From the NCBI GenBank assembly GCA_038145705.1, contig JAYQQF010000016.1:6675-70674 (forward strand): a stretch of 64,000 bases of DNA, given 5' to 3'. Source of the stretch: Alphaproteobacteria bacterium. GTDB lineage: Bacteria > Pseudomonadota > Alphaproteobacteria > SMXQ01. Shown piece after piece: positions 1 through 64,000 of this stretch. Positions within the stretch are counted from its first letter, which is position 1. The number at the start of each line of letters is the position of its first letter. The translations under genes were made by a program, and so were the position numbers. The notes below the pieces were generated by a model. The model worked only from the letters and a program-made list of their open reading frames with translations, did no database searches and had not been told where the DNA came from.

Positions 1-210
1 CTTGTCGGAAACTTCGCCCACCGTGAAGCGCGGCAGATGATTGCCTGGGAACTGGGACAGTGCCGTCAGGCATTGGCTGTAGGGCGTGTCGTTGTTGCTT
101 ACGGGAAAGCTGAAGCTGGGGCGGACTCCGTCCTTCGGATAGGGAGTATTTGCGCATCCCGCCAAAACCAGCGTGACCGCCACCGTCGATATCAGGAGTC
201 TGGCTCGCAT
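1..210 (-). CDS. CsgG/HfaB-family lipoprotein (5' part only, runs off window edge)
   Basis: Manual translation: MRARLLISTVAVTLVLAGCANTPYPKDGVRPSFSFPVSNNDTPYSQCLTALSQFPGNHLPRFTVGEVSDK. Lipobox LAG-C, AGAGG RBS, and N-x-TPYS-x-CL...P-x-x-x-VG-x-V-x-DK pattern typical of HfaB/CsgG N-termini. Absent from ORF track. Confidence 0.72.
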   Translation of the reverse strand, partial: MRARLLISTVAVTLVLAGCANTPYPKDGVRPSFSFPVSNNDTPYSQCLTALSQFPGNHLPRFTVGEVSDK

Positions 211-771
211 AACGACCTCTCTACGCTTCGCGGTTTTTCTCTGATGCAGGGTCGGGCTCAATCCCGGCACCTGCATGAATTTCTTCGAGTATATTTGTTC
301 AGGCGGCGCTAAATACTAATAATAAGGCTAGTTTTTAAGTCCTCATGGCTATGCAATTACCACTTTTATTTATGAAACTGCCCATCTGTATTAGACAAAT
401 GGGTGAGATTGACCAATAAGGCTTGTGATCCGCGAATGTGGGTGATGCCGGTACGCGCCCTCAGTTGTGGCGAGTGATCCGCATAGACTGCGGGTCTGCG
501 CCCGTGTGACGCAGGCACAAATGCGGGGGAGGATCGGCGACTAATAAAGAAGGCAGGAACCGCCGATGTTCATCAGAAATGCGGCAAGCCGACATCGGCA
601 CATAAGAGCGTCGACCGATCCGCCGGCGACGGGGCTCGCGTTTTGCGCGATCGCCGCCGGCGGGCGATCAAGGGTGCCGGATAGGACTTGCGGCAGAGCA
701 GGCCCGGTCTCCCCGGCAATGAATCGCGCTCAGAAGCGGGCTCTTTGGCGGGCCGGCATGTGGATGCGGTC

Positions 772-1449
772 ATGAAAGCCGAACTGCCCGGGGAGCTGCA
801 GGATTCCGATCACAAAATCGCCCTTGTGGTCAGCGACGAGGAGTTGCGCGGGAGGCTGCTGGGACGTCTTCTGGCCGAAGGGCTGAACGTCATTGTGATT
901 CCGGCCACGCGACAGCACCTTCCTTCGGCGCAAACGATTGCCGTAGCGGATACCGTCATCATTTCTTTCGATGTGTTGAGTTATCTCTGGCGTGAGGATC
1001 CCGAGGCGCTCGAACTGGCCCATGAGCGACGCCGGTTTATCCTTCTGCTGGAAAATGCGCGATTGCGCGATGCAATGCCGCTTATGAATGTTGTCGATGG
1101 CCTCGTTTTTTCCGACATCAACTTGGAAAATATAAGAGACATCATCGACCTTGCGGCAAACGGCCATTGCCTGTTTCCGGCGGGAATATTGCCGGTCTTG
1201 CTCGACGACTGGGTGCGTATCGGGGCGGCGGAAAGTCTTTCCGATTTGGAATATACGGTTTTGCAGGAGATCGCGGTCGGCCGGACAAACCTTGACATAG
1301 CGGACCAGCTTGGCCTCTCCGAGTCGACCGTCAAGACATTGGTGCGGAACATTCTTTCGAAGCTGCGTCTGAGCAACCGCACCGAAGCTGCGGTTTATGC
1401 GGTGCGTAAACGGCTTTTAGGCCGTCGCCGGCGGGTGGACGGCGGTTGA
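772..1449 (+). CDS. LuxR-family transcriptional regulator with degenerate receiver-like N-terminus
   Basis: C-terminal LSDLEYTVLQEIAVGRTNLDIADQLGLSESTVKTLVRNILSKL...NRTEAA is a LuxR HTH. ATG 772 chosen over 688. Confidence 0.85.
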   Translation: MKAELPGELQDSDHKIALVVSDEELRGRLLGRLLAEGLNVIVIPATRQHLPSAQTIAVADTVIISFDVLSYLWREDPEALELAHERRRFILLLENARLRDAMPLMNVVDGLVFSDINLENIRDIIDLAANGHCLFPAGILPVLLDDWVRIGAAESLSDLEYTVLQEIAVGRTNLDIADQLGLSESTVKTLVRNILSKLRLSNRTEAAVYAVRKRLLGRRRRVDGG

Positions 1450-1642
1450 AAGGCGATGCGTCAATTAAGTGGTAAAGGGGCGATGAAAGGCGGCCCGGGG
1501 TGACGAATAAGACTTAACTTTGTAACAGATTAAAGCGGGGGACCTGAAACAGTGGTGTTTTATTCGATGTCGTCTGGCCCCCGGGTGTCGCCAGGCATGG
1601 ATTGGGGCGTCGGCAGTCAGCGGAAGCCCAAGGAGGTCGGTA

Positions 1643-2167
1643 ATGACGAGAATTTCGATTTTCATTCTGGCATTGGTCTCTGTGACCGTCATGAGCGGTG
1701 ACGCATTTGCGCAGATGTCCAATAGTCCTTATTCCTTCAGTACCCGGGGCAATGCCGGGCAGCCGGTCACGGGCAGCACGCCCTTTCAGTTCAGGAACCG
1801 CGGCGCCGGCAGCGACGTCGGCATGAGCCCGGGCTATCGCCAGGCAATCATCGATGCCGAGATCAATAACAATCGCCCGGATACTCTCGTACGCGACGGC
1901 GGCGGATTCCTGGTTTCGGTCATACGACGCGATGGTCAGGCCTTTCTCCTCCAGCAGGCGCAGCCGTTTCTTGTCGGTGGCGGCAGCAGCGTCGGCAGCG
2001 GCGGGTTCTATGTAGGCTACGGTGGAGTCAGCGTCAGCATCTGGACGTCGATGGCATCAAGCGGCCTGCCCGGAATGGTCTTGGCGAGTTATGCGGGAGC
2101 CGGGCCGAGCACGCCTCTCTCGCGTCCATCGCCGATCGACGCTTGGGTGGCGCAGCTCGACATGTAG
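1643..2167 (+). CDS. Secreted Gly/Ser-rich hypothetical protein
   Basis: AGGAGG RBS; signal peptide ending AFA-Q; low-complexity G/S-rich C-terminal half. Confidence 0.8.
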   Translation: MTRISIFILALVSVTVMSGDAFAQMSNSPYSFSTRGNAGQPVTGSTPFQFRNRGAGSDVGMSPGYRQAIIDAEINNNRPDTLVRDGGGFLVSVIRRDGQAFLLQQAQPFLVGGGSSVGSGGFYVGYGGVSVSIWTSMASSGLPGMVLASYAGAGPSTPLSRPSPIDAWVAQLDM

Positions 2168-2284
2168 CGATCTTGCTGTCTCGCGGCGGCCTGCTGCTTT
2201 CAGCCGCTGGATGGCGCTCGGCGAAAGGATCCCGATTTCCTCTCGCTTAAGTCGGCCGCCGCCGCCATTCAACCGGAGTGTGTC

Positions 2285-2869
2285 ATGCGATTTAACCATG
2301 TCACCCCATTTGCATTGGTTTTCCTGCTTGCGGCGAAGATCTCCTGTGCTGGTGCGGAAACCTATGCCTGGCAATCCCGGAGCTACGCCAATGGGCAGTT
2401 TGCTGCCCTCATGTCGGGGCGGGAAATTCTTGTCGTCTTGCAGGGCAACCCTTTTCATGTCAGCCGGCGGGTGGTGGAAAGTGCCGTGGTCGACGCCATG
2501 CAGAACGCGCTGCCCTATATCCATGCCCGTTTCACCGCCAGTTCGATCACCGACGCCATACGGAGGTTCAAGGTCGTCCTGATCCTCAACGGTCCGCAAG
2601 CCGCCGAATTCGAGGATATCTGCGAAGGGCGGAAACGGTTCCATGCGGCCCCTGTCCGATCGCGGCTTGATGCGTTTGCCGTGCTTTGTCGCGGTGGGAC
2701 GGCGATCTCCATGGTCACGGCCAGCGCCATGGGAATCGAATCCTCCGGAGATGCGAAGTTCGCCGAACTGATTTCGACTGTATCGCGAGGGCTTTTGCCG
2801 CACGTCAGTTCCTCCCCTCGGGAGCCGGATGCATCCGTTCTGGCCCCGGAGCTGGGCGTGGCACGATGA
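2285..2869 (+). CDS. Secreted hypothetical protein
   Basis: GGAG RBS, N-terminal signal peptide (AGA-E), GNPF motif and two Cys in mature part. Confidence 0.7.
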   Translation: MRFNHVTPFALVFLLAAKISCAGAETYAWQSRSYANGQFAALMSGREILVVLQGNPFHVSRRVVESAVVDAMQNALPYIHARFTASSITDAIRRFKVVLILNGPQAAEFEDICEGRKRFHAAPVRSRLDAFAVLCRGGTAISMVTASAMGIESSGDAKFAELISTVSRGLLPHVSSSPREPDASVLAPELGVAR

Positions 2870-2923
2870 TGACGCAACACCACTTGCGAGGATGGATCGT
2901 TCAACTTGACGGGATAAAGTCAC

Positions 2924-3112
2924 ATGGAAGACGTATTTGAAATCAGCGTGCGCGAATACATCAAGCAGATCGAAACCGAACGGGGCAAACTTGAGCGCGA
3001 GTTGATGCGCATAGAAGGCCGCCTTTCGGGCCTGAAGAATGCCCTTGATATGTACAGCCGGCAGCAGATTCCGGTTTCCGGCGAATATCAAGCGGAGAAG
3101 AGCCGTCTTTGA
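2924..3112 (+). CDS. Small coiled-coil hypothetical protein
   Basis: 62 aa, heptad-like charged helix (YIKQIETERGKLERELMRIEGRLSGLKNAL). Confidence 0.55.
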   Translation: MEDVFEISVREYIKQIETERGKLERELMRIEGRLSGLKNALDMYSRQQIPVSGEYQAEKSRL

Positions 3113-3128
3113 GCTCCCGCATCTGGCG

Positions 3129-4127
3129 CTATCGGTTGCGCATGTGGTTGATGATGCCGTTCAATTCGCGCGTATAGTCCCGTATCTCGCGCCGGATCTT
3201 GGCAAGGCCCTGACGGGCCAGGGCCGTCTCGACGGCGAGTTCCTTGATGTCCTTCAGAAGCGCAGTTTTCTGCAGGTGCAGCGCGGCGATTTCGCGCGTC
3301 AGCCCTGCCGGTGGCGGCGTGGCATCCGTTCCGGCCTCGGCGATCCGGAGCTTCAGTTCTTCATGCCGTCGCATCAGCTGCGCGACTTCCGCCCGTATCG
3401 CCTCCCGTTGCTTTGCAAGTTTCTCATGATCGCGCTTGAGGGCATCGAGCGCGTTTCGCTCTGCTGCCTCCTGTGCGGCAATCTCGTCACGGGTGGCTTG
3501 ATGCCGGTCCAATTGGGTGAGGAGGCTCTCAAGCCCGGATTGGGTGCGGGCGCGCTGCAGCTTCAGCGAGTGGATTTCGCTTTTTACGGATTTGACGCGC
3601 TGGCGGAGTTCGCGGTTGGAATCCTCAAGTGCGATCATTTCCAGCCATTGGCGCTGGCTCTCGGCATAATCGGGGGCCAGGCGGTAGGCGGTGGCGACCG
3701 TAGCGGCCGCGGCAGCGGCTGTGTCGGTCGCAGCCCTTCGGGTTAGCGCATGCATCGTCCACGGCGCCGTGAAAAGTGCCAGCAAACCTGCAAGGACAAC
3801 AACAATCAGGATGAACTGAAATGTCAGTGTGCCGCAGTTGGATGCGGCTTGGTGCGTGAACTGCGCAGCCTTCGCGGCACGCGAGACGACCCGCAGAGAC
3901 CCGCGCAGGCTAAATTGAATCAGGTTCAACAGCCAGATCCTGCGTTCCAGTTTCTGTTGCTGTTTCTTGAGGCTCCCGGTTTCCCGTTCCACAATCGCCT
4001 CGAAAGTATCTTTCATGTCCAGCTTGGCTCGGCTTTGGGTCAAAAAGGACTGATGGACACGAAGCTCCTCTTTTACCCGACCGTCGGCCCGCAGTGTGTC
4101 GTGCAGATGGCGTAACGCACTGCCCAT
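3129..4127 (-). CDS. Membrane-anchored coiled-coil hypothetical protein
   Basis: Hydrophobic segment FILIVVVLAGLLALFTAPW followed by a long coiled coil. Start may be 4016. Confidence 0.7.
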   Translation of the reverse strand: MGSALRHLHDTLRADGRVKEELRVHQSFLTQSRAKLDMKDTFEAIVERETGSLKKQQQKLERRIWLLNLIQFSLRGSLRVVSRAAKAAQFTHQAASNCGTLTFQFILIVVVLAGLLALFTAPWTMHALTRRAATDTAAAAAATVATAYRLAPDYAESQRQWLEMIALEDSNRELRQRVKSVKSEIHSLKLQRARTQSGLESLLTQLDRHQATRDEIAAQEAAERNALDALKRDHEKLAKQREAIRAEVAQLMRRHEELKLRIAEAGTDATPPPAGLTREIAALHLQKTALLKDIKELAVETALARQGLAKIRREIRDYTRELNGIINHMRNR

Positions 4128-4241
4128 TCGGCTAGTGCGAAGTTTCGTCGAGGCGATGGCGTGGCGAGGGGACTACCCCTATCGGCCAAGCAACTACCAC
4201 ACAAGATCGTTTGATTTAGGACACTTTGAGATAGCAGCATT

Positions 4242-4997
4242 GTGCCTGGTCCTATCGTCTTCCGGATAAGGGGAACCCCTGAAGTGTCGACGTCAGCACT
4301 CACAATCCGAGGCCCCGAAGCATCTCCCACCCTGGGGGCACTTGCCCGCACATTGCGTCATGGAACGAGCGTCTGCTTGGCGCCGCGACAAGAGCTTTTC
4401 ATCGAGGGGGGTACGGCGCGGCACATCTACATTCTGGAAAGCGGGGCCATGGAGGCTTACAAAAGCCTCGCGGACGGCCGGCGGCAGATTGTAAGTTTTT
4501 TCTATCCTGGCGACATGGTCGGGCTTCCCTACGTCGATGCCCACCGCTACAGCGCATGCGCCCTCGACCACGCACTGTTGTGGCGGGTTTCCCGCCATGA
4601 ACTGGAGTTGCGGGCCCTTGCGGATTGTGGACTCCAAAGCTGGATCATCAACAACATTACCCGGAGCCTGATGGCGTCCCTGGACAGCCTGCTCGCGCTG
4701 GGGCGAAAGGCCGCCGACGAGCGTGTCGCCCATTTCATTCTCGAGCTGTCACGCGGTGCCGCCGAACGGGGGCTTTGTGACAATCCGGTCATCCTTCCGG
4801 CGAACCAGGTCCATATTGCGGATTACCTCGGTCTCACCAATCAGACGGTATGCAAGGCTCTGGGAAGATTGAGGCGGGCAGGAATTTGCAGGTTGATGCG
4901 CAGCAACCGCATCTGGATATCGGACCGCTCTCGTCTCGAAAAAATTGCCGAAGGAAACCAGAAAGCAAGCGGTGCTTGGAAAGGATCGAGGGGCTGA
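4242..4997 (+). CDS. Crp/Fnr-family transcriptional regulator
   Basis: cNMP-like domain (LADGRRQIVSFFYPGDMVG), LGRKAADERVAHF helix, HTH IADYLGLT. Confidence 0.9.
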   Translation: MPGPIVFRIRGTPEVSTSALTIRGPEASPTLGALARTLRHGTSVCLAPRQELFIEGGTARHIYILESGAMEAYKSLADGRRQIVSFFYPGDMVGLPYVDAHRYSACALDHALLWRVSRHELELRALADCGLQSWIINNITRSLMASLDSLLALGRKAADERVAHFILELSRGAAERGLCDNPVILPANQVHIADYLGLTNQTVCKALGRLRRAGICRLMRSNRIWISDRSRLEKIAEGNQKASGAWKGSRG

Positions 4998-5001
4998 AGC
5001 A

Positions 5002-6126
5002 ATGCGCACGGGGCTCCGTTTCGCGCTTGCCGCACTGTTTGCCGTCATGCTGACCGGCAGGGAAGGAATTGTCGCCGCCCAGGTTCCAGTGGACCAGACA
5101 GTGTCGCCGCCGGCATCTGGATCCTCGCAAGCAGATAAGAGTCCTGCGGACTCCGCCTCCAGTGCTGTTCGGGAATGCGATCGTCTGGCCGCGCATCCTG
5201 ATGATCCCGGCCGCATGATGGCGGGGGTTCCCTGGGAAAAACTGGACGGACAGCGGGCGGTGGCGGCCTGTAGCGTCGCAACGGATCGACGTCCGAAAAG
5301 CGCCCGGCTGCAGTTCGAATTCGGCCGCTCCCTCAACAAGATCGCACAGTACCAGGATGCGATGAGCTGGTACCGCAAGGCGGCAGAGCAAGGATACGCT
5401 GCGGCACAGACCAACCTCGGCTTGATGTACTCAAACGGACAGGGCGCGGCACGGAATCCGGAGATGGCGCGCCAATGGATCGCACAGGCCGCAGCCCAGA
5501 GCTACCCGCCTGCTCTGAATGCCATGGGCGTGATCTACATGTCCGGGATCGGTGTTGGGAAAGACGATGGCCAGGCCCTGGCATGGTTCCTCAGGGCTTC
5601 CACGACCGGTTATGCCCCAGCCAAGAAGAATTTGGGCCTGCTTTACGAATTGGGCCGTGGCGTTGACCGCGATCTCTATGAAGCAGCGCGCCTTTATGGC
5701 GAAGCCGCTCAGCACGGGCACGAGGAAGCGCAGGGGCGACTAGCCCATGTGGCGTTCCGGATCGGCCTGGAACTCGAACGTGGCCTCCCGGGTCCGACGC
5801 CAGCGGCTCCCCCGGGCTCCGGTGCAGTCAAGGCGGCGCCCCCCGACTATGCCCCCGCCGCCCACTGGTACCAGCGGGCGGCCGATGCGGGCAGTGCCGA
5901 TGCCCAGTTCAGCATGGGGTGCCTCTACGAGCGCGGGCTCGGCGTGCCGAAGGATCTGGTCAGGGCCTATGCGGCATATCTTGTAGCGGAACGCGATGGC
6001 CGCGACGAGATACGGGAAGCGGCAACGGTCCGGCGACGGAAGCTGTTAAGCGAAATGTGGCCTGTGCAGGTCTTTTCCGCCCTTGATCTGTTCGACCAGT
6101 GGGAAGAACGGTCGCGTTCGAACTGA
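5002..6126 (+). CDS. Secreted Sel1-repeat (SLR) protein
   Basis: Signal peptide; repeats WYRKAAEQGYAAAQTNLGLMY, AQFSMGCLYERGLGVPKD; N-terminal CDRLAAHPDD motif. Confidence 0.9.
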   Translation: MRTGLRFALAALFAVMLTGREGIVAAQVPVDQTVSPPASGSSQADKSPADSASSAVRECDRLAAHPDDPGRMMAGVPWEKLDGQRAVAACSVATDRRPKSARLQFEFGRSLNKIAQYQDAMSWYRKAAEQGYAAAQTNLGLMYSNGQGAARNPEMARQWIAQAAAQSYPPALNAMGVIYMSGIGVGKDDGQALAWFLRASTTGYAPAKKNLGLLYELGRGVDRDLYEAARLYGEAAQHGHEEAQGRLAHVAFRIGLELERGLPGPTPAAPPGSGAVKAAPPDYAPAAHWYQRAADAGSADAQFSMGCLYERGLGVPKDLVRAYAAYLVAERDGRDEIREAATVRRRKLLSEMWPVQVFSALDLFDQWEERSRSN

Positions 6127-6384
6127 TACGGCCCGGCGCATTGTCGCTCAAGACTCGTCAGTTACATCGCAGCGATATCATGCGCAGTTTTGAGTCGTCG
6201 CCAATCGGGCTTAATCCTGATGGGCAGAAAATTGGTCCCTATGGGCAATATACCTGCGGACGTGAGAGCGTTACATTCGAACTCTTAAGTGTAGCAACTT
6301 GAAAAGACAGGCTAGTGCCTTGGCGGGCGATCGCACAGAAGACGGATGAACAAAAGTCGCAGACGTGAGCGGGAGGGCTAATTC

Positions 6385-7125
6385 ATGTCGACAAAATATT
6401 CGACACTTGTGATTGACCCAAGCAGGTTGTTCCGGGAGGGGCTCAAGCGGCTCTTGGCGGAAGCTTCTTACGAGATTATCGCAGAAGCGACAAATATAGA
6501 TGAAGCGCTCAATCTCATCCGTGATGGTTTGGAAATCGATCTTCTGGTTGGCGATTTCGATGGCGAGGAACTGCCTGATGCCAACTGTATCCGCATGCTG
6601 CGTGAAGTGCTGTCGGAATCCAAAATCGTTGTCCTCACGTCCCGGCTTGCTTCTTCCCGTCTGGCGGAAAGCCTAAATGCTGGCGCGGACGGCTATCTCC
6701 TGAAGGAAATATCCGCGCAGGCGCTCGAGCGTTCCCTGGAGCTGGTTATGGTGGGCGAAACGGTGTTTCCCACCTGTCTCGCCAAGCTTCTCGTCAATGG
6801 ACAGTTTTCTTCCTATCAGCGGCAGATGGCAATCCCGGCCTCGTCAACTTCGGCCGATCTGTCGGAGCGGGAGACGCAGATTCTCGGCTGCCTCGTCAAT
6901 GGGGATCCCAACAAGGTCATCGCACGCTGTCTCCATATCAGCGAGGCCACGGTCAAAGTTCACCTGAAGAGCCTGCTCAAAAAAATTCGTGCGGCCAATC
7001 GCACCCAAGCCGCGGTGTGGGCGCTCAATAATCGTCTGCCTGTTGAGCACAACGGCGAATCGCCTTATGCGGGAAAAAGGCGGACGGAGTCCGTGCCAAC
7101 ACCTGCCATGAGGCGAATGGCGTAA
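6385..7125 (+). CDS. NarL/LuxR-family response regulator
   Basis: Receiver domain (LFREGL, DLLVGD, VVLT, AGADGYLLK) plus LuxR HTH (LSERETQIL...NKVIA...TVKVH). Confidence 0.93.
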   Translation: MSTKYSTLVIDPSRLFREGLKRLLAEASYEIIAEATNIDEALNLIRDGLEIDLLVGDFDGEELPDANCIRMLREVLSESKIVVLTSRLASSRLAESLNAGADGYLLKEISAQALERSLELVMVGETVFPTCLAKLLVNGQFSSYQRQMAIPASSTSADLSERETQILGCLVNGDPNKVIARCLHISEATVKVHLKSLLKKIRAANRTQAAVWALNNRLPVEHNGESPYAGKRRTESVPTPAMRRMA

Positions 7126-7285
7126 GCGATCGCGCCGTGACTCTCTCGCAAGCGCGCTGTGTGGTCGTGACGCCCCGACGTTCTGGGGCTGCTTGATGTT
7201 CTCAATCTCGCCTTGCTTGTGGTTTTTTCGTCCTCAGCGGCACAAATTTCTGCTGATGCGCGGAACATCCTCCTGATACTATCTG

Positions 7286-7361
7286 AAAAATTCGCCGTAT
7301 TTTCGCTGTTATCGGGGAGTTTCGCCGGAGAGCGGTTTGCCTTGGACTGGCAGCACCGCCA
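7286..7361. other. Degenerate mobile-element terminus / att-like motif
   Basis: AAAATTCGCCGTATTTTCGCTGTTATCGGGGAGTTT followed by a tRNA-3'-like tail ending ACCGCCA; lies at a composition boundary. Recognised from recollection only. Confidence 0.4.
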
Positions 7362-7400
7362 CTTCCCTCACGCCCATGTGCCCGGATGGGTAAAACGGCT

Positions 7401-7937
7401 TCAGACCGGTCCTGTGTACTCCCCCCGCGCCGGGTAGTTCTTCGAGATCACGAAATCCAGTATCCCGACGAGTTCCGAGAAGTGCGGCCGCACGAAGGGC
7501 ATCGTCTGGACAGAGCCGTAGTACAGGTTCTGTTCGCGTGTGACCATGAACAGGCCGGGTTCAGGGAACAGGGCGGGTTCCTCGATCCCGATCGAGGTTA
7601 ATCCCCGCGAGGTCGAGATATAGAGTCCCCACTCCCGAGCCTTCGAAAGCGGCAGGTCATAGGCAAATCTCAGCGTATCCGCCCCGATCTTCTCCGCCAT
7701 GCTTCGGGCGCGCTCCTCGCCGTCGGCGCTGATCGCAATGGTGCCGACACCGCGCGCCGCGAAATCGCCGACGCGCTTCTGGAACTCGGTCAGGTAGGTC
7801 GCGCAGATCGGGCAGTGAAGTCCGCGGTAGAAGCAGATGACTGTGCCGTGCTCGGAAGTCTCGGTGGACAGGTCGAACGTGCCATGATCGAGCGTCGGCA
7901 GCTTCAGGTCGGGAGTTTTACGGCGTGGCAGAAGCAT
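7401..7937 (-). CDS. AhpC/TSA peroxiredoxin-like protein
   Basis: YRGLHCPIC thioredoxin-fold motif; C-terminal MPFVRP...YPARG. Confidence 0.9.
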   Translation of the reverse strand: MLLPRRKTPDLKLPTLDHGTFDLSTETSEHGTVICFYRGLHCPICATYLTEFQKRVGDFAARGVGTIAISADGEERARSMAEKIGADTLRFAYDLPLSKAREWGLYISTSRGLTSIGIEEPALFPEPGLFMVTREQNLYYGSVQTMPFVRPHFSELVGILDFVISKNYPARGEYTGPV

Positions 7938-8028
7938 TGGGGGGAGCCTTTTCTGCTTTGATGGTTGTACGGCAAGGATATCGGACCTAATGTCGATAAA
8001 ATCCGAAAAAGCAGACTAAAACACCGAT

Positions 8029-8781
8029 ATGGAACGCTTCGACAGGCTGACGACGCTGATCGACCGCTTCAAGCTGGCGGTGTCGCCCGCCCCGCTGGAG
8101 CGGGCCACCCTTGTCGTCCTCTGCGCCCAGGACGGAACGCCCGAACGCGCGTTGCTCCGTAGCCGAGGGGTCGGGTTCGACCCGGCCGGCAGGCAGGTGC
8201 TCTTTTCCGCCAGGGTCGATTGGAGTGGTCAGCAGAACCCGCTGTTCACTGCGCTTCCCGAAACAGTCGATATCGACCTGTCCGGAGACGCGGACAGCAT
8301 CGGCCTGATCCGGGTGATGCAGTCGGAGATCGCCGGGCAGCGATGCGGCGTCGATTCGGTGCTCAGCCGGCTCGGCGAGGTTCTCATCGTGCGCATGCTG
8401 AGGGCGCAGATCGAAGCCGGCTCGACGCAGCCCGGCCTGCTCGCAGGTCTGTCCAACTCAAAGCTGAGCCGGGCCATCGTGGCCATGCATGGCCGGCCGG
8501 GACGGGCCTGGCGCAACGAGGAACTGGCGCAGATCGCCGGGATGTCGCTCAGCCACTTTGCGGAGATCTTCGTCGCCCAGGTCGGCGAGCCGCCCGCGGC
8601 ATATCTTCGACGTTGGCGGCTGACGCTGGCGCGGCAGGACGTCAGCAGGGGCGACAGGGTGGATGTCGTTGCGCGGCGCTATGGCTTCTCTTCTTCGGAA
8701 GGGTTCACGCGCGCTTTCAAAAGGCACTACGGCGTAACGCCCATCGCGCTGCGCCACGGCGGCTCCTCCCGGGGCCGTTAA
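8029..8781 (+). CDS. AraC-family transcriptional regulator
   Basis: C-terminal double HTH (LAQIAGMSLSHF...YLRRWRL...GFSSSEGFTRAFKR); divergent from the redoxin gene. Confidence 0.92.
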   Translation: MERFDRLTTLIDRFKLAVSPAPLERATLVVLCAQDGTPERALLRSRGVGFDPAGRQVLFSARVDWSGQQNPLFTALPETVDIDLSGDADSIGLIRVMQSEIAGQRCGVDSVLSRLGEVLIVRMLRAQIEAGSTQPGLLAGLSNSKLSRAIVAMHGRPGRAWRNEELAQIAGMSLSHFAEIFVAQVGEPPAAYLRRWRLTLARQDVSRGDRVDVVARRYGFSSSEGFTRAFKRHYGVTPIALRHGGSSRGR

Positions 8782-8862
8782 CAACTGTCCCGATTTTCGG
8801 AAAGATCGTTTATGGTCAGCCGAAACCGGCGAAGCCTCATTCAGGCAGGGAGATCAGAGTTC

Positions 8863-10008
8863 ATGTCGCTTAACAAAATCCGCACCGACGTCGTTGGCAG
8901 CCTGCTGCGCCCCGCTTATCTGAAGGAAGGCCGCGAAAGGCTCGACGCAGGCAAGCTGTCGGCCCCCGAATTCAAGGCGCTGGAAGAGCGCGCCGTGGCC
9001 GAGGCCGTGGACCTTCAGGAATCGGTCGGCCTCGACGTGCTGACCGATGGCGAGATGCGCCGCCTCAATTTCCAGGAAAGCTTCGGCTCCGCCGTCGAAG
9101 GCTTCGATGCCGCGGCGACCACCCTTCGCACCTATGAACGCCGCGTCGAGGGCTCGGCCCCCGGCCAGCGCTGGGAAATTCCGGAACTGGGCGGCCACGG
9201 CACCGCGGTGTCCCACCGCCGTCCGGTGGTCAGCCGCCTGAAGCTGGTCCGCAACATCCCGCTCGACGAATACAAGGCGGTGGCGAAAATCGCCAGGACC
9301 CCGGCCAAGGTCTCGCTGATCGGACCCGACCGTATTTCCCAGCGCTTCGCCTATGAAAACTCGACCGCCGTCTACAAGGGCATGGATGATTTCCTCGCCG
9401 ACGTCGTCGCCATCGAGCGCACCATCGTCGGCAGCCTCGTCGATGCGGGATGCAAATACGTGCATATCGACGCGCCGGGCTTCACGGCCTATGTCGATGA
9501 GCCGTCGATGGAGGAGATGCGCAAGCGCGGCGAAGACCCGATGAAGAATTTCGCGCGTTCGCTCAAGGCCGAAGCCGACGTGATCAAGGGCTTCCCCGGC
9601 GTGACTTTCGGCATCCATCTGTGCCGCGGCAACCAGCGCAGCATGTGGCACCGCGAGGGCACCTATGACGCCATCGCCGAGCGGCTGTTCAACGAACTGC
9701 CCCACGACCGTTTCCTGCTCGAATACGACACGCCGCGCGCCGGCAGCTTCGCGCCGCTGCGCTTCATGCCGAAGGGAAAGATAGTCGTGCTCGGCCTGAT
9801 CACGACCAAGACGCCGACCCTTGAAAAGGTCGACGACCTGCGCGCGCGGATCGACGAGGCCGCGAAGTACATTCCGCTCGACCAGCTTGCGCTGAGCCCG
9901 CAGTGCGGCTTCGCGTCGGATGTCATCGGCAACCTCCTCAGTCCCGATGACCAGAAGCGCAAGCTCGAGGTCATGGTCGAGACGGCCCGCAAGGTCTGGC
10001 AGAACTAG
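8863..10008 (+). CDS. Cobalamin-independent methionine synthase II family protein (single barrel)
   Basis: VVGSLLRP, TDGEMRR, Zn ligands HLCRGN and SPQCGF. Confidence 0.9.
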   Translation: MSLNKIRTDVVGSLLRPAYLKEGRERLDAGKLSAPEFKALEERAVAEAVDLQESVGLDVLTDGEMRRLNFQESFGSAVEGFDAAATTLRTYERRVEGSAPGQRWEIPELGGHGTAVSHRRPVVSRLKLVRNIPLDEYKAVAKIARTPAKVSLIGPDRISQRFAYENSTAVYKGMDDFLADVVAIERTIVGSLVDAGCKYVHIDAPGFTAYVDEPSMEEMRKRGEDPMKNFARSLKAEADVIKGFPGVTFGIHLCRGNQRSMWHREGTYDAIAERLFNELPHDRFLLEYDTPRAGSFAPLRFMPKGKIVVLGLITTKTPTLEKVDDLRARIDEAAKYIPLDQLALSPQCGFASDVIGNLLSPDDQKRKLEVMVETARKVWQN

Positions 10009-10147
10009 GCTATATGCCGCGCACCCGCCGGAGGTTTATGACTAAAGGCCGGTAGGCATACGCTGGTATTCGAGCCTGAAGGGGCCCGGACAGGACCGCC
10101 CTGCGGTCTTGATTGACGGCGCGCTTCGCGTCGGGGAATCATGTCCC

Positions 10148-10993
10148 ATGATCCGGTCATCCCAAAGCCTGCTTGCGCTCGTGGCCTTCGCCCTCGTTCT
10201 GGGCGGGCCGTTTTGCCGTGTCTTGGCGGCCCCCACGAATCTTGAGAAGGAAATCGGCGTTTTGCGCGCGAGCAATGCCGCGTGGCAGCGCGAGCTGGCG
10301 TCCTTTCGCGGCGCTCGGGCAAAGGGTGCGTTGTCGGGAGGCGAGCTCAACGATTATGCGGCTTTCGTGGCGGGCCTGCGCGCCAATGTTCTGGTGCAGT
10401 GCGAAAAGGTGCGGGGCCTCGGCGGCGAGGCTGCCCTTGGAGAATTTGACTGCAAGATTCCCACCGATGAGCAGGCTGTCGCTGTCGTCGTGACCGGTCA
10501 GGGCGTGCAAACGGAAGAAGAAAAGATCCGCGCCCGCGAACGCCGCTTGCAGGATCTCGAGACGAGCATCGACGAAGAACTGCTGCGCCGTCAGCAGGAA
10601 ATTCGCGAGATGGTGAAGCCGAACGGCGGCGGTGGTGGCGGAGGCGGCGCTTCCGCCGGCAGTTCGGGGCAGGGCGCTGCATCATCGTCCGGCTCGAAGG
10701 AATCGGGCGCGGCTTCGTCGGGCAGCGCTTCGGCATCGTCGGCCGGCGTCAAATGGAGCGATCCCGGCGCCAGCGGCACGGCGGGCACCAGATCGCCGTC
10801 GAACGGCGCCTCGGCTCCGCCGTCCTCGGCCCCGCGGCCCAATGCAGCGAAGCGGGAAGAAAACAGGGATCCGTCAAACGAAGATGACGTCGTCGCGCGC
10901 CAGTTGCGTGAAGCCGCCGAGCGGGAAACCGATCCCGTTCTCAAACAAAAGCTGATGGAAGAATATCGCAAGTATAAGGAGGCAAAACGATGA
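10148..10993 (+). CDS. Secreted protein with coiled coil, Gly/Ser/Pro linker and C-terminal helical domain
   Basis: Signal peptide; GGGGGGGG/SSG linker; C-terminal DDVVARQLREAAERETDP motif; ATGA overlap with next gene. Confidence 0.8.
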   Translation: MIRSSQSLLALVAFALVLGGPFCRVLAAPTNLEKEIGVLRASNAAWQRELASFRGARAKGALSGGELNDYAAFVAGLRANVLVQCEKVRGLGGEAALGEFDCKIPTDEQAVAVVVTGQGVQTEEEKIRARERRLQDLETSIDEELLRRQQEIREMVKPNGGGGGGGGASAGSSGQGAASSSGSKESGAASSGSASASSAGVKWSDPGASGTAGTRSPSNGASAPPSSAPRPNAAKREENRDPSNEDDVVARQLREAAERETDPVLKQKLMEEYRKYKEAKR

Positions 10994-12324
10994 GCCTGAC
11001 GTATCGCGTCTTTCGGTCCGCTGCGGTCGTTTTGCTGGCAGCGTCTCTTGGAGCCTGTGCCCAAACCTATGCAAAACGCACGGTCACCGAAACGGAAGCG
11101 CCGCTCGATCAGTCGGGGGCCAAGGCCCCGGGCGGTGAGCCGCTGTCGGTTCGCATAGAAGCCTTCGACCCGGGCAAGCTGCCGGAGGATCCGAACCACG
11201 CCAAGGGGCTTTCGCCGGAAATAAGAAATGCGGAAGCCTACTATGTGCCGGTGCAGATCAAGAACACCATGCAGCGTTCGGGCTATTGGGGTCCAGTGCG
11301 CGTGGTGCCCAAGGGCAGCCGCGAGGGCGAAGTTATCGTCACGGGGAGGATTGAGGAGTCCGATGGCGAAATCCTCAAGCTTTCCATCAGCGTGAAGGAT
11401 GCGACGGGGCGGCCCTGGTTTACCAAAACCTACGAGCGGGTCATTGATGAAGCCCAATACCGCAACGCATCCGGCGTCGATCCGTTTCAGGGAATCTACA
11501 ACGAGATCGCCAATGATATCGCGGCACACCGCAAAAAACTTCCGTCCGGCGATACCGTTGCCGTTCGGCAGGTTGCCGAGTTGCGCTTCGGCGCGGATTT
11601 CGCCCCCGACGTTTTCGGCGCCTATCTGAAAAAACCGGCTGAAAAGGACTCCAAGCCCGACGGGGATGACACCCTCAAGAAGCTCGTGGCGCTGTTTGAC
11701 AGCAATCCGACCCCTGATGACGCGACCCTCTACAAGGTCCGGCGCCTGCCGTCGCCGAACGATCCCATGATTGCACGGGTGAACCGGATTCGCGCGCGTG
11801 AGGAATACCTGATCGATACGCTGGACCAGCAATACGACGGGCTTGCGAGGAATCTTGCTCCCGCATATACGCGCTGGCGCGAGTCCCGGCTGAAGGAAAT
11901 CAATGCCGTTCGCGCCGTCGATGACGCCAAAGCCAAGCAGCAGAGCGAGGCGATCGCCATAGGCGTTCTTGGCGCGCTTGCGGGGGCGGCCGTCGGCTCG
12001 CAGAGGAATTGCTATTCGTGTCAGACGACCGGTGCCGTTATCGCCGGCGCGGCCATAGCGGTTGCGGTGAAGCATGCGGTGGACGCCTCCGACCAGGCCT
12101 CTGCCGAGACGAAACTGCGCATGACGACGTTGGTCGAAATCGGCAAGTCGATCTCCGACGATGTCAAGCCGGTGGTCGTCGAGGTCGAGGGAAGGACTGT
12201 CGAGCTCAAGGGCAGCGTCGATCAGAAATTCGATCAATGGCGCCGGGTTCTGAAGGAACTATCCGAGCAGGAAAACGGTCCGCAGCAGCCGGCGCCTGCC
12301 CCGGCCCCCAAACGCGACGTTTGA
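10990..12324 (+). CDS. Lipoprotein with glycine-zipper-like hairpin
   Basis: Lipobox LGA-C; hydrophobic hairpin AIAIGVLGALAGAAVG...CYSC...GAVIAGAAIAVAV. Confidence 0.85.
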   Translation: MSLTYRVFRSAAVVLLAASLGACAQTYAKRTVTETEAPLDQSGAKAPGGEPLSVRIEAFDPGKLPEDPNHAKGLSPEIRNAEAYYVPVQIKNTMQRSGYWGPVRVVPKGSREGEVIVTGRIEESDGEILKLSISVKDATGRPWFTKTYERVIDEAQYRNASGVDPFQGIYNEIANDIAAHRKKLPSGDTVAVRQVAELRFGADFAPDVFGAYLKKPAEKDSKPDGDDTLKKLVALFDSNPTPDDATLYKVRRLPSPNDPMIARVNRIRAREEYLIDTLDQQYDGLARNLAPAYTRWRESRLKEINAVRAVDDAKAKQQSEAIAIGVLGALAGAAVGSQRNCYSCQTTGAVIAGAAIAVAVKHAVDASDQASAETKLRMTTLVEIGKSISDDVKPVVVEVEGRTVELKGSVDQKFDQWRRVLKELSEQENGPQQPAPAPAPKRDV

Positions 12325-12355
12325 GGGATTCCCCTATCCGGTACGAGCGCTCGTC

Positions 12356-13828
12356 ATGGTAAGGCCGCCTGCAAAACCGCTCCGCGCTGCGATACCGGCT
12401 GGCCGCGCCGCGAGCGGTCACGACCGTCTCAAGTTCATTTTGGGCGGTGTATTCGCGGTGCTCGTCGTTGTCGCGCTGGCCGTGGTGTTTCTGTTGCCGG
12501 GCAAAATGACGCACTCGCCCGCGGCGTCCGCCATGCCCGGATCGACCGCGCCGGTGTCCCCCGCCGCGGCCCTGCCCCAGGACTTCGCCGACAAGCCGGC
12601 TGCCGACAAGCTGCGCGCCGAAGCGTTGCAGGCAGACGTCAAACTCAAGGGTGAGGGGGTTGGCGTCTGGGGCGCGGAAAAGGTCGATACCGATCTTGCC
12701 TCGGCCGAAGCGCGGCTCAAGTCCGCCAATGAACTTTACGACCAGAAGAAATTCACGGCGTCGCTCGCCGCCTTTCGCGAGAGTATAGAACTTTACGGCA
12801 GGCTCGAGGCCAGCAAGCCGGAGCGCCTGCGCCGCGCCGTGCAGGCCGGTCGCACTGCATATGATGCCTTTGATGCGGCCCGCGCGACCGCGCATTACGA
12901 ATTGGCGCTGCTGCTCGACCCGGCCAATCCGGAGGCGCAAGCGGGAAAGGATCGCGCCGCGAAGCTGCCCGCGGTCCTCGCGGGCATTGCCGCGGGCAAG
13001 GCCAAGGAGAGCGAAGGCGATCTCGACAGTGCGTATGAAGCTTATGTCAGGGTTTCCGGTCTTGACCCGGCCTATGTGCCGGTTAAGGCCGAAATCGAGC
13101 GCCTGGGGAAGATGATCGGGGATCGTGATTATCAGGCCGCGGTATCCCGGACATTGGCGTTGATCGACCAGAAGAATTTTACTGATGCGCGCGTTACCCT
13201 GAAGCAGGCATTGGCGATTCGCCCGGCGGCACCGGAACTCAGGGAAATATCGGGGCGCATCGCCGCAGGTGTTCAGGCGGAGACCCTTGATCGTCTCCGG
13301 CGCAGCGGCGCTTCATTCGAGCGGCAGGAAAAATGGGTCGATGCCGTTGCGGCATATGCCAAGGCGCTTTCGCTTGATGCGACGGCCAGCTTTGCCGCGG
13401 CGGGCCGCGCCCGCGCCCAGGGCATGGCCGACCTGCATGCGGCCATCGACCGTTACCTGGCCGAGCCGGCGCGCCTGCGTTCGCCTGATCCGCTCGCCCA
13501 TGCCCGCGGGGTTCTCGGACAGGCCAAGGCGGTTGCAGGGGCAGGCCCCGTGCTTTCCGGAAAACTGCGCCGCCTCGAGGCGGCCATTGCCGCCCAGGGC
13601 AGAGAGGTTCCGGTCACGCTTCGGTCGGATGCCAAAACCACTGTTGCGATCACCCGGGTCGGGCGCTTCGGCGCTTTCACCTCCCGCGTGGTCAAGCTTC
13701 ATCCGGGCACCTATACGGCGGTAGGATCGCGGGACGGTTATCGCGATGTGCGTGTCGAGTTCCGGGTTGGACCTGACGACGCCAACGTGACCATCTCGAT
13801 CCAGTGCACGGAGCCAATCGCCCAATGA
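12356..13828 (+). CDS. Membrane-anchored TPR-like protein with C-terminal PEGA-like domain
   Basis: One N-terminal TM, Ala-rich helical repeats (YELALLLDPANPEA), C-terminal LHPGTYTAVGSRDGYRD. Confidence 0.85.
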   Translation: MVRPPAKPLRAAIPAGRAASGHDRLKFILGGVFAVLVVVALAVVFLLPGKMTHSPAASAMPGSTAPVSPAAALPQDFADKPAADKLRAEALQADVKLKGEGVGVWGAEKVDTDLASAEARLKSANELYDQKKFTASLAAFRESIELYGRLEASKPERLRRAVQAGRTAYDAFDAARATAHYELALLLDPANPEAQAGKDRAAKLPAVLAGIAAGKAKESEGDLDSAYEAYVRVSGLDPAYVPVKAEIERLGKMIGDRDYQAAVSRTLALIDQKNFTDARVTLKQALAIRPAAPELREISGRIAAGVQAETLDRLRRSGASFERQEKWVDAVAAYAKALSLDATASFAAAGRARAQGMADLHAAIDRYLAEPARLRSPDPLAHARGVLGQAKAVAGAGPVLSGKLRRLEAAIAAQGREVPVTLRSDAKTTVAITRVGRFGAFTSRVVKLHPGTYTAVGSRDGYRDVRVEFRVGPDDANVTISIQCTEPIAQ

Positions 13829-16269
13829 CGCTTTGTTTCGTCGACGGAGAAAAAACCAGCAATTTCAGCGCCGAGGATTTTCCCCTTGCGCTCGGCCTGT
13901 CGTCGGACCGGTCTCTCGCTGTCGGGGTCGAGGCCGAAACAGCGCCGGTGGCCTGGATTACCCTGCATGAGGGTCGCTTTTCGCTGCAGTCCGAGCGGAC
14001 CCGCATTCCTTTCTCCTATGACGGCGCGGTCCCGGCCGGTGCAGTGTGGCTCGCCGAAGGCGGTGAAATCGAGATCGCGGGGCGGGTCATCGATGTTTCG
14101 GTTTCCGGCGGGGCCTGCCGCCTTGCGCTGCGCCCCGCTGTCGCGGCGGAGAGTGTCGAGACGGTCGCCGAGGCGCCTGAAGCCGCGGCCGATACGGATG
14201 ACATGAAATTCGAACGCTTCGGCACGAAATTCGGCGAATCGTCCCGGGCCGCCGGTTTTGGCTTGTCGAAATCGGCGAAAATTTCCCTCGGCCTTTTTGC
14301 GTCGCTCCTCCTTGCGGTCGTGTACGTTCTCGTCAGTTCGCCGGTCTATCTGCAGATCGTCCCCGCCCCGCAGAAAGCCTCGCTTTCCGGTTTTCCGCCG
14401 CCGGTACCGGTTCTGGATCGTTATCTTGCCTTGCCGGGAACCTACACCGTGACCGCTTCGGCGCCGGGGTTCAAACCTCTCGAGGAGAAGGTGACGGTCG
14501 GCTTCGGCCAGTCGCCGACCTTCGCATTCCAGCTCAGGATCCTTCCAGGGCTGCTCTCGGTCACGACCCCGCCGATCGAGGGCGCGACGATCCTTGTCGA
14601 TGGCAAGGAAGCCGGGAAAAGCCCGGCCGGGGATATCGAGGTCGATGCGGGAAAGCGCGAAATACGCATCGTTTCGGAGCGTTACCTGCCCGAAACCCGG
14701 ATGATCGACGTGCGGGGGCGCGGTGAACGCCAGGCCCTCGACATTCCGCTTTTGCCCGGTTGGGGCACGGTCGAGGTGCAGTCGGTGCCGGCCCAGGCGA
14801 CGGTGCGCCTTGGCGGCAAGCCGGTCGGCGAAACGCCGCTTACTTTCCAGCCGCTCCAGGGCGTTCATGAACTCGAGATATCGAAGAGCGGCTGGAAGAC
14901 GGTCCGCCAGCGCGTCGAAATAAAGGCCGGGCAGACCGCTGCACTGGCCCCGATCAGGATGGAAAAAATCGACGGCACGATCGATCTTTCGACCTCGCCG
15001 GCAGAAGCGACGATCACGGTCGATGGTCAGTTCAAGGGTCGTTCGCCGCTTGCGTTTCCCCTCGTGTCCGATCGTGATTATGTCCTCAGGATCACCAAGG
15101 CGGGCTATATCGGCGTGACGCGCACCGTGCGTGTCGAAGGCGACAAGACGATGCCGCTTTCGGTCGCCCTCAAGCCGGAGCTTGGCACCGTTTTCATTGC
15201 GGCGGTCCCCGCCGATGCGACGCTTTCGATCAATGGCACGCAGCGGGGCAGGGCCACGCAGCGGCTTTCTTTGCAAACCCTGCCGCAGGCCATTGTCGTT
15301 TCCAAGCCGGGGTACGTGCCTTTTCGCACGACGGTGACGCCGCACGCGGGCGTGTCGCGCACGATCAATGTAGCGCTCAAGACGGTGGGTCAGGACCTTC
15401 TGGACAAGGATGCCAAGGGGGTGCGTACGAAGGGCGGCCAGCGTATCCGCCTGATGTTTCTCGATGGCCCGCAGCGGCTCATGCTTGGCGCGCCGCGCCG
15501 CGATCCCGGCCGCCGATCCAACGAACCCGAGCACCTGGTGGAGCTCACCCGCTCGTTCTGGATCAGCGAAAAAGAAGTGACCAATACCGAGTTCCGCAAG
15601 TTCCGGCCTTCGCATGCATCGGGGACCTATCAGGGCAAGAGCCTCAACGATGCCGCCCAGCCGGTCGTCAATGTGTCCTGGGATGACGCGGCGCGCTACG
15701 CCAATTGGCTCAGCGGGCAGGAAAAGCTGGCACCTGCCTACCGCGAATCGGGTGGCCGCATGGTGCCGGTGCTGCCGGTCACCAACGGCTACCGACTGCC
15801 CAGCGAGGCGGAATGGGAATACGTCGCCCGTTACGACGCCGGACGTCGTTCTCTGGCGCAGCCCCGCAGGTTTCCCTGGGGCGATTCGATGCCGCCCGCC
15901 GCGCGCAGCGGCAATTACGCCGATGACGCGCTGCCGCGCCTGCCCTTTGCCATCGGGGGGTACGTCGATGGTTATTCCGTGACCGCGCCGGTCGGAAAGT
16001 TCCCCGCCAATGTCGCCGGCCTGTACGATCTCGGTGGCAACGTCGCCGAATGGTGCCATGATTACTACGACGTGAACTTGAGCGCTTCGGCGTCACCCAA
16101 GCGCGATCCGCTTGGTCCCGACAGCGGACGGTTTCATGTCATCAAGGGTGCGAGCTGGCGGAGCGGTACCATCACCGATCTGCGCCTTAGCTACAGGGAC
16201 TATGCGGAAAAGCCGCGTGACGATATCGGATTCAGGATCGTGCGTTATGCCGAAATTCCGGGAAAGTAA
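13825..16269 (+). CDS. PEGA-repeat / FGE-sulfatase (SUMF1/PvdO)-fold membrane protein
   Basis: TM, several PEGA repeats (STSPAEATITVDG...GRSP...KAGY), C-terminal RLPSEAEWEY, GLYDLGGNVAEW, IGFR. ATGA overlap at 13825. Confidence 0.92.
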   Translation: MTLCFVDGEKTSNFSAEDFPLALGLSSDRSLAVGVEAETAPVAWITLHEGRFSLQSERTRIPFSYDGAVPAGAVWLAEGGEIEIAGRVIDVSVSGGACRLALRPAVAAESVETVAEAPEAAADTDDMKFERFGTKFGESSRAAGFGLSKSAKISLGLFASLLLAVVYVLVSSPVYLQIVPAPQKASLSGFPPPVPVLDRYLALPGTYTVTASAPGFKPLEEKVTVGFGQSPTFAFQLRILPGLLSVTTPPIEGATILVDGKEAGKSPAGDIEVDAGKREIRIVSERYLPETRMIDVRGRGERQALDIPLLPGWGTVEVQSVPAQATVRLGGKPVGETPLTFQPLQGVHELEISKSGWKTVRQRVEIKAGQTAALAPIRMEKIDGTIDLSTSPAEATITVDGQFKGRSPLAFPLVSDRDYVLRITKAGYIGVTRTVRVEGDKTMPLSVALKPELGTVFIAAVPADATLSINGTQRGRATQRLSLQTLPQAIVVSKPGYVPFRTTVTPHAGVSRTINVALKTVGQDLLDKDAKGVRTKGGQRIRLMFLDGPQRLMLGAPRRDPGRRSNEPEHLVELTRSFWISEKEVTNTEFRKFRPSHASGTYQGKSLNDAAQPVVNVSWDDAARYANWLSGQEKLAPAYRESGGRMVPVLPVTNGYRLPSEAEWEYVARYDAGRRSLAQPRRFPWGDSMPPAARSGNYADDALPRLPFAIGGYVDGYSVTAPVGKFPANVAGLYDLGGNVAEWCHDYYDVNLSASASPKRDPLGPDSGRFHVIKGASWRSGTITDLRLSYRDYAEKPRDDIGFRIVRYAEIPGK

Positions 16270-16489
16270 CAGACGCGGATTCGCGGTCCTGCTTGCCGCG
16301 ATCCTGATGACGGCGGCGCTGCCGGTGCTGGCCGCTGACAAGGCTGTGCCCCCGCCGCCGGGGACCGTCCAGCCGCCGCCTGTCGCGGCCGGCCCCCCCG
16401 GGGCGGCCACGACTTCGCCTGGCCAGACCTTCGTGCCGAGCGAAAAAATATCCGCCGGTACGGCGGTCGCCTTTCCGAACGACATATGA
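16247..16489 (+). CDS. Small secreted Pro-rich protein
   Basis: Signal peptide (VLA-A), PPPP linker, C-terminal FVPSEKISAGTAVAFPNDI; fills the operon gap. Confidence 0.75.
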   Translation: MPKFRESNRRGFAVLLAAILMTAALPVLAADKAVPPPPGTVQPPPVAAGPPGAATTSPGQTFVPSEKISAGTAVAFPNDI

Positions 16490-16498
16490 GAGCCGCCC

Positions 16499-17296
16499 AT
16501 GCGCAAGCTGTTTCCCACGGAATTCGTCGTACAGGTCTTCTCTCTGCTGGTGTCGTTCATCCTCGTGCACGCCGTCTACGTCACGTTGATCCGGCCCAGC
16601 GCCGAGGCGTTCCTTGCCGAGGAGCGCGCCAAGGTGAAGATCGACAAGAGCTATCAGATGCGCCAGTCGGCCTATGTGGTCATGCGCGACTACGAGCAGG
16701 AGGCCTGTCTCGTCCTGATGCTGTGGGCGCTCTCCATCCTCGGCTACAAGACCTACAACATCCGTCGCCAGAGCCAGCAACTCGGCTACGACTTCGTCGG
16801 GCTGCCCGAAGGCACCCCGGTCACCGTCGACAGCGCGCGGCAGACGTCGGCCTTGATCCGCAAGCGGCTGCCTGAAGCCATGCACGATTACCTGCTGCCG
16901 CGCGTGATGCTGGCCGCGATCGATCGCTTTTCCGCGACGCGCAGCGTGCAGGACTGCTCGAGCGTCGTGCACACGGTGTGCGATGCGGAGGCGGAGCGCC
17001 TGGAATCCGATCTTTCCATCATTCGTTATATCGCCTGGGCCATCCCTTCGGTCGGCTTCATCGGAACCGTCCGCGGTATCGGCGATGCGTTGGCGCAGGC
17101 GCATCGCGCGGTCGAAGGAGACATCACCGGCGTAACCGACAGCCTGGGCGTGGCCTTTAATTCCACCTTCGTGGCGTTGCTCATCAGTATCGCGCTGATG
17201 TTCCTCGTGCATCAGGTGCAGTCGATGCAGGAAAAGCTCGTATTGGACACCCGTCGCTATTGCGATGACTGGTTTGTCCGCCGCCTGAAGGTTTAA
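16499..17296 (+). CDS. MotA/TolQ/ExbB proton channel family protein
   Basis: IPSVGFIGTVRGI and LGVAFNSTFVALLIS channel helices; four hydrophobic segments. Confidence 0.92.
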   Translation: MRKLFPTEFVVQVFSLLVSFILVHAVYVTLIRPSAEAFLAEERAKVKIDKSYQMRQSAYVVMRDYEQEACLVLMLWALSILGYKTYNIRRQSQQLGYDFVGLPEGTPVTVDSARQTSALIRKRLPEAMHDYLLPRVMLAAIDRFSATRSVQDCSSVVHTVCDAEAERLESDLSIIRYIAWAIPSVGFIGTVRGIGDALAQAHRAVEGDITGVTDSLGVAFNSTFVALLISIALMFLVHQVQSMQEKLVLDTRRYCDDWFVRRLKV

Positions 17297-17317
17297 CGCC
17301 GGGATCGGGGCTGCGCG

Positions 17318-18412
17318 ATGGCCAAGCGCGATATCTCGCCGATGAGCCTGTCCTTTCTGGACGTGATGTGCTGCGGCTTCGGCGCGATCATTCTGCTGGT
17401 CATGATCATGAACGGCGATGTGCTGAAAAAGCGCGAGCACCGGTATGAAGACCTTCGCGCCGAATTCAAAAGGGTGACCGAGCTCGAAAATCTGGCCCGG
17501 GCCAATCTGGAAAAGCTGCAATCGGATGTACAGGCCGCGGAGCTGCGCGAAGCCGACCTCGAAGTGCAGGCGACGGGTCTGGCCCGCAAGATCGATGAAA
17601 CGAAGCGTCGTTCCGACCAGGCGGCGGCGAAGGCGGCCGCGGCGCAGGATTCCATCCGCAGCCTTGCCCAGCAGAGCGCCGCCATTCAAAGCGCGGTGAC
17701 GGCGCTGCGCGAAAAGAATGCCGAGAAATGGCGCGGCGGGCGCAGCCCTGTTGGCTTCAGCGGCGATGGAGAACGCCAGTACCTGACCGGTCTCAAGCTG
17801 GGTGCCGAACGCACCCTTATTCTTGTCGATTCGTCGGCAAGCATGCTCGACGAAACCGTGGTCAATGTCGTGCGGCGCAAGTTGATGAGTGCCCCGTCGC
17901 GTCAGACCGCGCCCAAGTGGCAGCGGGCGCTGCGCACAACACATTGGCTGCTGTCCAACCTTCGGCCGGGCAAGAAGTTCCAGATCTATGATTTCAGCAC
18001 GGATGCACGGCCTCTGGTCGCGGGTTCGGATGGAACCTGGCTCAGCACCGACGACACGGGAAAATTGACCGCGGCAATCGCGGCCTCGCGGCGGATCGTG
18101 CCCGATGGCGGCACCAGCCTGCATCAGGCGTTTGATGTCATCAGGCGGATGTCGCCCCGCCCCGACAGCGTGATCCTGCTGACCGACGGGCTGGCCACCC
18201 AGGGCAAGTCGCTTTCTCCCCGCGGTGTCGCCACCGTCAAGGATCGCGAGCGTTTTACTTCGGAAGCCATCCGGGACGCCTTGCCGCCCAGCGTGCCGGT
18301 CAACACCCTGCTGTTCCCGATGGAAGGCGATCCGACTGCCGCGGGGGCTTTCTGGCTGCTGGCGATAAAGACCAGGGGCTCGTTTCTGACGCCGGCGAGG
18401 GACTGGCCATGA
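17318..18412 (+). CDS. VWA-domain protein with ExbD/MotB-like N-terminal anchor and coiled coil
   Basis: SFLDVMCCGFGAIILL TM; coiled coil; MIDAS DSSAS...GGT...TDG. Confidence 0.9.
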   Translation: MAKRDISPMSLSFLDVMCCGFGAIILLVMIMNGDVLKKREHRYEDLRAEFKRVTELENLARANLEKLQSDVQAAELREADLEVQATGLARKIDETKRRSDQAAAKAAAAQDSIRSLAQQSAAIQSAVTALREKNAEKWRGGRSPVGFSGDGERQYLTGLKLGAERTLILVDSSASMLDETVVNVVRRKLMSAPSRQTAPKWQRALRTTHWLLSNLRPGKKFQIYDFSTDARPLVAGSDGTWLSTDDTGKLTAAIAASRRIVPDGGTSLHQAFDVIRRMSPRPDSVILLTDGLATQGKSLSPRGVATVKDRERFTSEAIRDALPPSVPVNTLLFPMEGDPTAAGAFWLLAIKTRGSFLTPARDWP

Positions 18413-19410
18413 AGCGGCGCGGGCGTCGGGACATTGAAATCTACAGCATGTCCTTTCTCGATGTGATCTCCTGCGGCTTTGGCGCCGTGATCCTGCTGCT
18501 CGTCGTCTCGCTCGCTTTTGAGCCGCTCAACGTCGAGCGAATTTCCAAGGATCTTCGCGGGGCAATCTCTGAACGCGAATCGGCGCGCAAGGGCCTCGAA
18601 AGCCGGACCCAGGACATCAACCGCCAGCTCGCGGAAAAGCGCCGGAGCCTGGCTGCCCTGCAGGCCAAACTGGACGGTCTCGGTAACGATTGGCAAAAGG
18701 CAACGACGCAGCTCCAGCAAGCGCAGGGACGCGCGGCCGAGAGGTCCAAGATCGAAAGTGAATTACGCCTGGTTCGCCAGAATCTTTCAGACGAGATGCG
18801 GCGGCTTGCGAGCCAGGCCGATAATCGCCTGCCTGATCCCGATGCGATTATCGGGGGCATTCCGGTCGACAGCGAATACATCATCTTCGTGATCGATACC
18901 TCGGGCAGCATGAAAAGCGGCGCCTGGCCGCTGGTGATCAGGAAGGTTGAGGAGGTCCTGAAGGTTTATCCCCGCGTGAAGGGCATTCAGGTAATGAGCG
19001 ATATGGGGACTTACATGTTCCCGTCGTTTGCCGGCATCTGGATTCCTGATACGCCAGCGCGCCGCCAGCTTGTCATCGAACAGATGCGGCGCTGGAATGC
19101 CTTCAGCAATTCAAGCCCGGTCGAAGGAATCGAGGCATCGATCAGGGCCTTCTACAATCCGTCGCGCCCAACGAGCATTTTCGTGTTCGGCGATGATTTC
19201 AACGGGCGCAGCGTCACAAAGGTGGTTGAAACGGTGGCGCGCCTCAATCCGAAAACGGCCAACGGACAATCCCGCGTTCGCATTCATACGTTCGGGTTCC
19301 CGACGCTGATCCGGGTGGCACCTCAGAACATGGTTCGGTTTGCCCACCTGATGCGTTTGCTCGCGGAGCAGAACTCGGGCAGTTTCGTCGGGCTCAACTC
19401 TACGCGTTGA
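18409..19410 (+). CDS. Second VWA-domain protein with ExbD/MotB-like anchor
   Basis: SFLDVISCGFGAVILL TM; coiled coil; MIDAS DTSGS...FGDD; ATGA overlap. Confidence 0.9.
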   Translation: MKRRGRRDIEIYSMSFLDVISCGFGAVILLLVVSLAFEPLNVERISKDLRGAISERESARKGLESRTQDINRQLAEKRRSLAALQAKLDGLGNDWQKATTQLQQAQGRAAERSKIESELRLVRQNLSDEMRRLASQADNRLPDPDAIIGGIPVDSEYIIFVIDTSGSMKSGAWPLVIRKVEEVLKVYPRVKGIQVMSDMGTYMFPSFAGIWIPDTPARRQLVIEQMRRWNAFSNSSPVEGIEASIRAFYNPSRPTSIFVFGDDFNGRSVTKVVETVARLNPKTANGQSRVRIHTFGFPTLIRVAPQNMVRFAHLMRLLAEQNSGSFVGLNSTR

Positions 19411-19419
19411 GCGCTTGCG

Positions 19420-20583
19420 CTAAATGCCGCGCGCGCGCCAGCCGAAGGCAATGGTGGCGAGCGTCAGCAGCACGAGGCAGCCGAACAGCCCGCCCTGAAA
19501 GCCGAGGCCGAGGTAATCGGCCAGCAGCCCGGTGACGAAGGGACCCAGGATCAGCGCCAGGTCCTGCGCGGTGCGCAGCAGGCCCATGACCGGGCCGCGC
19601 TGGTTGGCGGGCGCCTTGTCGGCGGCATAGGCCGTGATGTTGGGAAAAGCCACGCCGCCGCCGATGCCGAACAGGATCGCGCTCAGCCAGATGTATTCGG
19701 GCCGGTCGCCCACCGCCAGCACGGCGCAGGCGGCGAGCGTCAATATGCACGACAGCACGATCACCGGCACGCGCCCGAAGATGCGTGCAAGCCACGGCGT
19801 GAAAAACAGGACGCTCAGGTTGGCGAGCGCGCCGCTGGTCAGGATCAGCCCGATGGTGGCGAGGCTCATCTGGAACTTCGACTGCGCGATCAGCGGCATC
19901 AGGATCCAGTTCGACGCCGTGCGCACGTAGAACAGGCTGAAGCAGATCAGGCCGATGTAAAAGCCTTCGCGCGCCAGCGTCGTCAGGCGCACCGGTGCGG
20001 GCCGTTCGCCCTCCGTTTTTTCCGCGGCCTTGGGCCAGGGCATGAGCGCGAAAGCGAGCACGCCGATCAGCGCGATGATGCCGTTGGCGAAGAACGCGGC
20101 ACCCATGCCCCACAGCCCCGCCGCCAGTCCGCCCATCGCCGGGCCGAGGCTGGTGCCGATGACGTTGGCGCCCTGGTACATCGACATGTCCTGAAGCCGA
20201 CGTCCCGGCTCGCCGAGGTCGGCCACCGACGCCAGCGCCGATGTGATCACGGTGGACGACGCGATGCCCATGAACAGCAGGCAGATGAAGAAGGCGCCGA
20301 CGCTCGATGTCGCGGCCACCCCGAAGGAAGCAATCGCCGTGACGATGCAGCCGAGGCTCATCATCCGCCGCCGCCCGAACTTTTCAGACGCATAACCCGC
20401 CGGAATATTGACCAGCAGCCTGGCACCCCCGAAGGCCGAAACCATCAGCCCGACGACCGCCGCACTCGCGCCGAGGCTGGCGCCATAAACGGCGATCATC
20501 GACCACACCATGCCGTTGCCGAACTGCTTCAGGAACATCAGGGCGAAGAGGACGAGGAGGGGCGTGGACGGCAGTTTCATCAT
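19420..20583 (-). CDS. MFS transporter
   Basis: About 12 TM segments; motif A-like GYASEKFGRRR. Confidence 0.9.
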   Translation of the reverse strand: MMKLPSTPLLVLFALMFLKQFGNGMVWSMIAVYGASLGASAAVVGLMVSAFGGARLLVNIPAGYASEKFGRRRMMSLGCIVTAIASFGVAATSSVGAFFICLLFMGIASSTVITSALASVADLGEPGRRLQDMSMYQGANVIGTSLGPAMGGLAAGLWGMGAAFFANGIIALIGVLAFALMPWPKAAEKTEGERPAPVRLTTLAREGFYIGLICFSLFYVRTASNWILMPLIAQSKFQMSLATIGLILTSGALANLSVLFFTPWLARIFGRVPVIVLSCILTLAACAVLAVGDRPEYIWLSAILFGIGGGVAFPNITAYAADKAPANQRGPVMGLLRTAQDLALILGPFVTGLLADYLGLGFQGGLFGCLVLLTLATIAFGWRARGI

Positions 20584-20687
20584 GTATCTCGAACGCGGCA
20601 CGGGTGGCAGGAAGGCTATGGCGCAATGTAGCATTCCGAATCCGGCGCGGGACTGGTATTCCTGTATCTCTGACAGGCGGGGGTTGC

Positions 20688-21530
20688 ATGGCGAAGGATA
20701 CGGAAAACGGCGTTGAGATCCGGCTCGACCTGCCCTACGGCGGCGGGCCGCGCGGCGATCTTTGCCTCGATGCCTATGTTCCGCCGGGCGTGGGCCCGCA
20801 TCCGGCGCTTCTGTGCCTGCATGGCGGCGCCTGGCAGCACGGTTCGCAAAGACAGTACCAGAGCTGGGGTCCGTGGCTGGCCGAACGCGGCTTTGCCGTG
20901 ATCGCGGTCAACTACCGACTGACCAGCGATGTCAGCCCCGCCTGGCCGGGAGTTTGGGAAGATGTCTGCCGCGCGCTTGACTGGATGCTGGCCCATGCGT
21001 CGGAGCTTCGCATCGATCCCGCGCGCATCGGCACCATCGGCGATTCGGCGGGCGGCCACATGGCGGCGATGCTGTCGCTCGATGAGCGGACGACGAAATT
21101 CATCCGCGCCGTCATCGGCGTCTACGGCATTTACGACCTGCCAGAATGGTGGCGCACGACCCAGCCGCCCCGGCGCACCGACGATCCCGTCGCCAGCCTG
21201 ATGGGCAAGCCGTATGTGGAAATGAAGGACGACTACGAGAACTTCTCGCCATATCACCGGCTGCAGCGGATGGCGGGCAGGCCCGCGGCAAAATACTTCA
21301 TCATCTACGGCGACCAGGATACGCGGGTGCCGCACCCGCAGTCCGAGCGCTTCCTCGCCCTCCTGCGCGAAAAGGGCGCCGATGTCGGCGCCTTGCCCAT
21401 TCCGGGCGCCGGCCATTCGTGGTTCACGTTCGTGGCGGGTGATCCCAAGCGCCGGCGCGTGGACGAAGAGCCCAACGTCACGGTCGCCCCGGCGCTCCTC
21501 GAATTTCTGCGCAAAACGGCGGCTCTTTAA
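20688..21530 (+). CDS. Alpha/beta hydrolase (HSL-like esterase)
   Basis: HGGAW oxyanion motif, GDSAGG nucleophile, GDQD and GAGH triad residues. Confidence 0.92.
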   Translation: MAKDTENGVEIRLDLPYGGGPRGDLCLDAYVPPGVGPHPALLCLHGGAWQHGSQRQYQSWGPWLAERGFAVIAVNYRLTSDVSPAWPGVWEDVCRALDWMLAHASELRIDPARIGTIGDSAGGHMAAMLSLDERTTKFIRAVIGVYGIYDLPEWWRTTQPPRRTDDPVASLMGKPYVEMKDDYENFSPYHRLQRMAGRPAAKYFIIYGDQDTRVPHPQSERFLALLREKGADVGALPIPGAGHSWFTFVAGDPKRRRVDEEPNVTVAPALLEFLRKTAAL

Positions 21531-21618
21531 GCCCGCGCAAGCGTTCCTCTGGACGCCCGCGCGCCGCAGTACGACAATAAGAAAAAACCCGGGCGGGGAA
21601 CAAATCACGGAGGACGCC

Positions 21619-22431
21619 ATGTTCGCGAAAATCAATCATGTCGCCGCCTGCAGCGAGAAATACGCGCTGCTCGGCAAGTTCTATGAAACCGTCTTCGGCA
21701 TGAAGACCTCGCCCAAGCTGCGCTCGGGCCGCGCGGTCACGGTCGGCGACGGCTATGTCGGCTTCAACATCAACCCGCGCAAGGCGGGCCGCGGCGCCGG
21801 CCTCGATCATTTCGGCATCCAGGTCGCCAGCATGGAAACGGTCTATGACCGGATGCGTTCGAAATATCCCGGCGCGCACTGGATCGACCGGCCCTCGACG
21901 CGGCCCTTCGCGGCGGTAACGGCGAACGATCCCGACGGCAATGTCTTCGATCTGTCCCAGGCGGATTCGAAGAACCTCGCCCATGTCTATACCGAGAACA
22001 CGGGCGATGCCCAGGGCCGCTACATCAGCCATATCGCCATCCGCACCGTGCATCCGGACGAAATGGCGCGCTTCTACACGGACGTTTTCGAACTGACGCC
22101 TCAGAATGCCGCCGCGGGCGATCCAAACCATTACCTGACCGACGGGCACGTGACGCTGGTCATCATTCCATGGGACATCCGCAATTACGTCCAGCAGAAC
22201 ATCCTTCTGCCGTCCATCGATCACATCGGCTTCACGGTGGAAAGCATCGACAAGTTGAAGGCGGACCTGGAAGAAGCGGTGGACATCAACCCCGTTCTCA
22301 ACCCCGTTCCCTTCGGGCGCGGGAAGGAAGGCGGCAACCGGCTGGCGCTTCTGAAGAAGCAGTGCCCTTACGGGGAATTTTTCATGTCCGATCCCGACTA
22401 CACGCTGCTCGCGGTGCGCGAACGTCACTGA
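21619..22431 (+). CDS. Two-domain VOC/glyoxalase family protein
   Basis: INHVA...LDHFG...DPDGN and ISHIA...IDHIG...DPD repeats; GGAGG RBS. Confidence 0.88.
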   Translation: MFAKINHVAACSEKYALLGKFYETVFGMKTSPKLRSGRAVTVGDGYVGFNINPRKAGRGAGLDHFGIQVASMETVYDRMRSKYPGAHWIDRPSTRPFAAVTANDPDGNVFDLSQADSKNLAHVYTENTGDAQGRYISHIAIRTVHPDEMARFYTDVFELTPQNAAAGDPNHYLTDGHVTLVIIPWDIRNYVQQNILLPSIDHIGFTVESIDKLKADLEEAVDINPVLNPVPFGRGKEGGNRLALLKKQCPYGEFFMSDPDYTLLAVRERH

Positions 22432-22605
22432 GCCCGCGGCCTGTTTTCGCGACCGCGGCGCCCGGCCGACAGGGGGCGCCGACGGTCACGATCGCTCGCC
22501 TGGTTTGATCAAGTAAATCGCCAAAAAATCGCTTTTTCCGTCGAAATAATGCTGATTTTTTCTGGCAAAGGCTGGCGCAAATATTTGCGTCGGCCGCAGA
22601 AAAAC

Positions 22606-22634
22606 TTGCCAATTCATTCCCGCGAGCGCATACA
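22606..22634 (+). promoter_or_regulatory. Putative sigma70 promoter of cspA
   Basis: TTGCCA-N17-CATACA about 140 nt upstream of the csp start, consistent with the long csp 5' UTR. Confidence 0.5.
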
Positions 22635-22777
22635 GATGCGGTGAAGGCTCCACGGCTCTTTCGACGATAGCTTTTGCAGTCTTACGGCTGAAAACTCTAT
22701 TTCAAATCGTTGTGCGGACTCTCGCCCCGGGCGAAAAAAACTTCGGTCGGGCAATGTATCATTTCGAAGGCAAGACA

Positions 22778-22981
22778 ATGGCTACAGGTACCGTAAAATT
22801 TTTCAACACCGCCAAGGGCTTCGGTTTCATTTCGCCCGATGATGGTTCAAAGGACGTGTTCGTTCACGTCTCTGCTCTGGAAAGTGCCGGCATTCCCAGC
22901 CTGCGTGAAAACCAGAAGGTCAGCTTTGATGTTCAGCCGGACGCGCGCGGCCCCAAGGCCGTGAACATTCGGGCGGAATAG
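22778..22981 (+). CDS. cspA: Cold-shock protein
   Basis: [30 protein letters not shown] with RNP1/RNP2 motifs. Confidence 0.97.
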
Positions 22982-23136
22982 CGCCGCGGGGGCGACGCTC
23001 CCGTTTCGAACGAGAAAGTCCTTGCCGGCGCGCGAGCCTTCCCTGAAAGCTCGTCGTCGCCGGACGTTCCGGCTCCCGGGTGGCGCGCGCCTCCGGGATC
23101 GCGGAATGTTGCCCCTGACCGAGACGGAAGAGAGCC

Positions 23137-23304
23137 GTGGCCCGCAAAACGAACTACAACTTCGAAAAGCGCCAACGCGAAATCCAGAAGAAAGAAAAGA
23201 AAGTCGCGAAGCTTGAGGCAAAACGCCAGAAAGCCGAAGAGCGGAAAGACGAAAAAGTACCCGATGAACGCGACGTTCAGGACGGGACTGGTGAAGTCAG
23301 CTGA
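23137..23304 (+). CDS. Small Lys/Glu-rich protein (55 aa, below ORF-track cutoff)
   Basis: GTG start after GGAAGAGAG; MARKTNYNFEKRQREIQKKEKKVAKLEAKRQKAEERKDEKVPDERDVQDGTGEVS. Confidence 0.75.
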   Translation: MARKTNYNFEKRQREIQKKEKKVAKLEAKRQKAEERKDEKVPDERDVQDGTGEVS

Positions 23305-23351
23305 TCCATTGCGCCCGGGGCGCCGCTCCGCGCATCTGATCCCCGCCGTGC

Positions 23352-23558
23352 CTATTTCTTCGAAATCGCCTTTTCGGCCGCTGCTTTCTCCGCGGCCTCT
23401 TTATCGGCAGCTTCCTTGGCAAGCCTGAGATTGCGCAGACGCGCCGTGTGATCGGCGCGTGCCTGTTCAGCTTTCGCTTTATCGATCAGGAACTGCTTGT
23501 CGGTTCGCTCGCTGGCCGTGAAATATTTTTCGGCTCTCGATTTGGCGGACTTGGCCAA
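23352..23558 (-). CDS. Small basic helical hypothetical protein
   Basis: TTG start after GGAGG; TARLRNLRLAKEA motif recalled from alphaproteobacterial csp-adjacent small proteins. Confidence 0.75.
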   Translation of the reverse strand: MAKSAKSRAEKYFTASERTDKQFLIDKAKAEQARADHTARLRNLRLAKEAADKEAAEKAAAEKAISKK

Positions 23559-23642
23559 GATGATGCCCTCCGATCTGGCTTTGGGTCATTGGAAAGGGTC
23601 AGGGAAAGCGCGGCGGGGCGGACGCCTCCGCCGCCAGCAGTC

Positions 23643-23852
23643 CTAGTCGACGAGCGCGAGATTTTCCGCCGATACCTTGCCGTTGCGCCCACTTTCCAGA
23701 TCGTAGGTCAGCTTCTGGCCTTCCTTGAGGGTGCCGAGCCCGGCGCGCTCTACGGCCGAGATATGGACAAAAGCGTCCTTGGAGCCGTCGTCGGGAGAAA
23801 TGAAGCCGAAACCGCGATCGGTGTTGAAGAATTTCACAGTACCTTGAGGCAT
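23643..23852 (-). CDS. cspA: Cold-shock protein (second paralog)
   Basis: [32 protein letters not shown]. Confidence 0.96.
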   Translation of the reverse strand: MPQGTVKFFNTDRGFGFISPDDGSKDAFVHISAVERAGLGTLKEGQKLTYDLESGRNGKVSAENLALVD

Positions 23853-24094
23853 ATCGAATCTTTCTTGGAGAAGTTGCAGTCCCGATGCGCGTGCGCCGGG
23901 ACTCGTCAGGGATCGCCAGTCATTGGATGCCAAAGACAGTTCGCGCACGGCCACTGGGCTCGCGCGGGAAGAATTTGCCATGTCATGGGGAGGCGTTCAC
24001 CGCATCATGTGGTCACGTTTGCCGGGCACAGCACAAGGGAATTCGGCCGCTGCCTGCAATGGAAGTGAAATAACACAACGACTTCAGTGAGATG

Positions 24095-25069
24095 CTAGTG
24101 GGTCAGCATACCGGCGGGCAGGGGAGGCCAGTCGGGCATGGCCAGCCACAGGCGCAGCAGCAGACGCTTGCGCTCAAGTTCGGGGAAATCCTCGAACCCG
24201 GTGCGTCCGTGCAGCGTGACGCGGTTGTTGAGGAATTGCAGGTCGCCCGGCTCCAGCATCATCCGATGCACGATGTCGTCGCGCACCGAGATCGACCTGA
24301 ATACTTCGAGCGCTTCCGCGGCGCGCGGGTCGTCTTCCAGCCGGTCATGGGCGAGCGAGCGCAACATCGGCCTTGCGTGGAAATTGCACACAAGCCTGCC
24401 GCCGACGGCCCCGAAAACGGGGACGCGGTGGCCTGTCGTCGGCGCTTCGCCGGAAGATTCCGATTCCGAATGGCGGCAGTAAAACCCGCGATAGAGAAGG
24501 CCCATCAGGTCGGGCCTTTCCGCAAGAATGGCGTTGTGAATGACGAAGGAACTGGCGACCAGGCTTTCGCCGCCGCTTTGCGCTTTGCGCATGCTCAGCA
24601 GCCCGACGACATCGCTCGAATCGATGTGCAGGTTGAGGGCGAGCGGCGAGCGGTAGGCACGACGGGTATCGCCAGTGTGGGTCATGTCCATGACCTCGCC
24701 GATCACGTCGCCGCGGTAGCTTTGGGCGACGGCATGCCCGACATGGGTGCCGATGCCCCACAGCAGAAGTTCCGTTTCGGCACGTCCGTAATGATCGAGC
24801 GGCAAACCGCGCAGGAGGCACAGGCCGGGGCCGTCGGCGAGCAGCTCTCTTGCCCGCGCGAGATCGCGGGCAAGGGACGGCAGCGCGAAGTCCCAAGCCG
24901 TAATTTTTTCAAGCGGCAGGTTCGCGGCTTTGACGCGGGCGATGGCGGCGGCGATATCGGCAAGCCCTTCGGAGCCGATGCGGATGATCCAATCCTCGCG
25001 CGCGGCAAGCTCGCGCGCCGTCCATACCCAGGGCGCTGAAACCGGTGAGGGCATCGTGGCGGTGGTCAT
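24095..25069 (-). CDS. TauD/TfdA family Fe(II)/2-oxoglutarate dioxygenase
   Basis: HID facial motif, GGES, LNN...HGR...RLLLRLWL. Confidence 0.92.
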   Translation of the reverse strand: MTTATMPSPVSAPWVWTARELAAREDWIIRIGSEGLADIAAAIARVKAANLPLEKITAWDFALPSLARDLARARELLADGPGLCLLRGLPLDHYGRAETELLLWGIGTHVGHAVAQSYRGDVIGEVMDMTHTGDTRRAYRSPLALNLHIDSSDVVGLLSMRKAQSGGESLVASSFVIHNAILAERPDLMGLLYRGFYCRHSESESSGEAPTTGHRVPVFGAVGGRLVCNFHARPMLRSLAHDRLEDDPRAAEALEVFRSISVRDDIVHRMMLEPGDLQFLNNRVTLHGRTGFEDFPELERKRLLLRLWLAMPDWPPLPAGMLTH

Positions 25070-25193
25070 CGGGTTCTCCCGTCGGCAACTTCGTGCATTG
25101 TGAAACGCCACGGCGCCCGATTCAACATGGCCCGCGCAAGATCGGGCAATCCGTGCTACGCCTGATCGCGGATTTTCCGATGAAGGGGGCAAC

Positions 25194-26298
25194 ATGCGCG
25201 CGCTCGTCTGCGATCACTGGTGCGATTACAACGACCTGACCGTGCGGGATTTTCCCGCACCTGAATTGCGCCCGGGCACCGTGCGCGTTCGCGTCGAGGC
25301 GGCGGGGGTCAGTTATTCGACCCAGATCGTCGTCGCCGGCAAGTACCAGCGCAAACCGCCCTTGCCCTTCGTCCCCGGCACCGATATCGCCGGCACGGTG
25401 ATCGAGGTCGCCGACGGCGTCACCGGCCTGGTGCCCGGCATGCGCGTGTTCGCGCCCGTCGACTGGGGCGGCTCGGCCCAAGAAGCGGTGGTCGATGCGA
25501 TCCACGCGATGGAACTGCCCGATGGGCTGGAGCTTGCCGCGGCGGCGGCGCTGCCGGTCAGCTATTCGACGGCGGCCAGCGCGTTGATGTGGCGCGCAAG
25601 GCTTCAGAAGGACGACTGGATTCTGGTGCATGGTGCGGGCGGCGGTGTCGGCCTTGCCGCGGTCGAGATCGCCAAGGCGTTGGGCGCGCGCGGGGTAGCG
25701 CGGGCGCGCCCGGGCACACCCCCACATTTTGTGGCCCCCCCGGCCGGCCCCCGGGGACACACCCGGCCCCCCCCCCCCGGGGGGGGGGGGGGGGGCGGCC
25801 GCCCCCCCCCCGGGCCGTGACAAGCACGACGTTTTGCTGACCCGCGGGGCGGACGCGGTCATCGACAGCGCCGCGCCGTCCTTCCGCGATGAAGCCCTCA
25901 AAATTTCAGGCGGCGGCACCCAGGCCGTGCTCGATCCCATGGGCGGGCCGGTGTTCGACGAAAGCCTGCGCTGCCTCGCCGAGGGCGGCACGCTGGTGAG
26001 CATCGGCTACGTCAGCGGCGAGATCCCGTCCGCCGCGGCCAACATCCTGATGCTCAAGAACATCGCCGTCGCCGGCCTCAACTGGGGCCTCTATATCGGC
26101 TGGTCGCCCGGCGACAACCGGCAGTTCTATGCGCCGCGCGCCCGTGCCCTGTGGGCGCTGCTTGTCGACTGGTGGCAGGCGGGCAAGATCAATCCCACCG
26201 TGCACGCCCGTTTCCCGCTGGCGGAGTTCCGCGCCGCCATGGCCGAAGTGCGCGAACGCCGCGCCGTCGGCCGCGTTGTCCTTTTGCCCCAGGAATAA
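25194..26298 (+). pseudogene. NADPH:quinone oxidoreductase (zeta-crystallin family), split by a frameshift in a G/C homopolymer patch (probably an assembly artefact)
   Basis: N-half (GKYQRKPPLPFVPG...HGAGGGVGLAAVEIAK) in ORF 25194..25820; C-half (GADAVID...GRVVL) in ORF 25729..26298. Confidence 0.85.
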
Positions 26299-26310
26299 AG
26301 CGGCGGCGGC

Positions 26311-27612
26311 CTACTTTCCGGGTGCGGGCTTGGCCGTGTCGATGGCGGCGGCCTTGTCGCCGCCCGCCACCGAGTAGCGGATCGGTACCTTGCGCGTCTT
26401 GAGGAACTGCTCGAGCGTTTCGCCCCGCATGCTGGCGTAGATTTCAGGGTTCGACACGCCGATCAGCGCCGCCATCTTCTCCAGCACGAAGAAGCTGACG
26501 CCCATGCGGATCATCTCGATCCACTTGCGTTCGCGGATCATCGTGCGTTCCTCGGCCGTAAGCTGGTATTCGTCGGCCAGCGCGTCGAAGTCGTCCAAGA
26601 AGCGCTTGCGGTGAGCGGGCTCGACGATGCGGTGCAGGAAATCGTTGATGCGGTAGCAGTTGAAGCTGCGCTCGAGGGTGAAGGGATAGGTGCCCTTGAT
26701 CTGGTCGGCGCCGGCGAACTCGCGGCCGATATGCTCGCGGTAGGCTTCCGCCGCAGCCCTGTCCGGATCGCCGCCCATGTCCTCGAATACCAGGGTGGCG
26801 AGGTTTGTCACCGAGGGTGCGTAGGTCTGGGAGTGGATCTTTTTCACCGTGTCCGAAAGCGCGCCGCGCATGATCAGCCAGGTGATCACTTCGGAGCCTT
26901 CCATGCCGCCGAGGGTGGCGAATTCGGCAACGCGCTTTTCGGTCAGCTTTGCGGGATCGGTTTCGAGAAGGCGCAGGAATTCGTTATCCCATTCCTCGTT
27001 CAGGAAGCCCGCCCGCTCGCCATGCACTTGGTGCGACAGGCCGCCGGTGGCGAAGATGGCCACGCGCAGGTCGTCGTCGGGGAAGCTTTCGACCGCCTTG
27101 CGCAGGCTCTTTCCGAGCTTGTAGCAGCGCCGCGCGTTGGGGGTGGGTACCTGCAGCACGCCCACCTGCAGCGGCACGATGCTGCCGGGCCAGGGGCCGT
27201 TTTCGTCGCCCATCATGGACAGGGGCGACAGGCAGCCGTGATCGAGCGCCTTGCGTTGGAAGAACGACATGTCGAATTCGTCGGCCATCAGCGCCGCGCC
27301 GATGTGGCGGGCAAGCGCCGCGTGGCCTTTCGCCGGGGCCACCTTGCGTGGCCCGCCGCCCTCGTCGGCCGGCGGATAGGTGTCGCCGACGCCAAGCGCG
27401 AAGGCCGAATAATGGTCGAAGAAGAACGACGTCACGTGGTCGTTATAGATAAGGAAGCAAACGTCGATCTTCTTGTCGCGCACCCATTTCCGGATTTCGG
27501 CGAAGCCCGCGAAGATCGGCGCCCAGGCCGGGTCGTTCTGCTTGTTGGTGTCCTTGGCGAAGCCGATTGTCGGCGAATGGGAGGCGCCGATGCCTCCGAC
27601 GATCCTGGCCAT
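26311..27612 (-). CDS. galA: Gallate dioxygenase (LigB-LigA fusion; GalA/DesB type)
   Basis: MARIVGGIGASHSPTIGFA, YNDH, DHG, GGLSHQVHGER, EGSE, plus C-terminal LigA-like domain (GTYPFTLERS...FFVLEK). Confidence 0.9.
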   Translation of the reverse strand: MARIVGGIGASHSPTIGFAKDTNKQNDPAWAPIFAGFAEIRKWVRDKKIDVCFLIYNDHVTSFFFDHYSAFALGVGDTYPPADEGGGPRKVAPAKGHAALARHIGAALMADEFDMSFFQRKALDHGCLSPLSMMGDENGPWPGSIVPLQVGVLQVPTPNARRCYKLGKSLRKAVESFPDDDLRVAIFATGGLSHQVHGERAGFLNEEWDNEFLRLLETDPAKLTEKRVAEFATLGGMEGSEVITWLIMRGALSDTVKKIHSQTYAPSVTNLATLVFEDMGGDPDRAAAEAYREHIGREFAGADQIKGTYPFTLERSFNCYRINDFLHRIVEPAHRKRFLDDFDALADEYQLTAEERTMIRERKWIEMIRMGVSFFVLEKMAALIGVSNPEIYASMRGETLEQFLKTRKVPIRYSVAGGDKAAAIDTAKPAPGK

Positions 27613-27817
27613 GGCCGTGGTCTCCTCGCTGGGTCTGTCCGTCACAGGATATTGCACCGGCGGCGGATATCAAAACGCCGTCTCCGGCTCCCCGGGCGCG
27701 GGCACTACATTTCCTGTAGCGGATTGCTACGTCCCGCGCAGTATCTGGAAAACAGCTGCCTGCCTAGGGTGTCTCCGTCAGCCACATTGGTGGCAGCAAC
27801 CGATAAGGAGACAGACC

Positions 27818-28090
27818 ATGCTGAAGCGCTACCTCGTTGAACGTGATATCCCTGGTGTCGGCAAGATGTCGCACGAAGACCTCTGCAAGACCGCGGACAG
27901 CTCGAACCAGGTGCTCGCCAGCCTCGCGCCCAGGGTGCAGTGGATCCATTCGTTTCTCGGCGAAGACCGCGCCTATTGCTTCTACGTTGCCGAGAACGAC
28001 GACCTCGTGCGCCGCCATTCCGAAATCATCGGCCTGCCGGCCAACCGCATCGTCGAGGTTCCGCGCATGATCGACCCGACCACGCCGTAA
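27818..28090 (+). CDS. DUF4242 family small protein
   Basis: RYLVERDIPGVG...VQWIHS...YC.Y.A...H...GLPANRIVEV; AAGGAG RBS. Confidence 0.85.
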   Translation: MLKRYLVERDIPGVGKMSHEDLCKTADSSNQVLASLAPRVQWIHSFLGEDRAYCFYVAENDDLVRRHSEIIGLPANRIVEVPRMIDPTTP

Positions 28091-28111
28091 GCGGACCAAC
28101 AGGTTTTCAGG

Positions 28112-28156
28112 AATGCCGGGCCGGTGCGATTGTCGCGCCGGCCCGCGGCATTTTTG
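28112..28156. terminator. Intrinsic terminator between convergent genes
   Basis: Stem GGGCCGGTGCGA / TCGCGCCGGCCC followed by TTTTT. Confidence 0.65.
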
Positions 28157-28157
28157 C

Positions 28158-29390
28158 TCAGATCCGCTGGTCCAGCTTCTGCACCTTGCGCAGGTCGGGG
28201 AACAGGCGCGTCCACAGGGCGGTGACGGCCAGCGTCGCGGCACCACCCACGACCACCGCCGGAACCGTGCCGATCAGCCCCGCCATCATGCCCGCGCGGA
28301 AATCGCCGAACTCGTTCGATGTGGTGACGAACACGGAACTGACGGCGCCGACGCGCCCGCGCATGTCGTCGGGGGTGGCGAGCTGGATCAGGGTCTGGCG
28401 CACGTAGACGCTAACCATGTCGGCCGCGCCCATGACGAACAGCGCGAACAGCGACAGCGGGAACCAGGTGGAGACGCCGAAGGCGACGGTGCCCGCGCCG
28501 AACAGTGCCACCGACCAGAACATCGTCGCGCCCGCGTGCGAACGCAGCGGGTGGCGCACCAGCCACAGCGAACAGACGACGGCACCGACCGCGGGTGCTG
28601 CGCGCAAGAGGCCGAGGCCCTGCGGCCCCACCTTCAGGATGTCGGTGGCGAAAATCGGGTAGAGCGCCACGCAGCCGCCGAGGACGACGGCGAAAAGATC
28701 GAGCGAGATGGCGCCGAGCACCACCGGTTTCATCTTTATATAAAGCAGTCCGCCGAGAACGCTGGTCCAGGTCACCGGCTCGCGGCGGCGTTCCTGGCTG
28801 CGGTTGGAAATCATCCCGGTCAGCACCACGCTGACGGCAATCAGCACGGCGGAAACGCCGTAGGTGACGTCTGCACCGAGGATCAGTACGGCACCGCCCA
28901 CCGCCGGCCCGCCGACCGACGCCACCTGCCAGGCCGAGGACTGCCAGGCGACGGCATTGGCGAGGTCCTTTTCATGGACGAGGTTGGGCATCATCGCCTG
29001 GCCTGCCGGAGTGATGAAGGCGCGCGCGACGCCGATGCCGATCAGCAGCCCGAAGATCGGCCAGGTGTTGTCGGTGCCGATGACGGCGAGTGCGCAGAGC
29101 CCTGCGGCGAACAGGAAATCGGCGGCAAGACAAATCTGGATGATGGTCTTGCGGTCATAGCGGTCGGCAATCTGGCCGGTTACCAGCACCAGGCTGATGG
29201 CGGGCAGGAACAGCGACAGCCCGATCAGGCCGAGGTCGAAGGGGTCGCGGCTGATGGCGTAGACCTGCCAGGCGACCGCCACCGCCTGCATCTGCATGGC
29301 GATGGTCGAAAGAAACCGCGAGAACCAGTAAAGCCGGTAGTCGCGGTAGCCGAAGGCGGCAAAGCTGCGTTCTTTCGGGGCGTCGGTCAT
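28158..29390 (-). CDS. MFS transporter (MFS_3/EntS-like)
   Basis: About 12 TM; GQIADRYDRK; PDDMRGRV. Confidence 0.92.
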   Translation of the reverse strand: MTDAPKERSFAAFGYRDYRLYWFSRFLSTIAMQMQAVAVAWQVYAISRDPFDLGLIGLSLFLPAISLVLVTGQIADRYDRKTIIQICLAADFLFAAGLCALAVIGTDNTWPIFGLLIGIGVARAFITPAGQAMMPNLVHEKDLANAVAWQSSAWQVASVGGPAVGGAVLILGADVTYGVSAVLIAVSVVLTGMISNRSQERRREPVTWTSVLGGLLYIKMKPVVLGAISLDLFAVVLGGCVALYPIFATDILKVGPQGLGLLRAAPAVGAVVCSLWLVRHPLRSHAGATMFWSVALFGAGTVAFGVSTWFPLSLFALFVMGAADMVSVYVRQTLIQLATPDDMRGRVGAVSSVFVTTSNEFGDFRAGMMAGLIGTVPAVVVGGAATLAVTALWTRLFPDLRKVQKLDQRI

Positions 29391-29461
29391 GGCGCGATCT
29401 CTTTCCTTCGCGCCCGCATGTACGCCTGTCGTAATGTCATGTGCGCTTCGTGGGTCTTATA

Positions 29462-31198
<1,737 letters not shown>

Positions 31199-31406
31199 GA
31201 TGGCGTTTCCCTGTCCTGTGTTCTTGGTTTTCCCGTAGTTCAAACCCGCCGCCCGCGGCTGTCAATCGGCGACGGCAAGGGGCGGAAAGCGGCGATATCA
31301 GGGGGATAGGGGGCGGAGGCAACATTATCCTTGGCAAATCCCCCGTCACCTGCCATCAACGTCGCGCATCCATATTTGCCGCCAGTCCGAAGGGTCGATC
31401 CGAGCC

Positions 31407-32369
31407 ATGAGCGAATCCACGTTTGACGTCCTGATCCAGTCAGCCAGGAGCGAATCCAAGGGCGTGATGTCCTTCGAACTGCGCGCGCCCGATGGCGGCG
31501 ACCTGCCCGCCTTCACCGCTGGGTCTCACATCGACGTGCATCTGCCCAACGGCATCACCCGTTGCTATTCGCTGGTCAATTCTCAGGCCGAGCGCGACCG
31601 CTACGTCATCGCCGTGTCGCTCGATCCCAACAGCAAGGGCGGCTCGCGCTACATGTTCGAAAGCCAACTTGTCGGCCAGACCATCAAGGCGGGCGGCCCG
31701 CGCAACAACTTCCGCCTCGTCGAGGACGCGCCGCACACGGTCCTGATCGCGGGCGGCATCGGCATTACGCCGATGCACGCGATGATCATGCGGCTGGAAG
31801 AGTTGGGCAAAAGCTGGGAGCTGCATTACGGCACGCGTGAGCGCGCGGCGGCGGCCTTCCGCGCCGAGCTTGAGGCGCTGGAAGCGGCCCGTCCGGGCCG
31901 CGTGCATTTCAATTTCGACGTCGAGGACGGCCACATGCTGGATGTCGCGAAGGTGGTTGCCGGCGCGCGGCCCGAGGCGCATCTCTATTGCTGCGGCCCG
32001 GCGCCGATGCTCGAGATCTACAAGGCTGCCGCCGCGGGCCGCAACCCCGACACCGTGCATCTCGAATATTTCGCGGCCCCCGTGGTCGAGGCCGGCGAAA
32101 ACACCGCCTTCACCCTGGTCCTGCAGGACAGCGGCCAGACGTTTGAGATCGGCTCCGACCAGTCGATCCTCGACGTGCTGCTCGATGCCGGGATCGCCGC
32201 GCCCTTTTCCTGCGGCGCGGGCGAATGCGGTTCCTGCGTGGTCGAGGTGCTGGAGGGCGAGCCCGAGCACCGCGACTGCGTGCTCAGCGACAACGAGCGC
32301 GCGGGCAACAAGCTGATGATGATCTGCGTTTCGCGGGCCAAGTCGAAGAAGCTGGTGATCAACCTCTAG
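31407..32369 (+). CDS. PDR/VanB-family oxygenase reductase (FMN, 2Fe-2S)
   Basis: RCYSL, GGS, AGGIGITP, YCCGP, C-terminal CGAGECGSC...C ferredoxin. Confidence 0.95.
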   Translation: MSESTFDVLIQSARSESKGVMSFELRAPDGGDLPAFTAGSHIDVHLPNGITRCYSLVNSQAERDRYVIAVSLDPNSKGGSRYMFESQLVGQTIKAGGPRNNFRLVEDAPHTVLIAGGIGITPMHAMIMRLEELGKSWELHYGTRERAAAAFRAELEALEAARPGRVHFNFDVEDGHMLDVAKVVAGARPEAHLYCCGPAPMLEIYKAAAAGRNPDTVHLEYFAAPVVEAGENTAFTLVLQDSGQTFEIGSDQSILDVLLDAGIAAPFSCGAGECGSCVVEVLEGEPEHRDCVLSDNERAGNKLMMICVSRAKSKKLVINL

Positions 32370-32412
32370 CTTTTCCGACGTCCGGCGCCGCGTCATCGGA
32401 AGGGAGGCCGAT

Positions 32413-33246
32413 ATGACGATGCGCGTGGGACTGATCGGCGTCGGGCTGATGGGGGCGGCGCTGATGTCGCGCCTGTTCGCGGCCGGGCGCGAGGTACAGG
32501 CTTTCGACATTTCCGAAGAGCGCATGGCGCTCGCCCGCGACCAGGGCGCGCAAACGGTGGCCTGCGCCGCCGATGCCGCGCGCGGCGTCGATTTCGTCCA
32601 TGTCTTCGTGCGCACCGATGACGAGCTTTACGACGTCACCGCCGGTTCGGGCGGCGTGCTCGCGGCGGCGAAGCCCGGCGCGATCGTGTTCCTGCATTCG
32701 ACCGTCATGCCCGATACCAGCCGCCGGATCGCAAAAGAAGCGGGGCGCGCGCGCGTCATGGACGTTCCGGTGACCGCGGTGCCGCGGGTTGTGGCGGCGG
32801 GCAATGCCGTGTTCCTGATGGGCGGCGCGGACGAAGATGCCGCCGTTGCCACGCCCTACCTTCAGCCTCTTGGCCGGGCGGTCCATCATTTCGGCCCCGT
32901 CGGCAGCGGCAACGTCGCCAAGATCGCCAAGAACCTGATCAACGCCAACGAGCGCGTGGCGCTGGCCGAGGTCGCCGCGATCGTCGAGGCGGGCGGGCTC
33001 GATGTTAAACAGTTTCTCGACATGGCGGCCGCCATCGACCAGGGCTCGACCGTGTCGCGCTGGCAGGGAGCCTTCACCATGCAGGGCAACCATGCGGCAC
33101 CTCGTCCGGCGAGCAACCTGCTCAACAAGGACGTAGGGCTGGCGGCGGAACTTGCCCGCAACCTCGGCCTCGACGCGCCTATGACCCAGGCCGCAGCCGA
33201 TACCGCCAAAGTCTGGGTCGCGCGCTGGGAAAAGCCCGAAAACTGA
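32413..33246 (+). CDS. NAD(P)-dependent beta-hydroxyacid dehydrogenase family protein
   Basis: GLIGVGLMG, GSGNVAKIAKN, KDVGLA. Confidence 0.9.
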   Translation: MTMRVGLIGVGLMGAALMSRLFAAGREVQAFDISEERMALARDQGAQTVACAADAARGVDFVHVFVRTDDELYDVTAGSGGVLAAAKPGAIVFLHSTVMPDTSRRIAKEAGRARVMDVPVTAVPRVVAAGNAVFLMGGADEDAAVATPYLQPLGRAVHHFGPVGSGNVAKIAKNLINANERVALAEVAAIVEAGGLDVKQFLDMAAAIDQGSTVSRWQGAFTMQGNHAAPRPASNLLNKDVGLAAELARNLGLDAPMTQAAADTAKVWVARWEKPEN

Positions 33247-33335
33247 CTGCAAATGGTGTTTTTCCCGGTGGACGGGTTTTTCCCGCCCCCGTATCCTCGC
33301 TCGATAAATATCAAAGCGAGACAGGGAACTCCGCC

Positions 33336-34358
33336 ATGCCGAAACTTTCCGCACCCGCCATTTTCATGATCGCCGCCGCCGCGGCGCTGTCCGTTTCCAC
33401 GCCCGCCGCGGCCCAGCAGGACAGCGGCAAGCGGCAGGTTTCGATCACCGTCGGCTTCCCCGCAGGCGGCACCTATCACGCGATCACCATGCTGATCAGC
33501 CGCCACATGGGGCGCCATCTCGCGGGCAACCCGAACATCATCGTGCAGCCCAAGCCCGGCGCGGGCAGCCTCGTTGCCGCCAATTACATCGCCAACGTCG
33601 CGCCCAAGGACGGCTCTGCGCTCGGCGTCGTCGGCGGCGGCGTCATCCTCGAGCCGCTGTTCGGCAACAAGAAAGCGCAGTTTGACCCGCGCAAGCTCAA
33701 CTGGCTCGGCAGTATTTCGACGGAAACGAGCATCTGCGCCGTCTGGCATACTTCTCCCGTGAAAACGGTGGCCGATGCCCAGGCGCGTCAGGTGGTGGCG
33801 GGATCGTCGGGCCGCGGCTCGCGGACCTGGACCTATCCCACCGCGATGAACAATACGCTGAGCACCAAGTTCAAGGTCATCGCCGGTTTCAAGGGCGCAT
33901 CGGGCATCGAGCAGGCCTGGCAGAACGGCGAGGTGGACAGCTTCTGCGGTTACGGCTGGGGCGGCATTGTTGCGCGCCATCCCGACTGGATCCGCGACAA
34001 GAAGTTCAGCGCCATCGCCCAGTTCGGCTACACGAAGAACAAGGACCTGCCGGACGTGCCGCTCATCCTCGACCTGATGAAGACCGACCGCGACCGCGCC
34101 GCGATGAAGCTGCTGGTGGTCGATACCTACGTCGCCTGGCCGATGATCGCGCCGCCGGGTCTGTCCGCGGCGACGCTGGCCTCGCTGCGCAAGGCCTATC
34201 TCGACACGCTCGCCGACAAGGCCCTGCTGGCGGAAGCGGACAAGCTCCGCTTCGAGGTCGATCCCGTGAAGGGCGTCGATATCCAGTCGCGCGTCTCCGA
34301 GGTTTACGCGAGCCCCAAGGACGTGATCGCGCACGCCAAGAAGATTTCCGGCCTCTAG
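33336..34358 (+). CDS. tctC: Bug/TctC tripartite tricarboxylate transporter substrate-binding protein
   Basis: Signal peptide; GFPAGG, PGAGSLVAANY, PKDG. Confidence 0.9.
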   Translation: MPKLSAPAIFMIAAAAALSVSTPAAAQQDSGKRQVSITVGFPAGGTYHAITMLISRHMGRHLAGNPNIIVQPKPGAGSLVAANYIANVAPKDGSALGVVGGGVILEPLFGNKKAQFDPRKLNWLGSISTETSICAVWHTSPVKTVADAQARQVVAGSSGRGSRTWTYPTAMNNTLSTKFKVIAGFKGASGIEQAWQNGEVDSFCGYGWGGIVARHPDWIRDKKFSAIAQFGYTKNKDLPDVPLILDLMKTDRDRAAMKLLVVDTYVAWPMIAPPGLSAATLASLRKAYLDTLADKALLAEADKLRFEVDPVKGVDIQSRVSEVYASPKDVIAHAKKISGL

Positions 34359-34377
34359 CGGCGGGGATACAGCGGCG

Positions 34378-35859
34378 ATGGGCGTATCTGACGCTTCCGA
34401 TTCCGGCAGGAAGTGGGTCGATTACAACGGCCTGCATAATGACCTGCGCGAATTTCTCGAGCGCGCTGATCGGCTCGGCGAAGTGCGCCACATCAAGGGT
34501 GCAAGCTGGGATCGCGAAATGGCGGGCATTTCGGAAATGTTCGGCAAGGAACAGCCGGACAACCCGCCGGCGCTGCTGTTCGATGAAATCCCCGGTTTCG
34601 ACAAGGGCTATCGCGTCGTCTGGGGGGCGGGCAACAGCCGCAACCGCGTCGCGCTGACCTACGGGTTCCCGGAACCGTCGAACGCCACCGATCTGGTGCG
34701 CGCCTACCGCGACCGCATGCGCGGAGGCTTCAGGCAGATCCCGCCCAAGACCGTAAAAAGCGGCGCGGTGCTCGAAAACATCGACCGGGACGAAGCGGTC
34801 AATCTCGACAAGTTTCCGACGCCTCGCGTCCATGAAGTCGACGGCGGGCGCTATCTCGGCACTCATGATCTCGTCATCATGCGCGATCCCGATACCGGCT
34901 GGATCAATGTCGGCACCTACCGGGTGCAGGTCTACGACAGGAACACCGTCGGGCTCTGGATATCGCCGGGCAAGCACGGCCGCCTGATCCGCGAGAAATA
35001 TTTCGCCAAGGGCAAGCCCTGCCCGGTGGCCATCAGCGTCGGCACCGATCCGCTGCTGTTCATCACGGCGGGCAACGAGATCGATTTTGGCGTCGACGAA
35101 TTTGCCTATGCGGGCGGCCATCGCGGACGGCCTTTCGAAGTGGTGGAAAGCGAGCTGCACGGCCTGCCCATCCCGGCCCATGACGAGATCGTGCTCGAGG
35201 GCGAGATCATGCCCGACGACGTACGCACCGAAGGGCCGTTTGGCGAGTTCACCGGCTATTACGCATCGGGCGAACAGTTGCAGCCCGCCGTGCGCATCCG
35301 GCGCGTCTATCACCGCAACGATCCGATCATCACCACGGCCCGGCCCGGCCGCCCGCCCCACGACTTCATCTATGCGAAAAGCGTGTCCAAGGCGGCGACC
35401 ATCTGGGACGAGATGGAAAAGGCGGGCCTGCACGGCATCACCGGCGTGTGGTCGCACGAGGCGGGTGGGGCGCGCATGTTCAATGTCGTCGCCATCAAGC
35501 AGATGTATCCCGGCCATGCGCGCCAGGCGGGGCACCTCGCCTTCGCCTGCCACGCGGGCAATTATCTCGGCCGCTGGGTGATCGTGGTCGATGACGACAT
35601 CGACCCGACCAACACCTTCGAGGTCATCTGGGCGCTGTCGACGCGCTGCGATCCGGCGACATCCATCGACGTCATCGGCAAGGCCTGGTCCGGGCCGCTC
35701 GACCCCATGCTGCCCAAGGGCACGGTGGAGAACAGCCGCGCTGTCATCGATGCCTGCCGGCCGTGGTCGCGGCGCGACAGTTTCCCGCCGGTGGCCGAGG
35801 CCAGCCGCGAAGTGATGGCGGAAACCTACGCCAAGTGGCGTTTCCTGCTCGACCAGTAA
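34378..35859 (+). CDS. UbiD-family (prFMN) decarboxylase
   Basis: DLREFL, DGGRYLGT, NVGTYR, catalytic EGPFGEFTGYY, VVDDDIDP. Confidence 0.95.
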   Translation: MGVSDASDSGRKWVDYNGLHNDLREFLERADRLGEVRHIKGASWDREMAGISEMFGKEQPDNPPALLFDEIPGFDKGYRVVWGAGNSRNRVALTYGFPEPSNATDLVRAYRDRMRGGFRQIPPKTVKSGAVLENIDRDEAVNLDKFPTPRVHEVDGGRYLGTHDLVIMRDPDTGWINVGTYRVQVYDRNTVGLWISPGKHGRLIREKYFAKGKPCPVAISVGTDPLLFITAGNEIDFGVDEFAYAGGHRGRPFEVVESELHGLPIPAHDEIVLEGEIMPDDVRTEGPFGEFTGYYASGEQLQPAVRIRRVYHRNDPIITTARPGRPPHDFIYAKSVSKAATIWDEMEKAGLHGITGVWSHEAGGARMFNVVAIKQMYPGHARQAGHLAFACHAGNYLGRWVIVVDDDIDPTNTFEVIWALSTRCDPATSIDVIGKAWSGPLDPMLPKGTVENSRAVIDACRPWSRRDSFPPVAEASREVMAETYAKWRFLLDQ

Positions 35860-35881
35860 TTCCTGACGCGAGGCATCTGAC

Positions 35882-37120
35882 ATGACCAAGGTAGCCATCA
35901 TCGGCGGCGGCATCGCGGGCCTTGCGCTTGCCATGAACCTGCATGAACGCGGCATCGATTGCGTCGCCTTCGAGCGCGCGCCGGAGGTCAAGGAACTGGG
36001 CGTCGGCATCACCCTGCTGCCCCATTGCGTGCGGGAATTCGACCGGCTGGGACTGCTGGAGGCGCTCTCGGCGGTCGCCATCGTCAACCGCGAAAGCCGC
36101 TTCTTCAACCGCTTCGGCCAGCTGATCTATGCCGAACCGCGCGGGCGTTACGCGGGCTACGACTATCCCGAACTCGGCATTCATCGCGGCAAGCTGCACA
36201 TGGTCCTGTATCAGGCGGCGGTCAAGCGGCTCGGCGCCGAACGGGTGCGCACCGGGGCGACCTGCATGGGCGTCGATCAGGACGATGCGGGCGTGACCGT
36301 GCGCTTTACCGACACTGTCAGCGGCAAGGCCATCGAGCCGTTCCGCGCCGATATCGCGGTGGCCTGCGACGGCGTCAATTCGACGATCCGCCGCCAGTTC
36401 TATCCCGACGACAAGGTGGCCTTCGGTGGCATCAACACGTGGCGCGGCGTCACCCGCATGCCGCCCATCCTCGGCGGCGACGTCTACATGCGCGTCGGCT
36501 CGATCAAGACCGGCAAGATCGTCATTTACCCGATCGTCGATAACGTGGACGGGCAGGGCAACCAACTGATCAACTGGATGGCAGAGATCGAGGGCGACCG
36601 TCCCACCAAGAACGACTGGAACCAGCCCGGCAGCCTCGATGACTTCTTCCATATCTACAAGGACTGGACCTTCGACTGGCTGGATGTCGCCGGCATGATC
36701 CGCCGCGCCGAAACCATTCTCGAATACCCGATGGTGGACAAGGACCCGGTCGACCGCTGGACGTTCGGCCGGGTGACGCTGGCGGGCGACGCGGCGCATC
36801 CGATGTATCCGCGCGGTTCCAACGGTGCCGCGCAGGGCTCCATTGATGCGCGCGTTCTGGCCGATTGCCTCGCCGCCGAAGCCGATCCGGTCAAGGCACT
36901 CAAGGCTTACGAGGCCGAGCGCCTGCCGCGCGCCAACAAGGTGGTGGTGACGAACCGTTCCAACCCGCCCGACTTCATCAACATCCGGGTGGAGGAGCTC
37001 GTCGGCGACCGTCCTTTCAAAAACCTCGACGACTACATCACCCAGGCCGAGCTCAAGGCCCTGTCCGACAGCTACAAGAAGGTCGCGGGCTTTGCCCTCG
37101 ATGACCTCAAGACGCGCTGA
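35882..37120 (+). CDS. FAD-dependent monooxygenase (salicylate-hydroxylase-like)
   Basis: GGGIAGL, DG motif, GDAAHPMYPRGSNG. Confidence 0.93.
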   Translation: MTKVAIIGGGIAGLALAMNLHERGIDCVAFERAPEVKELGVGITLLPHCVREFDRLGLLEALSAVAIVNRESRFFNRFGQLIYAEPRGRYAGYDYPELGIHRGKLHMVLYQAAVKRLGAERVRTGATCMGVDQDDAGVTVRFTDTVSGKAIEPFRADIAVACDGVNSTIRRQFYPDDKVAFGGINTWRGVTRMPPILGGDVYMRVGSIKTGKIVIYPIVDNVDGQGNQLINWMAEIEGDRPTKNDWNQPGSLDDFFHIYKDWTFDWLDVAGMIRRAETILEYPMVDKDPVDRWTFGRVTLAGDAAHPMYPRGSNGAAQGSIDARVLADCLAAEADPVKALKAYEAERLPRANKVVVTNRSNPPDFINIRVEELVGDRPFKNLDDYITQAELKALSDSYKKVAGFALDDLKTR

Positions 37121-37235
37121 ATCCGGCCGTTTGCGTGTCCCGCGGATTCCTGTCGACCGGCGCCCGTTCCCTCCCGTAACCTGCCACCAGGCCCGGCGCA
37201 TAAAAGGGCCGGGACTGCAACGGGGGGAAAATTCG

Positions 37236-38300
37236 ATGACACTTCACAGGGCTTGTCTTGTCGCGGCGGCTGTTGCGCTCGCCGCTATTTCATCTCGGTC
37301 GGACGCGGCATCCTACAAGGGCGCGCGCGTTACCATGGTCATCGGCTACGACGCCGGCGGCGCCTATGATGCCTATGCGCGTCTGCTGGTGCGCCACATG
37401 CCGCGCCATCTTGCTGGCAAGCCGGACATGATTCCGCAGAACATGCCCGGGGCCGGATCGCTCAAGTCCGTGAACTATCTCTACAACGTGGCTTCCAAGG
37501 ACGGCACCGTGATGGCGGTGTTCCACGAACGCATGGGACTGGAGCCTCGCGTGGACCCGTCCGACAAGCTGAAGTACGACGGGCGGCGCCTGACATGGAT
37601 CGGCTCCATGGCCAACAATATAAGCGCCTGCGTGTTATGGGGCGCATCCGGCGTCAAGACCGTCGATGATCTGCGCGGGCGGGAAATCATCGCCGGCGCG
37701 AGTTCGACCGTCGACTCGGCTGCCGTTTTTGCGCGTGTCTCGAATGCGCTGCTCGGGGCCAAGTTCCGCCTGGTGCTGGGCTACGGGTCGGATGCCACCA
37801 ATCTCGCGCTCGAGCGCGGCGAGATCGAGGCTCGCTGCGGCTGGGGTTATGCCAGCCTGATGGCGACCCGTCCCGATTGGCTGAGCCAGAACAAGATCAA
37901 CATCCCGGTGCAATTTTCCAGCGAACCGCATCCGATGATGAAGAACGTGCCGACCTTGATGTCCTTCGTGAAGGACCCGGCGGACAGGCAGGCGCTGGAC
38001 GCGATGTTCGCGACCCAGATCGCTGCCCGTCCCGTGGCGGCGCCGCCGGGTATTCCCGGCGATCGAAAGGACGCCCTGCGCAAGGCTTTCGACGACAGCA
38101 TGAAGGATCCGGCGTTGCTGGCTGATGCCAAGCGGGCGCGCATCGATATCAGTCCCTTCGCTGGTGCCGAAATAGAAAAACTGATGACCCGTCTGTACGA
38201 TTTGCCCGATCCGATTTTCGCCAGGATCCGCTCCTTCCGCGAGCCGCAGGCAGGCGAAAGGCGCCTCAAAAAGAAGGCAAAGAAGAAGCAGCCGTCGTGA
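37236..38300 (+). CDS. tctC: Bug/TctC substrate-binding protein
   Basis: Signal peptide; GGAYDAYAR, NMPGAGS, ALERGEI. Confidence 0.9.
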   Translation: MTLHRACLVAAAVALAAISSRSDAASYKGARVTMVIGYDAGGAYDAYARLLVRHMPRHLAGKPDMIPQNMPGAGSLKSVNYLYNVASKDGTVMAVFHERMGLEPRVDPSDKLKYDGRRLTWIGSMANNISACVLWGASGVKTVDDLRGREIIAGASSTVDSAAVFARVSNALLGAKFRLVLGYGSDATNLALERGEIEARCGWGYASLMATRPDWLSQNKINIPVQFSSEPHPMMKNVPTLMSFVKDPADRQALDAMFATQIAARPVAAPPGIPGDRKDALRKAFDDSMKDPALLADAKRARIDISPFAGAEIEKLMTRLYDLPDPIFARIRSFREPQAGERRLKKKAKKKQPS

Positions 38301-38491
38301 AACTCCGGCGGTCCGGAAAATAGTCTGTTTCCGTTTGTGGAGGCGGACTCAAGCCCCTTACGGGCTCAGCGAAAAAGGAATAGCATTCCTTCAAAGAAAA
38401 AACGGGAGGAGAGCCGTAAAGGCTCGTGCCGCACCTTGGTCGCGGTTTTGATGTCGCGAAAGGTGCGCCTTCCCGAAGGGAGGGATGACCC

Positions 38492-39661
38492 ATGCTGTCA
38501 CGCGAAGACAACGAGTTGATCACCCGCGTCGGCGCCGGCACGCCCGGCGGCGAGATGTTGCGCCGCTACTGGCAGCCGGTCGCGGCGTCGGCGGAACTGA
38601 CGGCGGAAAAACCGATCCTCAAGGTCCGTATCCTCGGCGAAGACCTCGTCGCCTATCGCACCGCCGAAGGAGCGTACGGCCTCGTCGCGGAACTCTGCCC
38701 CCACCGTTTCGCGTCTCTCGCTTACGGCAGGGTCGAGGGCGAATGCATCCGCTGCCCCTATCACGGCTGGAAATTCGACAGGACGGGTTCCTGCGTCGAG
38801 ATGCCGGCGGAGCCAAAGGGATCGAACCTGCGCGACGCCGTGCATCACCGGGCTTACCCGGTGCGCAAGTTCGGCGGCATGCTGTTCGCCTACATGGGCA
38901 AGGGCGAGGCCCCGGCGCTGCCGAAATGGGACGTTCTCGCCTGGGAACAGGGCCGGCGCTGGATACGCAAATTCGCGGTTCTCAACTGTAACTGGGTGCA
39001 GGCGATGGAGAACTCCGTCGATCCCTCGCATCTCTACTGGCTGCACGGGTCGTCGGCGCATCTTGCCGATGTCGTCGATCACTATTCGGAAGAGCACGAC
39101 TTCATCCCGTTCGAATACGGCATCATGAAGAAGCGCACGACGACCACCAGCAAGACCGGCAAGGCCGGGCAGGTAGACCAGCACCCGCTGCTGTTCCCCA
39201 ATACCCTGCGTCACGTCGCCCATGTGCGCGGCACCAAGCGCATGCGCCATAACCTGCAGTTCCGCGTGCCGATGGACGACACCCACACACAGATCTTCAT
39301 CGCCAATTTCGAACCGCGCCCCGATTTCCACACGCCAAACGATGCCGATGCGCCGATGGAGCACTACGATTTCCGCGACGGCGAGGGCGGCTACAGGATG
39401 ACCGACGTGCCCGCCCAGGACGTCATGGCCTGGGAAACCCAGGGTGCGATCATGGATCGCTCGCGCGAGCAGCTTGGCGCCGCCGACAAGGGCCTCGTCA
39501 TCTACCGGCGCATGCTGAAGGAACAGATCGAAACCGTGCGCAAGGGTGGTGCGCCCATGGGTGTCGTGCCTGCGGCGCAGGAAAAGCCGATCATCACGCT
39601 TGGCGTTATTAATGAGCGTATCGGCCTCGACCGCCCCGACGAAGAGCGCGGCGCGGCCTGA
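38492..39661 (+). CDS. Rieske non-heme iron oxygenase (phthalate 4,5-dioxygenase/LigX-like clade)
   Basis: ENELITRVG-like N-terminus (DNELITRVG..TPGGE.LRRYW), CPH...CPYH, ENSVDPSHLYWLH, QD. Confidence 0.93.
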   Translation: MLSREDNELITRVGAGTPGGEMLRRYWQPVAASAELTAEKPILKVRILGEDLVAYRTAEGAYGLVAELCPHRFASLAYGRVEGECIRCPYHGWKFDRTGSCVEMPAEPKGSNLRDAVHHRAYPVRKFGGMLFAYMGKGEAPALPKWDVLAWEQGRRWIRKFAVLNCNWVQAMENSVDPSHLYWLHGSSAHLADVVDHYSEEHDFIPFEYGIMKKRTTTTSKTGKAGQVDQHPLLFPNTLRHVAHVRGTKRMRHNLQFRVPMDDTHTQIFIANFEPRPDFHTPNDADAPMEHYDFRDGEGGYRMTDVPAQDVMAWETQGAIMDRSREQLGAADKGLVIYRRMLKEQIETVRKGGAPMGVVPAAQEKPIITLGVINERIGLDRPDEERGAA

Positions 39662-39728
39662 TTTTCCCCCGCGGCGCCTGCGGGGACCGAATTGCGGGCG
39701 CGTCACGGCTATTTTCCGGGAGGAAAAG

Positions 39729-40787
39729 GTGGAGAGGCGGAGACATTTCATCGGGCGGACGTGTGTCCGCGCACTGGCCGTCGTGGTTATGGCGGCGTTA
39801 TCAGCCGTCGGCAGCGCCGCGGCCCAGGAATACTACAAGGGCAAGGTGTTCACGGTGGTGGTCGCCTCGAAGGCGGGCGGCGGCACCGACACGACGGCGC
39901 GCGTCGTGGCCCGTTATTGGGGCGATCACATCCCCGGCAAGCCCAAGGTGGTCGTCCGCAACAAGGGCGTGCAGGTTTCCGCCGCCAACGAGTTGCAGCA
40001 CTCGACCCGGCCTGACGGGCTGACGGTGGCGGTGTTCGCGGGCGCCGGTTCGCTCGGCCCCGTCGCGCGCAAGGCAAAGGGCGTTCGCTACAATCCGCTC
40101 GATTGGGGGATCGTCGGTTCCGTCGATCGCGGCCCCAGCATCATGATCCTGCGCAAATCGGCCCATGAACGCCTTTACGACAAGTCGAAGCCGCCGGTCA
40201 CCATCGGCTCGGTCTCGACCGATCGCGAGCAGGATGCCATCGCCGTCCTTGGCGGCGAGGCGCTCGGCTGGAACATCAAGTTCGTGCTCGGCTATCCTAG
40301 TTCGAACCAGATCTATCTTGCCTACGAGCGGGGCGAAGTGGACATGTTCGGTTCAGGCACGGCCGACATCATCGAACGCTTCGTCAAGGAGGGGCACACC
40401 ATCGCGCTGCTTTCCGAAGTGGCGCGGCCCGACTTCAAGAACGTGCCGACCCTGGAAGCCGTTCTCGGCAACAAGAAGCCGACGGGCCTTCTGTGGAAGG
40501 CCTACCGGTCCTGGGGCGCCGGGGCGGTCGACAAGTATTTCGCCCTGCCGCCGAAGAGCAAGCCCGAGCACCTGAATACCCTGCGCGAGTCTTTCATGGC
40601 GACGATGCGCAGCGCCGACTTCACCAAGGCGGCGGCCGACCAGCTCGGCGAGGGTGCGACGCCGGTCAATGGACAGGAGACACACGAACGCATAGAGGCG
40701 GCGCTGCATATTCCGGACGATGTGATCGCCACCATTCGCACGCTGCGTCAGAAGTACGGTCTGCCGCAGGTTACATCCAAGAAATAG
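39729..40787 (+). CDS. tctC: Bug/TctC substrate-binding protein
   Basis: Signal peptide (AAA-Q); AGGGTDTTAR, PDGLT, YERGEVD. Start uncertain. Confidence 0.87.
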   Translation: MERRRHFIGRTCVRALAVVVMAALSAVGSAAAQEYYKGKVFTVVVASKAGGGTDTTARVVARYWGDHIPGKPKVVVRNKGVQVSAANELQHSTRPDGLTVAVFAGAGSLGPVARKAKGVRYNPLDWGIVGSVDRGPSIMILRKSAHERLYDKSKPPVTIGSVSTDREQDAIAVLGGEALGWNIKFVLGYPSSNQIYLAYERGEVDMFGSGTADIIERFVKEGHTIALLSEVARPDFKNVPTLEAVLGNKKPTGLLWKAYRSWGAGAVDKYFALPPKSKPEHLNTLRESFMATMRSADFTKAAADQLGEGATPVNGQETHERIEAALHIPDDVIATIRTLRQKYGLPQVTSKK

Positions 40788-40839
40788 CTGGCAAGAAATA
40801 ACCGGCCGTTTTCCGGGCTAGGCGAAAAGGAAAAGAACA

Positions 40840-42318
40840 ATGTTTGAAGCTGCGGTTCATGGGCTCACTCAACTGATGCAGCCCGTTCCGCTCGGCTGGC
40901 TCGTGCTCGGGGTGGCGCTGGGTCTGTGGGGCGGTGCATTGCCGGGGGTCGGCGGTCCGGCCCAGCTCGCCGTGCTGCTGCCCTTTGCCATGCTGATGAC
41001 GCCGATCAACGCGATCGCGTTCCTGATCGGTGTCGCTTCGGTCGGTAATACCGGCAACACCTTTACCTCGGTTCTCGTCGCCGTTCCGGGGGGATCGGGC
41101 TCGCAAGCGACGATCCTCGACGGCTATCCGATGGCAAGACGGGGCGAAGCGAAACGCGCCCTGAGCGCGTCCTTCATGGCCTCGATGCTGGGCGGCATCA
41201 TCGGTGCCTTCTTCCTGTTCGCCTCGGTGCCCATCCTGAAGCCGCTGATCCGCAGTTTCGGCTCGCCCGAGCTGTTCATGTTCACGATCTGGGGCATCAG
41301 CATGGTCGGCATCCTGAGCGCCGGCGCGCCGATCAAGGGCCTGACCGCGGGCATCCTCGGCGTCCTCGTCTCGACCATCGGCCAGGACGAGAAATCCGGC
41401 GTCATCCGCTTCGATGTGGGCGAGCCCTACCTGTGGAACGGCATCAGCATCGTGCTGGTGTCGCTCAGCGTCTTCGCCATTCCCGAGGTGATCGCCATGG
41501 CGACGCGGCGGGGCAAGGTCGCGGAACTGACGCCGCTCGGCGAAACCGGTATCTGGCAGGGGATCAAGGACACTTTCATTCACTGGAAGCTGGTGATCCG
41601 CTGCTCGCTGGTCGGCGTCTGGGTGGGCATCCTGCCGGGGCTGGGATCATCGGTCGCCGACTGGTTCGCCTATGCCCATGCGCGCCAGACGGAGAAAAAC
41701 CCGGAAAGCTTCGGCACCGGCGACGTGCGCGGTGTGATCGCGCCGGAAAGCTCGAACAACGCCAAGGAAGGCGGCGATCTCATCCCGACGCTGTTCTTCG
41801 GCATCCCCGGCGGGTCGTCGGCGGCGCTCTTGCTGATCGGCTTCGTCGCCGTCGGCCTCAAGCCCGGTCCCGACATCATCAATACCCAGCTCGATTCGGT
41901 CTTTGCCATCATCTGGGCGCTGGTGCTGTCGCAGGTGTTGGCCTCGATCCTGTGCTGGGCCTTCATCAAGCCCGCGGCGCAAATCTGCGTCCTGTCGTTC
42001 CATATCCTAGTGCCGCTGATCGTGGCGCTCAGCCTGCTCAGCGCCTTTGCCGCAAATTTCGCGATCGAGGACATCTTCACCCTGCTGGCGCTTTCCGTCA
42101 TGGGCTTCATCATGAAGAAATACGGCTGGCCGCGGGCGCCCTTCGTGCTCGGCGTCATCCTCGGGCCGAAGATGGAACTGTACCTGTGGCTGTCGGTTGC
42201 CCGCTATGACATGGGCTGGCTGCTGCATCCGGGCGTCATCGCGCTGGGCCTGCTGATCATCGGAACCTTCGCCTATCCCGTCTGGCGAGATGCGCGCGCG
42301 AGGAGGGCCGCGGCATGA
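40840..42318 (+). CDS. tctA: Tripartite tricarboxylate transporter permease TctA
   Basis: ATILDGYPMARRG, GVIAPESSNNA, PTLFFGIPG, LGVILGP. Confidence 0.95.
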   Translation: MFEAAVHGLTQLMQPVPLGWLVLGVALGLWGGALPGVGGPAQLAVLLPFAMLMTPINAIAFLIGVASVGNTGNTFTSVLVAVPGGSGSQATILDGYPMARRGEAKRALSASFMASMLGGIIGAFFLFASVPILKPLIRSFGSPELFMFTIWGISMVGILSAGAPIKGLTAGILGVLVSTIGQDEKSGVIRFDVGEPYLWNGISIVLVSLSVFAIPEVIAMATRRGKVAELTPLGETGIWQGIKDTFIHWKLVIRCSLVGVWVGILPGLGSSVADWFAYAHARQTEKNPESFGTGDVRGVIAPESSNNAKEGGDLIPTLFFGIPGGSSAALLLIGFVAVGLKPGPDIINTQLDSVFAIIWALVLSQVLASILCWAFIKPAAQICVLSFHILVPLIVALSLLSAFAANFAIEDIFTLLALSVMGFIMKKYGWPRAPFVLGVILGPKMELYLWLSVARYDMGWLLHPGVIALGLLIIGTFAYPVWRDARARRAAA

Positions 42319-42815
42319 GCGCGATACTTTCCGGACGCAATCTCTTCACGCTTTTTATCCTTCTGGTGTTCGTCGGCGCGCTGGTGACGGCTTCGGAATG
42401 GCCGTTGCGCGCGTCCATCATCGTTCTGGTGCTGGGGGTCTGCGGGGCGGGACTGGCGCTCGCCCAGCTCATCGTCGACCTGCGCAAGCCGCGCACGGAA
42501 AAGGACACGCCGCGCCCGACGTACGAGACGCCGTCGATCGAAACCGAAGATCCCATGCTGGGCGCGCGCGCGACGTGGGAAACCTGGGCATGGCTCGTCG
42601 GTCTCGTCGTCATGGTGCCCATCGTCGGCCTGCCGGTCGCGCTCACCGCTTTCGTTCTTCTCTATTGCAGGGCGCATGGCGGCGGCTGGCCGATTTCGCT
42701 GTTGCTGACGGCATTGGTCGCCGGGTTCATCTACGGCGTCTATGTGCAGATCATGCATGTCTACTGGCCTTCGTCGTGGCTCGGCGGGCTGCTCGAAGGC
42801 ATCGTCGAAATATAA
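42315..42815 (+). CDS. tctB: TctB-family small membrane protein
   Basis: Four to five TM segments; ATGA overlap with tctA. Confidence 0.8.
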   Translation: MSAILSGRNLFTLFILLVFVGALVTASEWPLRASIIVLVLGVCGAGLALAQLIVDLRKPRTEKDTPRPTYETPSIETEDPMLGARATWETWAWLVGLVVMVPIVGLPVALTAFVLLYCRAHGGGWPISLLLTALVAGFIYGVYVQIMHVYWPSSWLGGLLEGIVEI

Positions 42816-42839
42816 ATCGCGTCATCAGGAGAACGCTTC

Positions 42840-43226
42840 ATGGGCAAGAGACAGGCCATCGCCGGCAAGGACATTCCGTCCCATCCGCAACCCTTTCCGA
42901 CCGCCGTCAGGGTGGGGAACATGATCTTTTCGTCGGCCATCAGCGGCGAAAACCCGGCGACCGAGCAGCGTTCCGAAGATGCGGGCGAACAGATTGCCCA
43001 GGCCTTCGTCAACATGCGCCGGATCGTGGAGACCGGCGGCGGCACTGTCGGCGACATTGCCAAGGTCGTCGTCTACCTGACCGACCGCAAGGACCGCGAA
43101 CTGGTCAACCGCGAATGGCTCAAGATGTTCCCGGACGAAAACGACCGCCCGGTGCGCCACACCATCGCCACCGACCTGCCCGGCAAGAACATGCTGATCC
43201 AGCTTGAATTCATCGCCGTCCTTTGA
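42840..43226 (+). CDS. RidA/YjgF family protein
   Basis: PTAVRVGNMIFSS, WLKMFP...RPVRH, IQLEFIAV. Confidence 0.9.
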   Translation: MGKRQAIAGKDIPSHPQPFPTAVRVGNMIFSSAISGENPATEQRSEDAGEQIAQAFVNMRRIVETGGGTVGDIAKVVVYLTDRKDRELVNREWLKMFPDENDRPVRHTIATDLPGKNMLIQLEFIAVL

Positions 43227-43330
43227 GGCCGCGCGCACCGCGCGGTGCCCGCTCCTTGACGGTGCCGCAATGCGCGCTATCTTGGCCGCCGCTTTCCCGA
43301 CCGTTTCACGGATAACCGGCACGGCACCGC

Positions 43331-44557
43331 GTGACCGATACGCTGTCTTCATTGCCGCCGCCCGACCGGCGCACCCTGGCTGCTTCCTACGGGATCGGCC
43401 TGTTCAGCATGGGCCAGGCGGAAATGCTGACCATGGTGGTGCCGCTGTGGGCGGTTCATCAGGGCGTTCCGGCCGCGGGCATCGGCATCCTTGTCGGCGC
43501 CAAGTCGTTGCTGACCTTCTTCCTCGCCATTCATGGCGGGGCGATGATGGACCGCATCGGTACGCGCCGGGTGATGCTGTTCTTCGCCGTCGTCACCGGC
43601 GGTGTGGCTGCCCTTTACCCGGCCCTGCCGTGGTTCCCCTTCATGGTCGGCTTGCAGATGCTGATCGGCTTCGGCGGCAACATGGCCTGGATCGGGGCGC
43701 AGACGATCATCGCGCGGGTGGCGCGCGGCGATCCCGGCGGTATTGGCCGCTTCAGCTTCTTCGCGCGCATCGGCAACGTGGTGGCGCCGCTGGTCATGGG
43801 CCTGCTGTGGGATTTCGCCGGACCGACGGTCTGTTTCCTCAGCGTCGGGGTGTGGAGCGCCTTCCTGTTCTACGCCGTCTGGCAAATTCCGCAGGCGACG
43901 CTGGGCGAGCGGCCGCCCCAGTCCTTCGACTGGCGCGATGTCTTGCCCCGGCTCAAGGACTACACGGGCTCGATCGGGCTGATCGTCATACCGGCGGTGG
44001 CCTTCACCCTCGCGATTTCCTTTCTGCGCCATGCGACAAACGGCGTCGAAAACTCGTTCTTCATCGTCTACCTGCGCGATCTGAATTTTGCCGGCACCAT
44101 GATCGGGGCGCTGTTTTCGGTAGCGGAAATCCTCAATGGCTTCGGCTCGCTCGCCTCGGGCTGGTTCGCCCGCAGGCTCCCCATTCCCTGGCTGATGGTG
44201 GGGTTCACCGCTATTTCCATCACCCTTCTGGGCGCAACGCCCTTCATGGGCGGCGTGTTCGTGTTCCTGGCGGCGGCCCATGCGCTGCGCCGCACCTTCG
44301 AAGGCATCGTCCAGCCCCTGATGTTCTCGCTGCAGGCGCGCTCGGTGTCGCGCGACCTGCAAGGCTCCATCGTTGGCCTGCGCGTCACCAACAACCGCCT
44401 GTCGTCGATCATCACGCCGATCCTGATGGGCTTCATCGTCGAACGCTTCGGCATCATGACCGGCTTCTTCACGATGAGCGCGATTTTGCTCGTCGTCTGC
44501 GCGGCGCTGGCGATCGCGCTCTGGCGGGTCAAGGCGCTGCGCCTGCACGGCGAATGA
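43331..44557 (+). CDS. MFS transporter
   Basis: About 12 TM; GAMMDRIGTRR motif A. Confidence 0.9.
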   Translation: MTDTLSSLPPPDRRTLAASYGIGLFSMGQAEMLTMVVPLWAVHQGVPAAGIGILVGAKSLLTFFLAIHGGAMMDRIGTRRVMLFFAVVTGGVAALYPALPWFPFMVGLQMLIGFGGNMAWIGAQTIIARVARGDPGGIGRFSFFARIGNVVAPLVMGLLWDFAGPTVCFLSVGVWSAFLFYAVWQIPQATLGERPPQSFDWRDVLPRLKDYTGSIGLIVIPAVAFTLAISFLRHATNGVENSFFIVYLRDLNFAGTMIGALFSVAEILNGFGSLASGWFARRLPIPWLMVGFTAISITLLGATPFMGGVFVFLAAAHALRRTFEGIVQPLMFSLQARSVSRDLQGSIVGLRVTNNRLSSIITPILMGFIVERFGIMTGFFTMSAILLVVCAALAIALWRVKALRLHGE

Positions 44558-44573
44558 CGGCGGGGGCCGGCCG

Positions 44574-45854
44574 ATGACGGCAGCCCCCGACAAACCCCGC
44601 GAGCGGGCGCTGGACCTGTTCCGCCACGGCCCCTTCCGGCTGGTCTTTACGATCCGCTTCGCGTCCCAGACCGCGAACCTGATGCTCGGCGTCGTCGTCG
44701 GTTGGTATATTTACGACCTGACCGGCAGCGCGCTTGATCTCGGCCTGATCGGCCTTGTCCAGTTCATGCCGGCGCTTCTGCTGGCGCTGCATGCGGGGCA
44801 GGTGGCCGATCGCGTCGACCGGCGGAAAATCCTGCGCATCTGTTTCGCCATCGAACTGCTGACGCCGCTGGGTTTTCTCGTTCTCGTCAACGTGCCGCAG
44901 CCGCCCCTTGCGTTGTTCTATGGGCTGCTGCTGGTTTCCGCGACGGCACGGGCCTACGAAGCGCCTGCCCTTCAGGCGCTTCTGCCCAGCATGGTCGGGC
45001 GCGACGTGCTGGCCCGCGCCATCGCGCTCTCGACATCGGCGCAGAAGCTTTCGGTGCTCGTCGGGCCGTCCCTCGGCGGGTTCATCTACATCTTCGGGGC
45101 GAGTGTCGATTTCGGCGTCTGCCTCGTGCTGGTGGCACTCGCGGGCTGGTGCGCCCTGCTATTGCCCCCGCCGCCTTTTGCCGAAGCCGCCGCCAAGCGC
45201 GGCCGTGACTGGAACACGGTCTTCGCCGGCCTCCGGCTCATTCGCGGCAACCCCATCCTGCTCGGCCTGCTGACGCTTGACCTGATGGCGACGTTCTTCG
45301 GTGGTGTTGCCGCGCTCCTGCCGATCTTCGCCAAGGATATTCTCCATACCGGGCCCTGGGGTCTCGGCCTGCTGCGCTCGGGCCCCGCCATCGGCGCGCT
45401 GGTGATGGCGGTGGTTCTTGCCCGCTGGCCGGTGAAAAGGGCGGCGGGGCGGCTCGTGTTCCTGGGCGTTGCGATCTACGGGGTGTTCACCATCCTGTTC
45501 GGGTTTTCGACGAACTTCATACTGTCGATGATCTGCATGTGCGGTATCGGCGCGGGCGACATGCTCGGCCAGGTCCTGCGCCAGACCATCATCCAGCTGC
45601 GCATACCCGACGACATGCGCGGGCGCGTTGCCGCCGTGTCGGGGCTGTCGGTCCATGTCGGCGGCCAGCTCGGCCAGTTCGAATCGGGCGTGGTGGCAGC
45701 GTGGATCGGCGCGGTGGGTTCGGCCGTCGTCGGCGGCGTCGTGGTGCTGGCGGTGGTGGGCGTCTGGATGTGGAAGTTCCCCACCCTGCGCCGCATCGAG
45801 ACGCCGGAAGCGGTGGACGCCCCGGATCCGCCCGCGGCGCCGAAGCGCGAATGA
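44574..45854 (+). CDS. MFS transporter (MFS_3/EntS-like), paralog of 28158..29390
   Basis: GQVADRVDRR, DLGLIGL, PDDMRGRV. Confidence 0.92.
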   Translation: MTAAPDKPRERALDLFRHGPFRLVFTIRFASQTANLMLGVVVGWYIYDLTGSALDLGLIGLVQFMPALLLALHAGQVADRVDRRKILRICFAIELLTPLGFLVLVNVPQPPLALFYGLLLVSATARAYEAPALQALLPSMVGRDVLARAIALSTSAQKLSVLVGPSLGGFIYIFGASVDFGVCLVLVALAGWCALLLPPPPFAEAAAKRGRDWNTVFAGLRLIRGNPILLGLLTLDLMATFFGGVAALLPIFAKDILHTGPWGLGLLRSGPAIGALVMAVVLARWPVKRAAGRLVFLGVAIYGVFTILFGFSTNFILSMICMCGIGAGDMLGQVLRQTIIQLRIPDDMRGRVAAVSGLSVHVGGQLGQFESGVVAAWIGAVGSAVVGGVVVLAVVGVWMWKFPTLRRIETPEAVDAPDPPAAPKRE

Positions 45855-45927
45855 CACGAAAGGCCATCCGCGCCGCGCCCGCTTCATGTAAGATGCGGGC
45901 AAACATTTGCACCGCGAGGAATTCATC

Positions 45928-46743
45928 ATGGCCAAGGCCGTGAAAAAGGCGAAAGCGAAGAAGGCTGCCAAGCGCAAGCCGGCGCGTCGCAAGTCGGTGA
46001 AGCGGTCGGTCAGCGCGGCGGAGTGGGAAACGCGGGTCGAGCTTGCCGCTGCTTTCCGCATGGCCCATCACTTGGGCTGGAACGACCGCCTGGTGAACCA
46101 CATTACTGCCCGCGTTCCCGACCAGCCGGATTATTTCCTGATGAACCCGCACGGCCTCGGCTGGCACGAAATCACCGCGTCCTGCCTGGTGAAGGCCGAT
46201 TTCAAGGGCAATATCGTGAGCGAGGCGGAAGCGACCCTCGCCCCCGCCGGCCTCAATTTCCACAGCGCCATCCTCGACAAGAAGCGCGACGTCGCCTGCG
46301 TCTGCCACACGCACCCGACCACCGGCGTCGTCGTTTCGGCGCTCAAGGGCGGGCTCAAGATCATCGACCAGACCGGGTGCATTCTGTGGGGCGAGATCGG
46401 CTATCACGATTTCGAGGGCTACGCGCGGGCAAAGGACGAGGCGCCGCGCATCATCAACGACCTCGGCGACCGCAAGGCGCTGATCATGCGCAACCACGGG
46501 CTTCTGACCGTGGGCCGCGAGATCGGCGAGGCCTTTACCTACATGCGCCGGCTGATCTACGCCTGCGAACTTTACGAGCGCACGCTGCAGACCGGCGTCG
46601 AGATCCACGAGATCCCCGATGAGGTCAAGAATCATACCCGCGGCCAGAACCGCCAGCGCGCCGGCAACAAACCCTATGGCGGGGCGGAATGGCGCATGAC
46701 CCGTCGCATGGCCGACGCGCTCTATCCGGCCCATCGCAGCTAG
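45928..46743 (+). CDS. Class II aldolase/adducin family protein with Lys-rich N-terminus
   Basis: NHITARVP, FHSAI, HTH, MRNHGLLT. Confidence 0.92.
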   Translation: MAKAVKKAKAKKAAKRKPARRKSVKRSVSAAEWETRVELAAAFRMAHHLGWNDRLVNHITARVPDQPDYFLMNPHGLGWHEITASCLVKADFKGNIVSEAEATLAPAGLNFHSAILDKKRDVACVCHTHPTTGVVVSALKGGLKIIDQTGCILWGEIGYHDFEGYARAKDEAPRIINDLGDRKALIMRNHGLLTVGREIGEAFTYMRRLIYACELYERTLQTGVEIHEIPDEVKNHTRGQNRQRAGNKPYGGAEWRMTRRMADALYPAHRS

Positions 46744-46955
46744 GCCGCAGCCTAACCCATTGAAATTGAAAAAAAACGCCGGGTCCTCGGGGGGCTCGGC
46801 TGTTGCCTTGTGCAAAAATCAGAATCGGCTACGAATAAATAAAATCAGTGTTCGCGCCGGGGGGGCTAATCAATTACCCTGTTGGCGGCTAAGCTATTGG
46901 CTGCACAAGAATCATTGGGATCGGAGCAAATCCGGCCCGCAGGGAGAACTGGGGC

Positions 46956-47696
46956 ATGGCGTCACAAGGCGCGCACAGCGACGCGCGTGAACTCGTCGCA
47001 AAATCCTGCCGCATGCTGGGCGGCCTTGGCCTGACCAAGGCGGCGACCGGCCATGTCAGCCAGCGCTCTCCCGACGGCAAGCATGTCCTGATCCGCGCCC
47101 GCGGGCGTGATGAGATCGGCGTGCGCTACACCACCGCCGAACAGGTCATCATGGTCGATCTTGACGGCAAGAAGGTGGACGGGGCCGACGGCCTTGCCGC
47201 ACCGTCAGAGGTCTATCTGCACGTGCATCTCTACCGCACCCGGCCCGAGGTGCAGAGCGTCGTCCACATTCACCCGCCGACGGTAGTGCTGTTCACCATC
47301 TGCGAGATGCCGCTGCAGCCGATCTACGGCGGCTACGATCCGGGCAGCCTCGACCTGCTGCTGAAGGGCATTCCCACCTATGGGCGCTCGATCACCATCA
47401 CCAATTTCGAGCTGGCGAAGGAATTCGGCGCGGCCATGGGCGACAAGAACGTCTGCCTGATGCGCGGCCACGGCATCACCACGGCGGGCGCCAGCGTCGA
47501 GGAAGCGACGGTGACGGCGATCCGCCTCAACGAGCTGGCCGAGATGAACTTCCGCGCCCATCAGCTCGGCACGCCGAAGCCGATTTCGGACGAAGACATC
47601 GCCGAGTTCCAGCGCCGCCGTAACCGCGGCGAATCGAAGGGCGCGGTGCACATGAATTCGACCTGGCGTTATTACGCCGATCTTTCGGGGGCCTGA
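46956..47696 (+). CDS. Class II aldolase/adducin family protein (possible aromatic decarboxylase)
   Basis: GHVSQR, PSEVYLH, VVHIHP, MRGHGIT. Confidence 0.9.
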   Translation: MASQGAHSDARELVAKSCRMLGGLGLTKAATGHVSQRSPDGKHVLIRARGRDEIGVRYTTAEQVIMVDLDGKKVDGADGLAAPSEVYLHVHLYRTRPEVQSVVHIHPPTVVLFTICEMPLQPIYGGYDPGSLDLLLKGIPTYGRSITITNFELAKEFGAAMGDKNVCLMRGHGITTAGASVEEATVTAIRLNELAEMNFRAHQLGTPKPISDEDIAEFQRRRNRGESKGAVHMNSTWRYYADLSGA

Positions 47697-47697
47697 G

Positions 47698-48888
47698 ATG
47701 GCGGGGAAGGCTAAAAAGCAACTGCGTGTGGGCGTTGCCGGGCTGGGCGTCGCATCGTCGCAGGTGCTGCCGGCTTTCCGCCCGGGCGCGCCGTATCTGC
47801 TCGCGGGCGGCGCCGATACCAGCGCCCTGGCGCGCAAGGACTTCGCCGAACGTTACGGCCGGCCGGCTTACGCGACCGTGGGCGAGCTTTGCGCCCGAGA
47901 TGATGTCGATGCGGTGTGGATTTCGACGCCCAATACGCTCCATATGGAGCACACCATCACCGCCGCGCGGGCGGGCAAGCATGTCATCTGCGAGAAGCCG
48001 ATGGCGGTGACGTTGCAGCAGTGCGACCGCATGATCCGCGCCTGCGAGGATGCGGGCGTTCATTACCTGCAGGGCCATTCCAAAATCTACCAGGCGCCCA
48101 TGAAGGCGATCCGCAAGGTGATCAAGTCCGGCCGCCTCGGGCGCGTCGTGCAGATCCATGCGGCGAACTTCAACGACTGGCTCCAGCGTCCGCGTCTTGC
48201 GCCTGAACTCGATACGACCAAGGGCGGCGGCATCGTCTACCGGCAGGGTCCGCATATCATCGACATCGTGCGCTTCATCGGCGGCGGCATGGTCGATAAC
48301 GTGCGCGGCGTGTCCGGGCGCGCCGACAAGAATTTCGACACCGAAGGCCATTTTTCAGCTCTGCTCGAATTCGACAACGGGGCCACGGCCACCGTGACAT
48401 TCAACGGCTACGGCTATTTCGACGTCACCGAGCTGACCTGGGGCATCGGCGAATCGGGCCGGGTGCAGACAGGTGCCCGCAGTTTTCCGCGCGCCGACAA
48501 GCCGCGCCTCCTGGGGCCAGCGAACCCGGCGCGCAAGCGCGCCGTCGCACAGGATCGCGGCAATCACGGCGCCGGGGCCGGGGCGAAGGATGAGCGCCAC
48601 CAGCCGTTCTTCGGCCTGAGCGTGGTGTTCTGCGAGAAGGGCGTCATCCGCCAGGCGCCCGACGGCATCTACGTCTACACCCAGAAGGGGCGGGAAGAGA
48701 TCCCGCTGAGCGAGGGCCACGGCCGCAGCCAGGAACTGCAGGAACTGGTCGATGCCATCGCCCGCAAGCGCCCGGCCTTTCCCGACGGGCACTGGGGCAA
48801 GGCGACGCTCGAGGTCTGCCTCGCCATCATGCAATCGGGCCGGGACGGCAAGGTGCGCCGCCTGAAGCACCAAGTTCCGGCACCCTGA
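47698..48888 (+). CDS. Gfo/Idh/MocA oxidoreductase (phthalate cis-dihydrodiol dehydrogenase-like)
   Basis: GVAGLG, TPNTLH, EKPMA, RPR...ELDT..GGG, GYGYFD, WGKATLEVCLAI. Confidence 0.9.
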   Translation: MAGKAKKQLRVGVAGLGVASSQVLPAFRPGAPYLLAGGADTSALARKDFAERYGRPAYATVGELCARDDVDAVWISTPNTLHMEHTITAARAGKHVICEKPMAVTLQQCDRMIRACEDAGVHYLQGHSKIYQAPMKAIRKVIKSGRLGRVVQIHAANFNDWLQRPRLAPELDTTKGGGIVYRQGPHIIDIVRFIGGGMVDNVRGVSGRADKNFDTEGHFSALLEFDNGATATVTFNGYGYFDVTELTWGIGESGRVQTGARSFPRADKPRLLGPANPARKRAVAQDRGNHGAGAGAKDERHQPFFGLSVVFCEKGVIRQAPDGIYVYTQKGREEIPLSEGHGRSQELQELVDAIARKRPAFPDGHWGKATLEVCLAIMQSGRDGKVRRLKHQVPAP

Positions 48889-48907
48889 AGGATCGAGGAG
48901 ACCACCA

Positions 48908-49897
48908 ATGGATCGCATAAGTTTTCCCTACCGCGCGCACAGCCATCTCGTACTGATGCATGTGATCCAGGAGTCGGGGGCCTGGGCCCGGCAGGGCCTT
49001 GAGGTCGATTACGAGCGCGTCATCAGCCGCGAGGACGCCCACGAGCTCGTCCCCAAGGGCGAGGTCGAATTCGTTTCCGGCAACCACGTGTCGACCTATG
49101 CGGCGCGGGCCCGCGGCGATACCTGGACCTACGTCGGCCAGAGCATGAGCAACAATAACGTCGCCCTGGTGACGCGCGAGGAAACCGGCATCAATTCCCT
49201 CGCCGATCTGCGCAACCGCAAGGTCGGCACCCGCGGCAACCACCCGTATCTCAATGCGTGGCTTTATCTGAAGCAGCACGGCCTTGACGCGGACAAGGAC
49301 GAGGTCGAACTGGTGCGCCGCGCCCAGCAGGACGTGACCGAGGCGGGAAAGCCGCGCCGCAAGACGCTGGCCGAGATGGTCCGCGACAAGGATGTCGACG
49401 CCTGCTTCCTGAGCCAGCCCAATGCGGAACTGGCGAAGCGCTCGGGGCTGAAGGTCATCCCGCTCGATCCGCAGCACATGATTTTCTACATGACCATGTC
49501 GACCAGCAAAAAGATGGTGGACGAGCATCCGGACGTGGTCACGCGGGTGCTCAAGGCGATCATCGAAGGCATTGCCTTCTTCAAGATCAACCGCGAAGCG
49601 ACCATCAAGATCCTGATGGAACGCTACGACAATGACGGCAAGCTGAGCCGCGAAGTCGCCGAAATTCTCTACGACGACCTTTCGCCGAAGCTCGACCCCA
49701 GGCTGATTCCCAGCATGCAGTCGATCTTCAACGTCTATCAGGAAGCCCTGAAGCAGGACGAAAAGAACGGCGATGCCAAGAACATCCATCCGCTGGCGCT
49801 GTGGGATTTCCATTTCCTCCGCCAGATCGAGGATTCCGGTTTCATCGCCAATCTCTACAAGGACCATCCGCAGTTGCTGCTGGGCCACGGAGCCTGA
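48908..49897 (+). CDS. NMT1/SsuA-like periplasmic-binding-fold protein lacking a signal peptide
   Basis: GLEVD...GEVEFV...INSLADLRNRKVG...VDA pattern; starts 20 nt after upstream stop with GAGGAG RBS and no hydrophobic leader. Confidence 0.8.
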   Translation: MDRISFPYRAHSHLVLMHVIQESGAWARQGLEVDYERVISREDAHELVPKGEVEFVSGNHVSTYAARARGDTWTYVGQSMSNNNVALVTREETGINSLADLRNRKVGTRGNHPYLNAWLYLKQHGLDADKDEVELVRRAQQDVTEAGKPRRKTLAEMVRDKDVDACFLSQPNAELAKRSGLKVIPLDPQHMIFYMTMSTSKKMVDEHPDVVTRVLKAIIEGIAFFKINREATIKILMERYDNDGKLSREVAEILYDDLSPKLDPRLIPSMQSIFNVYQEALKQDEKNGDAKNIHPLALWDFHFLRQIEDSGFIANLYKDHPQLLLGHGA

Positions 49898-49924
49898 GCG
49901 GCCCGCGATACGAGGGAGATCGCC

Positions 49925-51088
49925 ATGCTGTCACGCGAAGACAATGAACTGCTGACCCGCGTCGGCCCCGGCACCCCGGCGGGCGAATTGCTGCGCCGCT
50001 ACTGGCAACCGGTCGCCTGCGCCGCCGAACTGACGGAAGAAAAGCCGATCAAGGCGGTCAAGGTTCTCGGCGAAAAGCTGGTCGTCTACCGCGACACGGC
50101 GGGCGGTTACGGCCTCGTCGCCGAACAGTGCCCGCACCGCTTTGCCTCGCTCGCCTGGGGGCGGGTGGATGACGAGGGCATCCGCTGCCCCTACCACGGC
50201 TGGAAATTCAATGCCGCGGGCAGGTGCATCGAAACCCCGGCCGAACCCAAGGGCAGCACTCTGAAGGACGGCGTGCGCCAGCCCGCCTATCCGGTGCGCA
50301 AGCTGGGCGGCATGCTGTTCGGCTACATGGGGCCGGCGCCGGTGCCGGCGCTGCCGCTGTGGGACGTTCTCGCCTGGGAGCACGGCCGGCGCACGGTGGA
50401 GCGCCACTCAGTCGTCGAATGCAACTGGCTGCAGTGCATGGAAAACTCCGTCGATCCGTCGCACCTGTTCTGGCTGCACGGGCGCACGGCGCATCTCGCC
50501 AGCCTGATGGAAGAATTCGAGGAGAAGGAGGATTTCATCCCCTTCGACTTCGGAATCATGAAGCGCCGCTCGACGCCGATCAAGGACAAGGGCATCCAGG
50601 TCGACCAGCATCCGCTTCTGTTCCCGAATGTCCTGCGCCACGTCGCCCATGACCGCAGCGGCAAGGGCAGCCACCGCCACAACCTGCAATACCGGGTGCC
50701 GGTCGATGACCACAACACCCAGGTGTTCATGATCAACTTCACGCCCGAGCCCGGTACGCGCTCGCCCGCCGATGCGGACGCGCCGTACAGCTTCGTGCCC
50801 ATGCGCGGCGAAGACGGCGACTACCGCATGGACATGGTGCTGGCCCAGGACGTCATGGCCTGGGAAACCCAGGGCGCGGTTCTCGACCGCACGCGCGAGC
50901 AGCTCGGCACCGCCGACAAGGGCCTCGTCATGTTCCGCCGCCTTCTCAAGGAACAGATCGCGCTGGTTGCCGCGGGCAAGACCCCGCTCGGCGTCCGCCC
51001 GGCGGAGGCGGAAAACCTTATCGAGCTTGATGTCATCAATGAACGCATCGGCCTGATGCGTCCCGAGCGCCAGGGGGCGGCGCAGTAG
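49925..51088 (+). CDS. Rieske non-heme iron oxygenase, close paralog of 38492..39661
   Basis: CPH...CPYH, ENSVDPSHLFWLH, QDVMAWETQG. Confidence 0.93.
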   Translation: MLSREDNELLTRVGPGTPAGELLRRYWQPVACAAELTEEKPIKAVKVLGEKLVVYRDTAGGYGLVAEQCPHRFASLAWGRVDDEGIRCPYHGWKFNAAGRCIETPAEPKGSTLKDGVRQPAYPVRKLGGMLFGYMGPAPVPALPLWDVLAWEHGRRTVERHSVVECNWLQCMENSVDPSHLFWLHGRTAHLASLMEEFEEKEDFIPFDFGIMKRRSTPIKDKGIQVDQHPLLFPNVLRHVAHDRSGKGSHRHNLQYRVPVDDHNTQVFMINFTPEPGTRSPADADAPYSFVPMRGEDGDYRMDMVLAQDVMAWETQGAVLDRTREQLGTADKGLVMFRRLLKEQIALVAAGKTPLGVRPAEAENLIELDVINERIGLMRPERQGAAQ

Positions 51089-51157
51089 CGAAAGGGTCCT
51101 CCCAACAAGAAGAACGTCCGAGAGGCGATAACTCTGAACAGGACAGGAGAGGCAAAA

Positions 51158-52447
51158 ATGATGTGGAACAAGGACAAGACAGCGGGGCCGGGCAAGGCCC
51201 TCGGGTTTGCAATGGCGTTCCTCGGGGCGGCGGCGGCCGTTTCGGGGGCGCGCGCGGCCGATTTTTACGACGGCAAGACCCTGACGGTGATGATCGCCTC
51301 CAAGCCGGGCGGCGGCACCGACACGACCGGGCGGCTGGTGGCCCGGTTCTGGGGCGCCCATATCCCCGGCAAGCCCAGCGTCATCGTGCGCAACAAGCCG
51401 CTGCAGGTGCTGGCGGGCAACGATCTTCATTTCAACACGCGCCCCGACGGCTTGACCGTCGGCGTGTTCGCGGGCGGCGGCAGCCTCGGCCCGGTGGCGC
51501 GCAAGTCGAAATCGGCGCGTTACGATCCGACCGAATGGGGCATCGTCGGTTCCATCGACCGTGGCCCGTCGATCCAGATCATCCGCAAGTCCGCGCTCGC
51601 GCGCATGAACGACCCGAAGGCGCAGCCCATCGCCATGGGTTCGGTTTCGACCGACCGCACCCAGGACGCCATTGCCGTGTTCGGCGCGGAATATCTAGGC
51701 TGGAACCTCAAGTTCGTGCTGGGTTATCCGAATTCGAACGCGATCTATCTTGCCTATGGCAGGGGCGAGATCGACATGTTCGGCTCGGGCACCACGGAAA
51801 TCCTCAACCGTTTCCTCAACCAGGAAGGCGCGGTTGCCGTCGTGGCCCAGTCGCCGCGCCCCGATTTCCCCGGCATAAAGACCTTCGACCAGCTGCTGGG
51901 CGCGAAGAAACCGTCGGGTGACGCCTGGCGCGCCTACCAGGCCTGGACCGGGCCCAGCGCCGTGGACAAGTATTTTGCCCTCAGCCCGGCGACGCCGAAG
52001 AACCTGACGGAGATCCTGCGGGCTTCGTTCAAGGCGACGACGGCCTCCAAGGACTTCGACAAGGAAGCCAACAACATCCTCGGCGGCGGCTATGCCGTTC
52101 TCAGCGGTACGGAGACCGCCGACCTGATTGCGTCCGCGGTGCGCGTGTCGGCCGGTGCGCTCAAGGAGATCGACCGCCTGCGCGCCAAGTACGGCCTGCC
52201 CAAGGTGGTGCGCGAGGCGAGCCCCGTCGTGCGCGTCAAGCTGAGCGAGGTCAAGCGCGAGGGACGTCGCGTCATCTTCTCGTCGGAGGGCGAAAAAATG
52301 GAGCTCTCGGTCAGCGGCAGCCGCTCCGAAGTGATGGTGGGCGGCAAGCCCGCGTCGCGTTCGGCGCTGAAGGCCGGAATGTCCTGCGACGCGTCCTGGG
52401 CGAAAAATGGCAGCCGCACGGAGGCGCGCAAGCTTCACTGCAATTGA
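51158..52447 (+). CDS. tctC: Bug/TctC substrate-binding protein with C-terminal extra domain
   Basis: Signal peptide, PGGGTDTTGR; about 75-aa beta-rich extension with two Cys. Confidence 0.87.
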   Translation: MMWNKDKTAGPGKALGFAMAFLGAAAAVSGARAADFYDGKTLTVMIASKPGGGTDTTGRLVARFWGAHIPGKPSVIVRNKPLQVLAGNDLHFNTRPDGLTVGVFAGGGSLGPVARKSKSARYDPTEWGIVGSIDRGPSIQIIRKSALARMNDPKAQPIAMGSVSTDRTQDAIAVFGAEYLGWNLKFVLGYPNSNAIYLAYGRGEIDMFGSGTTEILNRFLNQEGAVAVVAQSPRPDFPGIKTFDQLLGAKKPSGDAWRAYQAWTGPSAVDKYFALSPATPKNLTEILRASFKATTASKDFDKEANNILGGGYAVLSGTETADLIASAVRVSAGALKEIDRLRAKYGLPKVVREASPVVRVKLSEVKREGRRVIFSSEGEKMELSVSGSRSEVMVGGKPASRSALKAGMSCDASWAKNGSRTEARKLHCN

Positions 52448-52463
52448 TATAATCAACCAACAA

Positions 52464-52488
52464 GCCGCGGCGGCCATGCCGCCGCGGC
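52464..52488. repeat. Perfect 11-bp inverted repeat (intergenic hairpin)
   Basis: GCCGCGGCGGC-CAT-GCCGCCGCGGC, no U-tract. Confidence 0.7.
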
Positions 52489-52518
52489 AGCGTTCACGGA
52501 GGAGACAAGAGGACCATC

Positions 52519-53523
52519 ATGATCATCGACATTCATGCGCATTTCACCGCGCCGGACAAACTGTTTGCCTACAAGTCGAATCTTCTGGCATCGCGTTCGC
52601 GCGGGCGCGACAGGCTGAAGATGTCCGATGAGCTGATCATCGAGGCCCTCAACAAGCCCGTGCACGGTGGCACGTCGCATCTGCAGCAGCTCGACGAGGT
52701 CGGCACCGACCTTCAGATCATCTCGCCGCGCCCTTACCAGATGATGCATTCGGAAAAGCCCGAAGGCATCGTCCATCGCTTCTGCGAGGCCTGTAACGAC
52801 CTGACGGCGGCCCAGGTGCGCCTGTTTCCCGACCGTTTCGTCGGCATGGCGTCGCTGCCCCAGAACATGGGTGTCAGCCCGGCCAATTCGATCCCCGAAC
52901 TGGAACGTTGCGTAAAGGAACTGGGCTTCGTCGGCTGCCTGCTCAATTCCGACCCCAGCGAATGCCTGGAGCCGCCCCCGGGTCTCGGCGACGAATACTG
53001 GTATCCGCTCTATGAAAAGCTGGTCGAACTCGACGTCCCGGCGATGGTGCACGGCGCCGGCTGCCGCGCGCACCGGCACAACTACACGCTCAACTTCATC
53101 CTCGAGGAAAGCATCGCGATCATCTCGCTCCTGTCCTCGCGCGTGTTCCAGGACTTCCCCAAGCTGAAGCTGATCATCTGCCACGGCGGCGGCGCGATCC
53201 CCTACCAGATCGGCCGCTTCCGCGCGGCGCGCATCAAGGGCGGACGGGCCAAGGAGACCTTCGAGGAAAGCTTGCGCAGGCTGTATTTCGATACCGCGCT
53301 CTACACCAAGGACGCCCTCGAAATGCTGTTCCGCTGGGCGACGCCCGACCGCTGCATGTTCGGCACCGAACGCCCCGGCGCCGGTACGGCGAAGGATCCG
53401 GCGACCGGCCAGTGGATGGACGATACCCGTCCGCTGATCGAGACCATCGATTGGCTGACCGATGCGGACCGGAAGAAGATCTTCGAGGATAACGCCCGCA
53501 AGGTGTTCAATCTCAAGGTCTGA
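52519..53523 (+). CDS. ligJ: Amidohydrolase_2 family, 4-oxalomesaconate hydratase (LigJ)-like
   Basis: MIIDIHAH, SPR, LPQ...PELERCVKELGFVG..LNSDPS, WYPLYEK, HGGGAIPY, FGTE. Confidence 0.75.
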   Translation: MIIDIHAHFTAPDKLFAYKSNLLASRSRGRDRLKMSDELIIEALNKPVHGGTSHLQQLDEVGTDLQIISPRPYQMMHSEKPEGIVHRFCEACNDLTAAQVRLFPDRFVGMASLPQNMGVSPANSIPELERCVKELGFVGCLLNSDPSECLEPPPGLGDEYWYPLYEKLVELDVPAMVHGAGCRAHRHNYTLNFILEESIAIISLLSSRVFQDFPKLKLIICHGGGAIPYQIGRFRAARIKGGRAKETFEESLRRLYFDTALYTKDALEMLFRWATPDRCMFGTERPGAGTAKDPATGQWMDDTRPLIETIDWLTDADRKKIFEDNARKVFNLKV

Positions 53524-53542
53524 TCGATGCTCGGGAGTTTCC

Positions 53543-54733
53543 ATGTCCATGCGTAGCGAAATGGCGTCATCGAACCCGGGCGGGGCGGCATCTGCCGCCC
53601 GCCCGGCGGCGATCCGCCTGCGGAATCTGTCAAAGACCTATCCCGGCAACAGCCAGAAGGCGGTCGACAACCTGTCGCTCGATGTGGCCGAAGGCGAGGT
53701 ATTCACGCTTCTCGGGCCGTCGGGCTGCGGCAAATCGACGACGCTGCGCATGGTGGCGGGGCTGGAAGAACCCGATGAAGGTTCCATCTTCTTCGGCGAC
53801 GAGGCCGTTGTCGTGACCGCCCAGCAGCTGTCGCTGCCGCCCGAAAAGCGCAACCTTGGCATGGTGTTCCAGTCCTACGCCATCTGGCCGCACATGACGG
53901 TGGAGGAAAACGTCAGTTTTCCTCTCAAGGCACGCAAGTTCGCCCGCCACGAAATCCGTGAACGGGTCGAAAAGGTGCTCGATCTCGTCGGCATGGCGGG
54001 CATGGAGAAGCGCCCGGGGCCACTCTTGTCGGGCGGCCAGCAGCAGCGTGTCGCGCTTGCGCGTGCGCTGGTGACCGAACCGCGCATCCTTCTGCTTGAC
54101 GAGCCGTTCAGCAACCTCGATGCCAAGCTGCGCGAGCAGATGCGCCTCGAGGTCAAGCTGCTGCAGGACCGCCTCGACATTGCCGTGCTGTTCGTCACCC
54201 ACGACCAGATCGAGGCGCTCAGCCTTTCCGACCGCATCGCCATCATGAAGCTGGGCGTCGTCCAGCAGCAGGGGGGCCCGCGGGAACTTTACGACCAGCC
54301 CGCAAACGAATTCGTGCGCGACTTCGTCGGCAAGACGCTGCTGTTCCGCGGCACCGTGCGGGCGGCAAACCCGGGCGGGCCGATGGGTATCGCCCTCGAA
54401 GGCGCGCCCGATTGCACGGTGTTCGGCCGTGCCGCCGATCCCCGGGGCATTCCCGCGGGTACCCATGTTTTCGTGGGCGTGCGTCCGGAAGACATCGACA
54501 TCCTGCCCGCCGCTTCGGGCAGCCCGCCCGCGGGCGTCATGGGCGGCAAGGTCAGCGCCGCACTGTTCATCGGCGAGCGCGTCGAATACCAGATCGAGAT
54601 TCCGGGCCAGGGCGCCATCCTGATTTACGGTGACCGCCACAGCCCGCTGCCCGAAGGGCAGGCCGTGTGGATCCGCCCCCGGCCGGACGGGCACAGCGCG
54701 TGGTCGTCGGACTGGCGCGAAGGCAACAACTGA
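53543..54733 (+). CDS. ABC transporter ATP-binding protein (PotA/FbpC-like)
   Basis: GPSGCGKS, LSGGQQQR, LLLDEP, VTHDQ. Confidence 0.95.
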   Translation: MSMRSEMASSNPGGAASAARPAAIRLRNLSKTYPGNSQKAVDNLSLDVAEGEVFTLLGPSGCGKSTTLRMVAGLEEPDEGSIFFGDEAVVVTAQQLSLPPEKRNLGMVFQSYAIWPHMTVEENVSFPLKARKFARHEIRERVEKVLDLVGMAGMEKRPGPLLSGGQQQRVALARALVTEPRILLLDEPFSNLDAKLREQMRLEVKLLQDRLDIAVLFVTHDQIEALSLSDRIAIMKLGVVQQQGGPRELYDQPANEFVRDFVGKTLLFRGTVRAANPGGPMGIALEGAPDCTVFGRAADPRGIPAGTHVFVGVRPEDIDILPAASGSPPAGVMGGKVSAALFIGERVEYQIEIPGQGAILIYGDRHSPLPEGQAVWIRPRPDGHSAWSSDWREGNN

Positions 54734-54778
54734 CCACATCACCGCTTACCGAATCCACGGACAAAAAGGAGAAGGAAG

Positions 54779-55939
54779 ATGATGCGAAAACTGGTTTCGA
54801 CAGGTGCCGTGACGGCACTGGCCATGGTTCCCGCCCTGGCCTTCGGCGACCAGCCGTCGTCGGCGTCCGGAAACTCCGCCGTTCAGGTCGCGGCCGTAAC
54901 GCCGGAGATGCAGAAGCTGATCGAGGCGGCAAAAAAGGAAGGCAAGGTCGAGGTCATCCTCTCCGGCCAGGTGCCGCGCAAGCTGCGCGAAGCCATGCCC
55001 GAATTCGAAAAGAAATACGGCATCAAGGTCAATTTCCAGACCGGCAGCGGGCGCAAGCATGCCGAACGCATCCTGGCGGAGCGCCGCGTCGGCCGATTCA
55101 CCATCGACGTGTGGCTGGGCGGCGCCAATACGGCGTTGGTGCAGCTTGTCCCCAACAAGGCGCTGGCATCCTTTCCGGAGCTTCTCGTCGATCCCGACGT
55201 GAAGGACCAGAGCAAGTGGTACAAGGGCAAGCACCACTATACCGATCCCGAACACCGCTACATCTTCACCTGGGGCGCATCGCCCGCCTACAACATCTCC
55301 TACAACACCAAGATGGTGAAGCCGGAAGAAATCAAGTCCTACCATGATCTCCTGAACCCGAAGTGGAAGGGCAAGATCGTGTCGTGGAATCCGTCGGCGC
55401 AGGGCACGGCGGCGTCTTCGGTGCCGATGTTCCTCAACCCCAAAATCGGCGAGACATGGTTCCGCCGCTGGGCCAACGAGATGAAGCCGGTGATCGTGAC
55501 CGATGCCCGCCAGGCGGCGGAATGGGTCGCCATCGGCCGCTTCCCCATCGGCCTCTTCGGCACGGCCACCCAGGCCGAGGTGCTGGCCTCCCAGGGCTTC
55601 CCGGTGGCCGGATGGATGCCGCACCCGATGGCCGAGGGCGAGGTGCTGTCGGCTTCCGCCGCCAACCTGATGGCGATGGACCGGGCGCCCAATCCCAACG
55701 CGCGCAACCTGTTCCTCAACTGGGCGCTGAGCAAGGAAGGCCAGGCGCTGTTCATCAAGATCGGGGAAAAGACCGACAGCCTGCGCCGTGACGTGCCCAA
55801 CAACACGATCGAGGCGCAGTACCGGATCGATCCCAAGGGCGATTACTACGTGCCCTTCTCCGACCCCAATTACATCAACCAGCAGGACGAGATCATCGGC
55901 AAGCTCAAGAAGCTCATGAGCGAGGCCGGTTATCGTTGA
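54779..55939 (+). CDS. ABC transporter extracellular solute-binding protein (FbpA/AfuA-like)
   Basis: Signal peptide; AAKKEGKV, DLLNPKWKGKI, APNPNA..LFLNW.LSKEGQ. Confidence 0.92.
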   Translation: MMRKLVSTGAVTALAMVPALAFGDQPSSASGNSAVQVAAVTPEMQKLIEAAKKEGKVEVILSGQVPRKLREAMPEFEKKYGIKVNFQTGSGRKHAERILAERRVGRFTIDVWLGGANTALVQLVPNKALASFPELLVDPDVKDQSKWYKGKHHYTDPEHRYIFTWGASPAYNISYNTKMVKPEEIKSYHDLLNPKWKGKIVSWNPSAQGTAASSVPMFLNPKIGETWFRRWANEMKPVIVTDARQAAEWVAIGRFPIGLFGTATQAEVLASQGFPVAGWMPHPMAEGEVLSASAANLMAMDRAPNPNARNLFLNWALSKEGQALFIKIGEKTDSLRRDVPNNTIEAQYRIDPKGDYYVPFSDPNYINQQDEIIGKLKKLMSEAGYR

Positions 55940-55945
55940 TGCCAT

Positions 55946-55976
55946 CGGGCCGGGAGCAATGATCGCCCCCGGCCCG
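55946..55976. repeat. Intergenic hairpin after SBP gene (possible mRNA-stabilising/attenuating stem)
   Basis: CGGGCCGGG...CCCGGCCCG. Confidence 0.5.
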
Positions 55977-55999
55977 TTTACCAGGGATCCGAAACATCC

Positions 56000-57748
56000 A
56001 TGACCAGCGCACCCCTCACGGCCCCGCCTTCCCGCCGGCTGCAATGGCCGGCCGCGGGCACCTTCGTCATGATGCTGCTGATCCTGTTTTTCGGCTTCTA
56101 CATCATCTATCCGATCGCCCTGATCTTCATCCAGAGCTTCAACGCCGAAACCGTGGTGCTGGGCAAGTACGAGCTCAGCCTGATCAACTGGCAGAAGGCC
56201 TTCACCGAACCGGGCACACTGGAAAGCCTCTGGAATACCGTTTTCGTCTATGTCGCCTATACCGCCGTTGCCTTTCCCGTGGCGGTGCTGATTTCCTGGG
56301 TGCTGGCGCGCACACCGATCCCGTTCAGCCGCGGCCTCGAATTCATGTTCTGGGTTTCGTTCATGCTGCCGGGCCTGACCACGACCATCGGCTGGACGCT
56401 GCTGCTTGACCCTTACTTCGGCTTCATCAACGTCGCCTTCAAGGGGCTGTTCGGCACCGACATGGTGCTGTTCAACATCTACAGCGTCGAAGGCATCGTC
56501 TTCGCCCACCTGATGGGCAACGCGATTTCCCAGAAGGTCATGCTGCTGACGCCTGCTTTCCGCAACATGAACGTGGCGCTGGAGGAAGCGGGCCGCGTGT
56601 CGGGCGCGGGCAGGCTCCGGACCATGCTGCGCATCACCCTTCCGGTCATGGTGCCGCCGATGGTGGTGGTGCTGATGCTCAACACCGTGCGCATGTTTAA
56701 TTCTTTCGAGATCGAGCAGATCCTCGGCACGCCGATCAAGTTCTACGTCTATTCGACGCGCATCTTCAACCTGGTGCGCGAGGCCGAGCCGCCGCTCTAC
56801 GGCGAGGCGACCGCGCTTGCCAGCCTGACCCTGATCATCATCCTGCTGTTCATCCCGCTCCAGCGCTGGTTGCTGGCGCGCCGCCAGTACACGACGATTT
56901 CGGGCAGCTATAAGCCGGGCCTCATTCATTTGGGCGTCATGCAGCCCGTGGCCTTCGCCTTCGTCGCCATTGTCGTGGCGCTGCTGACGGTGGTGCCGGT
57001 GATCACGCTTCTCGGCGGCAGTTTCATGACGCGGGCGGGATTTTTCCAGGCGACGCCGACCTACACGCTGGCCCACTGGCAGACCGTCTTCGCCGACCCG
57101 ATCTTCTTCCGCGCACTTGGCACCACCTTCATCATTTCGATTTCGACTGCCGTGGTTTCGCCGGTGCTGTTCTCGATGGTCGCCTATGTGCTGGTACGCC
57201 GTGCCTGGCGCGGGCGGGCGGTGCTCGATTCGATCTTCTGGTTTTCCGCGGGCATTCCCGGGATGCTGTCGGGCCTCGGCCTGTTGTGGGTGATCCTCGA
57301 TACTCCGGGTCTCAATTGGCTGTTCGGCACCATCTGGATACTCATCATCGTCGCCATCCTGCAGGGCAAGCTGACCAGCATCCAGATGTTCAAGTCGACC
57401 TTCCTGCAGATCGGCCAGGACATGGAGGAGGCGGCGCGCACTTCGGGCGCGGGCTGGCTCTACACCTATTTCCGCATCTGGCTGCCGCTGATCGCGCCGA
57501 CGCTGGTGCTGCTCGGCACGCTCAACTTCGTTCTGGCCGCCGGTGCGACCTCGAGCGTCATCCTGCTCGCCAGCCGCGACACGGTGACGCTGTCGCTGCT
57601 GGCGCTCGAATACATGACCACGAACGTCGGCGCCGCGCGCGAAGTGGCGGGGATCATCAGCCTCGTCATCGTCGCGATGACGGCGGGCATTGCGCTGGTG
57701 GCGCGCTGGTTCGGCTTCCAGGTCGGCGTGCGCGACCGCGGCATCTAG
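56000..57748 (+). CDS. ABC transporter fused double permease (FbpB-like)
   Basis: Two EAA loops (LEEAGRVSGA, MEEAARTSGA), about 12 TM. Confidence 0.93.
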   Translation: MTSAPLTAPPSRRLQWPAAGTFVMMLLILFFGFYIIYPIALIFIQSFNAETVVLGKYELSLINWQKAFTEPGTLESLWNTVFVYVAYTAVAFPVAVLISWVLARTPIPFSRGLEFMFWVSFMLPGLTTTIGWTLLLDPYFGFINVAFKGLFGTDMVLFNIYSVEGIVFAHLMGNAISQKVMLLTPAFRNMNVALEEAGRVSGAGRLRTMLRITLPVMVPPMVVVLMLNTVRMFNSFEIEQILGTPIKFYVYSTRIFNLVREAEPPLYGEATALASLTLIIILLFIPLQRWLLARRQYTTISGSYKPGLIHLGVMQPVAFAFVAIVVALLTVVPVITLLGGSFMTRAGFFQATPTYTLAHWQTVFADPIFFRALGTTFIISISTAVVSPVLFSMVAYVLVRRAWRGRAVLDSIFWFSAGIPGMLSGLGLLWVILDTPGLNWLFGTIWILIIVAILQGKLTSIQMFKSTFLQIGQDMEEAARTSGAGWLYTYFRIWLPLIAPTLVLLGTLNFVLAAGATSSVILLASRDTVTLSLLALEYMTTNVGAAREVAGIISLVIVAMTAGIALVARWFGFQVGVRDRGI

Positions 57749-57765
57749 AAAAGGGGGAAGTTTTC

Positions 57766-58902
57766 ATGTCGGAACAGGCGGGAGGCGGCGCGGAAACACC
57801 GCGCATGCGGCGGACCAGCGCCTACAAGGCGTGGCAGGCGGGCGAGGGCATTCCTATCTACGACACCTTCTACGTCGAGGACATGAAGACGCTGGAACTC
57901 GGCAGGTGGTCGCGGCTCGGCGCCGATGCCGCTTTCGTCAACATGGAAGGGGCGGGCGACAGCAACAACTGCTACGTAGCCGAAATTCCGGTCGGCGGTT
58001 CGACCACGCCGATGCGGCATCTGTACGAAGAACTGGTCTATGTCCTGCAAGGCAGCGGCGCCACCACGGTCTCGAACGGGCAGGGCGCCAGCCATACCTT
58101 CGAATGGCAGGCGGGCAGCCTGTTCGCCATTCCGCTGAACACGACGTTCCGGCATTTCAACACCTCTGGCTCGCAGCCGGCCCGCTATGCCGCCGTGATC
58201 ACCGCGCCGGTGGTGATGAACCTCTTCCACAATCCCGATTTTGTGTTCAACACGCCCTACGACTTCACCGACCGCTACAACGGCGAGCAGGGCTTTGACG
58301 GCAACGGCAACCTGTGGCTCAACAGCCGCGGGGTATTCCGGATCTGGGAGACCAACTTCGTTCCCAATGCCGATACCCACCAGCTTTACCGGCGCGGCAA
58401 CCGCGGCGCGGGCGGCTCCTACATCTGTTTCGAGCTCGCCCACGGCACCATGGTCGCCCATATCTCGGAATTCCCGGTCGGCACCTACAAGAAGGCGCAT
58501 CGCCATGGCCCCGGCGCCAACGTCATCATCCTCGGCGGCAAGGGCTTCACCCTTTTGTGGGAAGACGGCAAATGGGACGAGCGCGTCAAGGTCGACTGGA
58601 AGCCCGGCTCCGTCGTCGTGCCGCCGTCGCGCTGGTTCCACCAGCATTTCAATTCCGGCAACGAGCCGGCGCGTTACTTGGCCCTGCGTTGGGGTTCCAA
58701 CCGCTACGAATTCAATATCGTCGGGCAGGAACGCGAGGGCGGCACCGATACCAGCACGAAACTTGGCGGAGACCAGATCGAGTATGCCGACGAGGATCCC
58801 GAGGTCCACCACCTGTTCGAAGCCGAGCTCAGGGCTTCCGGCGCCACCTGCCGGATGAAAGCCATGGTGCCGGGTTGCACGGGCGTGGAACAGGAGTCCT
58901 GA
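57766..58902 (+). CDS. Bicupin protein (gentisate-dioxygenase-like)
   Basis: Two cupins: RHLYEELVYVLQGSG and KAHRHGPG...WFHQHFN. Confidence 0.85.
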   Translation: MSEQAGGGAETPRMRRTSAYKAWQAGEGIPIYDTFYVEDMKTLELGRWSRLGADAAFVNMEGAGDSNNCYVAEIPVGGSTTPMRHLYEELVYVLQGSGATTVSNGQGASHTFEWQAGSLFAIPLNTTFRHFNTSGSQPARYAAVITAPVVMNLFHNPDFVFNTPYDFTDRYNGEQGFDGNGNLWLNSRGVFRIWETNFVPNADTHQLYRRGNRGAGGSYICFELAHGTMVAHISEFPVGTYKKAHRHGPGANVIILGGKGFTLLWEDGKWDERVKVDWKPGSVVVPPSRWFHQHFNSGNEPARYLALRWGSNRYEFNIVGQEREGGTDTSTKLGGDQIEYADEDPEVHHLFEAELRASGATCRMKAMVPGCTGVEQES

Positions 58903-58931
58903 TCGGCCGAAGAAGCCAGGGGGAGAATCAC

Positions 58932-59897
58932 ATGGCTGAAATCGTCATCGCTGCGGGCAGTTCCCACGGACCGAGCATCCAGTCGACGCCCGAGCACTGG
59001 GCCAAGCTCGGCGAGGGCGATACCCGCGACCCGCGCTTCGATTTCGAGGCGCTGAAGCGCGAGGCGCGCCCCGGCCTTGAAAAGGAACTGACTCTCGATG
59101 TCTGGCGTGCCCGCCACGCGGCGGCGCGCAATGCGCTGAAGACGCTCAACCGCGAGCTCAGGGCAGCGCGCCTTGATGTCGTCGTCGTCATCAGCAATGT
59201 CCATCGTGTCTACCCGGCCGACCATCACCCGGTGTTCGGCGTCTTTCGCGCGGAAAATTTCCCGGTGACGACGCGGGCCGACCGGCCCTTCAACCCCGAC
59301 GACCGCTTCATCAACGAGGACAAGCGTCCGAAGGACAAGAACGTGGTGACGGCCCAAGGCCATGCGCCGCTTGCCAACCACCTGATCGAGACCCTGATCG
59401 CCGACGATTTCGACGTCGCCTGTCTCGACCAGTTGCCCGACGGCAAGGCGCTCGACGACGCTTTTACCTTTACCTACGACTGGATGCTGGGCGACCGGGC
59501 AGTGCCGATGGTGCCCTTCTTCCTCAGCCGCGACCTGCCGAACCAGCCCCATCCCAAGCGCTGCCATGCGCTGGGTGCCGCGCTCGGCCGGGCGATCCGG
59601 TCCTTCCCCGGGAACCTGCGCGTCGGCCTGATCGCCTCGGGCGGGCTTAGCCACCAGTTCCTGGACGAGGACCTCGACCGCCAGGTGATCGCGGCGCTGA
59701 CCGCGGGGCGGGCAGGGGATCTGACGGATCTCGACCGCGCGCGGCTCAACCGCGGGCCGGGGACGCCCGAGATTCTCAACTGGATCGCGGTGGCCTCGGC
59801 GATGGCGCCCTCGGCGCTCGAGCTGATCGACTACGTGCCCGCCTACCGCTCTCTCGCCAGCACCGGCCACGGGTTGACCTTCGGCATCTGGCGCTAA
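58932..59897 (+). CDS. Type II extradiol dioxygenase (LigB superfamily, DesZ/LigZ-like)
   Basis: MAEIV...SHGP, PNQP..RC, ASGGLSH, EILNWI, DYVPAYRS..TG. Confidence 0.87.
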   Translation: MAEIVIAAGSSHGPSIQSTPEHWAKLGEGDTRDPRFDFEALKREARPGLEKELTLDVWRARHAAARNALKTLNRELRAARLDVVVVISNVHRVYPADHHPVFGVFRAENFPVTTRADRPFNPDDRFINEDKRPKDKNVVTAQGHAPLANHLIETLIADDFDVACLDQLPDGKALDDAFTFTYDWMLGDRAVPMVPFFLSRDLPNQPHPKRCHALGAALGRAIRSFPGNLRVGLIASGGLSHQFLDEDLDRQVIAALTAGRAGDLTDLDRARLNRGPGTPEILNWIAVASAMAPSALELIDYVPAYRSLASTGHGLTFGIWR

Positions 59898-59967
59898 AAC
59901 CTTTGGCTACAAAATCTGGCGCTGACGCCCCGGGCGCGAGCGGCTAAGGTTGCCCCGGCCCGGGCCC

Positions 59968-60052
59968 GGGCGCGTGGTGGAATGGTAGACACGAGGGACT
60001 TAAAATCCCTTGGCTTTTGGCCGTGCAGGTTCGATCCCTGCCGCGCCCACCA
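59968..60052 (+). tRNA. tRNA-Leu (anticodon TAA)
   Basis: Acceptor GGGCGCG/CGCGCCC, D-loop TGGTAGAC, anticodon arm AGGGA-CTTAAAA-TCCCT, long variable arm, GGTTCGA T-loop, encoded CCA. Confidence 0.96.
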
Positions 60053-60127
60053 GGGGCCGGAGCGCGGCGGAATCCGCCCGAGTCGGGCCGTCTATATGTA
60101 GTGTCGGCGAGGTTTCCGCCGGCCCCC

Positions 60128-60142
60128 TTAACCCCCCGTTAA
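60128..60142. promoter_or_regulatory. CtrA-like binding site
   Basis: TTAA-CCCCCCG-TTAA matches the TTAA-N7-TTAA consensus. Confidence 0.45.
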
Positions 60143-60279
60143 GGTACTGGCCCCGCAGGTTAAATTTTAGACCCGCATTAAAATTTCTCTTGATTCACCC
60201 CCCAATTACTCGTATCTGACGGATGCCCTAAGTCGCACGTGCCCGTGGGTGCTGGCACACCGATCCCTCCTTAGGATCG

Positions 60280-60375
60280 GAAGCACCTTAAAGCAACGAC
60301 GGTGCGGGCTTTTTTGGTCTCAGTCGGTTGTCCAAAGACCGGCGACACTGAAGAGGCACACCTTCCTTGCCCCAT
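60280..60375 (+). ncRNA. speF leader RNA motif (boundaries approximate)
   Basis: AAAGCAACGACGG...GGGCTTTTTTGGTCTC...GTCGGTTGTCC...ACCGGCGACAC...GAGGC...CTTCCTTGC upstream of ornithine decarboxylase, the known context of the alphaproteobacterial speF motif. Confidence 0.65.
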
Positions 60376-60545
60376 GTGCGGACCGGGTTTCCGATCCAAT
60401 CTGAAGGCAGAAAACCCGGGGGAAAGCCGCCCAAGCGGTTTCTACCCCCAACCCGGTTCCCAAACCGCTGGCTCGGCGTTTCCACCGCGCCTCCGGCGAA
60501 GTAAGGAGCCGGTCGCGGCAACTGTTTTTATTGGAGACGGTCTCG

Positions 60546-61679
60546 ATGGCTACCCAGCGTATCCTCGACTTCCTCGCCAAGGAACGACCCGAAGGCCCCT
60601 GCCTGGTGGTCGACCTTGACGTCGTGCGACGAAATTTTGAAGCCTTCCGCAGGACCCTGCCGGAAACCAGCGTCTATTACGCGGTCAAGGCGAACCCTGC
60701 GCCCGAAATCCTGAGCCTGCTCGCCGAGCTCGGCTCCTGCTTCGACACCGCTTCGGTCGCCGAGATCGAAATGGTGCTCGCCGCGGGCGCCACGCCCGAC
60801 CGCATCTCCTATGGCAACACGATCAAGAAGGAACGCGACATCGCGCGCGCCTTCGAGCTCGGCGTGCGTCTCTACGCTGTCGACTCGGTCGCCGAGGTGG
60901 AAAAGGTCGCCCGCGCCGCCCCCGGCGTGAAGGTGTTCTGCCGCGTGCTCACCGACGGCGCCAACGCTGAATGGCCGCTCAGCCGCAAGTTCGGCTGCCG
61001 CCGCGACATGGCCATCGAGGTCATGGAACGCGCGAAGGCGCTCGGCCTCGTGCCCCACGGGCTCAGCTTCCATGTCGGCTCCCAGCAGCCCGACCTGGAC
61101 GCGTGGGACCGCGCGCTCGCCGATGCCTCGTGGACGTTCAAGCAGCTGCGGCGCAAGCGGATCCGCCTCGCCATGGTCAACCTCGGCGGCGGCTTCCCGA
61201 CCCGTTACCTCAAGGACGTGCCGTCGGTGGACGAGTACGGCCAGGCGATCTTCGGTGCGCTGCGCCGTCACTTCGGCAACCGCATTCCCGAAACGATCAT
61301 CGAACCGGGCCGCGGCATGGTCGGCGACGCCGGCGTGATCAAGACCGAAGTGGTCCTGATCTCGCGCAAGTCGGCCGACGATCCGACGCGCTGGGTCTAT
61401 CTCGACATCGGCAAGTTCGGCGGTCTCGCCGAAACGATGGACGAGGCGATCCGCTATCCCATCCGCACGCCGCGCGACGGCGACGCGGTGGAGCCTTGCG
61501 TGATTGCGGGTCCGACCTGCGATTCGATGGACGTTCTGTACGAAAAGGTCCTGTATCCGCTGCCTGTCTCGCTCACGATCGGCGACGAACTGCTGATCGA
61601 GGCGACGGGCGCCTATACGACGACCTATGCCTCGGTCGCCTTCAACGGTTTCAGTCCGTTGCAGGCTTACGTGATCTAG
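60546..61679 (+). CDS. speF: Ornithine/lysine decarboxylase (fold type III PLP)
   Basis: YAVKAN, FDTAS, SFHVGSQ, NLGGGF, EPGR, GPTCDS, GAYT. Confidence 0.95.
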   Translation: MATQRILDFLAKERPEGPCLVVDLDVVRRNFEAFRRTLPETSVYYAVKANPAPEILSLLAELGSCFDTASVAEIEMVLAAGATPDRISYGNTIKKERDIARAFELGVRLYAVDSVAEVEKVARAAPGVKVFCRVLTDGANAEWPLSRKFGCRRDMAIEVMERAKALGLVPHGLSFHVGSQQPDLDAWDRALADASWTFKQLRRKRIRLAMVNLGGGFPTRYLKDVPSVDEYGQAIFGALRRHFGNRIPETIIEPGRGMVGDAGVIKTEVVLISRKSADDPTRWVYLDIGKFGGLAETMDEAIRYPIRTPRDGDAVEPCVIAGPTCDSMDVLYEKVLYPLPVSLTIGDELLIEATGAYTTTYASVAFNGFSPLQAYVI

Positions 61680-61689
61680 GGACGGTTCG

Positions 61690-62268
61690 ATGATCCGCCT
61701 GAGACGGGAAGCGCCCGCGCACGTACCCGCGCGTGAAGCCCTGCTGGATGCCTGCTTCGGCCCGGAGCGGTTCGCCAAGACGTGCGAACTGCTGCGCCGT
61801 GGCGCGCGTCCGGCGCCGGGGCTGGCGTTTGCCGCGCTCGACGGACGCGACCTGGTCGGCACGCTCCGGCTGTGGCCGATCATCGCCGGCTCGGCCGGGC
61901 CTGCGCTGCTGTTGGGGCCTCTTGGCGTTGCCAGCGACCTGCGCTCGCGCGGCATCGGCCATCAGCTCGTCGTGACAGCCCTGGAAAAGGCAGCCCGCCG
62001 CGGCCATCGCGCCGTCATCTTGGTGGGTGATGCCCCTTATTATGCGCGGTTCGGTTTCACCGACCGCCTGACCGCCGGCCTGGAAATGCCCGGGCCGGTC
62101 GACCGTGCCCGTTTCCTCGGGCTCGAACTGGTGCCGGGCGCCCTTGCGGATGCCTTCGGCATGATCTTGCCTCGCCCGCCGTTGCGCCGTCTGGCGCGGC
62201 CGGTGGCGCAGGGCACCACCGCCTCGCCAGAGGCAGGCGGCTCCGTCGCGACGACAGTCGCCGCCTGA
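61690..62268 (+). CDS. GNAT N-acetyltransferase
   Basis: LLLGPL, RSRGIG, LVGDAPYYARFGF. Confidence 0.92.
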   Translation: MIRLRREAPAHVPAREALLDACFGPERFAKTCELLRRGARPAPGLAFAALDGRDLVGTLRLWPIIAGSAGPALLLGPLGVASDLRSRGIGHQLVVTALEKAARRGHRAVILVGDAPYYARFGFTDRLTAGLEMPGPVDRARFLGLELVPGALADAFGMILPRPPLRRLARPVAQGTTASPEAGGSVATTVAA

Positions 62269-62334
62269 TCACCGTTCAATCCCGCGCGCAAGCGTTCCAA
62301 AGCGCGCAATCGTAAAAAAAAGGGAGAAGGTTCG

Positions 62335-63780
62335 ATGACCGACTGGCCAGTCCATGCCCGTTTCGATGGCCCGATCGTGGTGATCGGCTACGGCTCCATC
62401 GGCCGTGGCGCACTGCCGCTGATCAAGCGCCACATCGCCTGCGACCATTCCAAGATCACCGTCATTGATCCCGACGACAGCCATCGCGACATGCTGGAGC
62501 GCGAAAAGGTGGCTTTCGTCCACAAGCCGCTGACCCGCGACAATTACCGCGACATCCTGACGCCGCTGCTGACGGCGGGCCCGGTGCCGGGCTTCATCGT
62601 CAACCTGTCGGTCGACGTTTCGTCCGTCGCGCTGATGGACCTGTGCAAGGACCTGGGCGCGCTTTACATCGATACGGTGATCGAGCCGTGGCTCGGTTTT
62701 TACACCGACCGTCACATGCCGCCCGAAGCGCGCTCGAATTACGCGCTGCGCGAATCGCTGCTTGATCTGCGTCGGCGCAAGCCGGGCGGGCCGACGGCCG
62801 TCAGCTGCTGCGGCGCCAATCCGGGCATGGTGTCGTGGCTGGTGAAGCAGGCGCTGCTCAACCTCGCCACCGATTGCGGCGAAGCGGTCGAAACGCCCCA
62901 GACCCGCGAAGGCTGGGCGCGGCTGATGTGGAAGCTGGGCGTCAAGGGCGTTCATGTCGCCGAACGCGATACCCAGCGCGCCCGCACGCCGAAGCCCCGG
63001 GGAATTTTCGTCAATACCTGGTCGGTCGAAGGTTTCATTGCCGAAGGCCTCCAGCCCGCCGAGCTCGGCTGGGGTACCCATGAAAAGGCGCTTCCCCCCG
63101 AAGGCCGCCGCCATACGGCCGGCAGCGGTTCGGCCATCTACCTGATGCGCCCGGGTGCCGGCACGCGCGTGCGCTCGTGGACGCCGACGGCGCAGTCCCA
63201 GCTCGCCTTCCTCATCACCCATAACGAATCGATTTCGATCGCTGACTATTACACGGTGCGCGACGGCAACAAGCTGCTCTTCCGCCCGACCTGCCATTAC
63301 GCCTATCACCCCTGCGACGACGCGGTGCTGTCGATGCATGAACTGGCGGGCCGCCAGTGGCGGGCGCAGGACGACTGGATGATCCTCGACGAGCATGACA
63401 TCCTCGACGGCGCCGACGAACTGGGCGTTCTGCTCTATGGCCACTCGCGCAACGCCTACTGGTTCGGTTCCCAGCTTTCGATCCAGGATACCCGCCGCGT
63501 CGCGCCTTTCCAGAATGCGACGGGGCTGCAGGTGACGTCAGCCGTGCTCGCGGGCATGGTCTGGGCGCTGGAAAATCCGCAGGCTGGCATCGTCGAGGTC
63601 GACGAGATCGACTTCTCCCGCTGCCTGCAGATCCAGCGGCCCTATCTCGGTCCGGTGGTCGGCGTCTATACGGACTGGACGCCGCTCAGCGACCGCGATG
63701 GCGGCCTGTTCCCCGATTCGGTCGATATCTCCGATCCCTGGCAGTTCAGCAACGTGATCGTCCGCGACAGCAGCGTCTGA
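62335..63780 (+). CDS. hss: Homospermidine synthase
   Basis: GYGSIG, NLSVDVSS, CCGANPG, NTWSVEGF, ITHNES, QNATGLQV. Confidence 0.96.
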   Translation: MTDWPVHARFDGPIVVIGYGSIGRGALPLIKRHIACDHSKITVIDPDDSHRDMLEREKVAFVHKPLTRDNYRDILTPLLTAGPVPGFIVNLSVDVSSVALMDLCKDLGALYIDTVIEPWLGFYTDRHMPPEARSNYALRESLLDLRRRKPGGPTAVSCCGANPGMVSWLVKQALLNLATDCGEAVETPQTREGWARLMWKLGVKGVHVAERDTQRARTPKPRGIFVNTWSVEGFIAEGLQPAELGWGTHEKALPPEGRRHTAGSGSAIYLMRPGAGTRVRSWTPTAQSQLAFLITHNESISIADYYTVRDGNKLLFRPTCHYAYHPCDDAVLSMHELAGRQWRAQDDWMILDEHDILDGADELGVLLYGHSRNAYWFGSQLSIQDTRRVAPFQNATGLQVTSAVLAGMVWALENPQAGIVEVDEIDFSRCLQIQRPYLGPVVGVYTDWTPLSDRDGGLFPDSVDISDPWQFSNVIVRDSSV

Positions 63781-63865
63781 TCGCACCAATCGATCCCGCA
63801 GCCCTTGCCCGCGTGCCTGCGCGCGCCTAGGCTTGCCCCCAAGAAAAAGGCGCAAGGGGGGCAGC

Positions 63866-64000
63866 ATGAACGCGACATCGGCGGCGGAACGGATTCCGGC
63901 GGGCTGGCAGGCCGAGAATTTCAGGCCCATCGGCTACAGTGATCTCGGCGGGCGCCGCGGCGCGTTCAAGATTGCCGTCACGGAAAAAAACGGGCGCTGG
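63866..64000 (+). CDS. Hypothetical protein (5' part, runs off window)
   Basis: ATG after AAGGGGG; open to the edge: MNATSAAERIPAGWQAENFRPIGYSDLGGRRG... Confidence 0.5.
   Translation, partial: MNATSAAERIPAGWQAENFRPIGYSDLGGRRGAFKIAVTEKNGRW

What the first reader, a model, noticed from the sequence alone, without database searches (positions are those of the whole stretch)
10148..19410. Eight-gene ion-motor envelope operon: MotA/TolQ channel, two VWA stator partners, PEGA/FGE-fold protein, lipoprotein
Seen: eight co-oriented genes with ATGA overlaps (10990, 13825, 18409) or gaps of about 30 nt or less, all predicted exported or membrane-bound. Established: MotA/ExbB/TolQ proteins pair with an Asp-bearing single-TM partner as ion-driven motors, and non-catalytic FGE folds occur in envelope machines (GldK/GldJ, TagR). 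Inference: a trans-envelope PMF-powered machine for secretion, surface motility/adhesion, uptake or defence. It fits none of Ton, Tol-Pal, Mot or Zorya, since no TonB, TolB/Pal or OmpA domain is evident. I know of no functional description.
Basis: partly seen in the sequence, partly recalled or inferred. Interest (0 to 1): 0.88.

Follow-up and report, generated by a model that had tools for sequence, protein, structure and literature searches.

The report
Eight-gene vWA-plug envelope motor operon
A widely conserved eight-gene operon encodes an uncharacterised proton-channel motor whose two plug subunits carry adhesion-type (vWA) heads, with a periplasm-spanning scaffold and an outer-membrane lipoprotein; the motor core was noted in print in 2025, but its function is unknown.

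Summary
There are eight co-oriented genes at 10148-19410 with ATGA overlaps at 10990, 13825 and 18409, and the stated domains are present.

The cluster is strongly co-conserved. Of 47 fully flanked related loci, 45 carry all seven sequence-detectable genes and 44 keep the same order. Relatives at about 30% identity also keep the order.

- g6 is a TolQ-like channel with both pore threonines.
- g7 and g8 are full-length paralogs (E 1.8e-22). Each has an Asp-bearing TM helix, a coiled coil and a vWA head with a MIDAS motif, and they are predicted to heterodimerise (0.82 against control 0.09).
- g4 is a cytoplasmic FHA fold, a TM helix, five PEGA domains and a Cys-less FGE/PorK-like domain.
- g2 is a lipoprotein with a PelC/CsgG/TolB-N-like fold.
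- g1 and g5 are secreted proteins with conserved C-terminal peptides.

The genome has a separate canonical Tol-Pal system. The TolQ-like plus paired "TPH-vWA" core is described computationally in PMC12204202 (2025), function unknown. I found no text covering the accessory genes.

Verdict: a real, uncharacterised 5:2-type envelope machine, and a new variant of a known kind. Interest is moderate to high.

The parts
10148..10993 (+). g1: secreted protein with a signal-peptide-like N-terminus, a helical region, a Gly/Ser/Ala-rich low-complexity stretch and a strongly conserved C-terminal segment of about 35 residues.
   Evidence: Hydropathy. No Pfam family above cut-off. tblastn hits of 55-76% identity confined to the C-terminal ~35 residues in distant loci. 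Column conservation in 33 sequences.
10990..12324 (+). g2: lipoprotein. Residues ~45-190 form an alpha/beta domain of the PelC/CsgG/PqiC/TolB-N type. A long helical hairpin (259-390) has a Gly/Ala-rich tip, followed by a small C-terminal domain.
   Evidence: Invariant Cys23 in 46 of 46 sequences. AF2 pLDDT 83.9, pTM 0.80. Foldseek and VIA matches, Z 9.2-10.3, to an 8z5n chain, 2iqi, PelC 5t0z/5t10, TolB 7mx5 and CsgG-complex 6lqh. No Pfam family. Atlas neighbours are unnamed lipoproteins.
12356..13828 (+). g3: N-terminal TM anchor (residues 23-54), TPR repeats, and a C-terminal beta-sandwich (about residues 418-478).
   Evidence: TPR_1/2/11, E about 1e-7; weak CarboxypepD_reg and Phage_tube_C hits at 418-478. 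Hydropathy. Conservation of the C-terminal domain.
13825..14139 (+). g4 N-terminal cytoplasmic FHA-fold domain (residues 1-105).
   Evidence: AF2 pLDDT about 97 over residues 1-100. The top Foldseek rows are almost all FHA domains. Nearly all of the top 50 VIA rows are named FHA-domain entries, Z 5.4-8.1, covering residues 1-97. hhalign to a bona fide FHA gives probability 71% over 34 columns. Pfam FHA is found in only 2 of 60 orthologs.
14272..14367 (+). g4 single TM segment (residues 150-181).
   Evidence: Hydropathy scan.
14434..15444 (+). g4 periplasmic array of about five PEGA / CarboxypepD_reg-type beta-sandwich domains.
   Evidence: PEGA E 3e-50, 5 stretches. PEGA present in 60 of 60 orthologs.
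15487..16245 (+). g4 C-terminal FGE-sulfatase-fold domain with no conserved cysteine (PorK/GldK/TagR-like, presumed non-catalytic).
   Evidence: FGE-sulfatase E 2.7e-42, present in 60 of 60 orthologs. GldK TIGR03525 scores 102 bits against a cut-off of 350. PDB sequence hits: FGEs at 1e-19, PorK 9mzu/9ots at 6.7e-14. No Cys among invariant or near-invariant columns.
16247..16489 (+). g5: small secreted protein with a signal peptide, a Pro-rich linker and a conserved C-terminal peptide of about 20 residues ending FP-x-DI.
   Evidence: Hydropathy. An equivalent small ORF with the same C-terminal motif was found between g4 and g6 in 50 of 66 loci, one hit (L036) looking spurious. Only 4 of 80 loci are found by tblastn.
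16499..17296 (+). g6: MotA/ExbB/TolQ-family channel subunit (presumed pentamer).
   Evidence: PF01618, 52.8 bits. Invariant P183, G186, T190 and T223 in 51 sequences. hhalign to the genome's own TolQ (probability 86%, E 4.9e-6) aligns T190 and T223 with TolQ's TM2 and TM3 threonines.
17318..18412 (+). g7: TM helix with Asp15 (residues 8-37), coiled coil (about 39-134), and a vWA head with a complete MIDAS motif (D171, S173, S175, T266, D290).
18409..19410 (+). g8: paralog of g7. TM helix with Asp18 (residues 11-43), coiled coil (about 41-134), and a vWA-like head with D163, S165, S167 and D262 invariant.
   Evidence: Predicted heterodimer with g7.

Best explanation
The locus is a self-contained operon for an additional ion-driven envelope motor of the 5:2 (MotA/ExbB/TolQ) type. 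It is independent of the cell's Tol-Pal system.

Shown or strongly indicated:
- g6 is a TolQ-like channel subunit with the pore threonines.
- g7 and g8 are paralogs, each with an Asp-bearing TM helix resembling that of TolR/ExbD at motif level only. They take the place of the missing TolR/ExbD/MotB gene.
- g7 and g8 are predicted to pair through a parallel coiled coil of about 95 residues, capped by a vWA heterodimer with metal-ion (MIDAS) sites.

Inferred:
- Five g6 subunits surround the g7/g8 TM pair. Ion flow through the Asp/Thr site turns the pair relative to the pentamer, so the coiled coil acts as a drive shaft or tether about 14 nm long (my arithmetic: 95 residues at about 0.15 nm each). 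This carries the vWA heads to the outer part of the periplasm.
- There the heads engage, through their MIDAS sites, an outer-membrane-proximal assembly. That assembly is built from the FGE/PorK-like domain of g4 (held out on five PEGA domains from the inner membrane) and the g2 lipoprotein, which has a ring-forming PelC/CsgG/TolB-N-type fold.
- g3 (TPR) is an adaptor. The conserved acidic C-terminal peptides of g1 and g5 are candidate ligands.
- The cytoplasmic FHA fold of g4 (or a separate FHA protein in one subclade) couples the machine to a cytoplasmic partner or signal.

My committed guess for the output is mechanical work on an outer-membrane-anchored complex, meaning envelope maintenance or remodelling in the manner of Tol-Pal, with architecture convergent on the type IX PorLM/PorKN core. 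The output itself is unknown.
For: Gene anatomy and domains.

No ExbD, MotB, OmpA, TonB or TolB family in any of the eight proteins at E <= 0.1.

Conserved residues:
- Asp15 is invariant in g7 (15 sequences) and Asp18 near-invariant in g8 (54 sequences).
- T190 and T223 are invariant in g6 (51 sequences) and align to the TM threonines of the genome's own TolQ.
- MIDAS residues are invariant in both vWA proteins.

g7 and g8:
- Full-length paralogy, E 1.8e-22.
- Heterodimer model with ipSAE 0.82 (runs 0.81-0.83) against a best control of 0.09. That mark was reached by 58 of 80 solved complexes and 2 of 110 mismatched pairs. The runs agree in at least 76% of contacts and the partner pLDDT is at least 79. 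The interface follows a heptad pattern over residues 39-134 and 41-134, plus the C-terminal strands of the vWA domains.

Co-conservation:
- 45 of 47 fully flanked loci hold g1-g4 and g6-g8, and 44 of 47 keep the same order and strand.
- The order is kept in four distant genomes at 29-31% g7 identity.
- Nothing outside g1-g8 is conserved across loci, apart from one optional gene.

Other components:
- g4 FHA fold and Cys-less FGE/PorK-like domain.
- g2 lipoprotein fold.
- The genome has a separate tolQ-tolR-tolB locus on another contig.

Independent published reading of the core, with AF3 models placing the Asp pair inside a Thr ring: PMC12204202, section 8.
Against: - No experiment of any kind exists. 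Every contact except g7-g8 is unmodelled here.
- The g7-g8 pass used unrelated globular controls, so a generic coiled-coil attraction or g7/g7 and g8/g8 homodimers are not excluded.
- The g7 TM region matches the genome's TolR only over an 8-column motif (hhalign E 0.22, probability 0.3%).
- The pentamer stoichiometry could not be modelled because of size limits.
- No outer-membrane beta-barrel, cargo, adhesin or peptidoglycan-binding domain is found in the cluster, so the output has no visible handle.
- The FHA module is not universal. The g4 of a distant clade lacks it and has no extra FHA gene.
- g2's outer-membrane location rests on a recalled sorting rule (no Asp at +2).
- The distribution is patchy: 0 of 24 same-family genomes and 18 of 400 sampled phylum genomes. 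This fits an accessory function rather than a core envelope one.
Confidence: 0.6

Rival explanations
1. Envelope-damage or contact sensor rather than a work-producing motor. The FGE-fold domain, the outer-membrane lipoprotein and the vWA heads would sense an outer-membrane state, and the FHA domain would relay it to the cytoplasm. This follows the TagQ/TagR-PpkA-Fha1 threonine-phosphorylation pathway that triggers the H1 type VI system. The channel would serve only as an anchor or gate.
For: The same domain vocabulary is present: an FGE fold, a lipoprotein and FHA. That PpkA's periplasmic domain is vWA-like is recalled, not checked. In PMC13713981, section 13, TagR (FGE-sulfatase superfamily) is modelled against the PpkA periplasmic domain, and a TagR loop deletion abolishes duelling. 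One subclade adds a cytoplasmic FHA protein.
Against: No kinase, phosphatase or other output domain lies in or next to the cluster. The strict conservation of the channel's pore threonines and both TM aspartates argues for ion-coupled function. The FHA domain is missing in some clades. In 49 orthologs the g4 FHA keeps only part of the canonical phosphothreonine-binding pattern, which is recalled as GR...SxxH...NG: near-invariant G24 and N66 are kept, with no conserved Arg or Ser.
Confidence: 0.15
2. A dedicated secretion or surface-motility engine (type IX or Agl-Glt-like). The rotating shaft would drive export or movement of a surface adhesin that is encoded elsewhere in the genome.
For: The g4 FGE domain matches PorK/GldK (TIGR03525 E 3.5e-29; PorK chains 9mzu/9ots E 6.7e-14). 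A 5:2-type motor with a long periplasmic shaft is the type IX logic (recalled). vWA adhesins act in Myxococcus gliding (PMC9946355, abstract seen).
Against: No translocon, outer-membrane barrel, PorL/M/N, Glt or cargo-like gene is conserved beside the cluster in 80 loci. The GldK score is far below the equivalog cut-off (102 against 350). The vWA domains are tethered to the inner membrane, not to the surface.
Confidence: 0.12
3. An anti-phage or other conflict system of the Zorya type, in which a MotA-like channel senses envelope perturbation.
For: Patchy distribution: 0 of 7 same-genus and 0 of 17 other same-family genomes, and 18 of 400 phylum genomes. There is a weak ZorA hit for g6 (PADLOC E 0.0086; NCBIfam ZorA_4 E 0.075).
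Against: There is no nuclease, helicase, NTPase or other effector, and all eight products are envelope proteins. The only other PADLOC matches are weak coiled-coil-region hits to g7 and g8 (best E 0.00032). The cluster is not found on plasmids or phages. Its neighbours here are metabolic and regulatory genes, not a defence island. It appears in most of the matching genomes of one family (15 of the 18 hits fall in a single family), which looks like vertical retention.
Confidence: 0.05

Closest known systems
'TPH-vWA' motor family of Williams-Jones-type survey (PMC12204202, Mol Biol Evol 2025, section 8 and Fig. 4c-d legend; read)
   Same: A tolQ-like gene with no tolR/exbD beside it. Two heterologous TM-tethered vWA genes. 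A conserved TM aspartate predicted to sit in a threonine ring. Found mainly in Proteobacteria. Function unknown.
   Different: The paper's text names only the motor genes. The FHA-PEGA-FGE protein, the lipoprotein, the TPR protein and the two small secreted proteins are not mentioned in the text I read. Its Fig. 4c and supplement, which I could not see, may show them. Orthology to its Idiomarina exemplar was not tested, because no accession is given in the text.
Tol-Pal (TolQ-TolR-TolA-TolB-Pal-CpoB)
   Same: A TolQ-family channel with the same pore threonines. An Asp-bearing TM partner. A TPR protein. A lipoprotein whose N-domain resembles the TolB N-domain fold (Z 9.2 to 7mx5, rmsd 2.8 over 102 residues). 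Likely force delivery towards the outer membrane.
   Different: No TolR periplasmic domain, TolA, TolB beta-propeller or Pal/OmpA domain. The plug subunits are heterodimeric and carry coiled coil plus vWA. The genome has a canonical Tol-Pal system elsewhere.
Type IX secretion / gliding core (PorL/GldL-PorM/GldM motor with PorK/GldK-PorN/GldN ring)
   Same: An inner-membrane ion-driven motor with a dimeric periplasmic shaft, together with an FGE-fold protein near the outer membrane. The g4 FGE domain hits PorK chains at E 6.7e-14.
   Different: The channel is of TolQ type, not GldL. The shaft is a coiled coil plus vWA, not GldM domains. The FGE-fold protein is anchored in the inner membrane through FHA-TM-PEGA and is not a lipoprotein. 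No PorN or translocon is present. The GldK equivalog cut-off is not reached.
ExbB-ExbD-TonB
   Same: MotA_ExbB-family channel (exbB2 TIGR02805 E 3e-4). A TM aspartate in the partner.
   Different: No ExbD periplasmic domain, no TonB and no TonB-dependent receptor in the cluster.
Zorya (ZorAB plus effectors)
   Same: A MotA-like channel in a patchily distributed cluster.
   Different: No ZorB peptidoglycan-binding domain, no long ZorA tail and no ZorC/D/E effectors. PADLOC gives only E 0.0086 for g6.
TagQ-TagR-PpkA-Fha1 threonine phosphorylation pathway of the Pseudomonas H1 type VI system (PMC13713981, section 13)
   Same: An FGE-fold periplasmic protein working with an outer-membrane lipoprotein and the periplasmic domain of an inner-membrane protein, with an FHA domain on the cytoplasmic side.
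   Different: No kinase or phosphatase. The FGE and FHA modules are on one polypeptide. An ion channel is present.
BatA-E / MoxR aerotolerance-type vWA operons
   Same: TM-anchored vWA proteins with MIDAS motifs beside a TPR protein.
   Different: No MoxR ATPase or DUF58 in the cluster. Bat proteins have no Asp-bearing pore helix and no MotA-family partner (comparison recalled; the Bat description was seen in 10.1101/2022.05.06.490989).

Membership tests
MotA/ExbB/TolQ channel family (g6) | Pfam PF01618 above the gathering score | tested here: met
   52.8 bits against a cut-off of 22.9.
MotA/ExbB/TolQ channel family (g6) | Conserved pore-lining threonines in the last two TM helices | tested here: met
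   T190 and T223 are invariant in 51 sequences and align to the corresponding Thr of the genome's own TolQ. Their essentiality in TolQ/ExbB is stated in PMC12204202.
TolQ, ExbB or MotA equivalogs (g6) | NCBIfam equivalog score over the cut-off | tested here: not met
   tolQ 29.1 against 221; exbB2 20.9 against 135; MotA 12.7 against 340.
ExbD/TolR/MotB plug family (g7, g8) | ExbD (PF02472) or MotB/OmpA periplasmic domain | tested here: not met
   No such family at E <= 0.1. hhalign of the g7 profile against the genome's own TolR gives probability 0.3% over 8 columns only.
ExbD/TolR/MotB plug family (g7, g8) | Single N-terminal TM helix carrying a conserved Asp | tested here: met
   D15 is invariant in g7, D18 is conserved in at least 90% of g8 sequences, and both lie in hydrophobic segments.
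vWA domain with MIDAS (g7) | Pfam vWA over the cut-off, plus the DxSxS...T...D motif | tested here: met
   VWA_2 32.1 bits against 27. D171, S173, S175, T266 and D290 are invariant.
vWA domain with MIDAS (g8) | Pfam vWA over the cut-off, plus the DxSxS motif | tested here: inconclusive
   VWA_2 scores 18.9 bits, below the cut-off of 27. However, D163, S165, S167 and D262 are invariant, and the profile matches g7 over 314 columns at E 1.8e-22.
Published TPH-vWA motor family (PMC12204202) | An adjacent tolQ-like gene, no tolR/exbD, a heterologous vWA pair and a TM Asp | tested here: met
   compared with the text read.
Published TPH-vWA motor family (PMC12204202) | Sequence orthology to the paper's Idiomarina exemplar | not testable with these tools
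   No accession is given in the main text, and supplements are closed.
Tol-Pal system | TolA, TolB beta-propeller and Pal (OmpA-like) encoded with the motor | tested here: not met
   None is detected in g1-g8. The TolB_N and ExbD families match only at the separate locus on contig 4.
Formylglycine-generating enzyme (g4 C-terminal domain) | Catalytic cysteine pair after the conserved GGS(F/W) strand (positions recalled) | tested here: not met
   No Cys is among the invariant or near-invariant columns of 60 orthologs. Alignments to solved FGEs end just before that segment.
PorK/GldK (T9SS ring lipoprotein) | TIGR03525 equivalog score, and a lipoprotein signal | tested here: not met
   102.3 bits against a cut-off of 350. 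g4 has an internal TM segment and a cytoplasmic N-domain, not a lipobox.
FHA domain (g4 residues 1-105) | FHA beta-sandwich fold | tested here: met
   The top Foldseek and VIA rows are almost all FHA domains, Z up to 8.1, rmsd about 3.2 over about 90 residues covering the whole domain.
FHA domain (g4 residues 1-105) | Canonical phosphothreonine-binding residues (recalled as GR, SxxH, NG) | tested here: inconclusive
   Only G24, Q55, N66, G79, D80 and P118 are near-invariant in 49 sequences. Pfam FHA is found in 2 of 60 orthologs.
TraT (g2) | Pfam PF05818 over the cut-off | tested here: not met
   13.4 bits against a cut-off of 31. VIA Z is 6.6 to 9e2v. The Atlas's nearest named cluster scores 0.76, which is a lead only.
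Zorya | ZorA and ZorB models plus effector genes | tested here: not met
   The only Zor model hit is a weak ZorA2 match to g6 (E 0.0086). No ZorB or effector model matches, and the other PADLOC hits are weak coiled-coil matches to g7 and g8.

The most novel reading that the evidence does not exclude
This would be a third way of wiring a 5:2 ion motor. The plug subunits themselves form a heterodimeric coiled-coil drive shaft with metal-dependent vWA 'hands'. The shaft turns inside a TolQ-type pentamer that is held still by an FHA-TM-PEGA-FGE scaffold. It works on a PorK-like/PelC-like ring under the outer membrane. The result would be a Tol-type motor convergent on the type IX architecture, powering an as yet unknown outer-membrane process in hundreds of marine and sediment Proteobacteria, including Mariprofundus-type iron oxidisers.
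Probability: 0.3. Interest if true: 0.8.

Novelty: new variant of a known kind. Interest (0 to 1): 0.62.

Why it matters
Ion-driven 5:2 motors power flagella, TonB uptake, Tol-Pal envelope integrity, gliding and type IX secretion, and Zorya defence. Each new wiring has revealed a new way of sending energy across the periplasm.

In this system the plug subunits carry the effector heads directly. It also comes with a fixed set of five further envelope proteins that the literature I could search does not discuss.

The full parts list comprises an FHA-PEGA-FGE scaffold, a PelC/TolB-N-like lipoprotein, a TPR adaptor and two secreted proteins with conserved C-terminal peptides. This turns an orphan motor into a testable machine. 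The candidate ligands for the MIDAS sites, and the candidate ring, are named.

Culturable carriers exist among the named records: Thalassomonas sp., Eilatimonas milleporae, Halioxenophilus sp., Biformimicrobium ophioploci and Mariprofundus spp..

Tried and rejected
- Defence: PADLOC gave only a weak ZorA hit for g6 plus coiled-coil noise. I rejected defence as the main reading.
- Mobile carriage: the g7 protein against plasmid and phage collections gave no match.
- Expression: no RNA holder was listed for the operon, and only DNA runs of estuary or seawater metagenomes were found.
- Operon signals: the promoter and terminator scan was not above shuffles (1 promoter-like site against 2.1 expected; 14 terminator-like sites against 9.3 +/- 2.8). 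This is no evidence either way.
- TolA/TonB-like partner: I looked by eye for an SHLS/His motif in the TM segments of g3 and g4 as printed and saw no His. This was not tested formally.
- g2 as TraT-like: only sub-threshold hints, so I kept it as a lead.
- Literature for a functional study: searches found only PMC12204202 for the core. The two iron and electro-autotroph preprints opened concern other vWA proteins (Bat, CbbO).
- Pentamer model: 5 x g6 plus g7 and g8 exceeds the complex tool's size and chain limits, so it was not attempted.
Homodimers, and vWA against g4, g2, g1 or g5, remain untested.
Supplements of PMC12204202 (its Fig. S1.7, and possibly gene-neighbourhood data behind Fig. 4c) could not be seen and may already show the accessory genes.

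Full report
THE OBSERVATION

The region 10148-19410 holds eight + strand ORFs. Junctions are ATGA overlaps at 10990 (g1/g2), 13825 (g3/g4) and 18409 (g7/g8). The remaining junctions are gaps of 31, 9 and 21 nt, plus a 23-nt overlap of g4 and g5 if g5 uses the ATG at 16247. G+C across the region is 0.625-0.644, like the surrounding sequence.

A hydropathy scan gives an N-terminal hydrophobic segment in g1 and g5 and TM segments in g3, g4, g6, g7 and g8. g2 has a lipobox with a Cys that is invariant in 46 of 46 aligned orthologs.

Pfam and NCBIfam results:
- g6: MotA_ExbB, 52.8 bits.
- g7: VWA_2, 32.1 bits.
- g8: VWA_2, 18.9 bits, below the cut-off.
- g4: PEGA (E 3e-50) plus FGE-sulfatase (E 2.7e-42).
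- g3: TPR repeats.

No ExbD, MotB/OmpA, TonB, TolB or Pal family appears in any of the eight.

IS IT A UNIT?

A g7 search found at least 1970 clusters of proteins of about 363 aa, named only 'hypothetical' or 'VWA domain-containing'.

tblastn with the eight window proteins found the following in those 80 loci: g7 in 80, g8 in 79, g6 in 76, g4 in 69, g3 in 62, g2 in 52, g1 in 49 and g5 in 4. Most misses are contigs that end inside the cluster.

Of the 47 loci with at least 9 kb upstream and the whole downstream part:
- 45 hold all seven sequence-detectable genes.
- 44 have them in the window's order and strand.
- L052 has g6 moved behind g8.
- L058 lacks a detectable g1, and L043 lacks detectable g1 and g2.

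g5 diverges too fast for tblastn. A search for a small signal-peptide ORF between g4 and g6 found one with the same C-terminal peptide (ending FP-x-DI) in 50 of 66 loci, one of them (L036) looking spurious.

Clustering all flanking ORFs showed nothing else conserved, except one optional gene. Four distant genomes, at 29-31% g7 identity, keep the order g1-g2-g3-g4-g6-g7-g8. Protein names returned for close relatives of the L088 gene identify Mariprofundaceae.

Carriers among the named records are Alpha-, Gamma-, Delta-type (Desulfobulbaceae, Desulfuromonadales) and Zeta-type Proteobacteria, mostly marine or sediment MAGs, with a few isolates.

The distribution is patchy:
- 0 of 7 same-genus genomes.
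- 0 of 17 other same-family genomes.
- 1 of 16 same-class genomes.
- 18 of 400 sampled genomes of the phylum, 15 of them in one family.

No plasmid or phage record carries it. Flanking genes in the window are unrelated: AraC-type regulator, MetE-like, MFS transporter, hydrolase and glyoxalase-like genes.

THE MOTOR CORE

g6. In 51 sequences g6 keeps P183, G186, T190 and T223 invariant. Profile comparison with the genome's own TolQ (probability 86%, E 4.9e-6, 151 columns) puts T190 and T223 on TolQ's TM threonines.

The genome has three MotA_ExbB genes but only one ExbD-family gene. That gene sits beside TolQ and TolB on contig 4. The window's channel therefore has no conventional partner anywhere in the genome.

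g7 and g8. These are full-length paralogs (probability 99.5%, E 1.8e-22, 314 columns). Each starts with a TM helix carrying an Asp: D15 is invariant and D18 is at least 90% conserved. The local motif resembles that of the genome's TolR, but only over 8 columns, which is not significant (E 0.22).

Both keep the DxSxS MIDAS motif and the distal Asp. g7 also keeps the Thr.

A two-chain model scored ipSAE 0.82 (runs 0.81, 0.82, 0.83) against a best control of 0.09. That mark was reached by 58 of 80 solved complexes and 2 of 110 mismatched pairs. The runs agree in at least 76% of contacts and the partner pLDDT is at least 79.

The interface is a heptad-spaced parallel coiled coil (g7 39-134 with g8 41-134) plus the C-terminal strands of the two vWA domains. 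This supports pairing but does not prove it. Homodimers were not tested, and the controls were unrelated proteins.

THE ACCESSORY PROTEINS

g4.
- Residues 1-105 fold with pLDDT about 97. The matches are almost exclusively FHA domains: Foldseek TM-target 0.5-0.6, and VIA Z 5.4-8.1 in nearly all of the top 50 rows, covering residues 1-97.
- Sequence models barely see this domain. Pfam FHA appears in 2 of 60 orthologs, and hhalign to a true FHA gives probability 71%.
- After the TM segment (150-181) come about five PEGA-type sandwiches and an FGE-fold domain, present in 60 of 60 orthologs.
- No cysteine is conserved in the 60-sequence alignment. The copper-binding Cys pair of true FGEs (recalled) is therefore absent.
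- Solved relatives include FGEs (1e-19) and PorK (6.7e-14, with longer coverage).

g2.
- AF2 gives pLDDT 83.9 and pTM 0.80.
- Residues ~45-190 match a chain of the flagellar LPHT-ring entry 8z5n (Z 10.3, rmsd 3.4, 131 aligned), DUF330/PqiC-type lipoproteins (10.2), PelC (9.7), TolB N-domain (9.2) and a curli-complex chain (9.1). This fold is common in outer-membrane-associated, often ring-forming lipoproteins.
- The rest is a long helical hairpin with a low-confidence Gly/Ala-rich tip.
- None of the 23 displayed orthologs has Asp after the lipid Cys. By the recalled E. coli rule this suggests outer-membrane sorting.

g3. It is TM-anchored, with TPR repeats and a conserved C-terminal sandwich.

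g1. It is secreted, has a low-complexity stretch, and ends in a highly conserved, largely acidic, helical segment of about 35 residues.

Variation.
- 27 of the 76 loci with both g6 and g7 have an extra gene of about 450 aa between them.
- This gene encodes a cytoplasmic protein with a C-terminal Pfam FHA domain (E 9e-11 and 1.3e-12 in two of three tested).
- All 11 g4 orthologs that lack the N-terminal FHA domain in the 60-sequence set belong to loci of this kind, except the rearranged L052.
- A distant clade has neither FHA form.
- That same subclade also carries three further lipoprotein genes downstream, one of them an M48 peptidase.

HOW IT MOST LIKELY WORKS

Shown:
- The parts list and its conservation.
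- The conserved ion-site residues.
- The g7/g8 paralogy.
- The folds.

Inferred:
- A g6 pentamer encloses the g7/g8 TM pair.
- Ion passage at the Asp/Thr site drives relative rotation.
- The coiled coil, about 14 nm long (95 residues at about 0.15 nm, my arithmetic), carries the vWA heads to the outer periplasm.
- The five PEGA domains place the g4 FGE/PorK-like domain at a similar height.
- The heads bind, through MIDAS, an acidic ligand on g4, g2, g1 or g5.
- The g2 lipoprotein anchors the assembly to the outer membrane.
- The cytoplasmic FHA fold ties the scaffold to the channel's cytoplasmic face or to a signal.

This is the logic of PorLM/PorKN and of Tol-Pal, built from different parts. 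I put 0.6 on this structural and mechanistic reading. The physiological output is open; my leading guess is outer-membrane maintenance or remodelling.

WHAT IS KNOWN

PMC12204202 (2025; section 8 and the Fig. 4 legend read) reports the following:
- TM-tethered vWA genes that co-occur tightly with tolQ homologues without tolR/exbD.
- They occur mostly in heterologous pairs.
- The function is unknown and no phenotypes are reported.

That is the same core. The text does not mention the accessory genes, and I could not see its Fig. 4c or supplements.

Six further literature searches found no functional study. PMC13713981 (section 13 read) gives a precedent for an FGE-fold protein (TagR) acting with a lipoprotein and the periplasmic domain of an inner-membrane protein.

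VERDICT

This is a real, deeply conserved, experimentally untouched envelope machine.
- Its novelty claim is tempered by the 2025 description of the core.
- New here are the complete, co-conserved eight-gene composition, the FHA fold and Cys-less FGE domain of g4, the fold of the lipoprotein, the conserved C-terminal peptides of the two secreted proteins, and the FHA-gene variant.
- Rating: a new variant of a known kind, interest 0.62.

Noticed in passing
L038:8605-9978, L086:8617-9996, L062:8652-9992 (and 24 further loci): A subclade inserts a cytoplasmic gene of about 450 aa between the channel gene and the first vWA gene. It has a C-terminal FHA domain (Pfam E 9e-11 and 1.3e-12 in two of three tested). 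By eye the N-terminal part looks like an actin/Hsp70-type ATPase, which was not tested.
   Followed up: partly
L062:12097-14999, also L051 and L073 downstream of g8: In the same subclade, three more lipoprotein-like genes follow g8. The third is an M48 peptidase (Pfam E 6.9e-35). They may be an extension of the system.
   Followed up: partly
L052 (g6 homolog at 12103-12891, after g8): This is the only fully flanked locus with a rearranged order. The channel gene lies downstream of the two vWA genes.
   Followed up: no
L088-L091; proteins P0123-P0192: The divergent copies that account for 15 of the 18 phylum-sample hits belong, by the names of near-identical proteins, to Mariprofundaceae (iron-oxidising Zetaproteobacteria). 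The operon order is kept there, but the FHA domain is absent and no g5-size ORF of at least 60 aa is seen in L088.
   Followed up: partly
L015:12650-18238: Directly downstream of the cluster in one gammaproteobacterial MAG lies what looks by eye like a MoxR/Bat-type operon (an AAA-like protein followed by membrane proteins). This was not checked with a family search and was not seen in the other loci inspected.
   Followed up: no
G000 contig 3, 67535-67846 (L003): This is a third MotA_ExbB-family gene in the genome (E 3e-14). The genome's only Pfam ExbD match is the TolR on contig 4, so this channel's partner (perhaps a MotB) was not identified.
   Followed up: no
window 4945-10008 and 19420-22431: The flanks are ordinary and unrelated: a Sel1-repeat protein, a LuxR-type response regulator, an AhpC/TSA peroxiredoxin (- strand), an AraC-type regulator and a MetE-like protein upstream; a convergent MFS transporter, an alpha/beta hydrolase and a glyoxalase-fold protein downstream.
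   Followed up: yes
window 10113-10142: The single sigma-70-like match of the region lies immediately upstream of the g1 ATG. That would leave almost no leader. One match is fewer than the 2.1 expected from shuffles.
   Followed up: no
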